The notes below the pieces were generated by a model, which saw only the letters and a program-made list of their open reading frames with translations, was not told the origin of the DNA and ran no database searches. A stretch of 59,013 bases of DNA, filler included, from Dugesia japonica (taxonomy: Eukaryota): assembly GCA_001938525.1 (NCBI GenBank). It is 6 parts of 6 records of this genome, joined end to end, with 100 filler letters (N's around TTAATTAATTAA, not from the genome) between each part and the next. Parts side by side here need not be neighbours in the genome. Positions count along the whole stretch, not along the records: positions 41,398 to 50,422 come from MQRL01580971.1; 5 more parts are not named here. One strand, 5' to 3'. Shown here piece after piece: positions 1 through 59,013 of the stretch (positions within the stretch are counted from its first letter, which is position 1; every line of letters begins with the position of its first letter). Made by a program: the position numbers and the translations under genes.

Positions 1-1569
1 ATGAGAATGATGCCGAGTTGTATCAGAAAATCCTATAAAAGGACCCCTGATCTCAGCAGAAAAATCAACAAAAACTCACATTTCTAATAACCAATTTCAG
101 CGATAAAAAAATTGTTAACAGAATATATCGGGTTACCAAAGAAATTTCTCAAGACTACGATAACAATTTGGTACCTGTCCAGAAGAATTTGATTCCACCA
201 GAACACGATTTAGTAAACACTTGATTAATTAGATCACGATTAATTTTATTTCAAGAGTACCAAAGCATCTCCGAAGAAATCTAATAATTCTAGTGTGGGA
301 AATCGCGAGAACCGTTGCAGACAGCTTATAAGAATTATTAAAAGTAAATTGTTAATTTTTGATTATAAAAAATGTTAAATTTGTCAATGTCGAATATTAT
401 TTAATTTAATAAAAGTAGTTACTGTTATGCGTTTGGGTATTAATTTTTCTTTTAACTATTAATTTTAGAAAACATCTGGTAATCGACCCCAAAGCAAGCT
501 CAGAATCTCTTAAAAAATTATTGATTATGGCAAAGGCAAATATTTTTTTTGGCTCATAAATAATAAAAAATGGAAGGATTTGATAATTTCAAAAGGCATG
601 TTCTGGATTAACTAAAATCCGAGTATTCGGACAAGATCTGGTTGTTTTGACAATTTTGCATTCCCCAGTTAGATTAAAATATCATAATAAATGAATCGAA
701 CAAATAAACCGTTTCAAGTTATTTATTGAAATAAAAAACAGTAAATAGTAAAGCAACCCACCACAATAAATTCCAATGAAGTATGATCAAGGAAAATTGG
801 CAAATAAAATAAATTCCAAGATAATCGTAGCATTCACTCTAAATCTCCTCCTCATTATTGTCAGCGACTTCTTAGAATCAGATACTATAAGCGTAAAATT
901 TTCTTTTAAGTCAATTATGTACTATGAAATATATCTTACCGTATGGCGAGAATTCCCAAGAAAAATTCAGCCGAATCAATTAAGATTCATGCTAGTTGCA
1001 GTAGAGTGACTAATAGATATTTGTTATTTACATCCGATTATCTGCCTTACACACATACTTAAACTAACAGGCACAAGCACAACAGATAAAAACCAAATAG
1101 TTAATTTAAACAATGTTGCCAAGCAATGATAATAGGCAGAAATACGAAATCTCAAAAATAATAATATTTAACTGTTTTCTATTTTCTCTTGTTTTCTTAA
1201 GTTATCGATGAAGAATAATATAGTAACAACTATCGGGATCGGTAATACTAGAAGCTGGTCATGGTTCGCAATGATGGAGTTAGTAAATGACTAGGCATCG
1301 ACTTATCACGATATTCAGACAATTGAGTTAACCTTCGGGTAGATTACGGTTAAAAATATCATTCGGAATTAAAACGGGTTTCTATTTTCATACATCAATA
1401 AGTATGTACACCGTTTGGTATTTATAAATGTGGATCCCCACTAGCCTATATTTCATCATTATATTTGATTCTTGAGATTCAAAATCTGATCAATGCTATT
1501 CTCATCATTAGTGATACCCGTGTGGTAGAAACTAGTGGTAGTCATACAACCAAACGATCATTATGAGCA

Positions 1570-1830
1570 TTGATAATATTTTTGCCATTACGGGCACTGT
1601 ATTTAAACATTTTAGTATTATTATTATTACCAATTATCATTATTGGTACTACTATTATTATTATTTTTTAATATTATAATTCGTATGATTATGATTACTA
1701 TTGTTATTAACATATAATGGTTGTTATTACCACTAGGGTTACCCATGCCATGTCCCATATTAATCTTAGTATCAGTATCATTATCCATATGCTGATTATT
1801 ATCATTATTAATACCACCCGTATTACCTGA
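1570..1830. repeat. Low-complexity degenerate ATT/ATC/TAC-rich tract
   Basis: Runs such as attattattaccaattatcattattggtactactattatta. Confidence 0.6.
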
Positions 1831-2380
1831 GAATAATGTCGATTTGGTTTCTCTTGGGGAACTAAATCATGAGTGATGTTATTAAGTTATGCTATTCTTA
1901 TATTTAGTATATGTCTGCCCAATTGTATAAGATTCTGCGAAAGATAGCACGACAGAGGCAAGCGGTTCGTAAAAAACAATTGATAGCCCACATTATAACC
2001 CACGGAANNNNNNNNNNNNNNNNNNNNNNNNNNNNNNNNNNNNNNNNNNNNNNNNNNGGAAGGATAGAACATCCAGATGAAACAGACTTGTGCTGTTTTG
2101 CCGAGATGTTTCCCATGGACGGAAGGATAGACTCAGACGAGGAGTAATTACCTCCCTTAGCGTTACAAGTATCTGTGTGATTAAGGACATCATGAAATAA
2201 AATATTATATTTTTTAATTTTATAATTCTTTTATCATGTCTTAATGCATTATAATCTAAATTTTACTAGCCCTATTTTGTCCTTAGGTATGGATTCTATA
2301 TGGATACGTGTCGTCGATAGGAGAACCCATCGGCTAACTCTGCTTGGATATCATAACCCCATAATCAGGACGCAGGCATC

Positions 2381-2668
2381 TTGGTCGACCGCTTCAATCT
2401 ACCGCCGGTAGAATTACTAGTGTCCCGCATTAATGATTTTGGTGAACGGCAGCGATATCAGACTTGGACGGGTCCGGATCGTACTTTAGCAACCTCATTT
2501 TCATATCAACCTAACACTCCTCCCCCAGCCCCTGAGATACAAGCCTTCATCGCTAATCTCCTCTGGAGAGTCCGAGAGCCAAATGGGATAACCGATGTCG
2601 AGAATACTGCCCCCAATGCTAACAATAATAATAATACTTCTAAACTCCTTTATGGTTGTTTGTTATAA
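2381..2668 (+). CDS. Small hypothetical ORF in a GC-richer virus-like gene cluster
   Basis: 95-aa ORF (TTG start) with a Pro-rich stretch; local GC is well above background; AATAAA overlaps the stop. Confidence 0.3.
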   Translation: MVDRFNLPPVELLVSRINDFGERQRYQTWTGPDRTLATSFSYQPNTPPPAPEIQAFIANLLWRVREPNGITDVENTAPNANNNNNTSKLLYGCLL

Positions 2669-2762
2669 TAAATAGGTGTTTAAATTGTAGTTATTTCCAA
2701 TTCTTCGTGTAAAATAAAGTTTCGTCAACAATAATAACGATCTGGCGGTTCAAACTAAAGCG

Positions 2763-2954
2763 TTGGAAACCGAAACCAAACAGCTGTTGATGCGGACAAT
2801 AGAGTTCTTAAAACAATATATTGCCGATCTGTCCAGTCGAATAGGCAACCCATCTGTAACCCAATGGGACGACGATGACGACATCGCCGCTTTCAACTTC
2901 GTGGTAACGGAACCAAGCCAATGGCTAGATCCAGGGGCGCTGGATTTACTTTAA
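2763..2954 (+). CDS. Small hypothetical protein, with a diverged homolog at about 9130-9297
   Basis: TKQLLMRTIEFLKQYI...QWDDDDDIAAFNFVVTEPSQWLDPGA aligns with TKQILVNKIHVLTRYI...RWNSDDDEVAFKFLIDEPTHWLDPEA at about 9130-9290. Confidence 0.45.
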   Translation: METETKQLLMRTIEFLKQYIADLSSRIGNPSVTQWDDDDDIAAFNFVVTEPSQWLDPGALDLL

Positions 2955-3433
2955 ATATTTTTATAAAAAAAAATGTCTGTATTCAAAATTGTAATTTCTT
3001 CCTTTCAACAGTAACAATAAGGGAAAAATCATTGAACCCGAATNNNNNNNNNNNNNNNNNNNNNNNNNNNNNNNNNNNNNNNNNNNNNNNNNNTTGTAAT
3101 TTCTTCCTTTCAACAGTAACAATAAGGGAAAAATCATTGAACCCGAATACAAAGGTTTATTGGTGTGCACCTTCTATTAAGAGTAAAGTCAACCGCCATA
3201 AACTGAAAACCTACCCCAGTAACGGTTGGGTAAATTCTTGAAAGTGTTCCCCTGAGGGCGGTTTTTCCCCAGCCACGTTATTTTTCACTCAACTCAGGTG
3301 GGACCCAACATTATCTTGGAAAAAATCTATTATGGGGCCCTCTGTAATTTCTCTTTCTTTATTATGAAACTCTTTTCGTTTGTGAGTGTTAACGAGCATC
3401 ATTTTTTATATATAAAAAGTTTAGCTTAACAAA

Positions 3434-3907
3434 ATGACGTCTATATCAGAACATGAATTAATTGATTTAGTAAATTAATCTCTAAGTAAATCTGTGGAAA
3501 TTAATGGTAAAAACTATTGGATTGGAAATAAAGTTAAAGAAGAACTAAAAAAGAAAATGGGTAAAGAACATGAAGGTAGTTTTGGTTTTCTAGCTGCAAT
3601 ACCAGCTATAATTGCTGGTTTGGCTTCTACAGCTAGAATTGCAACTGGAATGGCATCAGCTGTTAGTAATTCAAGAAAAACGATTAAAAAGCAGAAAGAA
3701 ATAGAATTATTAGATATGGATATTGCTTCAAAAAAACAAGGAAGTGGACTTTACTTAAAACCTTATCAACGAAGTTCAATTCATAAATATTTAAAAAATT
3801 GTTTAGATAATTCAGAGTTGAAAATGATTACTAAAAANNNNNNNNNNNGAATACAGGTTAAAATAAAAGGAGATGGTTTATATTTAAAACCTTTTAAAAA
3901 TGGATAG
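3434..3907 (+). pseudogene. Polinton/adintovirus core protein (pX / 'gasderminX'-like)
   Basis: GSFGFLAAIPAIIAGLAS hydrophobic segment followed by two G-x-G-LYLKP motifs; early in-frame stop after ATG 3434. Confidence 0.65.
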
Positions 3908-4739
3908 TGAAGAAGTGTTGGTAAAAATAAAACTTTTGAAAGAATTAATTAAAGCTCAAGATAACTATGATAATTTATTTACTGAAAATGTTATTGAATC
4001 AAGAACTTTACAAGATACTTTAACTACTCTACAATCACCTACAATTGAAGCAGTTAAAAGTTTAAAAAAACAACTAAAACCCCTTTTGAAAAAAGAATTC
4101 CAATCTTTACAAATACTTGTATAAATCCTGAATTTTTAAAAGTTCCAACAGTTATACCTATATTTTTAACTGAAGTTATTGATAATAAAAACTTTCAAAA
4201 AATAATTTATCCTAATTATAAAGGTTCTATAACAGAAGTATATTTATTTGAAGAAGAAGGAAAAAAATACTTTGAAAATAAGAAAAAAGTAATTCCTTAT
4301 CTAAAGAATTAATAAATTTAATTTTAGGAAAAAGAAGTAATGATCCTGAAGCAGTTGATATTTATTTACATAATTTAATATTACATTTCATCATCAAAAT
4401 AAATCTTATAAATTTTTAACTGCGGGAGAAGTTAGAAAAGAAAAACCTATAAAAGAAGTTCCTGTTGTAAAAGAAAGAGAAATTACAGAGGGCCCCATTG
4501 GAAAAGAAGATATCCTAAAGGGTCCCATCAAAGGAGAAAGTTTAGATCCTAAAGATGATTGCGAAGCTCAGAAAGATCACATAACTTTCTTTGAAAGATT
4601 AACACTATTAATTTCAGCTGTAAAAGCAGGACATAATAATTTAAACAAAGAAATTAAATCTGTTTGTAAATTATTATTAAACCAAGAGTTAATTACCAAA
4701 GAAAAATATGTTTATAAAAATAAATACTTTTCATTATGA
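3900..4739 (+). pseudogene. Conserved Polinton hypothetical protein with C-terminal ERL-x-LLI-x(4)-AGHNN motif
   Basis: Frameshifted reading ending FLERLTLLISAVKAGHNNLNKEIKSV; homologs at 54641-55435(-) and 56906-57420(+). Confidence 0.6.
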
Positions 4740-5442
4740 AAATCCTAAAGAAAATTTCTTATCAATTTTTAGTTGTTGGTAAAGAATCTGATCTTAAGGT
4801 TAATTTAAGATTTCCAATAGAATTAGATTCAGACAATGAAATGGGATTATTATGTTTTAGTTGTTATAATATAATTTTTAATGTCACTAATAAAAATAAT
4901 AGTTTTTACTGTAATGATAAATTAATAACCATTGAACCAGGTGCTTATGAAATTAAAGAAATATCAAATAAATTGTCAAAGTATAAAATTGAAGTTACAG
5001 CAGATCAATCAACAACAAAATGTAATTTAGATATAAAAGAAAATAAAATAAAATTTGATGACAAATCTTTTTTACATACAATCTTAGGATTTTCACATAA
5101 AGGCCCAGAGGGTTCCCAGTATTCACCAGGAAAATACTATTCAGAAAATAAGATTGATATTTTAATTATTAATATGATAAATATTACTTGTAATTTAGTA
5201 AAAGGTAATTATATTAATAACTTACCAATGAATTTATTATATTCTTTTCCAGTAAATACTGTTGGTTTTGGTTTTAAAATTATAGAAAGACTTTATCCTC
5301 CAATTTATTCAAGATTAAACTCCAAACTTATTGATTCTTTAATATTATTAATGATGAAAATTATTATTGATGAAATAATCCTATAGATTTTAATGAGCAA
5401 ACTATTTCTTTATCAGTTCATATAAGAAAATTTATGGATTAA
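4736..5442 (+). pseudogene. Minor capsid (penton-like) protein
   Basis: FPIELD...MGLLCFSCYN...NVTNKNN...IEPGAYEI...INITCNLVKGNYIN...LYSFPV...GFKIIER..PPIY is the typical Polinton mCP pattern; C-terminal frameshift. Confidence 0.8.
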
Positions 5443-5906
5443 AGTCCTACGGCGTCTTAGATTTTCTAAAAACATTTNTAATAAATACTAAAACTAATTT
5501 TGATTTGTATTCTATTGCTGATTTTTTAAATCTTGAACTTAAGGTTTTAATGAAATGAAGTCACAAATAAAATCGATACCCGCGGGTATCGAAATAAATA
5601 TATTTTTAATTATCAAAATTCAAATCAAAAAGGAACTCGTTGGAACTTTATACATATACATATATTACTCAAGCTGAAAGCGCCTATTATTTTGATTCTT
5701 ATGGTTTAAAACCTTTTAAAGAAATAGAAACAAAAGTAAATCTATATAATGAAATTCAAGTTCAACCTTTTGGAACTAGTATCTGTGGAGTATTATGTTT
5801 ATATTTTTTATATTCACTTTTTTTTAAAACATTTGATGAAATAATTAATGAATTATATGAAACCTTTAGAGAATTGCTTAAATTAACCCTTATAAAAAAT
5901 AAATGA
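5434..5906 (+). pseudogene. Adenain-like (C5) cysteine protease, inactivated
   Basis: YFDSYG and QVQPFGTSICG are present; the catalytic-His motif reads GTRW instead of GTHW; frameshifts. Confidence 0.85.
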
Positions 5907-6558
5907 ATTTTTGTGTAGAAACTTTAAATAGTCAAAATAATACAGAAATATTAAAACATGTTTCTGCAAAATTAAAATTAGAATCTATAAACAATGAAAA
6001 AAGATTTGTTAATAAAAGTGGAGATTCAATTACCAACTTAAAAATTATTAATGAACCCAAAAATGAATTAGATGCAGTTAATTTAAAATATTTAAATAAT
6101 AAAATTACTAAATTNNNNNNNNNNNNNNNNNNNNNNNNNNNNNNNNNNNNNNNNNNNNNNNNNNNNNNNNNNNNNNNNNNNNNNNNNNNNNNNNNNNNNN
6201 NNNNNNNNNNNNNNNNNNNNNNNNNNNNNNNNNNNNNNNNNNNNNNNNNNNNNNNNNNNNNNNNNNNNNNNNNNNNAGTAATTTGAAAAAAGAAATCACA
6301 GAGCTCTTTGAAAAAATTAATAATTTATCTAGTAATTGTTCACCCGAAAAATTTAATAAAATTAATTTAGAAATGGAAAAATTATCGAGAGAAATCGAAT
6401 TGTTAAATAATCCTTTAATTCCTTTAGAAGAAGAATTTAATAAAATAAAACAAGATATTGACCGTGTTAATGAAATTAATGATTATATTATGAGAATAAA
6501 ACAAAATAAAACCCAAAGTGCCACAACCCAAAATAAACTTTATAGACAAAACCTGTAA
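5903..6558 (+). pseudogene. Fibre-like coiled-coil protein
   Basis: FVNKSGD and EPKNELDAVNLKYL motifs, then heptad-rich sequence; interrupted by an N gap; homologs at about 33750-34200 and 58559-59013. Confidence 0.5.
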
Positions 6559-6759
6559 AACAAGATTAGAGAAATTATTTCCCTTACTCCAATAAAATAA
6601 ATTTTACTAATCCCAAAAGACCAAATCCCAAAACACTTTTTAGATTAACCACTTTATTTAGAAAGAATGATCTTAATTCTTAAATTTGATAATTTACTTT
6701 TTAAATCTTCAATTGTATATTTTTGGTATTTTCAAATAGATAATACTTGTATTGACAAG

Positions 6760-8303
6760 TATTTTCAAATAACCAAAAATCAAATAATAGATTTGGAAGA
6801 GCTAGACAATTAAACAAAGCACAAGTTGGAGATATATTATTTTCATTTATGAAAAATGAAACTACACCAATAAATTGGAAAGAAGAAACATATTTAATAT
6901 ATTTAGATGAGAATTCTTTGTATGCAAGTTGGATTAAGCAATTNNNNNNNNNNNNNNNNNNNNNNNNNNNNNNNNNNNNNNNNNNNNNNNNNNNNNNNNN
7001 NNNNNNNNNNNGAAAGAAGAAACATATTTAATATATTTAGATGAGAATTCTTTGTATGCAAGTTGTATGACAAAACCTTTACCAACAGGAGAAATTAATT
7101 ATTGTCAGGACTTAATTTATACACCAGCAAGTTCAGAAGTTAATTATGTTTATGAAGTTGATTTAGAATACCCAAAAGAGATTTATGAAAAGACAAAATA
7201 CTTTCCATTAGCACCAAATCCTTTAAATATTACAAAAGAAATGCTAGCATCATATCAATTGTCTTTTGAAAAGAAATTAAGTAAGAAAAATATTAAATTA
7301 ACATTAAATCAATTTTATAAACAAAATTATATTATTTTAGGAAGTACTTTAGGTTTATATTTAAAATTTGGAATGAAAATATTAAAAATACATTCAAAAT
7401 ACAAAATGCCAACAAAACCTTGGTTAAAAAATTACATTCCATTTAATATTGATCAAAGAAATTAAGCAAAAAGAAATAACAATGTTTTTGGAGATTATTT
7501 CTTTAAATTATTAAATAATGCTTTCTATAGAAAAACTTTGGAAAATATAAGAAATAGGTATAATGTTGAAATTGTAGATTCAGATAAAGATTATCAGAAA
7601 TTTGCTAGTAAAATTAATTTTAAATCTAGTAAAATATTTAGTTTCAAAGAAAATGGTGAAGTGGAATCAGTAGCAATTCATCTTCATAAAACAAAATTAA
7701 AATATAATAAATTTTCTTACATAGGATTTACTATTTTAGAATATGCTAAAGAAGTAATTTACGACTTTATTTATCATTAGATGGATTAAGCAATTCTTAA
7801 TAAATATAAAATTCATTACTGAGATACAGATTCAATTTTTGTAGAAATAATAGGACAAGAAAATTTAAATAAAGTGACAAGTTTATTAGGAAATAATTTA
7901 TTTGAGATGAAAGATGAAAAACCAAAATTCTGAAATAGTTAAATGTAATTTTATAAAAGCAAAAAGTTATATTATTCAAGATCAAAGAATAGAAATATAG
8001 AATAGAATATAGAAACAAAACATAAAGGAGTTTCTAAAACTAATAAAATAGGGATGTAACATTATGATAAAGTTTGAAGTAACCCTAAAGAAATAATATA
8101 TGGTACTAATCACAGTTTAAAATCACATAAACATGAAATAGAATTAACTGAACAAAAGAAAATTGCTTTAACAGGGTATGATGATAAAAGATTAATCGAG
8201 GACAATGGAATAATAACTTAGCCACGTGGAAATAAGTTTAAATGTGAAACTTGTAATCAGTGGCATTTAAGATTAGATAAATTATTAGGGAAAAATTGTT
8301 TAA
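6760..8303 (+). pseudogene. Protein-primed family B DNA polymerase, C-terminal half
   Basis: YLDENSLY, YEVDLEYP, KLLNNAFY-x-KTLEN, Y-x-DTDS and YDDKR motifs; several stops. Confidence 0.9.
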
Positions 8304-8424
8304 TATAAAAATGGGCTCATTAATTTAATATCTAAATATAAAATAAAAAAGTGGTGACTGCAGTCTCTAGTTTCTAAAATTCAAAATGTAAAAAATGTGC
8401 CTGCGGGAACAATTAAATTATTTC

Positions 8425-8885
8425 TTTAACTTGTTTATTATTTTCTGTTGAGTTGTAATGTGATTTTCAAGTTTCTTTAAAATATCACTTACATATTTAA
8501 TTTTTTTATTTACANCTGAAAATAAATCTTTAACTTGTTTTACTATATTCTTGCTTATTGATATTTCTTCATCTGTTAAAATATCATCAGATAAAGCTTT
8601 TTGGTGAAATAAAAATAATTTGTTTTTAAATGTTTCTAATTCATGTATTAAATTTTTATACTTCTTTTTTGATGAAAAATGAATTCAAAGTACCAATAAC
8701 TGGAATACAAGAAACTGTTGTAGTTAAAATAATTGAAATCAAACCCTCGCCAATTCCAAAAGTTCCTAAAGAAATTAATATAGTTCCAGTTATTCCAACA
8801 ACTGTACCAATAAATATTTCTGTAAATCTAATTGAAGTATCTAATCTTGACCATCTTTTAGACCTTACTCTGATAATGAGTTGTT
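8425..8885 (-). pseudogene. Polinton membrane protein, convergent with pPolB
   Basis: Minus strand reads IFIGTVVGITGTILISLGTFGIG...KALSDDILTDEEI; homolog at about 34780-35400(+). Confidence 0.55.
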
Positions 8886-9094
8886 ACACTTTATAATTTT
8901 ATGCTTATTTTGTTTTAGCCGATATTGTCTAATGGAGTTTCTAATGTTTAATTTTGTTTCTATTTAGTGCCCAGAATACGTCTACCTAATAGCCTGTGTC
9001 GTTGCCATAGATTAATAAAGAAGTTGCTGCCTNNNNNNNNNNNNNNNNNNNNNNNNNNNNNNNNNNNNNNNNNNNNNNNNNNNNNNNNNNNATA

Positions 9095-9560
9095 AAGAAA
9101 CTCGACCTGATCGTAAAAAAGCAAGATGCACAAGCCAAACGTACTAAGCAGATACTAGTGAACAAAATTCATGTCTTGACTAGGTACATTAGAAAGGTGG
9201 ACCAGGTGGAATAGTGACGACGATGAAGTTGCATTCAAATTTTTGATTGACGAGCCCACCCACTGGCTTGACCCTGAGGCCTGAAAGTATATGTAATTAC
9301 AGCTGTTTCTGTAAAAATAAATCTTTTTATAAATTTATTGTCAATATCTAACAGTCTTTTTTAAATGTGGAATTATTGAACCCGAATTTAAAGATGTGTG
9401 AGTGTGTACGCCAAATAAGCGATGGGAGTCAACCCCTGCACATCGAAAACCTAAATAAAGGCTTTAGGTAAATTCTTGAAATGGTCCCCTGAGGGCTGTC
9501 TTTCCTTCCAGCTACATTTTTCTTCACTAAACTCAGGTGGAACCCAAACATTATTACCGC
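9095..9560 (+). repeat. Diverged direct homolog of about 2730-3320
   Basis: Shared blocks attgaacccgaat, ggtaaattcttgaaa, cccctgagggc and aactcaggtgg in the same order. Confidence 0.8.
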
Positions 9561-10413
9561 AATTAATAACCCGAGGATATTCTATGCAGTTTAAGAAGAT
9601 GGTGCTGCTCTTACCATTAGTAAACAAAAACTACCCCATGTGCTGAGAGATAGTCAATATTGAAGCCAACAATTCAAGCAATTCAATGAAACGATATTAC
9701 TATGGTAATCATAACAAAAAAATATTTTTAGGTAATTCAATGAGAAGATACATTTAGTGAGATTACTATCACCATCAATTCAATTAAAACGGTAAAGTCA
9801 ATGCCATTCCTAGTACAGTTAATGAAATGAAATATGTAAAGTCAATTGTTTGAGAAGACAAAAGTGATGCAGCTGTTGTTACAGTTGATGACTGAAAGCT
9901 GAATTTACTCAATGGTTATTACATTATTAATGAACTGAAATAAAATCTAATGATCCCAAAATGGACTCATATTTTATTTACTCCGAATGGTATGAATCTT
10001 GAATGCCAATTACGTCAGAGATTCAGATGAACTTGGAGTTAAATTGATCCCAATGTTATGACATCCAATGAGAGTACCGCAATAAACTGACAGTTTCTAT
10101 AACAACGATGCACGAAAAAACTCTAAACGAAAAATGCTACATTCATCACGATGAATAGAATTTCGACAATTATAACTTTATGATTATCAATAAAAATTTA
10201 CAAAAATTAAACTTTGTGTTGATTTCTTGATGAACATGGGAAATACGAGAGTGTCTAGCGTCCCAATCAATATGAAGCTTCTATCGCTCACGATAAAAAG
10301 AAACTAAATTAAATCGGAGCGTGCCCGCACTCCCTCGATGAGTCACTGACGTAGCCGAAAAAACCGGTCTCAGAACAGCCGGTTAAATCATGGATGGGTA
10401 TAGTTGATTTCAC

Positions 10414-10513
10414 NNNNNNNNNNNNNNNNNNNNNNNNNNNNNNNNNNNNNNNNNNNNTTAATTAATTAANNNNNNNNNNNNNNNNNNNNNNNNNNNNNNN
10501 NNNNNNNNNNNNN
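10414..10513. other. Artificial contig linker
   Basis: N44-TTAATTAATTAA-N44, exactly 100 nt, with stops in all six frames. Confidence 0.97.
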
Positions 10514-10945
10514 CCCTCTTTTCAGTCAATGGTTTAGTTTCTTGGCCATCGTTTATTATTTTTGTTGTTCAAATTACCACTTCTTTAGTTTGTTGGTTCG
10601 CTTTAATTCTTCGTTATCTCCTGCTGTAGTTCCAGTTCTTTCATCCCTTATACGAGTTTTGATNNNNNNNNNNNNNNNNNNNNNNNNNNNNNNNNNNNNN
10701 NNNNNNNNNNNNNNNNNNNTGGGGTCCGAATTCTTCATTTTCTTTTCTTATATAGATCTTTCGAATTCCGTGTCTACTTACGCCATTATATTTTCCTCAA
10801 TCAGGTGTTTCACCCCAACAATTCTATTATCACTATTATTGTTCTTTCTTTGATTTATTTAATAACTATTTATATTTACATTGATATAAACATTTACATT
10901 TGATTATGTGATATTTTTATTATTCATTTGAGCATTTTAAAATAA

Positions 10946-13900
10946 TACAAGGGTTGCAGAAAAGTAATAAGAACAAGAAACAATCAATTATTTATTTAAT
11001 TCTTAAAAGGTGCTCGAGAGAAAAGGAAAGATATTAATCTGATGAGGCAATGTCATGACTATATGGAGGATGTTACAAAACTTCAAATCCTAAATCTGTG
11101 ATTTTTAATTAAGTCATCTTTGAAGTATACGGTTTTGCGTTATCATGTTGAAGAATAACGCCTTTTTTATTAATTATTTCACAACATTTCTTTACCAAAA
11201 CAGATTTTAAAGTATCTNATTGTCCAATTTAGAACACAAGATTCTTCCATAATAATTATTTATTAAAATTTAATAATAATTGCAAAACTGATAATATTTA
11301 AACAAAGGTCTATAATTAACATGATATTAATAATTTTCTTAATTATTAAACTAAAACTACATATCAATTTATAACTGATATAACTACTCTCTCTTTTTTA
11401 AATTTGAGTTTCAATTTTCTTCAGTCATTCTTATCTTCTGGGTTTGAGTTTCACTGCAAAATCTATAAGCACCTGGTGTGGGCTTATGAACTTAATTATT
11501 TTATATGAACCTTCATACCTTAAACCGTCTTCCTTCATCTCGTGTGGATCCACCTTTACCAATACTTCATCCCTTTCATTAAATTGTCTATATGTTTGTT
11601 TGTCAAATTCATGTAAGTTTTCATCTGCTACTTCATTCATTTTTTATGATCTAAATTTTCTTAATGTGGTAGCCCATGTAAAACTATCCTTCTTCTAAAG
11701 ATAATTTTGAAATGAGATAATTCAGATGATTTCTGTTGAGTTGCATTTATAGCAAATTGTATTCTTGGTAGTAATTTTCCCCTGCTTGCTTCCCAGCATC
11801 CATTTTTTCTCATTGTTGCAATCATATCTCTCAAAGTTCTAATCCTTTTTTCTGCTAAATCATTTGATTGATGTTAATATGGTGATACAAACTCTTGTGT
11901 TATCTCAAATTTATCTGCAAGTGATTGCATTAATTTTCCTTCAAAAATCTTTCCTCTATCAGTTAAAAATGACTTCGGTTTCCCAAAACAATGTATCCAC
12001 TGTTCTTTTATCGCATCAACCACTGACTTTTTATCCTGTTTATTCAATGCTACAAAAAAAACAAACTTACTAAATCTGTCAACCATGACTAGAACATATT
12101 TTTTTCTCAGTTTGTGCTTCGGGAAAATTAGCAACATCCATGACAACCTGTTCTAAAGGTCCAAACTCTGTTCTTGGAATCAGATACTCTTTTGTTCTAC
12201 CAGTGTATGTCTTTCTCATATTGGATATCATACATTTTTTAATTGGTGTTTTACAATCCGTTTTATATTTGACCAAAAATCACTTGCATTTAAATATTCG
12301 GTCAGTTTTTGAGCTGACACGTGACATAAATCCTAGTGAATAACATCAATAAGTTCGGGTATCGATTGCCCTGCACGTACTATTTTCTTTTTTTATTTTC
12401 ATTGATAATTAATGGTTCATTATTCATCTTAAATATAACCATTTTTAAAAAATATTTACTTTTCATCACTACAGCGCTCAGCTTACTATCAACTTTTCCT
12501 TTTTCTATATATTCAATAATTTCTCTTGTAACAAGATCATTTCTTTGTATTACTTTGATACAAAATTTATCAAATTTTGTTTTATCTAATGCATTGATTC
12601 TTTTAACCTTAGCTCGTTCTCCCTTGCAATATTGAGGCGACGTCTGATATTGTGAACACCAGCTTTTGCCTATTCTTGAAAATCGTCAACATTCCCATGT
12701 GCTGCTCTTTTTCTGAATTTTAGATCGAAATTAAATTATGCTAAATTTATTATCCATGTTTGGAACTCCGAACTAATATGTTTACTCGTCTTCTTCATAA
12801 ATGTCAGACCTTTATGATCTGTTCTTGCTGTAATTTTTTTCCGTATAAATAATGTTTAAAATACACCATAAACTCGTACAATACTAACAACTCCTTGAGA
12901 GTTACGCAATATTCTGTTTCACGATCATTTATTTATTAAAACTATAAGCTATTACTCGGTCTAATCTATCGTTTGTAACTTAGCTTAAAACTCATCCAAT
13001 TGACCCGAAACTAGCATCTGTATCCAATATCATTTCACTTTTATCATTTGGTAAAGCCAAGATAAGAGCACAACATAACTCAATATTCAACATTTAAAAA
13101 CTGTACTTACATTCGTTTTTCCATTCGTCGTTTTTTTCATGACCTCTATTGGCTGAATAAAATGATCCAGCAATGAGAGCGCAGTCTTTTATAAAGCGTC
13201 TGTAATAATTGTTTAGACGTAGAAATGCCCGTATTTTTGTTATGCATTTTGGTGTCTTCGCTTTTCGAATTTTCCAAATAGTATCTTCATTTGTCTCTAC
13301 ACCTTTAGTTTGAATTGTATGACCCAAGAATAGCAATTTTTAAGAATTGAAAAAGCATTTATTCGAATTTATTTTTAAACCTGATTGTTTGAGTAAAGAA
13401 AAACATTTACCAACCCATTCATAATGCTCTTTTTCAGTTCGTCCATATATCAAAATATCATGCAAGTATACTAGTACTCCTTTATACAATATTCCACCAA
13501 ATAATTGATGCATCAAACTTTGGAAAGTTAGTGGTGCAGTGCACAATCCAAATGGCATGCAATTAAAACCAAAGCTGTTTTCAACTTTAATTCTTCACTT
13601 AACCAAATTTGATAGTATGCTTGTTCTAAATCTAGTAATGAAAATATGATTGATCCCTCAAGCGTATCTAAAAGTAGTTGAATATCAGTTGAATTTAATT
13701 TTCGAAAATCCAGACACATTCTTATTGTTCTGTCTTTCTCCTTCGGTAAAATTACTAATGGTAAATTCCATAAACTTCTGGAACACTTGATAATATTTGC
13801 TTTTCTAAGATTTACCAATAACTCATCAATTTTGCTTTTCAAACACATTTGTTGTATTCTAGAATTTAACATTATTGATCATCCATTGTTTCAATGGGAT

Positions 13901-16318
13901 AATGCATTATTGTTGTAAATCCAAGATCTAAATTTCGATGTCATAAATATCGCTACCTGTTCTTCTACCAATCTTTGAATTTCTTGATTGAAATTCTTTT
14001 GAATATTCAGACTATGTTTCACTCGATTTGAATTCTTGACAATTGGCTCAAAAACATCCTTTGAATCAATAAAATCAACTTTGGTCATCTTCATTCAAAA
14101 TATTCTGATCATATCAAGGCCCCCAATAAATTCGAGACGAAGATTTTTGACAATTACTTCTTCTTTTTCTCTTCGTTTTCCATACCAATTTAAATGTAAT
14201 TTAGTTTTACCAATATATCTTTCTCCTTCGCTGAAAAAACTCCCGATAATACAATCTTCGACTGCAATAACACGGTTGATCCAATTCTTCTCCAAATTTC
14301 TGCATTCATTACTGATATTGAGGCTCCTGAATCCCATAACATTTCAACGTCATATCCATTACACTGCATTATACACCATTCTCTTCCATCTTTCTTCTGA
14401 AATACCTTCTTTTTGTCAAATATCATTCTAGCATCTCTGGCTTTACAATCGGTATAGTATAGTATAATCTATAAACTATATATAATCCATTTAAATCTTA
14501 CTGATAAGATAGATGCAGTGGGTTGTCAATCGTTTTTTATATCGTTATTGTCTATAGGGACATAATATATAGGGACATTCCCTTGTACAGTGCTGATTAT
14601 TGTTTTCTTCTGCAATACACAAAACTTTAGACACCGAAAAATCTTTTATTGGAATTAATAAACAATCACAAAAACTATGACCTTTCTTTCCACAAATTAA
14701 GCATTTTCTGTTCAATGGATAATTCATCCTTCTATGTCTAGTTTCTCCACAGCAAAATCATGCTCCTGTCTTTAGGATTTCGTTTTGTAACAGTATCGTC
14801 CTTTTAGCGTTACAACATAGTTTATTTGCTAGATGTTTCAAAGAATACTGCTGGAAACTATTGTACTGATCTTGCCTTTGTACCAGCTTGCTTTGTTCGA
14901 CATGTGGATCTTCTTGAAAGCCAGTTGGCCGGTGTCTAATATTTTTGTCTCTTTGAATACTTATCTTTGGGGATTGTTTCTAAATTTGGATTGATATATA
15001 TTCTTTTTCAATGAATCAGCATAACTCTCTTTCACCATTCTTACAGAGTGTGCTGGTCAAGGTTATCCAATTTAGTAGCAAATTCTCTTCGTTGGATATC
15101 TGTTAACTCTGGTTGGAGGATAAATGTTTCCTTCAACCTTTTGCTCCGTATTAGTTATAAACCATGTAGTTATTTCATCTAATGACTTCTTATTTGAAAA
15201 TACTTCATTGACTGGCTTACTATCTCAGATTTCAAAATTTCGATATTTTTCATTTGGTTTCTACAATATCTTAGACAAGGTCAAAACTTTTTCAACCAAA
15301 TGTTTCCTGAATTATGAATGATTCTTGACACCAAGAAATTCACAAATTACATTAGATGATTTTTTCAACTTTTTTGTTTTTTTCACCCCAATGCACTTGT
15401 CCTTTGAAATCCCGCCAAACAGACAGAAATGCTTTTTTTGATGAAAATTTGACTTTGGAGATGGAAATGCTGATTCACCTGGACTCAACTATTGGTTTCT
15501 ATGATGTGAATTGTCTTACATAGACCGCGTTTCATTGGATATTATTATTTTTTAGAGAAATGGGTGCTTTTCATTAAGAATAAAATTTGAATTGCAAAGT
15601 GTAATCCTTAAAGATTTTTGATTTTCAATCAATTTGTATGGCATCCAAATTCCTACCCGGAAAGACTTTCCAATTTGATGTAAATTAACTCTCATAATTT
15701 CTCCAAGGTCTAGCATCTAATGAGTTAACTCTTCACAACTTTGCCTCGGATCTGATTCAAACAATTTTTAAAATTTAATTTCCACTAACCAGTTGATAAA
15801 AGTAATAAAGAAATTCACAATTTTTCAGTTTTTTTTAAAATGATCACATGTTTCAACGCGGTTTCAACGAAAAAAAAAATTTTTGATTTGAAAGGCATTT
15901 TCAAAGAAAGCTTTACTTCACATTAGTTTTAACCGTTTTAATTTTTATTTTTTTTTAAAAAAATATTAGTTTATACTCTAAAAAGCAAATAATTTTCGCG
16001 ATACATTAGAAACTTTCCACAACACACCGGTTGCCGACCGTTGAAGTAGACTATTATCAGTATAAATTGATTTTAAACGATTGCCTGCATCTGAAGCATT
16101 TGTGTCCAAATCGAATTCGCATAACAAACAATGTCACAAATCCTAGCTAGCCATTTTTGAATACAAATTTTAAACAATATTTTCTCTAAAACTTATTAAC
16201 TGATATATTTAAACATAAAANACATTTTTGTTACATTTGTAAAATAATTTTAATTCTTCAATAATAATATAGCAAAATGAATAAATTATTTTCTCATTAC
16301 TTTCCAGCACCCCCAATA
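10946..16318 (-). mobile_element. Mariner DNA transposon with imperfect TIRs, interrupted by a gypsy element
   Basis: N-terminus from ATG 16154 (HCLLCEFDL); WMPYKL and VWRDFKG at about 15390-15750; GVILQHDNA and HPPYSHDIASSD at about 11000-11240; imperfect TA-flanked TIRs at 10946-10973 and 16291-16318. Confidence 0.8.
11245..15380 (-). mobile_element. Degraded Ty3/gypsy LTR retrotransposon
   Basis: Zinc knuckle CLICGKKGHSFCDC, protease LWDSGASIS, RT (MPFGL, YLHDILIY), RNase H, integrase (VDRFSK, TDRG); polypurine tract at about 11387-11399. Confidence 0.92.
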
Positions 16319-16570
16319 ATATATAATTTTCTATATTATGCTATTTTATTACAAGTTTGAATTTTATAACATTATTATTAATACTTAACTACGACAAAAT
16401 TAATTCTTAATAGAAATAGATTTCATCACCAACAACTTATTGTCTAATTTGTTATACTACTATTGAATTATCATTTTAAAAAATATATTTGAAAATTAAA
16501 TTATTTATTTATTAAATTATTTATTTATATAGAAAAAAACTAAGAAACAATTTTATTTTTATCTTTACAT

Positions 16571-17665
<1,095 letters not shown>

Positions 17666-17706
17666 TCAAACTAGATAAAACAGAGTTTAATAGACTTTGA
17701 GTTTAC

Positions 17707-17883
17707 TTGATCATCGGATAATCTGTATCCATTATCAACATTATAAATTGATCGAATAGTAGTTACAGTCGCCCAATAGAAATTCCAATCCTCATCTGGT
17801 GCTACATTTATCCAGCCACGAGCATCAAAATTATTCAGAAGCACGGATTTGTCAAAATCACATGCATATTTTAATTTTGCCAT
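17707..17883 (-). CDS. TTLL1: TTLL1 exon 1
   Basis: MAKLKY...DWNFYWA...YRLSDDQ; a 50-nt GT..AG phase-0 intron (17657-17706) joins it in frame to VLNHF, giving 420 aa. Confidence 0.93.
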
Positions 17884-18608
17884 ATTAATTAATTTAGCAA
17901 CATTAAAAAGAATGCATTATTAATAATTACATAATTTACATTAGCAACCAAATTAAAATGATTTCAATATTTTAGTATTTTAAAACAATAATAAAATAAA
18001 ACAATTTTCCATACAACTTTTACGCAACATTTTCTTTAATTCTCAATCTAAAAATTTTATTTTTTCATTAAAAAAATATTATTTCAGTCGCATCAAAATT
18101 TTATATAAAAATGCAGATCATAAGTGGCAATTATAAAAATAATTAATGTCTTGACTTCATGACTGTTGACTTTTTTCTTTTTTTTAAATTTTCAACCAAT
18201 TAATAGGTTTATTTTTGGAATTTCTTGCCGAATAAACTGATACTAATAATTTGAAATGGTTTAAATACCATATTATGTACATGGACAGATCAAAAGCACG
18301 CAAAATAAAAAGTAAATATCATTACTAATTCTAGAAGATTTATAAACTTTTAAAGCTACTAATAAAATTGACTCAGTCATAATAAAATTTTAGTAGCCAT
18401 TGTTAGAATTATAAAGAATTCGCTGTATATCGGGCTACATATAGTTTATTGAGTTACATTGTGCTGTATTCGATTGTATGTGCCCATAGGTTGTAATAGG
18501 TTTAACGAATGTTGTTAGATGTTGGAAATTATTAGTTTCATTTTCAAGAACTGGATAAATAAAATAATTAAAATAACTTCTAGATTTGTTTAAAATAATA
18601 ATTAAAAA

Positions 18609-18652
18609 TTAATATATGTATATATATATATATATATATGTATATTTATGTA
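18609..18652. repeat. (TA)n microsatellite
   Basis: atatatgtatatatatatatatatatatgtatatt. Confidence 0.85.
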
Positions 18653-19089
18653 TACTTTTATTTTGCTTAGATATTGTAATTTTACAATTACAATTATTGC
18701 GAGAATAACTGTTCGACTTAACCATAAATTGTATATAATTTAAATACAAATTTACGAATAGCTGCAAAATAAAAAGTGTCACCGTAAGTTATTTTATATT
18801 GACAAATTTTTATAAATCTTGACTCTATTCGGTCTATAATTGTGTAACATCAACTTCCAAATTAACCAAATAATAACATTAAAAATAATATTATACAAGC
18901 AAATACAATTTCATATTTATTAAATACATTCAATACAAACTATAAAAGATTTTTAAGAAAAATCATAAAACAATACAAATTTTATAATAAATTTATTTCA
19001 TCTTACAGTATCTAGAGTTATTCAAGCTTTGCTTTGTTATTGTTAATATCTTATTTCGTGTTTCAATTGACTTTTAGTCTTTTTCTCTA

Positions 19090-19460
19090 TGGATAATTTT
19101 AGGAGCCGTTATTGTCATCTGTTGCATGACGAAATACCGATTTCCTTTCAGGTCAACGGTTTAAGTCATCCTATCGTCTAAATAAACCAATTTAATAATA
19201 ACGTTTAAGATAAATTAATTGCTGTATATATATTATAAACGAAGAGTTATATCAACAAAACGTCATCAGACAGTGTTGTCAGATTAGATATTCTTCTTAA
19301 AGAAATATTGTGCCTTTTCATAAACCCATCCTCCACTTCCTTTTACAAAATGTTGCTGTCTTCAGTTAAAGAAAGCGCTCTGTAAATAATAAATGTTCAG
19401 TAAAATGCAATTATTAAGAAGTCATTTCGTGTCAGTAGTTTTTCAAATTTAAAACTTTCT
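19090..19460 (-). pseudogene. Pogo/Tigger (CENP-B-like HTH) transposase remnant
   Basis: Minus strand gives KGSGGW...FMKRHNISLRRISN across a frameshift, then TVDLKG. Confidence 0.55.
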
Positions 19461-20304
19461 TCCTACTTTCATTTTAAGTTCAAAATTTAATATTTATTTA
19501 AATATAAGAATTTCACATTTATTACTTTTACTTTAGCTAACATATCTACATTTTAGGTAAATTTAGGTTTATGTTTATGTAAATTTAAATTTATTCAAAN
19601 ACAGTCATGTGATCGTCTGGAACATCTTCATAACTTATAATACAAATGAAAAATTTAAACAAAATGTTTTTTTTGATAATTATATATTTTTCACATTATT
19701 TTAACTAGGGCTGGGAAAGGGTGTCTATTCCCAAAAATCCTGAAAATAACGCTAAGGCTTATTTTTGGAAAATGCGGTACTACTGAAATCCCTTATTAAT
19801 AATTACTTCAATTAAGTAAAATCTGTAAAAGGCTAATCTTATAATTTAAATTTTCTCAAATTGTTCGTTTCATACTTATATCTTATATTAATTCAATATA
19901 CTTTATTTTAGAAACACAAGTGAGTTTTGTAGTGACCCGCAGATAATAAGTTGCCAATGTCTGATCTATTGTTTTGTTATATTAATTATTCTTGTAATTA
20001 TCCGTGTAATCGCTTAATACATATATTGATTTCTTTGCCAATTTAATTTTGTTTCTAAGATTCTTACAACTTACTTTTTGTTTTACTCAATTCTGTTCAT
20101 TAATTACTTATCAATGAATTTTATCATCACAATGCATCGTATTTATCGATGTTAAAATGCACATTATTCCATTTTATAGTTATCACTTACTAAACAATAT
20201 TATCGAAAGTAACATTTCTGTCCAATTATTTCGAAGATTATTTCTGAAAAAATTATAAAACAAACTAATAGATAATAAGCAATATATTATCTAATTCTAC
20301 TAAT

Positions 20305-20925
20305 TCATATTTGATTTGATTTTTGTTTTTCACTATGTGTCAATAAATATATAATCTTACTGGCCACAGACAATTTTTCATCACAAATAATTATTGAATG
20401 ACATAATTCATTTATAAAATCCACGTGTTTGTTTAATTTCTTTATCAAATTTCTTAATTTATGACCATAAGCTTTCGAGAAATCAGCCATATTTTTCTGT
20501 AATTCGTTATCGGTAGTTAATAGACTGTCAAATTCACAAATGAAACTTAAACAATTTGACAGTTCTTGAGTTAAAACTACCAAATTATGATCAAATTCAT
20601 CAAGTTTCTGATCTATAGATTTTAATATTATTATATAATCGTATGCTGAATGCATACATCTTCTATGTTCATCAGAATTGAAAAAACTTTGTTGTCCACT
20701 CATCGAATCAAATCCTTTTTTAATTCCGATAGCATTCACTTGTGAACCTTTACTGGTTTTAGTTTCAGTTTTAAATCGGTTGATTGATGAAGATGTTTTT
20801 GAATGCAAAGCTCTTAACATTGCAAACAAAGATGCCTGTTCTTTTATTATTGAATAATCATTTGATACTATGCTGCTTTCACTAAGTGATTTTTGTTTAG
20901 TCATCGGATTCGGATGTTTTTTCAT
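20305..20925 (-). CDS. Hypothetical alpha-helical / coiled-coil protein
   Basis: Uninterrupted 206-codon ORF in very AT-rich DNA; no family recognised; lies near the contig end, so upstream exons may be missing. Confidence 0.6.
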   Translation of the reverse strand: MKKHPNPMTKQKSLSESSIVSNDYSIIKEQASLFAMLRALHSKTSSSINRFKTETKTSKGSQVNAIGIKKGFDSMSGQQSFFNSDEHRRCMHSAYDYIIILKSIDQKLDEFDHNLVVLTQELSNCLSFICEFDSLLTTDNELQKNMADFSKAYGHKLRNLIKKLNKHVDFINELCHSIIICDEKLSVASKIIYLLTHSEKQKSNQI

Positions 20926-20998
20926 TTTTTAGGATTTAAGTTATATTTTCTATTTTCATTTTATCATTGATTTTTTAATTATAATCATTATACTAAAT

Positions 20999-21098
20999 NN
21001 NNNNNNNNNNNNNNNNNNNNNNNNNNNNNNNNNNNNNNNNNNTTAATTAATTAANNNNNNNNNNNNNNNNNNNNNNNNNNNNNNNNNNNNNNNNNNNN
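20999..21098. other. Artificial contig linker
   Basis: N44-TTAATTAATTAA-N44. Confidence 0.97.
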
Positions 21099-24000
21099 AC
21101 CTGTTAATGTAGTAAAGAGTTACGCTGGTGTAACACGTGGAGAACGTTTCGTAGAGAGGAGACAAAATATTGTAAAAGTTACGAAAAGAACAGAACCAGA
21201 GTGTTGAACATGCCAGAATTATGGGCATACAAAAAGAGAGTGTACAAAAAATTCTCATGTGTAATGGTGGACTTGTTACAAGAAAAGGCATTTAAGTAGA
21301 AATTGCCCGGACAAGAAACTACCAAAATGTTTAAGGTGTGGTAAGATTGGTCATCGCAGAAGGATGTGCACAGAAATTGTATGTGGGGGATGTAAAAGAC
21401 TGTGTCACAGAGTAGAAGAATGTTATTCGAACATTAATAAACCTAGACTAGAAGAGAGAAGATACAATTTTAAAAAGCAAACAACAATCAAAAGATTGGA
21501 GTCGGACAAAACCAATTTATGCCATTCGAGAAGAATTTGATGATGAGAATGAAGAGAGATTCTCTGAGAGCATAATATAAAATGAAGATCCAAGAAGAGA
21601 ATACCCAAAAGGCAGGGCTCCACCAGTAGAGGAGTTGGTTGGTTTTAATATCCTCAAGAGACCGAGAAATGGAATGAGACGAGTAAAGTAGAAGAAACGG
21701 TGTACAGATTCTTAAAAAGAGATAGTTTTAATGATGCGGAAGTTAACAAAGCAGAGGTGATAGGAATAATTGGAGAGAAACAGAACTCAGAAATTTGTAC
21801 GATAAAATGCACGTGAGACCTAGAATTTCAGTGATAATCAAGGGTGAATAGTTTGATTTTTTGTTGGGCACAAGAGCAAGAATATATGTGATGAGCATAA
21901 AAGGATTTAATAGACTCAGAAAAACCATGTTAGAGAAAAGCGAGGAACTATTGTATTGCGCCAAAACCAGCTCACTGGAGACGATTGGAAAGATACCTGT
22001 CGAAGTTTCTGAGGTGTGCAAGAAAGTAACATTTATAACAGTAGAAAATTTAATACCAGATCTAATTGGTGGAATGAAATTTTAGAATACTTTTAGGTAT
22101 CATCTGCAAAAATGTGCAGGGTAGACATCAATAATTATCGAGAAAAATTTGTTTCAATATCGAGGCAAAACTTTTAAGACAAATACAGATGGCTGAACTA
22201 TTGTGACATGCAATGGAGATTCTAGAAATTAACAAATATCATAGATTGACTGTCATTATTCAGAATAATGAGCATGTATTTATGGCGGATAAATGGGACA
22301 TCGGATGTACACACTTAACGAAGCATCGAATGTTCACTAAAGAAGGTCCAATCAACATAAAACCGTATCGGCAANCAATAAATCTAGAGGAAAAGTTTGA
22401 TGAGGCCATCAAGAACCTATGCAAAAGGCCTATAGCAAAACGGATGAAAAAGTTGAAAATTACATTTGCAATATTGAAGCGAAATTTGGGAGACAAATTA
22501 AAAAAGGAGAGGGATTGACAAGACCCTTAAATAATTTGGAGATTAAAGACGATCGATGGTTTTTGAAAATAATTGAAAGTAAAGAAGATGCTTTTATGGC
22601 AGATAAATTAAATGTGGGACGCACACAACTGACAAAACACAAAATAATCACAAGTGGTGAACCAATCAATGTAAAATCATACATGAAACAAGTGAACCTA
22701 CAATCTAAAGTTGAAGAAGCTATCCAAACCTTTTCCGAGAATAATATTATCCGGAAATTCAACTCGCCATGGAATATCCCACTGATCTGTATTTGGAAAA
22801 AAGAAAAGAAAGACATAAAAAAATGTTTGAATTTCAGACAATTGAATGCAGCAACGAAAAGACAAGCCATTTCGATATCCAATGTAGACGAAATGTTGGA
22901 CAAGTTAGATAGACCTAAATATTTCAGTTCAATAGATTTTGAAAATGCGTACTATCAGGTAGAGCTCGAAGATGAATCTCAAGAAAAAACGGAGTTTCCA
23001 ACGAAGAAGAACAATATTGTTTTAATAGAATGCCATATGTCATTGAAACGGGCCATTTCAGAAGATGATGACAGGTGATACGTGGAATTAACGGAGCTAT
23101 GGCTTATCTTGATGAAATTCTGATATTTACGAACAATAACGATCAACACTATGAAGTAAGTGAGTATTGACGTATATAATGAAGGCTGGTTTAAGAATTA
23201 AACCAAAAAGTGTCAGTTTCTTCAAAGCGAAATCAAGTTTCTTGGACACATAATTAGCAAGGATTGTGTCAAAACTGATCGGTCTAAAAATGAAGCAATA
23301 AGTACATTTGGCAAGCCTAACTGTGTGAAGAAGCTGCAAAAATTATTTAGGAATTTGTAATTATTACAAAAAGCTTATAAAAAACTACGCAAGAAAATCA
23401 AGGATCTTAAAGCCATTGTTTAGTGGATCATGCAACAAGAAGTTAGAATGGACCGAAGAAATAAACGATACTTTAAGGGTCTGAAGAAATCTCTAATGTC
23501 TGCGCCAATATTATGTTTCCAGACATAAACAGAGTATTTATATTAGATACAGATACCAATTTTGATAAAATTGGAACAGTATTGGTACAGAGAGATAAAG
23601 AAGGAAGAGAAAGAGTTGTTGCCAACGGATTACACCCAATGACGAGTCATGAAAATTGATATTGCATCACACGAAAGGAATTATTGGCAGTGTATTATTT
23701 ATGCATGCACTTCAAACATTACTTGTACGATAGAAGATTTACTCTTAGAACAGATAATTAAGCTCTAACTTTCATGATGACGACGAAGAAACTAATTACG
23801 TCACAATTCCAGACATAGATTAGTTTAGACATGGGGATTTAGACATGGTTTTGAAATATATAGAAAAGAAATTCAACTTGGTAATGAAGATATGTTATCT
23901 AGACCAATATATGAGGTTTGTGGACAATGTCAAATGTCACATTAAGATGTCAAGAAAGGGAAGATTAAAACGTGAATACTAAACATAATTGAAAAGGAAA

Positions 24001-24915
24001 AAGAAGAGCAATTAAAAATTTCTGAGGAAATAGATTTTATCAAGAAAATAAAAATTTTGGATGAAATACATAAACTTTAATGTCATATTGCAGTTGAAAA
24101 GGTTTGCAAATATATTAGAAACAAATATATTGCGAATAATTTGTGGAGCCAAATACAGAAAATAGTTCGTAGTTGTGAACTTTATCAGAAGATGAAAGTA
24201 GTGATGACAGCAACTAAAGGGAAAATAAAGAAATTAGAAGATACCAATTTGTTTGAAGTCATATTCATAGATATATGTGGGTTAATGCGGTAAAAATTAT
24301 ACAAAATACATAATTGACCAGTACAGTAAATATCTGGGTCTTATACCATTGCCTAGACAAGACTTAGAAACAATACGAAAAGCTATTTTTAAAAAGTAGA
24401 TAATGAGATTTGGATGTCCAAGAGAAATAAGACTAGATTGAGGAAAAGCTTTTGAATCCTGGGTATGCGAGAGTTTTCACAAAAGATAGATATTAAACTT
24501 TGCTTTGCAAGTCCCTACCATCAAAATGCAAACAGAAAAATTGAAAGACAGTGCAGAACAATTTAAGATTTAATTAATGTAACACTTCAGAAAGGAAAGT
24601 CAACAGATTTGGCAGATCTTTTATTGGCAATAGAATGTACTAATAGAATAATAGATCGTTTTTGGAAAGAAAATTTGAAAAGAAAAGTAGTGAGTCAGAC
24701 GTTTCAGATAAAATTAAAGAAAACACTTCAGACGTGATTACTAACAGATAATTCGAATTAGGCGATTTTGTACTCATCAATGTAGAAACAAGAAATAAAA
24801 GTCAAGACAGAGTTGAAAGAACTTATCGAAAATTGACAAAGTTCATGAAACACGGTATACGGTAGAAGGAGTAAATGGATAGCGATTAAAAAGAAAGTTT
24901 TTTATGAAGGGGATA
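21099..24915 (+). mobile_element. Degraded Ty3/gypsy internal region (gag-PR-RT-RH-IN)
   Basis: Double zinc knuckle CLRCGKIGH..CGGCKRLCH; SPWN; YLDEIL; ILDTD; integrase core; purine tract before 24916. Confidence 0.92.
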
Positions 24916-25140
24916 TGAGGAAATAATAATTATTTAATAATTTAAGTCAATAGAAAGTGATTAAATTGAATATTAAGATTTAATCAATTCTAATCACTTA
25001 TATTTATCTTATCAACTATGTGTTGTAGTAGTAAAATAAATGATGTCTCAATATATTAGTTTTGATTCGGAAAATGACTTATCAATTGAAGATTTTCCTA
25101 GAATAGTTAATTTAATTCATTTATATTCAATTAATTTTAA
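24916..25140 (+). repeat. Probable 3' LTR (end approximate)
   Basis: Starts with TG just after the purine tract; similar to sequence starting at 33515 after the homologous integrase. Confidence 0.55.
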
Positions 25141-27679
25141 ATTTAATATCGCTCGCATAATTTAAACAATCACAATCAAGGATACAGCACCAATTATAAA
25201 TAGTAACAATAATTTGGCGCCACTTAAAAGTACAAATAATCAAATAATTTACTTAAATTTGAGCTCAGGTCAAAGTTAAACCCAGTTTATTATCAATCAT
25301 TCTGGTTGTTTAAATCAAAAAAAATCGATATTTATGCACCAGTTCAAAGGTGAAACATGGTCCGAAGATCAAGTCAGTAAATTTGATGCCAGGTCAAAGT
25401 TCATTCCGGTTTATTATCAGCACAGTTTGGCTGGTAGCGAGGGTAAGGGTTGGGCTCATGCGCTTTAATATGCCTACTCAGTCATATTAAATTTATAATG
25501 TCTTACAAATAGTTAATTCATTATTATAAAGAAATTATTCTTTTCTTTAATGGTAATGATAAATAAAGCTTTTCTGCAATTTAATTCAATGATTTATTTA
25601 ATATCATGCATTGAATTGAGAATAGTTGATATTGAATTCTTGAACATTTGAAGATGTGTGTCTAACTAAAAAGACGACTTGCAGTATTTTGTTTATAAGT
25701 GTTAGACAGTTTGAGCGGTGCACATTTGAGAATGGATGTGAAGAGTTGGAAGTATTACTCCCATACTTGCACATACCTTAATTGATCTTAGCCTAGTTGA
25801 AACAACATAAGCTAATCGATAAGTTCAATTATAACTGGACATAGTTGGATGGTAACGGACCATGATTAGTACGTTGAACTGTACATATCGAAGAAGGTAA
25901 TCTAATGGTATGAAATGAAAACAAAACAATTATTGAAACAAGGTATTGGAATCATTTCAATGATATTTTTATTAATTTCATTAAGACAAAGATTATCAAT
26001 AATTTTCCTTGGGAGAATAGCCGTTTCCTCGATAGAGCAGCTGTTTTCTCAGGAGAGCAATTGATTAACTCAGAGAGAAGCTCATACTAAAATCACTGGG
26101 TAGCGACTAAAATTAATAAAGCGGGTGAGCGTGTAATGTTAATAATATCCGGGCGCGAATTAATTTTGATTTTAATATTGTCCGGTATGATCTAACGTTT
26201 TTTTTGTTCGGAGGAAATTCACCTAAAAAATTTAGAATGCTAGTTAATTTAAACAAAAAGAGGGTTTTCCATCCCTTTCCCTGGGAATAATTATTAAAAT
26301 TAATAATTTCACTTAATTTAAACCAATAATAACAATCTGTCGATTAAAACAAAGTATCTTTTTTTTACACCAAATACTCATAAAACATTAGAAATAGTTA
26401 ACCTTTAAAATAGTTTTGACAAGTTAAAACGCTTGAAAATATATATCAATTGATCTTAACTTTAAAAACTTTGACCAAGCAAGTTCTAGGTCACTTGACC
26501 TTAAAAAATTTCTAACAATCAAATCTCTTAAGAATCCGCACACCTATTTTTCGACTATTCAAATTCTAGGCTAGTTGACTTGAAAAAAGTTCCTTGGATG
26601 GAGGGGTGTCCCAGTGTGAGACTTTCTATCTACCGAAGATGCATAAAGTTTGATATAATAAATAATTATATTTTGAAATATTTTTAATTATGAAATTTAT
26701 TGATAAAAATAAACATTACATAATAAATCCATGAAATGAACCTGTTAAATAAATTTCAAAAAATTAAGAATAAACTTAGAAAAGTCAGTTCTCCATTTTT
26801 ATCGGTTAAAGAGTCACAGTTAATTATATTCAAACATTAATTTATTTACCACAAAAATTTAAATAAATTATTAACAAGTAATTTAGAATCGATTTGATTT
26901 ATAATTGTTTATTTAGAAAAGTTTCGATTGGACTAAATTGTGATAACATTTCGATCATTTTTATCTATAGATCAATAATAGAGCGACTCACAATTACAAA
27001 AGGTTAGTTTCTATTGTAGTTTTGTTAGATTTCTTGTTTTTAGACATCATTCATATGTTAAAGTAGGAAAATTACAAACTATACTTTTTCCGATTCCCAT
27101 TCTTCCCTCTACCGTAGAAAAAGAATACACATCCCACCAAAAAAATACTTTATCGTCCACAGTGGTTAGATAGGCCAGCATGACTCCACTAACCTGATTG
27201 GTCAATTTTTGATTTAATAAAAATTAATAAAATTTATGAAACTTAAGAAAATTAATGGAAATTTAACAAATCTTAATAAAATGAGTTTCTATTTTAATTA
27301 AGTGTTGTCGGGAAGATCCCATCCCAGACTTGAGAAGACCCTTCTGAAATCTTAAAACCCTAGACGAACTTCGAGCAGTAAATCCGTAAGGGAGGACTAC
27401 TTGCGGTCCCATACGCCAACCGAACTGCCTGGATGGTCAATCCAACAAAAAAAAATATCGTCCACTCATTACTGCCGGTGCATATCATTGTTCACAATAC
27501 GAACACTTTCTTCCGGCCTCAAAAGATGAATTCGAGAGAATTCCGANNNNNNNNNNNNNNNNNNNNNNNNNNNNNNNNNNNNNNNNNNNNNNNNNNNNNN
27601 NNNNNNNNNNNNNNNNNNNNNNNNNNNNNNNNNNNNNNNNNGTCTAAATTGTTTCTTCAATCTTCATCATTAGACAGCC

Positions 27680-28300
27680 ATTCTAGTTTGCCTCATAAAA
27701 GGTGATCAATCTTCATATTCCAACCTACTGACTGTGGGCCTTATTTTCTTAGATCAACTCCACAACTTTTGATGCCTTTAACATGGTTCATATCGGTGAT
27801 CCTATAGTTAACGTCTTGTAACTCATAGTTCTAATTGTTACACAATCGCCCCTATCTCCGTTCATTCAATTGACCAGTTTTGATAAACTTTATTTTACCT
27901 GTGCTGACAATCCAATATCCTTCCTGCACTCCCTGACTAAGTGTGATTTCAATAAAACAATTAAAATTTTCAAAATTCAAAACTTCTCCCAATCTTCCAT
28001 TTACTCATCTTAATATATATTATCAAACAAAAAAAATTAAAACTTATTTTTCTTTTTCAATATAAAAATTTTTTTTCTGCAACACCAAAATCTTCTGAAA
28101 TTTATCTTCTCAAAAACACGGAATATGATCATCATTTTAATTCATCATTTAAATTCAAAATTACGAAATTGCTCAACTAAATATATGATTCTAAAACATA
28201 TTTCTCAAACTAACAATCTTAACTTTTCAAAGTGCAACCCCTTTAAAATTCACAACTATTTTCGCAATCTTTAACTTGTTTGCGATTCAATGAAGCTTCT
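27680..28300 (-). pseudogene. Possible retroelement gag remnant
   Basis: Only a partial knuckle-like SHLVREC on the minus strand near 27925-27960. Confidence 0.2.
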
Positions 28301-31300
28301 GTTGAAAATCCATTAACTTTTCTAATTTTCTGTTCCTGAACCTTTTTATTTTTATTTCTGATTTTTTAAATTATTTTTCTTTACNNNNNNNNNNNNNNNN
28401 NNNNNNNNNNNNNNNNNNNNNNNNNNNNNNNNNNTTTTTATTTTTATTTCTGATTTTTTAAATTATTTTTCTTTACAATTTCCTATTAGCAAAACTTTAT
28501 ATCCTTTTTTCATCACTTTTTCCTTAAGCCAGTATAATTTTCCTTCAAATTCCAGAATATTTTCCTTTAATTTACTTATTTTACTACTCCACTTCACCTC
28601 ATCATTTATGTACTATTAAATTATCAAAANNNNNNNNNNNNNNNNNNNNNNNNNATTTTCATGTTCTATTTATTTATTATATTTATTCTTTTCTTTATGA
28701 TCTATCATTTTTGGATTTAGTATTAATTTATTTTATTAAAGCATTTATCAAATTCAAATGTTAATAAAATTTATTTTAAAACATTTATTATCAAGTATTT
28801 CATATTCCGCAAATTTAATTTTCCCCACAAGTTTATCTGTTTGTCAATTCAAAATTATTGTCATTGTCATCATTTCATTGCCGCTGGTCAAGTTTTATTG
28901 TCAAGTCTCAATTATTATTTAAGATTTTCCCTAATATTACTTAAACATGGTTCAAGTTTTAATATTATTTCAAAATCATCAATTAAAAATAAAAATTCGA
29001 ACAAAATTCATGACGAGTTGTCTGCTTCTTTATCTCATACCCACTATTGTCTTTTATGACCAATTAGCAGAGNNNNNNNNNNNNNNNNNNNNNNNNNNNN
29101 NNNNNNNNNNNNNNNNNNNNNNNNNNNNNNNNNNNNNNNNNNNNNNNNNNNNNNNNNNNNNNNNNNNNNNNNNNNNNNNNNNNNNNNNNNNNNNNNNNNN
29201 NNNNNNNNNNNNNNNNNNNNNNNNNNNNNNNNNNNNNNNNNNNNNNNNNNNNNNNNNNNNNNNNNNATTAACTTCAACATAATTTTAGATGAATTGTATA
29301 TCAATTTTTCCCTTTAAACAAAAATTTATAAAGAATTTATTTTATGCTCGACACATTTAAAGGTGCATTCATTAGAGGCGAATTTTTCATTATTATTTTC
29401 TCTTTTATAGTCTCCTTTAACAGCAATTTATTTTGAATTTCGACTCTCATTAAATTTCATAATTAAAACAATTTTCATTTTTTTAAAACATGTTTTAATT
29501 AATATATTATTTTAATATTTATTTTTATAGCTGGCACAGAAATACTTATATTACTGTATNNNNNNNNNNNNNNNNNNNNNNNNNNNNNNNNNNNNNNNNN
29601 NNNNNNNNNNNNNNNNNNNNNNNNNNNAAAATTCTCTAATTTGATATCCTGAAAATCTTTAATTTCTGTTAAAAATTAACAAATTAAAAACACCAAAGTT
29701 AATTGTGAGTACTCATTACTTTATTTAAATCCACAAACAAAATAACAGTATAAATTCATTAAGGATCCCGACTGAGCCCCAAAAATCCTTGTTGGGTTTT
29801 CACGAGTTTAAATGAATTAATTTTTCTTTATAGGGGCATACTCGTGAAAANNNNNNNNNNNNNNNNNNNNNNNNNNNNNNNNNNNNNNNNNNNNNNNNNN
29901 NNNNNNNNNNNNNNNNNNNNNNNNNNNNNNNNNNNNNNNNNNNNNNNNNNNNNNNNNNNNNNNNNNNNNNNNNNNNNNNNNNNNNNNNNNNNNNNNNNNN
30001 NNNNNNNNNNNNNNNNNNNNNNNNNNNNNNNNNNNNNNNNNNNNNNNNNNNNNNNNNNNNNNNNNNNNAAATTTTTAAGAATAGTATTAATTATAGTTTA
30101 TGAATTCTTTCAATTAAAAAAATCGTGATTTAAAATTTGAACGATATTATAATAAATTTAAATTAAATCATTTTAAAATCCATCACTTAATTAAAACAAA
30201 AATATAATTCAATTAAAATTAACCGATACAACACTACAATGAAAGGAAGAACAACATCTTAATCGATGATATTATCTGAGTAAATCTTTCAATTTCTTTA
30301 GAAATTTCATCTTATTTCTTTACTATCAATTATTCTTTAAAATTCTCCATTCTCTTNNNNNNNNNNNNNNNNNNNNNNNNNNNNNNNNNNNNNTTTTTTT
30401 TTAGTTCCCACATTTTATTGTCACTTTTCAAATAAACATCCATAAACATTAAAATTTAAAATTTCCTCGAAAAATCATGAATTTAGAATAAAATGAACAA
30501 ATTTCGAAAAAAAAATTAAAATTAGCATATGAAATAAAATTAATTGAAGGAAACATTTTTCACTATAAGTCCTTTAAGCAATGTATAGGTAGTATTTTAT
30601 TCTGATTTTAATTATGTAAAAATATTATTATGTCGTAATTATAATTATAAATATAATCAATAATTCATTTAAAATAAAAGTTTTTATTCTGAATTGAATT
30701 GTTTAAAAAAATTTTAAAAATTATTATTATTTTTATTATAACTAAAATGTATAATTAATTATATATTATTTTGAGAACCACGCATATTTGTACAAAAAAA
30801 TCTATGGGAAATATTTTCAGTTTTTAATTCCTAGTTAAATATTATATGAAAATATTTCAAAAAATGATTATTATTGTAAGAATAATTATAAATGTAATGT
30901 ATAATTAATTATATAATTATATATTATTTTCTCAACCACAAATTTTTTATGGCAAGCCCTATTTGAAAAATGATCAGCATTTTATTCTGTGTTTAACGAT
31001 ACCAAATTTGTTTGATTATCATAAGTATTTCCCGAGTAAATAATTTATCTTTTTAACCAAGCATATTTCTACAGCAAACTCTATACAAAATATGTTCGAA
31101 ATTTTATTCTAAATCGAATGCTATTAATTTCTTAGCCATACAACAAATTTTTAAAACAAGTCAAAGCTGATATATGCGCTCATACCGTTATCTTGGAAAC
31201 TAAAAATATTTATATTGCAAACCCTATGTAAACAATATTCAAATTTTAATTATAAGACGATGGGTACCAAATTCAAAACCATTTCTGATTGTAAAAATTC

Positions 31301-32219
31301 GAAGTCAAAATTTTGATATTTGATCTTTCCGAGGAAAAATTCGACCATTTTAACCTAAATGAAAATGATTTTCTTGCCAAAATTCGACCGATGAAATCAT
31401 TAGACAGTTTATAAAGTTTTTAGCCACTTTTCGGTAGGGGGGTTGTAAGTGGCTAATTGCACTCATATCTTTCTACCAATATCACCCAAAAGAGTCCACT
31501 CAAATGTGTAAAATAAATATAAGCACTATTTTTTTTATTTGTTAAAGAAAACATTTGTGAATTTTTAATATTGATTAAATAAACTTTGATAAATTAGTTA
31601 TTTTATTTATGTAATAATGGTAAATTAATAAGTTTATTGAAAAAGATTTTATAAATAAAATTTATTAAATATTTTATGTTCAGAAATACCAATGAGAATG
31701 TCTAATATCAAAATCATTTTCATCATACTCGGCCATAAAGAGGTTTTCATTAAGGTTGGTTTTTATTTAATATATAAAAAATTATTGGATGAAATGACCA
31801 ACATTTATAATTTAAATTAAAACAACAGTAACCAGTTCATGCTAATCACGTTCTAATTATATTTTTGCTCCATTTAACAAGCTTATCCAAAAAAACTGAA
31901 AAGAGATTTGCCGTACTTACAAGAAAATTTTACTAAGAACCACATGAAATAATAAACCACAAAAATTTGGTCCACTTAAGCGTCATTTTTATTATTAGAT
32001 TAATAGTATGATGAAATTTGCCGATTAGTTTTCTCGTTTTGTTCACAATATAGTTTTGGATATATTTTAGAATAGAAAATGGTTACGAGTACACGAGACC
32101 AGAAGTCATGTAATCACTTTTCACATCTCATATTATAAACAGCAATAGTAAAAGAAAGTAAGCTATAAACTTTAATTGTTTTTTAATTGCACAAAATGTC
32201 ACCTTATTATATTTTATGG

Positions 32220-32504
32220 TTAAATCAAAAATTGATAATTCACTTAGGTGAAATTTAGGTGAAATTGGTCCAAAATTTCCTCGGTAAGGTCGAATAAGNN
32301 NNNNNNNNNNNNNNNNNNNNNNNNNNNNNNNNNNNNNNNNNNNNNNNNNNNNNNNNNNGGATAATTTTTGGGCGTTTGGTCAAATTTTTCCTTAGGATTG
32401 ATGATTTTTTGGGTGATTTAGGTGAAATTAGTTGCAATTTTTCTTGATTAGGTCGAATGAGGTTGAATTTTGATTGGTTCTGATGAATTTGGTCTGAAAT
32501 TTTC
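32220..32504. repeat. Degenerate short-period repeat (ttaggtgaaatt / ggtcgaat units)
   Basis: Recurrent motifs next to the gaps. Confidence 0.5.
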
Positions 32505-32604
32505 NNNNNNNNNNNNNNNNNNNNNNNNNNNNNNNNNNNNNNNNNNNNTTAATTAATTAANNNNNNNNNNNNNNNNNNNNNNNNNNNNNNNNNNNNNNNN
32601 NNNN
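32505..32604. other. Artificial contig linker
   Basis: N44-TTAATTAATTAA-N44. Confidence 0.97.
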
Positions 32605-33740
32605 AATTCCGGATGACAAAATACATGAGACAATCGAAGAAATACATAAATTATTATGTCATGCAGGAGTTGAAAGTGTTGTACGAATATATGAAAAACA
32701 AATATATTGCAAAGAAATTGTGGAGCCAAATACATAAGATAGTTCGTAGTTGTGAAATTTGTCAGAAGACCAAAGTAGTGACAACAACAACTAGAGAAAA
32801 GACAAAGAGATTAGAAGCTACAAATTTGTTTGAAGTCATATTCACAGATATATGTGGGCCAATGCGGGAAAAAAGTGAACAAAAAAATACATTCTTGGAA
32901 TAATCGACCAGTACAGTAAATATATGGTTCTTATAGCATTGCCTAGACAAGACGAGGAAACAATACGAAAAGCTATTTTTGAAAAGTGGATATTGAGATT
33001 TGGAGGTTCAAGAGATAAGATTTAATTGTAGAAAAGCATTTAAATCCAGAGTTATGAGAGATTTTACTCAGAAGCTATATATTAAAATTTGCTTTTCAAG
33101 TGCCTATCATCATAATGCAAACAGACAAATCAAAAGACAGTTCAGAACAATTCGAGATTTTATTAATGCAACACTTTAGGAAAGAAAGTCAACATATTTG
33201 GCAAATCTTTTACCAGAAATAGAATTTACAATGAACGCAACAAAGCAAAAGACGACTGGAAAGAGCTCGGCTAAGATCTTATTTGGAAAGAAAATTAGCA
33301 GAGAAAAGTGATATGAGTCAGACGATTCAGATAGAACTAAAGAAAAGAGAATTCAAAGTCAGCGATTTTGTGCTAATCAAGGTAAAAACAAGAAATAAGA
33401 GCCAAGACAGATTTGAAGGACACTATCAAATAATTGAGAAAATTCACGAAAGACGGTATGCGGTACAAGGAGAAAATGGACAGCGATTAGAAAGATTTCT
33501 TAAGAAAAGGGATTTGTGGAAATAATTATTATTTAATAAATTTGAGCCAATAAAAATTGAGACAATTCTGGATAAAGATTTTAAAGCTACTATTCAAATA
33601 TCATTTCTCTTATTATATAAAATTTAGAGTTGATATAGAAAACTATATAACGTCTAAAAATATGAGTTCTGATTTGAATAACTAGTTACCAATTGAAGAT
33701 TTACCGAAAAATTTATATTCAACAACTTTTAGAAAATAAT
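32605..33740 (+). mobile_element. Ty3/gypsy integrase, PPT and LTR start; same family as 21099-25140
   Basis: VRSCEICQK and DICGP motifs; high similarity to 24050-25140. Confidence 0.9.
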
Positions 33741-33749
33741 AATCAATGG

Positions 33750-36383
33750 ATTAAAACCAAGAATTATCTAATAATTAAAATAAATAAATTAAATGAAACT
33801 TTTATTTCTCTAAATAATCACAATAAAAATATTAATGATAAACTTTAAGAAGTTGAACAAAAAATCAAAAAGCTCACAAGTATTTCTTCTCCCGAAAAAT
33901 TTAATAAAATCAATTTAGAATTAGAAACGTTTAATTATAAAATCAGCAAAGTTTTATATAAAATCGAATTTAATAAACAAATGATGAAAAATCCTTTAAT
34001 TTCTTAAGANNNNNNNNNNNNNNNNNNNNNNNNNNNNNNNNNNTTTAATTTCTTAAGAAAAAGAATTTATTAAAATAAAGAAAGATCTTCATATTGATCA
34101 TGTTAAAGAAGTTAATGATTATATTGATAAATGAAAAAAATAAGCATAATTAGAAATACTTTATGAACAAGATTTATTAAACAAGATTAAAGAAATAATT
34201 AATAATTATTTTCCCTTTTTTATTTTAAAAAGTTATGGTGATATGATGTAATTATAATAAGTAATAATGATGTATTAATTTGCATATTATTCACTTTTAT
34301 TATAAAAAATGATTTACCAAGTTATTATGGTTTAATACCTCCATTTAAAATAAAAAGAAAAGGAAGTATAATTAATCCTGAAATCAAGAATGATAACATA
34401 ATAAAATATTATTTCCTTGAAAAACCATTAGAACTTTATTTTCGTTTAAATAGATTAAGAGATATAACATATTTTATAATCCAAGGATATTGTGATATTT
34501 CATTTTTTGAAATATATGTAATGATTAATAATATACCAAAAGTATATGAATACAACTTTATTCAAAAACAAGAATTTACTCTTTTTATAGAATATCAAGA
34601 AATATTAACTGATAAATAAATACATGTAGATAGAGTTACTTTAATTTTACCCAAAAATATTTATATTTATAAAATTATTATTTTAAGTGATTACTCAATT
34701 GCTAAAAAATCATATTCTGAATTATTAGTAAATCCCATCTCTAAATTATCTCTAAAATAAAATAGATGAGCGAATACGAGAAGATCTAACACAACCCAAA
34801 GGTGATAATCAAAATGAAAATGAGCGAATGCAAGCTTTAGATAATGTAAATGAAGAAAGAAATGAAAAACTATTCAAGATTTCAGGTCTAAATTATCAAA
34901 TTTAAGAATAGTAGATTTTGAATCAGATTTAAATTATATTGATGATAAAATTAATAAATAATAATTAATAAATAAATTAATAAATATTTATTGAAACTTG
35001 TGTTGGTATAACTGGAATAATTTTAATTTCTTTAGGAACTTTCGGAGATTGTGGTTATTCCACTTATTTTAACTATAAAAATTTCTTGTATTCATATAAT
35101 TGAAACTTTAAATTCATCTTTAATAAAATCAAAAAAGAAGAAATATCAAAATTTAATTCATGAGTTAGAAACTGTAAAAAATTAATTATTTTTATTACAC
35201 CAAAAACTTTATCTGATGATATACTTACAGATGATGAAATTGCAATAAGCAAAAATATGGTTAAATAAGTTAAAGATTTTATTTCACATGAAAAAATTAA
35301 GAATATTATTATAATATTATTATAACTATAACAAGGATATTTTAAAGAAACTTGAAGAACAAATTGAAAATCAACAAAACGTTATTAATAAATTAAAGAA
35401 ATAGTCTCACGACCGCGGTCGTTACTTATTATATTTAGAGATTTTAATTTTAATTTGTGATTTTAAAAAGGAATAACGCGTTATTTATTTTTTTGAGATT
35501 CTTAATTTTAGAAATCTGCGCACGCGTGCACCCATTTTTAGAATTTGAAAAAAGCGATCTACGCTCACATTTTTTAATTTAAACAATTAAATTTTCCTGC
35601 TAATTTATCTAACACTGGATGCCAATTATTACAAACTTGACAATAAAACTTATTTCTATGTGANNNNNNNNNNNNNNNNNTATCTTCAATTATTCTTTTG
35701 TCATCATAACCAGTTAAAGTAATCTTATTTTGTTCTATTAATTAAATTTTATGTTTTTGTGATTTTAAACTATGATTAGTTGCATTAATTATTTCTTTTA
35801 AATTTTTTAAAACTTTATCATATTCTTTCATTCTTATTTTATTAATTTTTGAAACTCCTTTGTGTTTAGTTTCTATATTTTTGTTGGTATTCTCAATTAT
35901 ATAACTCTTTGCTTTTATAAAATTACATTTAGTTATTTCATCATTAGGTTTTTCATCTTTGACTTAAAATAATTCATTTCCTAATAAACTTTCAACTTTA
36001 TTTAAATTATCTTGACCAATGATCACGACAAATACAGAGATTGTATCACTATAATGAATTTTGTATTTATTTAGTATTTTATTTTCTAATTGATTATATA
36101 TAAAGTCATAAATGACTTATTTTGCATATTCTAAAATAACAAAACATATATATGGGAATTTATTATATTTCAAATTAGTTTTTCTCATATGCATAGCAGC
36201 TGATTCAGTTTCTCTCGTTTCTTTATAACTAAATATTTTGCTAGATCTAAAATTTATTTTTGAAGCAAATTTCTGATAATCTTTATCTGTGTCAACTATT
36301 TCTACATTACATCTATTTCTTATGTTTTCTAAAGTTTTACCATAAAATGCATTAATCATTAATTTATAAATGTAATCACCAAA
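33750..36383. mobile_element. Degraded Polinton segment, copy B
   Basis: Fibre C-terminus (SPEKFNKINLE), an unknown ORF, the membrane protein (+) and pPolB C-terminus (-). Confidence 0.85.
35580..36383 (-). pseudogene. pPolB C-terminal fragment
   Basis: NAFYGKTLENIRNR, HYSDT and GYDDKR motifs. Confidence 0.88.
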
Positions 36384-37335
36384 NNNNNNNNNNNNNNNNN
36401 NNNNNNNNNNNNNNNNTATTACTATTTATAAGTTGCTCAGTATATTCGAATTTGATTAGATGAACTTTTGTGCTTAAAAGTGATCTAAAATTGCTGTTCC
36501 AGAATCGTCTTTCTAATAACGTTCAGACGCAGTACTTTACAAGAAATTATATTTTAATAAAATTGTTATGAACCAATATTTACTATAATTATAAATCACA
36601 TTGATATCTTTTACTGTTTACAATTTGTTTCAAATTAAAAATATTAGGCCGTTATTTAATAACTCTACATGTTATTTTTACATTATTGATTTTTGAAATG
36701 TTAATGTCAGATATTTGAAAAATGTTAATGTCAGCCTAAAAATTTGAAAATTACTCAACTATAGACATTTGAAATTATTCTTTCATAATAAATTACTCGA
36801 AAAATTTCTTACATAAATTAACGATTAAAATTTGTCAAAATCAAATTTCTACAACATAAATTAGCAGCTAAAAATTTCAATAATATACAAATAATATGAA
36901 ATTAAATTGTTTGAATACAAGTATTTATATTATTTACAATCAAAATAATCATAGTTGAACAGAAATAATAAATCAATAAAAATCACAATGTTAAACAAGC
37001 ATTGAAAATTTTTAAATTTTCGATTGATTTAAAGAGAATTATGGAAACAACTGTGAAATAAAATCCTTTGGTCCTATTTGAAGTTTTGTAAATAGAATTC
37101 ATTCATTNNNNNNNAAAAAAAATATGCAGATGTTTGTTTTCTAATTCTAATGATAAATGAAAAATTATTGAAAGATTACAATCGTTATTTAAAAAATCAC
37201 AATTTTTCAAAGAATGTGATAAATTTTACTAAATCTTTTAAACTTTAATCATTAATATCAAATCAAAATCAATTTTACGTCGGATAATATATTATAAAAA
37301 ATAGTTTAATCAGAACATTTCTTCGTAAACAAAAT

Positions 37336-38514
37336 TCAGGTAACTTGCCAAAATTCTGTATTTGTGGGATTTTTGGTTTCAACCAATTTCTTTCGAAAAC
37401 TCAATTCAGTTTTATTTGTTTCTTGACTTTGTCTTAATTTATAATACGAATTATTAATTGAATTACTATTATTTTCTTTTCTAATTATATATAATCTGAC
37501 AAAAGCAACCAAACGATCTCGGAATTGTTGACTTGATGCTAAGTAAATGACAATATTAAAGCAATAATGAGAAAGACTTAGCAAATCAATAATTTCTTTT
37601 GCATCATGCATTTTGAAATGTCTGATCCAAGTAGGATCATTTTTCTTTTGTTCAACTGATAAAGTTGAGTTACCTTCAACATAAAAATTTTGACCGAGAT
37701 AGGCAGCTCCTATTGGTAATGTGGTTAAAATATTGAAAAATGAAACTAATAGTAAAGTAGTTGTTGTTGATTTAAATGAAATACTAGTTTCAGTATTTCC
37801 ATTTCGTTTCGTTTGCTTTTTACACTTTTCCGTATCTGTTTTCTGATAAGTAATATCTGATCCAGATATACGATACATTTCAATAATAACACGAATATTC
37901 AATCCCAACGTAATTATAGGTATCAAGGCACTGATCAAGAATTCCAAACTTAAAGAATAGATAACAAAGTATGTATTGTTTCTCCAGTCAGAAAGAAAAT
38001 GACAATTTGGTTCATAATGCCATACGAAAAACTGTGGAAAAACTGATATGAAAACTGTTAAAAATATCAAACCACAAGCTATCCAGGCTCGATTTTCCGT
38101 ACAACAACTTTCTCTTTTGAAAGGATAACATACAGCGATCCATCTTTCTAAAGTAAAACCAAACACCAATGGTACAGAATTGTATTGAAAATAAAAATAA
38201 ACAACATTAAACGTCTTACATATTCCTCGAATATCAATAATTCCAAAACCCCAAGAGGTTCTCAAGTAATATATAATACTTAGTAATATAAGAAAAAAAT
38301 CATTTACAGCCAACATTGCCATATAAACTGCAGAAGAATTATTCCGACGTACTTTTCTAGATATCCACACAGTAAATGAAATGGGATTTCCAATTAATCC
38401 AACTGCTAAAAAGAATGGCATCATAAACATGTGTAATTGATAAGATATTGGTAAATATTTCTGCCTAAATTCAATAGGCGTTTCTTCGTCTGACGTTGAA
38501 AGAGTACCGTTCAT
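37336..38514 (-). CDS. Rhodopsin-class (class A) neuropeptide-type GPCR, intronless
   Basis: Seven hydrophobic segments; GLIGN (TM1), LAVND (TM2), Cys before TM3, ERWIAVCYP, IP in TM5, NIVIY (TM7), FR helix 8; resembles FMRFamide/sex-peptide-receptor-like groups. Confidence 0.92.
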   Translation of the reverse strand: MNGTLSTSDEETPIEFRQKYLPISYQLHMFMMPFFLAVGLIGNPISFTVWISRKVRRNNSSAVYMAMLAVNDFFLILLSIIYYLRTSWGFGIIDIRGICKTFNVVYFYFQYNSVPLVFGFTLERWIAVCYPFKRESCCTENRAWIACGLIFLTVFISVFPQFFVWHYEPNCHFLSDWRNNTYFVIYSLSLEFLISALIPIITLGLNIRVIIEMYRISGSDITYQKTDTEKCKKQTKRNGNTETSISFKSTTTTLLLVSFFNILTTLPIGAAYLGQNFYVEGNSTLSVEQKKNDPTWIRHFKMHDAKEIIDLLSLSHYCFNIVIYLASSQQFRDRLVAFVRLYIIRKENNSNSINNSYYKLRQSQETNKTELSFRKKLVETKNPTNTEFWQVT

Positions 38515-39449
38515 TTTAAAAATCTATTTATCTGAATTTTTTAANNNNNNNNNNNNNNNNNNNNNNNNNNNNNNNNNNNNNNNNNNNNNNNNNNNNNNNN
38601 NNNNNNNNNNNNNNNNNNNNNNNNNNNAATATTAACATATTTCGAAATTTTAATCAATAAGTAATTAACATAAAAGTAGGAAAAATCATTTCGTTAGGAT
38701 TCACAATTTTCCTATTTTCTTTTATTTATAAAAAAATCAACTTTTAAATTTTTATTTTTGAGTATATAAAAAGTTTAAATTGTATTTTTTTAGAATCATT
38801 AAAATCTAAAATTCATTAATTAATTTTTATTTGATAATTTAGTAAAATGTATTTATAAATTTCAAAATATTCAAATATCATTGTTTTCATTTGAGAAAGT
38901 TTTCAAAAATTTATTAATATTTTTAAATTTTTAATAATTATTGGTAAGATATACTTTTTTGTTCAGAAGTTCTATTGTTTCATTAAATTTAAAATTGTCG
39001 TTAACGTTTATCTTCAAAATTATTTTTTTNNNNNNNNNNNNNNNNNNNNNNNNNNNNNNNNNNNNNNNNNNNNNNNNNNAAATTTATTAATATTTTTAAA
39101 TTTTTAATAATTATTAGTAAAATATACTTTTTTGTTCAGAAGTTCTATTGTTTCATTAAATGTAAAATTGTCGTTAACGTTTATCTTCAAAATTATTTTT
39201 TTAGACTTGAAATAATCTTTCCTGTCATAAAAATTTGATTTATCTATCCATACTTAACAAATTTACGAATACTGGAAAATTTTCTGTTCTCTCAATGAAT
39301 TTCTTATATTAGTTTGTTTTAAATTTACAAATCCTTTATAATATTATAATTGAAAATTTATAGGATTTCTACATAATAAAGATTTATTTAAAATACGAAT
39401 ACTTTACTTAAATAAATTTAGAATAACCTCTGAAATAAATGAAAATATA

Positions 39450-39890
39450 TTTATGAAATAAATTATAACTAGATAAGATAGATAAGTTTAGTTACGTATT
39501 AACTATTCCATATTTGGAAGGATTTAAACAATTTAAGAGTGGGTTGTTAAAATGTAGAAATAAATCTTTAAATTTTAAAATTGCTTCGCAATCATTAAAA
39601 ATCATAAATATGTTTAAATATTAATAATAAGTCTAATTGTGTTTTGATCTTGTTTATAAATATGAATGTAATTAGTGTAATGCCACATACAACGTAGAGA
39701 CTTCTCGTCATCTCTTTACAAGAATTCAAGAGCATCGTCGAGTTAGTAGTAGAAGTAATATTACTGAACATAATATTAGTTGTAAATCAGTTGTCAATAT
39801 AATTAATTTTAAGATGTTATGCAAAAACTTTAAAGTTTATTGAGAGAGAGTTATGTGTGAAGCCTTAATGATTAACTCAATTGATCATCT
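39450..39890 (+). pseudogene. Penelope-like element GIY-YIG endonuclease remnant
   Basis: VYKYECN*CNATY..ETSRHLFTRIQEH...EH...F.ML...EALMI. Confidence 0.7.
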
Positions 39891-40329
39891 TACTTTTTTT
39901 CAAACAAATTTTGTTGTTTAATTAGTTTTCTAAATTTCTTATGTTAAAATAATTATGTCTCATCAGAATAAAAAAAATGTTATCAACACTTCTTTGCATA
40001 ATACATAATTTACTAAAAATGTGTACATTTTATGAATTAATATTTTGACTATAAAAGACAAATTAATCTGCCATACAATTGTGAGATATGATAAATGAAC
40101 TTGTATATTTGTCTGAGTAAAATTGACAATGGTATATGATAATGTATGTATGCATGGTTTTGTGTGATGTTTAATGTTCAAAATTATTTTTAATCAAATA
40201 TTTTTGAGTTATATATTTATTTCTCAAGTATTTTATTGTACCTGATTGGTATAAATAATGATGTTAAATCTGATTTTTAAATTCTTTATTAAATTAACAT
40301 TTTTTTCTATTTGTTAAGCAAAGAATAAA

Positions 40330-41075
40330 TTAAGCAAACGAATTATATATTTAAGATATTGTATCTGACTCACCAAGCTATTTAAAACCGTTTACAAGAT
40401 ATAGGAAAGATTAAGAAGGAAGAAAAGTGGGTGTCCTATAAATTAACAGAAAGAAACAAACATAAGTTAAAAATCATTTAGTTAATTTTTGATTGAAAAT
40501 AATTAAAGAAAGTTAAAAAAGAAAGATAAAAAATGGATTTAGCTTGCTAATCCTAAGCGTAAAAGATCGCAAAATGATACTGGCCAGCCAAAAGAGTATA
40601 CCCAAAGAATGCAATTTTCATGGGGAAAATGTGTTATTCTATGGAATCAAAAAGGTATTATGTACTAAGAACTACTAAAACTAGAAGAAATAGTAACTGA
40701 CCATCAAAATAAACATCTAACAATGAAATTAAATCATGAACTCACAGCAAAACGACTAAAATGAGCTGCCAGTCATTGAAAAGTAATCTTGCTGCATAAC
40801 AACGACCGGATTCATGTTTGAAAAAAAGCTGAAATGGGAAGTTTCATTACATCCGTTTTACTCACCAGACATTACCACTCACCGTTGGATTACCACTTCC
40901 GATCGATTTAATACTGTTTGTTGGATCACAGCTTCACGAATTATGAAGATGTGAAATTATAGCTAAATGATTGGAATGCTTCGAAACAAGATCAATTCTT
41001 CCATTATAAAATTCATAAATTGCGCAAAATATAGGAAAATTTTAATATTAATGATGGAAATCATTCGAAATAAAA
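40330..41075 (+). pseudogene. Mariner transposase remnant
   Basis: KWVSYKL, VILLHNN, WEV..HPFYSPDI and DYHFRS motifs. Confidence 0.85.
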
Positions 41076-41297
41076 ATTTACCTTGACATTTTCATTGTCA
41101 TTAGAATAAAAGCTTCGATCAAACTTTTTTTGTTTTTGATAATAATTCTAATTTCCGACTTTGTCTTCTTCAGGAATTAAATTTTTAATAAAAGAAATTC
41201 AATTTGATTATTATTGAATTGATTTTTTTTAAAAAATGTTTTAAATTTTTCTTAATTTTAAAAATTAAAAAACTTTATTTCTACTGTAAATTAAACA

Positions 41298-41397
41298 NNN
41301 NNNNNNNNNNNNNNNNNNNNNNNNNNNNNNNNNNNNNNNNNTTAATTAATTAANNNNNNNNNNNNNNNNNNNNNNNNNNNNNNNNNNNNNNNNNNNN
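41298..41397. other. Artificial contig linker
   Basis: N44-TTAATTAATTAA-N44. Confidence 0.97.
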
Positions 41398-41507
41398 GTT
41401 TAATTTTCATTTATTTTAACACTTAATTAATTAATATTTTTCTTATAATTAAATGTTTTATTAGATATTTTATTTTCTTCTTATTATAATAATTTATAAT
41501 TTCTTCT

Positions 41508-42254
41508 AATTGATTTAGAATAGATGAATGCTGGTTTAATTACCCGGTTTTATTTTCACTTGCTTTTCGTATTTTTGTTCATCCACTAATTGATTTCCAA
41601 CATGGTTTTATTCTTCTTATTTTAACCATCTTTGGTGTATTTTTCATCTGTATTTATGATTCTTTTCCTTCTTTTACCATTTTATAATTTGTGGCGGTTG
41701 TGCCTTCTCTTAAGTGGTGTTTCATCCCAACATTATAAATTGAAAAATTGTGTAACAGTTTGTTTAATTTTATTATATAACTAGGAACATCACATAAATA
41801 TTTATAAATATTTCCAACTCCTGTTTTATTAGCAGTTGCTAATTTAGAATTTTCTGGGNNNNNNNNNNNNNNNNNNNNNNNNNNNNNNNNNNNNNNNNNN
41901 NNNNNNNNATTGATTTAGAATAGATGGATACTGGTTTAATTACCCGGTTTTATTTTCACTTGCTTTTCGTATTTTTGTTCATGCACTAATTGATTTCCAA
42001 CCTGATTTTATTCTTCTTATTTTAACCATCTTTGGTGTATTTTTCATCTGTATTCTTTTCCTTTTACCATTTTATAATTTGTGGCGGCTTTGCCTTTTCT
42101 TTAGTGGTGTTTCATCCCAACATTATTATAAATTGAAAATTGTGTAACAGTGTGTTTAATGTTATTATTATATAACTAGGAACATCACATTAATATTTAT
42201 AAATATTTCCAACTCCTGTTTTATTAGCAGTTGCTTATTTAGAATTTTCTGGGG
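41508..42254. repeat. Near-identical duplication of about 350 bp across a gap (41508-41858 / 41909-42254)
   Basis: Direct comparison shows only a few SNPs and indels. Confidence 0.9.
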
Positions 42255-42285
42255 TTGCGTAGTTTTTAATTAATTTTTTTGTAAT

Positions 42286-42920
42286 TCAAATTTTTGATTC
42301 GATTATTTTGTCAATATTTATTCTGTCGTGTTGAAATGGCCCTCCATCTGGTAACAAANCATGTATGAACAGAAGTATACCATTTTCCAGAAGTAATAGA
42401 TTGGTTTGTGAATTTATTGTTCCACCTTGCACTCTGTACAATGTCGAAAAGCCATTCATTGAAAAAGCACCCAAAATATTGTAGTTGCCTCTACTTTGAC
42501 TTTCATTGATAATAAGGCATTCATCAGCGTAGCGTTCTCCAAGGTCGACGAACGTGTTGTGTGTGGTTTTTCGCACTCATCACTGAATTCCACGTGTGAC
42601 TAATCATCTGATGTCCAAAGAAAGTGATGGTACGCACACTCCTTTCTCGGGTTTTGCATTCTTTCATTAAGTTTTGATTTCCTTGCAGGTATGTAGGTTT
42701 GATTCCACTTTTTCTTATAGTGTTTTGGAGTCTATTTTCAAGCCGCCAGACGTAATATTCGGGTAAATGATATTATATACGTTATGGTTTTGAATTGTTA
42801 TCTTGTTTTGGTAACAGATTACGAATTTCCAGAAGATCTTAAGCTGGGTAGTTCCTTGAGGGTATTCAATCGCTCCCATTTATTTATCTTTCGTAAAATC
42901 TTAATGGTTAGAGTTTTTGT
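42286..42920 (-). pseudogene. Tc1-like DDE transposase remnant
   Basis: PARKSKL...SHVEFSDE...GAFSMNG...GTINS...FQHD. Confidence 0.7.
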
Positions 42921-43315
42921 CTTTAAAGCTTTATTTTCAGATTGCATATTCTCGTAATTGCTTATGAAAGTATTTAGTTTGATACTGTCTATTTTTGCGA
43001 GTTTATTGCATACTTTCGAGATCCTACAGCTTATTTCAGACGTAATAGTTTTCAATTTCATCTTTGAAATTGGTTTAATTTTAAAACTATGGATTTTCTC
43101 TGTATTAATCTGACTTGGTATTTCTATCGGATTCTTTGCTAGTGAGCTTATTTTGTTTAGAATGTCGCTGGATTCTTCTATTTTATTGGCGCAAGATTGA
43201 ATAAGTAGGTTGAAGTTATCTGTGATCTTTTCATAATCGTTAATATTNNNNNNNNNNNNNNNNNNNNNNNNNNNNNNNNNNNNNNNNNNNNNNNNNNNNN
43301 NNNNNNNNNNNNNNN

Positions 43316-44876
43316 CTGTGTGGACCATCTAGGTATTCCGTAAATTCCTTATGGTTTTGCAATAGTACATTGGCAAGGGAAACGTCTTGATCCTTAATGT
43401 TGTTTAAGAGGATGTTTATTAAGTGCATTCTTAAAAGTTTTATTGGTGTAATTTTTCCTGCAAGTTCTGTTTTAACCTTAACTATGATTGATTACAGTAC
43501 TATTTTTTGTTTTTAGTTTTTTGTTAATAGTAAATAGTTAGAGACACACATTTGTGTGTGATTACGTAAGTGATTTGGAAAATTAGAAATTTAAATAGGT
43601 GACGAACAAAATTTCTGTGCGATTACATAACTTTTGCTCGTACTTTTGTGCGTTGAGTAATTTCAATTTTTTCAAAATTTTTGGATTTTTTCAAATTTAT
43701 CTTCTTATCTCGAAAAATTCATCGTTTAAAGCAACTGTTCGATTCGATAATCTAAAAGTTTTTGTTTCTTGATCCACAAATACTCCAAACTGAATTTTTA
43801 CTTTCTTCATTTCATCAATTATCTCAAATAATCTCTGCACTAAAGAATCAGGTAGAATCATTAAATGGGTATATAAAAGAATAAAGTAATGAGGTTATTT
43901 TTCAAACATTAATATGGTATTATTATAAAAATTTGGTAATAAATTAAGAAAATAAATTTAAAATCAATATATGTAAAAATTTAAAAGCAATAAATAAATT
44001 CCAACATCTTTTAAAATTATTCACTTAATTGCTTGATAAGCTGTTGCCATTGGCATGAATTCCGTTGTTATGCATCATATNNNNNNNNNNNNNNNNNNNN
44101 NNNNNNNNNNNNNNNNNNNNNNNNNNNNNNCTGTGTGGACCATCTAGGTATTCCGTAAATTCCTTATGGTTTTGCAATAGTACATTGGCAAGGGAAACGT
44201 CTTGATCCTTAATGTTGTTTAAGAGGATGTTTATTAAGTGCATTCTTAAAAGTTTTGTTGATGTAATTTTTCCTGCAAGTTCTGTTTTAATCTTAACTAT
44301 GATTGATTACAGTACTTGTTTTTTGTTAATAGTAAATAGGTAGAGGCACACATTTGTGTGTGATTACGTAAGTGATTTAGAAAATTAGAAATTTAAATAG
44401 GCGACGAACAAAATTTATGTGCGATTACATAACTTGCTCGTACTTTTGTGCGTTGAGTAATTTCAATTTTTTCAAAATTTTTGGATTTTTTCAAATTTAT
44501 CTTATCTCGAAAAATTCATCGTTTAAAGCAACTGTTCGATTCGATAATCTACAAGTTTTTGTTTCTTGATCCACATATACTCCAAACTGAATTTTTACTT
44601 TCTTCATTTCATCAATTATCTCAAATAATCTCTGCACTAAAGAATCAGGTAGAATCATTAAATGGGTATATAAAAGAATAAAGTAATGAGGTTATTTTTC
44701 AAACATTAATATGGTATTATTATAAAAATTTGGTAATAAATTAAGAAAATAAATTTAAAATCAATTTATGTAAAAATATAAAAGCAATAAATAAATTCCA
44801 ACCTCTTTTAAAATTATTCACTTAATTGCTTGATAAGCTGTTNCCATTGGCATGAATTCCGTTGTTATGCATCATA
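43316..44876. repeat. Near-identical duplication of about 760 bp across a gap (43316-44080 / 44131-44876)
   Basis: Direct comparison; the same MHLINILL ORF appears twice. Confidence 0.92.
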
Positions 44877-46147
44877 TTTCTTTTCATAATGTTATCATTG
44901 TTCTAAAAATTTTAATTAAATTAAAATTAACTTATAAATAAAATTTACTTCCATTAGGGTTTTATTTATATTGTTTGTATTCATGTTTAGTATATGTAAA
45001 ATAAATATTTTTTCAAGAGAAATAATAAACTTACTTATATTGATTTGGAGTTATGGTAAAATAATGTATGTACTTCGTTTATATATATAGTAATTACCAC
45101 ACATAAACATGGCATTTTTTTTACTGTTACACACAGAAAACATGTGGCAATTTATGTAATCAATTTCGTGACAATTTATCAAAAATAAAAGATAAAAGCA
45201 CGAGTTACTATATTAAGTAATAAATATTTCATCTAGGAGATGTAAACATTAAAATACATAAATAACAAAACTATATTAATATACAATAAATAAAAATTAC
45301 AACTAATTTCAAACTAAAATTTATTCATTGTTTTCCTTATTTTGTACATGACATCATTCCAATTATAGTTTTGAAAACAACATTATTATTAAGATTATTA
45401 ATTAAAAATTCTTTACAAAAACCTTTCAATGATTATCTTCCAAATATTCTCGTAATGATTGATTTTTAACATTCATTTTTAATATTTTCTTTTTTATAAT
45501 GCTATTTTAAAATACTTATTACAATGAAAAACAAAATTAATGTAATTAAACAAACCACTACCATTCAAGAAATATTTGATTTTACATAGATTTATTTAAA
45601 TTCTAATAAGAATGTTCTAGAATCATTTGTTTTACTGTATTAATATTATTATAGTTACACATTTCTTCCAAACATATATATAAATCGACACTTTTAGTCA
45701 TTATTCATTATTTAAAAATGCAAGTTAGAAAAGAAAATGCTTCAACTGTTGATGTCAAATGTGGAAAACACAAAACAATTATAAATATGAAATGGTTTTC
45801 CTAAGGAAATCATTAATATATACATTTCAAGTACTATTTTATTCATCATCAACTAGTATTATCAGCCACATTAACTTTGAAATTGTTGAGATAATCTTGA
45901 TAATTCAATGATAAACAATTTTTGGTTTCTTCTATAATCTTTGGAATCTTGGAACTTCGATGACATTTCACGAAAGTTATTATGAATTCATCATCATCAG
46001 TGATATTATATTGATTGCATGGATCCAACTGTTTCATCATTTCTTTTTGTGTTTCTGTCAACATTTTTCTTTTATGACATGATGATAATTTGATTTAGTT
46101 TATATAGTTTAAAACACCCAATCAAAAATAATATTGAATCTGACTGG

Positions 46148-46595
46148 TTAATAATCATGAATCAAACTTTTAAAATCTTTTCTTATTTCTTCAACTAATG
46201 ACTGATAATAAAATGTTTTGATACCAACTAATACAATCTTTCCACTTGAAAATACATTAACACATTGGATCATATTATCCAAGACGTAAGTCTTGAAATA
46301 AATCAGGTTCATACATACATTTGATTTTTCTTGCTAAATCACATAAATTAAAAGATGGTTTTAAACTGATTACAATTGTTAGCGACTGTAGTTGAATATT
46401 TTTGATATCGTATTGCAATTTCTTTGGTTTTATTGGCTTCATACATACCATAATTCTACAGTTTCCGGTTTGGAAGAATACGATCGTATACTTGCCAGTT
46501 TTCTCCCCAACTTGAGGTGGTTTTCCTTTTGGAAATTTCATTTTGTTGACGACTTCTTAATCCACTTTCCTTCTATAATTAATATTTGCAATCAT
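46148..46595 (-). pseudogene. TATA-binding-protein-like gene, copy 1
   Basis: MIANINY...TIVFFQTGNCRIM (repeat 1); FNLCDLA...MYEPDLFQDL...VNVFSSGKIVLVG (repeat 2), matching TBP YEPELFPGL and IFxSGKxVxxG; two stops and one frameshift. Confidence 0.75.
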
Positions 46596-46627
46596 TATTT
46601 ATGACTAAAAGATTTTCAAAAAGGGTA

Positions 46628-46643
46628 TTTATACATGTATAAA
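46628..46643. promoter_or_regulatory. Back-to-back TATA boxes (palindrome TTTATACATGTATAAA), putative bidirectional promoter
   Basis: Perfect 16-bp palindrome between the divergent TBP-like and ATPase starts; conserved at 47365-47380. Confidence 0.6.
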
Positions 46644-46686
46644 CAATAATAATTAAAGTGATACGTTTAAACAAGCATAAATTATA

Positions 46687-47070
46687 ATCGAATTAAGAAA
46701 TGATGCAGTCTATCAAGTTATTGGTCCAAGTGGTAGTGGAAAAACTCTGTTTGTTTGCAAATTGTTGAAATCATATTTATTCAAGTCAAAATTCAACAAA
46801 ATATATTGGCATATAAGAGCAGATGAGGNNNNNNNNNNNNNNNTGAATTCAGTGGTATAAAAATGACTAATATAAATGGATTCGATGAAAATTGGAACAA
46901 GAGATGATATGTATCACGAAGCAAACAAGGAAAAAGACTAATAATTTATTCATAAAGATATAGAGACATTCATCTATTTCATCAAGGTGGTGATCATAGA
47001 ACTCGTAATTTGAATGTTCAATACTTGGTTATATTCAAAAATCCAAGAGATCAAACTGTTGTTGATAAAT
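46687..47070 (+). pseudogene. A32/FtsK-like DNA packaging ATPase, copy 1 (internally deleted)
   Basis: YQVIGPSGSGKT Walker A; RTRNLNVQYLVIFKNPRD. Confidence 0.85.
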
Positions 47071-47134
47071 GTCTAAATTTACTAAAGTGTTAGTTGATCC
47101 AGAAAGGATTAATCAAACCAAGAAAGTCAACAAT

Positions 47135-47333
47135 GACTATTCTGGATATTATACTTTAAATCCTTTGATCTTATTGGTTTCTTACAACCCATGATTCTAC
47201 AACTTCCTCATTGAAAGAAAACAAGGTTATGCTTGTCTGTTTTCTCTACTACTTGAGAAGATTTTCCACCTGAAAATCTCATTTTTCTGGTTCCTTGATC
47301 AAAATTTCCTCTGTAATTAATATTTCCAATCAT
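47135..47333 (-). pseudogene. TBP-like gene, copy 2 (N-terminal half only)
   Basis: MIGNINYRGNFD...NLVFFQ*GSCRIMGCKKP. Confidence 0.65.
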
Positions 47334-47364
47334 TATTTACGAATAATTAATTTTCAAACTGGTA

Positions 47365-47380
47365 TTTATACCTGTATAAA
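47365..47380. promoter_or_regulatory. Back-to-back TATA boxes, copy 2 (TTTATACCTGTATAAA)
   Basis: One mismatch from copy 1; spacing to both start codons matches within 1 nt. Confidence 0.55.
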
Positions 47381-47424
47381 CAATTATTAATTCAATTGAT
47401 ACTTTTAAACAAGTATAAATTATA

Positions 47425-48007
47425 ATGGAATTAAGAAATTATGCTGTTTATCAAATTGTTGGACCAAGTGGTAGTGGGAAAACTTTGTTTGTGTGAAAAT
47501 TATTGAAATCAAACTTATTAAAATCNNNNNNNNNNNNNNNNNNNNNNNNNNNNNNNNNNNNNNNNNNNCATGCAATGACTCAATCAGCATTTTGCGATAT
47601 AAAAATGACAATTATTAATGGATTTGATGACAATGTGATTGTTGTTGATGATTTATACCAAGAAGCTAATAAGCAAAAGGACTTTAAATATTAATTCTCA
47701 AAAATATCAAGACATTGTGGTGTTACTGTGATAGTTATTAAACAAAATATATGTCACCAAGGTGAGGATCATAGAACACGTAATTTAAATGTTCAATATT
47801 TGGTTATATTTAAAATTCAGAGAGATTAAATTGTTGTTGATTTTCTTGCAAGACAAGCGTATCCAAATAATCGACAAATTCGATTGGATTCCTTTAAAAA
47901 TGCAACAGCAATGCTTCATGGTTATATTTTCCTTGATTTTACGCAGCAATGTTCTGATGATCTTAGAGTTCGAACTGATATTTTCAATCCAAATGGTGTT
48001 ACAGTCT
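47425..48007 (+). pseudogene. A32/FtsK-like DNA packaging ATPase, copy 2
   Basis: GPSGSGKT, VIVVDD (Walker B), SRH, QN, NVQYLVIFK and HGYIFLDF motifs; stops and frameshifts. Confidence 0.88.
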
Positions 48008-48159
48008 NNNNNNNNNNNNNNNNNNNNNNNNNNNNNNNNNNNNNNNNNNNNNNNNNNTAAACAATAAAATGTAAGTTGATTATTTCTTACGAAATGTCTA
48101 AATTTTCTAAAATTTTAGTAGATCCTCATACAATTAAACTGGTTAATAATCACATGACT

Positions 48160-49540
48160 AATCAATATGTGTATTTAAATGACTTTATTGAGTATTTTGT
48201 GTGTATTATATTAATATATAGAGTATGTTATGTGTGTATTATAACATTTTATTGCGTTAATTATGTATATTTATATATCTATTTAAATACTTATATTTAT
48301 ATTATGTATATAGTTATTATAGGGTTTTATCTGTCATTATAGGGTTTTATATAAGCATTTTGATCAAATTTTTCGAAATTAAATAGATTTCTTTTTAATC
48401 TTTTAAATCTTTTTAATATAATAATTATCTTTTCAAACCTAACATAAATGTCAATAGAGTCTAACAAAAAAGCCCCAATAGAGCTTCATACACAGTAAAC
48501 TATTAGATATTATACATACAATACACTCAATGAAGTCAGTAGATTCATACATACATTAAACAATGTAGAGTCATATAATACATACAAGAAATCTAATAGA
48601 GGGATATAATACACACGATAAACCCAATAAAATTCATAAAATACACATTAAACCTCATGAAATCATATAATACACATACCTACAATTAACCCGATAAATT
48701 CAAAAAATATACATAATTAACGCAATATAATGTTATAATGCACACATAACATACTCTTTATATTCATATAATACACACAAAATACTCAATAAAGTCACTT
48801 AAATACACAGAATAAACCTAATACATACAATAAACCAAATATTGTTATATAATATGTAAAATAAACTTCATAAAGACATATAATACATAATAAACTAAAT
48901 ATAGTCATATAATACACAAAATAAATCCATTAAAACATACAATACACAAAATTAATTAATAGAGTCAATAATTATACACAAATAACTCAATCGCACTAGT
49001 TAAAATCATATTATAAACTCCATACTTACAGTTATATGCGTATAATAAATCCAATATAGTCATATAATACACATATTGGATTATATGTGTATATACATAC
49101 AGATATCCTCAATGAAGTCACTTAAATACACATAAATAACTTAATATAGTCTTATACATAGAAAGCCAATTAGTCTTATACACTAAATCCTATAGGGTTA
49201 TATATTACACATATTTAACGCAATAAAACCATATAATAAATCATATAAAGTCAATTAATACACATAATTAACCTGATAGGGTCTTAAAATACACATAATT
49301 ATCTCAATATATTACTATAATACACATATTTAACCGTCTAGAGTAATAGTATACACACAATGAATCCTATAAAGTCTTATAATACAAGCAGTAAACCAAA
49401 GAGAGTCTTATACATATACGAAACCAATGGGTATTATAAATAAAAAACCAATAAGTCTTATACACATAATAAACCTAAATATTTCTTATACACATGAAAC
49501 TAATGGGTCTTATACACACTAACTAACTAATCTTATACAT
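48160..49540. repeat. Degenerate minisatellite of about 30 bp with an internal inversion
   Basis: ataatacaca and aaacccaata-like motifs recur about every 30 nt; 48168-48272 is the reverse complement of about 48706-48808. Confidence 0.75.
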
Positions 49541-50422
49541 TTAAATAATAATAATAATTTTATGTGAATTTAAACAAAAGAATTGTAAAGTTTAGAGTGA
49601 AAGTTCAAGCTAAATGTGCGAAAATTCACAGTATATTTTAATATGTACACATCTGAAAAAGGTAGTGAAGAAACAAAAAACGTATTTAAAAAAACTTAAA
49701 CTTTTTTGTTTTTAATAAAGTTAAATTCTTTTCTGATCATTCAGGCGTTGAATATTTCAGTTGAATAAATGAAAGTCAAAAGGTTTNNNNNNNNNNNNNN
49801 NNNNNNNNNNNNNNNNNNNNNNNNNNNNNNNNNNNNNNNNNNNNNNNNNNNNNNNNNNNNNNNNNNNNNNNNNNNNNNNNNNNNNNNNNNNNNNNNNNNN
49901 NNNNNNNNNNNNNNNNNNNNNNNNNNNNNNNNNNNNNNNNNNNNNNNNNNNNNNNNNNNNNNNNNNNNNATCTTTTTTAAGTTAAAAAATTACATTTAAA
50001 TAATAATGTTTCTATATATAGTGAGAATATAAATGAAAATAATGTGTAACTCTCTAAAATTCTTACGGTCATGCGTGAAGAGAGAAAATTCATATACTTA
50101 TATAAAAAATATCTGAGGCTCATTATTTCATGCGAATCTAATGGAAATTAATAAGGTATGAATAATTGGAGATATTACGATTAAAACTAATAAATAAATG
50201 AATTGTTTACATTAATGTGTGAAATTTCACACCTTAAAAATATTTAAATTAATAATAATAATAATAATGATTTCATAGAGGAATGCTAAATGCGTAANAT
50301 TTNAAATTTTTCATGAACTCATATTTGAAGTGTAATAATTCACATGCTTAAAAACAAATATACACGCAAAGATGTAAAAACTCACATTTAAAAAATTCGA
50401 GCATTTAAATAATAAATAATAC

Positions 50423-50522
50423 NNNNNNNNNNNNNNNNNNNNNNNNNNNNNNNNNNNNNNNNNNNNTTAATTAATTAANNNNNNNNNNNNNNNNNNNNNN
50501 NNNNNNNNNNNNNNNNNNNNNN
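50423..50522. other. Artificial contig linker
   Basis: N44-TTAATTAATTAA-N44. Confidence 0.97.
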
Positions 50523-50540
50523 TTAAAGTTCAAAATAATT

Positions 50541-50736
50541 CATGGTAACCACAATGACCTTGACCTACTTTTTTGAAATGACCTTGACCTAGTTTCAGTT
50601 GCTAAGTACGGTTGCCATGGTAACCAATAACCCAGATACCATTGCTAAGGCGGTTACCATGGTAACGACCTTGGCCTACATTGGTTGCCATGGCAACGGT
50701 TACCATGGCAACGGGGGGTCCCCCCCTCTTGACCTA
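50541..50736. promoter_or_regulatory. Cluster of RFX X-box palindromes and TGACCTTGACCT (DR0) motifs
   Basis: GTTRCCATGGYAAC at 50611, 50653, 50684 and 50699; TGACCTTGACCT at 50555 and 50579. The motifs are certain; a regulatory function is not. Confidence 0.5.
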
Positions 50737-50799
50737 CTTTGTCCTCGTGTCCTCCTATCTATCTACTTATGTAGTGAGTAAATATCCAAATTTCATGGA

Positions 50800-53243
50800 A
50801 AATGAATACAAAGAATTTTGAGGAGAATATATTCATCAACAGTTCTTTGAATTTTTAAATAAATTAAATAATGAATTAAAAGATATAAAAGAAAATAAAT
50901 TAATTAAAACTTATACTGGAACTAATCATCCAGAATTTAGTAATCAAAACTGTAGATATTGTGATAAAGAAATGGGAACTGAAAAACCATTAATTGATCA
51001 TGATCACTTTAATGGGGGATTCAGAGGCTATTCTCATTCAAGATGTAATTTACAAGATAAATCAATAAAAAATTATTCATACCATTCTATTTTCACAATG
51101 CATCAGGTTATGACAATCATTTATTTGTCAAAGAATTAATTAGTAAATATCCCAAAGAAGTTAGAAGAATAATTTTCCATGCAGATGAAGTTTATATTTC
51201 CTTTGAATTTGGAAATTCAAAAGAACCATCAATAAGATTTTTAGACTCTGCAAGAATGTGTCCATTTACATTCATTGAAAAAAATGGGTGAAATGTTAAA
51301 TCAATCTGGAAATTATAATCATTTGAGATCTTTTAATTTACAATCGAAGAAAATATCATTTCCATATGAATATGTAAAAGGAGAACATATTAATCAAGTA
51401 ATTGAATTATTAAAAAGTAGTAACTTTCCAGGAAAAGAAGATTTTAATAATATATTAAGACAAAAGTAAATAAATGATCAAGAATACAATGAATTTTTAC
51501 AAGATTTTAATCAATTCAACAATTTATGGGATTATATGTTACATTACTAGAAACTAGATGTAATTATTTTAGCTGATTTCCTTGAAAACATTAGAGAAAC
51601 ATGTTTAAATAATTATCAAATTGATCCAAGTTATTGTTACTCAGCTCCAGGCTTAACTTGGAATTCTGGAATGAAATTCACTCAAGTAAAATTAAAATAT
51701 GCTTAGAAAGAATGTTATGAATGATTTAATAAAATAGAAAGAGGAGTTTGATGTGGATATTCAAGTGTTTGAGGTGATCGTCAGGTCTTTTCAAATAATC
51801 AAAAATCAAATAATAGATTTGGAAGAACTAGTCAATTAAACAAAGAACAAGTTGGAGATATATTATTTTTTTTAATTAAAAATAAAACTACTTCCTTCGG
51901 TAGCGATTGTAAAGGAGAGCCGATAAATTGGAAAAAAGAAACATATTTAAAATATTTAGATGAGAATTCTTTGCATTCAAGTTGTAAGACCAAACCTTTA
52001 CCAACAGTTGAAATCTATGAATGCAAAGACTTAACTTATACTAAATCAACAGATAAAATTAATTGTTTATGAAGTTGATTTAGAATATCTTAAAGAGATT
52101 CCTGAAAAAACAAAATACTTTCATTGACGACAGATCCATTAAATATTACAACAGAAATGTTTGCTCCTTATCAATTATCTTTTGATAAAATGTTATCTAA
52201 GAAAAATATAAAATTAACATTAAATCAATTTGACAAACAAAATTATATTATTTTAGGAAGTACTTTAGATTTATATTTATCTCTAGGAATGAAAATATTA
52301 AAAATACATTCAAAATACAAAATGCCAACAAAACCATGGTTGAAAGAATATATTCAATTTAATATCGACCAGAGAAATGAAGCTAAAAGAAATAATAATG
52401 TTTTTGGAGATTATTTCTTTAAATTTTTAAATAATGCTTTTTATGGGAAAACTTTAGAAAATATAAGAAATAGATGTAATGTTGAAAGTATAGATTCAGA
52501 TAAAGATTNNNNNNNNNNNNNNNNNNNNNNNNNNNNNNNNNNNNNNNNNNNNNNNNNNTCAAAGGTTTGCAAGTAAAATTAGTTTTAAATCTATTAAAAT
52601 ATTTGGTTTCAAAGAAAATGGTGAGGCGGAATCAGCAGCAATTTCTCTTTATAAAACTAAATTAAAATATAATAAATTCCCTTATATTGGTTTCACTATT
52701 TTAGAATATGCCAAAGAAGTAATTTACGTTTTTATTTATAATATGATGAATAAAACAATACCAAACAAGTATAAAATACATTATTCAGATACAGATTCAA
52801 TTTTTGTAGAAATAATTGGACAAGATAATTTAAACAAANTAACAAGTTTATTAGGAAATAATTTATTTCAAATGAAAGATGAAAAACCAAATTCTGAAAT
52901 AGTTAAATGTAATTTTATAAAATTAAAAAGTTATATTATTCAGGATCGAAATCTTAACAGGTCCCAAAATATATAGAAACAAAACATAAAGGATTTTCAA
53001 AAACTAATAAAATAGGAATGGAAGAATAAGATAAAGTTTTAAGAAATCCAAAAGAAATATGGTANCAATCACAGTTTAAAATCAAAGAAACATGAAATTG
53101 AATTAACTGAACAGAAAAAGATAGCTTTAACAGGGTATGATGACAAAAGATTAATTGAAGAAAATGGAATAAGGTCTTGGCCCCATGGAAATAAATTTAA
53201 ATGTAAAGTTTGTAATCAGTGGTATTTAAGATTAGATAAATAA
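50800..53243 (+). pseudogene. Polinton protein-primed PolB, near-complete catalytic region
   Basis: CRYC..DHDHFNGGFRGYSHSRCN (EndoVII-like), FHNASGYD, FLDS, FPYEY, YSAPGL, YLDENSL, NNAFYGKT, YSDTDS and DDKR motifs. Confidence 0.93.
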
Positions 53244-53269
53244 AAACAAAAATTAAATTGCAATTTCTT

Positions 53270-53593
53270 TAAAAGGTTTTAATGCATAAGAATCAAAATA
53301 ATATGGAGAAGAAAAAGCAACCCAATGAGTACCTTTTTGATTTGAATTTTGATAATTAATAATTATCGGAACTCCTTCCAGTCGTGAGCGTAAGCAAACT
53401 GACGCACGCGTGCGACATTTATCTTTATTTAAAGCATTAAGGAAAGCGTCACACGTGACGCTTTATTCATCTTTCATTAATTCTTTCAGTTCTAAATTAA
53501 AAAAATCAGCAAAAGAATACAAATCAAAATTAGTTTTAGTATTTATTCCAAATGTTTTTAAAAAGTCTAGAACTGAGTTTACGTAAGACATTT
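53270..53593 (-). pseudogene. Adenain-like protease, 3'-truncated
   Basis: GTHWVAF..YFDSY is present, then the gene breaks. Confidence 0.8.
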
Positions 53594-54625
53594 TCTAGTA
53601 TGAACTAATAAAGAAATAGTTTGACCATAAAAATCTATAGGATTATTATTTTCATCTATAATATTAAATTTTAAAAAATCAATACGTTGGGAATTTAATC
53701 TTGAATAAATTGGGGGATAAAGTCTTTATATAATTTTAAAACTAAAACCAACATAATTTACTGGAAACGAATATAATAAATTCATTATATTATAATTTGA
53801 TATAATTGATATAATTTCCTTTAACTAAATTACAAGTTATATTTATCATATTAATATTTAAAATACCAATTTTATTTACTGGATAGTATTTTCCAACTGA
53901 ATACTGGTTAGGTAAAAAACCTAAAATTGTTCGAAAAAAAGATTCTTTATTAAATTTAATTGTATTTTCTTTTATGAACTAATAAAGAAATAGTTTGTCT
54001 ATGAAAATCTATAGGATTATTATTTTCATCTATAATATGAAATTTCAAAGAATCAATACGTTTGGAATTTAATCTTGAATAAATTGGAGGATAAAGTCTT
54101 TCTATAATTTTAAAACCAAAACCTACATTATTTACTGGAAAAGAATATAATAAATTCAATGGTATGGCTTGATCGTTGGTATTTATATAATTACCTTTAA
54201 CTAAATTATAAGTTATATTTATCATATTAATATTTAAAATATCAATTTTATTTTCTGAATAATATTTTCTGAAAAACCTAAAATTGTATGAAAAAAAGAT
54301 ATTTCATCAAATTTAATTGTATTTTTTTTAATATCTAAATTACAGTTTGTTGTTAATTGATCTGGTGTAACTTCTATTCTATAATCTTTTAAATTATTAG
54401 ATATTTCTTTAATTTCATAAACACCTGGTTCTATTGTTTTTGTTTATATTGTTCCTGTCCTTGTTATAATTCAAAAGTATTATTTTTATTAGTAACATTA
54501 AAAATAATATTATAACAGCTAAAACGCAATAACCCCATTTCATATTCAGAATCTAATTCAATTGAAAATCTTAAATTAACTTTAAGATCAGATTCTTTAC
54601 CAACAACTAAAAATTGATGAGACAT
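53583..54625 (-). pseudogene. Penton-like gene with a tandem partial duplication of its 3' half
   Basis: MSHQFLVVGKESD start at 54625; the C-terminal half occurs twice (about 53970-54340 and 53583-53965). Confidence 0.8.
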
Positions 54626-54640
54626 TTTCTTTAGTATACT

Positions 54641-55570
54641 TTAGGTTAAGTATTTATTTTTATAAACATTATATTTTTTTTGAGTAATTAATTCCTGTTT
54701 TAATAATAATTTATAAACAGATTTAATTTGTTTGTATAAATTATTATGTCCTGCTTTTACAGCTGAAATTAATAATATTAATCTTTCAAATAAAGAAAGG
54801 GGATGATTCGAGTTTAAACCTTCTACTTTGATATCTTCTTTTTCCACTGGGATTTCTTTTATAGGTTTTTCTTTTTTAACTTCTCCCCCAGTTAAAAATT
54901 TATAATATTTATTTTGATGATGAAATTTAATATTAAATTTATTTAAATAAATATCAATTGCTTCAGGATCATTACTTCCATTTCATAAATTTAAATTCAT
55001 TAACTCTTCAAAAAAAGGAATTACTTTTTTATTATTTTGAAAGTAATTTTTCCCATTCTCTTCAAATAAATATATTTCTGTTATAGAACATCTATAATTA
55101 GGATAAATTATTTTTTGAAAGTTTTTATTATTAATAACTTCAGTTATAAATACGGGTATAACTGTTGGAACTTTTAAAAATTCAGTATTTGTAAAAGTAC
55201 TTGAAAAGAATTAAATTCTTTTTTCAAAAAGATTTGTTGGTTTTTTACTTGAATGGGACCCTCTAAGATTTTCAAGTGCTTTAATAATAGGTTGTTGTTG
55301 TACAGTTAAATCAGCTTGTAAAGTTTTTGACTCAATTACATTTCCACTAAATAAATTATCATAGTTATCATGAGCTTTAATTAATTCTTTTAAAAGTTTT
55401 ATTCTTTCTATTGCTTGTTTATTATCCATTTTCATAAGGATTTTTAAAAGGTTTTAAATATGAACCATCTCCTTTAATTTTAACGTGTATTCCATTTTTA
55501 AAGTTTCTAGTAATCATCTTCAACTCTGAATTAGGTAAACTATTTTTAAAATATCTTAATTGAACTTCAG
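54641..55570 (-). pseudogene. AGHNN-motif protein plus the C-terminus of the core protein
   Basis: Homologous to 3780-4739. Confidence 0.75.
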
Positions 55571-55899
55571 TAGAAGGATAATAGCACACAGGAACATCCC
55601 CCCCCGGAGGTAAAATTTTTTTCCATCCGATTTCTTTTTGGAATTTTTTGTATTTTTTTTTGATGTTTTTTAGGGAGAGGGGGGACTTTTTATTTTAATG
55701 AATTGAATTTTTTTGCAGGTTTTCATTAATATAAGAAATAAAAATTGAATTTTTTGTTTTAATGAAGTGGAGAGGGCGGCATTGCCGCAGTATGAGTTAT
55801 CGGGTTGTATTTTTGTTTTAATAAATGAAATATTTTGTTTGAATTCTTGGAATTTTTTGTTTTAATTAAGAAAAATTTAATTTTTTAATTTCCGCAAAA

Positions 55900-56550
55900 T
55901 GGTCAGGAATTCCAAGTCAACTGTAACTTATTCAATACATGAAATTTTTTTAATTTATTTAGCACATATTAGACATTTTTGACCATATAAATGAAACCTT
56001 TAAATATCATAGACCATATTACTATGGAATCTTTAGCATTCCTGCTGAAACCGGCATATTTATTTGAAAATGTACATTATTTGGTGGAAGAACTAGTTTA
56101 AAATCAACATATACTACAAATGGTGGTGTCAGACATTTTGATAAATCTTTAAACTCTAAAAATTTTTCTGACGGCATGGTATATAGAGTTGTACCGGTTT
56201 GGATTTTCTGGAAAATTATCACATGCTTCTCAAATACTTATTTATGTCAAAATCCATTTAAATTATTTGAATACCAATTTGATCTTATTCTCACACCTCC
56301 TTTAGTATACCGATTTAACAGTTTGTTCAGATCCATTACAGCCATGTAATGGTACTTGTTGTCATCTTCTAGCATCAACAAATAGATTTTCTCACCGTTA
56401 TATACTCTATTTATGTGAATGATATCTAAATTGGGATGTTTTTAAACCTCTTCATCATCATCTTCAACATTATTTGAATTCGACGAAAGTACATTGATTG
56501 AAAGACCTGTATTTTTCTTTCGAATTTCCGAATACTATCAAATTTCATTG
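55900..56550 (-). pseudogene. N-terminal pPolB fragment, possibly from a different Polinton family
   Basis: IRKFE..NTGLSINV, IYLLML..KYHYMAV..LNKLL and PPFVVYVDF motifs. Confidence 0.7.
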
Positions 56551-58056
56551 GCAATTATAGCTGGTTTAGCTTCTACAGCTGGAATTTAACCCTGAATTGC
56601 TAGTAAAGGTAGTAATTCTAGAGATGCAATTAAAAAGGAAAAAGAAACCGAATTAGTAGAATTACAGAAAAAAGATTTAGAAAATAAAATTAAAAAAGAA
56701 AAAGAAATTGAATTATTAGATAAAGATATTGCTTCAAAGAAACAAGGAAGTGGACTTTACTTAAAACCATATCAAAGAAGTGCAACTCATAAATATTTTG
56801 AAAATAGTTTAGATAATTCAGAATTGAAAATGATAACTAAAAACTTTAAAAATAGAATACAAGTTAAAATAAAAAGTGATGGTTTATTTTTAAAACCTTT
56901 TAAAAATGGATAGTGAACAAATAACAGAAAGAATAAAACTTTTGAAAGANNNNNNNNNNNNNNNNNNNNNNNNNNNNNNNNNNNNNNNNNNNNNNNNNNN
57001 NNNNNNNNNNNNNNNNNNNNNNNNNNNNNNNNNNNNNNNNNNNNNNNNNNNNNNNNNNNNNNNNNNNNNNNNNNNNNNNNNNNNNNNNNNNNNNNNNNNN
57101 NNNNNNNNNNNNNNNNNNNNNNNNNNNNNNNNNAATTTTATCACCATTAATTACACCAACATTTGAAATAGAAAATATTGATAATAAAAACTTTCTAAAG
57201 ATAAGTTCTCTTAATGAAGAATCATATTTATTTGAAGAAGATGGAAAGAAATACTTTTTATCTAAAGAAGAAGTAATACCATATTCTAAAGAAGTAATGA
57301 ATTTAATTTTGAGAAATGGAAGNNATGATTTAGAAGCAATGAAANTTTATTTTAAAAAATTAAAGATTAGATTTCCTACTAATTCTAAATATCGTGATTT
57401 ATTAACAAGGAAAAAAGAAGCTATTTTTAGTTGTTTGGAAAGAGTCTGATCTTAAGGTTAATTTAAGACTTCCTATAGAATTAAATTCAGATTATGATAT
57501 GGGATTATTATGTTTCAGTTGTTATAATATTATTTTTAATGTAACTAATAAAAATAATACTTTCTACTGTAATGATAAATTAATAACTATAGAACCATGT
57601 GCTTATGAAATTTAAAAAAATATCTAATAAAATGTCAAAGTATAAAATTGAAGTTACACCAGATCAATCAACAACAAAATGTAATTTAGCTATAAAAGAA
57701 AATACAATTAAACTTAATAAAGAATCTTTTTTACATACAATTTTAGGTTTTTTACCTTACCAGTATTCAGTTGGAAAATACTATTCAGAAAATAAAATTG
57801 ATATTTTAAATATTAATATGATAAATATAACTTGTAATTCAGTTAAAGGAAATTATATCAATAATATAACAATGAATTTATTATATTCTTTTCCAGTAAA
57901 TTCTGTTGGTTTTGGTTTTAAAATTATAGAAAGACTTTATCCTCCGATTTATTCAAGATTAAATTCCAAACGTATTAAAATTTAATATTATAGATGAAAA
58001 TAATAATCCTATAGATTTTCATAGACAAACTATTTCTTTATTAGTTCATAAAATAA
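56548..58056 (+). pseudogene. Core protein, AGHNN-protein fragment and penton-like gene (third copy of the module)
   Basis: Homologous to about 3600-5440, with an internal deletion near 57420. Confidence 0.8.
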
Positions 58057-58057
58057 A

Positions 58058-58549
58058 ATGTCTTTGAATTATACAGTTCTAGATTTTTTAAAAACATTTG
58101 GTATAAATACAAAAACTAATTTTGATTTGTATTCTATTGCTGATTTTTTAAATTTAGAACTGGAAGTATTAATGAAAGATGAATGTGACGACCGCTGTCG
58201 TCAAAAATTAAAAGATAAAAAAGCGGCCCTGCAGGGCCGAGTTTGCTTGCACTCACGACTGGAAGGAGTTCCTTTAATAATTAATTATCAAAATTCAAAT
58301 CAAAAAGGAACTCACTGGGTTGCTTTTTCTTCTGGTTTTTATTTTGATTCTTATGGATTNAAACCATTTAAAGAATTAGAATCAAAGGTAAAGGTTTATA
58401 ATGAAATTCAAGTTCAACCGTTTGGAACAAGTATTTTTGGAGTCTTATGTTTATATTTTTTATATATGCTTAAATATCGCAAAGGACCCCAATCTTTTAA
58501 AGAAATAATAAATGAATTAATAAATGAAACCTTTAAAGAATTACTTTAA
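58058..58549 (+). CDS. Adenain-like protease; ORF open but catalytic Cys replaced by Phe
   Basis: GTHWVA and YFDSYG present; QVQPFGTSIFG here versus SICG in copy A. Confidence 0.85.
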   Translation: MSLNYTVLDFLKTFGINTKTNFDLYSIADFLNLELEVLMKDECDDRCRQKLKDKKAALQGRVCLHSRLEGVPLIINYQNSNQKGTHWVAFSSGFYFDSYGXKPFKELESKVKVYNEIQVQPFGTSIFGVLCLYFLYMLKYRKGPQSFKEIINELINETFKELL

Positions 58550-58558
58550 AAAAATCCC

Positions 58559-59013
58559 ATGAATTTTTGTGGAGAAACATTAAATAGTCAAAATAATACA
58601 GAAATATTAAAACATGTTTCTGCAGTTAATTTAAATATTTTAAAAAATTGGAAAAAGAAGTATCTGAGTTAAAAAATCAATTATTTAATCAAAATATTTA
58701 TATTCAACAACTTATACAGAATAATAAATATTGGATTTAAGATAAAGCTGATTTAATAATTAATAAAAATTAATTAAAAAAATCTGTAATAAATTATAGA
58801 GATAATGTTTGGAGTGCTGAAACTAAGGTTGAAACTAAATTAAATGATATTCTTAGAGAAGCAAAAAATCTTAAACAAGAAATTAATAATTTATCAAGTA
58901 CTTTTTCACCTGAAAATTGAATAAAATTAATTTAGAATAGGAAAAACTATCACAAAAAGTAGAATTATTAAACAATCCTTTAGTTCCTTTAGAAGAAGAA
59001 TTTAATAAAATAA
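58559..59013 (+). pseudogene. Fibre-like coiled-coil gene, runs off the window
   Basis: MNFCGETLNSQNNTEILKHVSA...SPE...NNPLVPLEEEFNKI. Confidence 0.7.

Follow-up and report, generated by a model that had tools for sequence, protein, structure and literature searches.

A TATA palindrome between TBP-like and packaging ATPase genes of a decayed Dugesia japonica Maverick resolves into a host-type TATA box and a TATAAAC box, the latter a candidate target of the viral TBP

In beta- and gammaherpesviruses, late genes are driven by a viral TBP-like protein acting on TATT boxes (excerpts of PMC4893493), and the DNA face of the viral TBP is rich in polar residues (excerpts of PMC12529657). The Maverick elements considered here resemble this herpesvirus vPIC (EBV BcRF1, KSHV/MHV68 ORF24, CMV UL87) in having a viral protein of TBP fold and a one-base TATA variant before structural genes, in the canonical TATA found before other genes, and in a more polar DNA-binding face on which phenylalanines are retained. 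They differ in that the variant base occupies position 7 (TATAAAC) instead of position 4 (TATT), and in that the Maverick protein stands alone, with 150 aa and a C-terminal repeat near that of cellular TBP, whereas the herpesvirus factor is a large multidomain protein in a six-member complex; unlike the herpesvirus vPIC, the Maverick is an integrating 15-kb element, and its system is a predicted one. No homology to BcRF1, ORF24 or UL87 was found beyond a weak fold similarity (BcRF1, E = 9e-3; U58, E = 4e-3) that lies far below the similarity to cellular TBP, and the likeness to the herpesvirus protein is at most one of convergence, not of membership.

With cellular TBP and TRF (PF00352), the Maverick protein shares the saddle fold, the YEPELFP stirrup and three of the four intercalating phenylalanines, but its N-terminal repeat is shortened, without the long second helix or the conserved first-stirrup aromatic, and its base-reading residues are changed. 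Giant viruses (Nucleocytoviricota) also have a viral TBP fold, for example of the ASFV B263R-like type, and gave matches in the viral structure library; most of these viruses supply an RNA polymerase themselves. None is encoded in the Maverick loci examined, so that a Maverick TBP-like protein would have to use that of the host. With Mavericks/Polintons (adintovirus/MELD) the window family shares the A32 ATPase, and its relative L081 also a pPolB, an rve integrase, an adenoviral-type protease and a DJR capsid; terminal inverted repeats and a 6-bp target duplication are hallmarks of this group. Starrett et al. marked a TBP-like gene in certain MELD genomes (excerpts of PMC8502044 and bioRxiv 697771); the word 'promoter' is absent from both main texts, and these excerpts give no motif or function; the available part of the supplement text contains no match for TBP or the motifs. 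A literature search combining TATAAAC with maverick, polinton or adintovirus, with subscription journals outside its reach, returned no paper on the motif among the matches listed; a search on TATAAAC late promoters in viruses returned none on Mavericks by title, and one combining TATAAAC, Hoogsteen and TBP found none.

The window, by which we mean the whole stretch of DNA analysed (59,013 nucleotides of Dugesia japonica, filler included), has the AT-rich character of animal DNA and contains host genes along with numerous decayed mobile elements. Two intronless host-type ORFs lie on its minus strand, one of the tubulin-tyrosine-ligase family (16571-17608; Pfam TTL, 1e-99) and one coding for a rhodopsin-family GPCR (37336-38514; 8e-19), and decayed LTR-retrotransposon-like pieces (integrase, RT-like, gag-like) are found at 11793-14468, 21265-24640 and 32553-33525. 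A packaging ATPase of the A32/FtsK type occurs twice on the plus strand. Copy 1 (46687..47066), located by tblastn with intact ATPases, has a broken start codon, frameshifts, an N gap and an internal deletion; no ATG is present at 46687-46689, and its start position was inferred from copy 2. Copy 2 (47425..48006), with stops and an N gap, is 75% identical to P0335, and PF04665 was found on the ATPase homologs, as expected of the A32/FtsK ATPase of a Maverick. A TBP-like gene faces away from each ATPase on the minus strand: copy 1 (46157..46595) is interrupted at codon 13 by a stop and near 46250-46264 by a frameshift, and copy 2 (47139..47333) retains the 5' part only, with stops. The region holding copy 2 of both genes (47134-48006) is a partial second copy, 77.5% identical to the first, and the genes of both copies are broken. 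Just past these Maverick fragments comes a tandem array (48545-49404) of diverged units, each about 31 nt long.

The TBP-ATPase pieces are isolated fragments in the window, and the PolB and protease pieces elsewhere in it resemble a second Maverick family, present in several decayed copies at 3479-8300, 35685-36368 and 50669-58549 (PolB, protease-like and other ORFs). GC-rich perfect palindromes at 5573-5592 (20 nt) and 58224-58239 (16 nt) lie in or just before protease-like ORFs of that second family. Contigs of the host species from three runs align to the stretch at a very high summed depth, at least 1e5 compared with about 10 for single contigs, which indicates a high-copy family. Within 47424-47436 there are three places where the alignments, of DNA and of RNA alike, break off with loose ends and so mark many ATPase copies that have other upstream sequence, and several subfamilies with other layouts thus appear to coexist in the host.

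Between the two genes of copy 1 lies TTTATACATGTATAAA (46628-46643), a perfect 16-nt palindrome by sequence check in which two boxes stand back to back around a 4-bp centre; it recurs in copy 2 at 47365-47380, where one changed central base renders it imperfect. The outward-facing TATAAA that the original prediction placed on either strand is present as described in both copies, and the spacing it gave is borne out as well, the TBP-like ATG lying 32 nt away in copy 1 (ATG 46595) and 31 nt in copy 2 (ATG 47333), and the ATPase start 43 nt away in copy 1 (46687-46689) and 44 nt in copy 2 (47425). The idea of a single symmetric palindrome fared worse: the two arms differ, and perfect symmetry is private to copy 1. 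When genomic copies were aligned on copy 2, the central base showed no variant at or above 10%, and most copies share the imperfect centre of copy 2. Perfect palindromes of at least 16 nt occur at 10 further non-repeat places in the AT-rich window, and these, together with the imperfect centre in copy 2 and in most genomic copies, indicate that the symmetry itself is not the feature. Identity between the two window copies is 15/16 in the palindrome against 62/76 in the flanks (P = 0.21, not significant); across the genomic copies, whose alignment is biased toward similar ones, variable places number 0/16 in the palindrome against 14/75 in the flanks, with changes private to copy 2 counted among the 14 (P = 0.052). 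Comparison with other Maverick families alone shows the arms to be more than chance.

The TBP-like gene proved to be what the original prediction took it for, a real TBP homolog. The broken window copy alone falls below the cut-off of Pfam TBP (PF00352), and its intact relative P0003 (151 aa, 56% identical to the window gene) matches this family at 4e-15 (55.7 bits, cut-off 22.9). We found 182 intact homologs among 188 candidates; a search of a representative library gave 771 matches, cellular-type TBPs probably included, and searches of viral contigs, genome contigs (TBP alignment) and phages gave no match. For several TBP-like homologs the length of the longest contig (e.g. 3793, 6631, 4228, 1398) equals that of an ATPase homolog, which hints that a single short contig often carries both genes. 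The AlphaFold (AF2) model, computed on 98 homologs (pLDDT 95.8), has a saddle fold and matches solved TBPs (Foldseek E 3e-9, TMq about 0.7), with a TBP-like C-terminal repeat that keeps its stirrup and a short N-terminal repeat in which the second helix is not extended. F41, F100 and F116 are invariant in the 98 sequences, and no conserved Phe occupies the aligned fourth place. The paired Asn/Thr base-reading residues are likewise not kept, since the Asn of the C-repeat is Ser in 95/98 sequences and both Thr positions are changed. Relative to a eukaryotic TBP taken from locus L058 as reference, near-fixed changes comprise V to R47 (97/98), T to M49 (98/98), N to S71 (95/98), V to T73 (89/98), I to R104 (96/98) and L to N114 (97/98). 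Altered specificity in yeast TBPm3 involves positions 194, 203 and 205, and R104 and N114 correspond to two of the three, 194 and 205 (excerpts of PMC1636458). The register of the first strand and stirrup in the N-terminal repeat is uncertain (hhalign probability 20%), and F21 might substitute for the missing first-stirrup aromatic. In TBP generally, reading the 3' half of the box falls to the N-terminal repeat, and the stirrup glutamates presumably have a role in recruiting TFIIB/Pol II.

The right arm of the palindrome is part of TATAAAC(A), a late-type motif that points toward the ATPase on the plus strand, at 46638..46645 in copy 1 (49 nt before the ATPase start position) and at 47375..47382 in copy 2 (50 nt before the ATPase ATG); over 47363-47383 of copy 2, no variant reaches 10% among the aligned genomic copies. 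A third TATAAAC (46098..46104, minus strand) lies just past the TBP-like gene and before a possible decayed next gene, and the ORF downstream of it has weak homology to L009:719 (E = 0.24). At 48058-48096, a TAAAC directly follows an N gap and stands 36 nt before the ATG that comes after ATPase copy 2, which is compatible with a further TATAAAC box whose first two letters are unreadable. The second decayed Maverick family of the window, which may or may not carry a TBP-like gene, has TATAAAC within 125 nt of 0/4 checked starts.

A metagenome scan with the TBP-like family kept 80 loci, of which 15 family loci were used (L001-L010, L012-L015 and L023), L011 being left out as a duplicate of L008, and 64 distant TBP loci were set aside for loose comparison. 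Maverick genes are present in several of the 15. A later scan with the ATPase alignment yielded L081 and L082, the second a fragment with neither TBP-like gene nor motif that was left out. L081 is a Maverick close to complete, in which the core genes look intact and a TBP-like gene is present, its rve and protease recognised by Pfam, its capsid by Atlas, and its PolB by size, position and tblastn to the window pieces; it measures 12.7 kb and is binned in a bacterial MAG, probably as eukaryotic DNA in the bin. Small genes of no assigned identity also occur in related elements.

Across the resulting 16 TBP-carrying Maverick loci, TATAAAC is distributed 42:2 in favour of the gene strand. In the 15 discovery loci, where the motif was spotted by eye, the count is 31:2 (shuffle mean 6.2, maximum 15; 200 shuffles); in L081, recovered via its ATPase after the motif was noted, it is 11:0 (shuffle mean 2.8, maximum 8; 200 shuffles), and 8/11 of these sites fall within 15-125 nt before gene starts, a range that makes up 8.8% of the sequence (P = 5e-7). 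Because the motif was first seen by eye in the 15 loci, L081 alone is an independent test, of a single element (n = 1). Of 1395 7-mers compared for strand bias, TATAAAC is the highest that is not a homopolymer; no bias of that order is seen for any of its 21 single-base neighbours, and the other bases at position 7 give 33:22 (TATAAAA), 17:23 (TATAAAT) and 9:5 (TATAAAG). The motif precedes 16/18 ATPase, PX-like, integrase, minor-capsid, PZ, major-capsid and protease genes compared with 1/15 TBP-like genes (P = 2e-6), a count for which the labels mCP, PZ, PX-like and nuclease were assigned by order and size and the L001 PX-like start was shifted to the second ATG after the motif was seen. The two sites at integrase genes may in fact be those of short upstream ORFs, and without integrase the late-type count is 14/16; the exception among the TBP-like genes is L014, with TATAAAC 77 nt upstream. 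Distances from TATAAAC to the ATG range from 17 to 119 nt. The distribution is that of the herpesvirus system, in which a variant TATA stands before structural genes and not before the gene of the factor itself, with TATAAAC as the motif in place of TATT.

These counts bear on the account by which the palindrome is a chance product of AT-rich sequence in a dead element. Such an origin would suit the other non-repeat perfect palindromes of the window and the P value of the two-copy comparison, but each arm fits a motif class that has its own position and strand bias in other families, and the 64 control loci, mostly prokaryotic and therefore a loose control, show 34:32 with no strand bias. Chance is thus largely refuted for the arms and holds for the perfect symmetry; as an explanation of the whole it has very little probability left.

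TATAAAC as a poly(A) or 3'-end signal was rejected: 20/42 sites lie inside plus-strand ORFs of at least 80 aa, 9 to 547 nt before the stop, and upstream of the window box no same-strand gene was found, both of which speak against a 3'-end signal. The box might instead be bound by a host factor other than TBP, of the forkhead type, or by another viral protein. The forkhead consensus is RYAAAYA, and 29/42 sites continue with A and then match the forkhead core; unassigned small genes of related elements would leave room for the other viral protein. Against a forkhead factor, the motif shows strict orientation and needs its leading T: GTAAACA and [ACG]ATAAACA are each without enrichment at 8:8, and TATAAAC[CGT] is still biased at 13:1, on which grounds a plain forkhead site was rejected. 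We consider binding of TATAAAC(A) by either kind of protein very unlikely.

A further alternative is that host TBP/TFIID reads both arms, TATAAAC being a deliberately weak TATA whose firing depends on prior replication or on a further activator, and that the viral TBP-like protein is engaged elsewhere (as a decoy for host TBP regulators, in Pol III transcription or in host shut-off). Cellular TBP still functions on TATAAAC at a reduced level, a caveat for any viral reader, as plant TBP retains about 27% activity on TATAAACG relative to TATAAATA (excerpts of PMC10005294), and cellular TBP has been crystallised on the C(-25) variant box (partial record of PDB 1qn3); the TATAAAC comparison, moreover, covers TBP-carrying Mavericks only. 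Yet C at position 7 appears to be selected and not only tolerated, its 42:2 standing out from the counts for A, T and G, and the viral protein has altered residues toward the DNA that hardly vary within the family, so that we regard exclusive reading by host TBP as unlikely, if the most serious of the alternatives. The palindrome had been proposed as a target of the viral TBP, and of this the ATPase-facing TATAAAC survives as a good candidate, with the symmetric palindrome and the canonical TATA of the left arm falling away.

The left arm carries the canonical TATA box TATAAATA (TATAWAWR), directed toward the TBP-like gene on the minus strand at 46626..46633 and identical at 8/8 positions in copy 2 (47363..47370, minus strand). 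An initiator-like TCATA at 46600..46604 (minus strand) gives a predicted +1 at 46602 and a 7-nt leader in copy 1. The first T of the box lies 31 nt before the initiator-like A, in agreement with the Pol II arrangement of TATAWAWR about 30-31 nt before an initiator. In copy 2, the initiator-like motif (47338-47342) is broken at 47340, a position at which 99% of the aligned DNA depth differs from copy 2. Elsewhere, TCA[TG][TA] occurs no more than 25 nt from the start in 11/15 other TBP-like genes compared with 2/18 late-type genes (P = 4e-4), and canonical TATAWAWR lies upstream of 5/15 TBP-like genes. Both motifs are present in 9/60 tabulated genes and are 30-32 nt apart in 8/9, the fitting initiator having been taken in the two genes where two were possible. 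The left arm is thus a predicted host TFIID promoter of the TBP-like gene, as judged by motif and spacing. A bidirectional promoter, as originally proposed, is upheld insofar as both arms resemble core-promoter elements facing divergent genes, and must be qualified in that the arms belong to two motif classes.

The same evidence weighs on the proposal that the viral TBP binds a symmetric bidirectional TATA palindrome and thereby activates its own gene together with the packaging genes. In its favour, neither arm is damaged in either copy, and at the 10% level neither varies across aligned copies; moreover, TGTTT, which is the AAACA half of the late box read in reverse, occurs at 43-66 nt before 9/15 TBP-like genes compared with 4/45 other genes, a count made by eye and post hoc. 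This TGTTT element could serve feedback, but it could equally be a forkhead site of the host or belong, as a U-rich 3'-end element, to an upstream gene. On the other side, perfect symmetry is confined to copy 1, the left arm is a host-type TATA with an initiator, and GTTTATA, the back-facing TATAAAC, stands 35-80 nt upstream of 0/15 other TBP-like genes, which argues against positive autoregulation through the gene's own TATA box. In addition, the TBP-like gene is head-to-head with the ATPase in 0/16 related loci. We therefore consider this proposal improbable, and some feedback on the TBP-like gene via the TGTTT element may nevertheless exist.

TGTTT or TTTGTTT is carried by L001-L003, L007, L010 and L012-L015, and in the window it is found on the minus strand at 46636-46645, overlapping the right arm, and at 46666-46673. 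The latter falls in a second, weaker palindrome-like stretch (46666..46681; 47404-47419 in copy 2), with a TTGTTT element on the TBP-like strand at -78. The extra TATAAA at 47414-47419, beside the ATPase ATG of copy 2, was rejected as a feature of the family; it is private to that copy, 99% of the aligned DNA depth differing at 47414.

Three RNA runs gave 217, 23 and 4 aligned reads, none of them 99% alike and all thus from other copies. In X15, RNA depth is 34 at the box and 43 at the TBP-like start, with reads covering the box itself; among these few reads, from other copies and from libraries without cap selection, no pile-up of starts was seen. The coverage fits read-through of dead copies and has no bearing on active elements.

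Collectively, the apparent palindrome is probably an early-type and a late-type Maverick promoter placed back to back, with host TFIID making the viral TBP early and the viral TBP reading TATAAAC late, by convergence with the way herpesvirus BcRF1/ORF24 acts at TATT boxes. Direct observations are the sequence itself, the existence of two motif classes divided among the genes of 16 loci, the fold of the TBP-like protein and its conserved changes toward the DNA; the steps that follow build on them. Early on, host Pol II/TFIID would use the left arm and yield the TBP-like protein, which would then bind TATAAAC, whose C at position 7 is presumably disfavoured by cellular TBP. Through its retained C-terminal stirrup, the protein might recruit host TFIIB/Pol II, and host Pol II would in this way be brought to the packaging and capsid genes late. 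With no more than 4 bp between the boxes in the window family, a protein sitting on the late box would tend to silence the promoter of the TBP-like gene, and steric exclusion, a negative feedback, seems likelier than activation; judging from this layout, any feedback on the TBP-like gene is more likely to be negative than positive.

It is an open question whether animal Mavericks/Polintons count as true viruses that run a timed gene programme, and virions are unobserved for vertebrate Mavericks (excerpts of PMC8097293). A dedicated packaging and capsid motif with a matching element-encoded TBP provides a concrete, testable model of such a programme; TATAAAC offers a simple sequence marker for annotating genes in Maverick elements, and the proteins form a natural series of altered-specificity TBPs from which to learn how position 7 of a TATA box is recognised by the saddle of TBP. 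More broadly, and with real hesitation, we put forward that there may be a widespread animal Maverick clade with a one-gene late switch, in which a minimal, re-specified TBP recognises TATAAAC and thereby directs host Pol II to the genes for capsid and packaging. In the window family the same protein would also silence the host-driven promoter of its own gene, 4 bp from the late box. If so, the herpesvirus vTBP strategy would have been invented a second time, independently, and an animal Polinton would for the first time have a defined early/late programme, which would point to a real virion-producing cycle.
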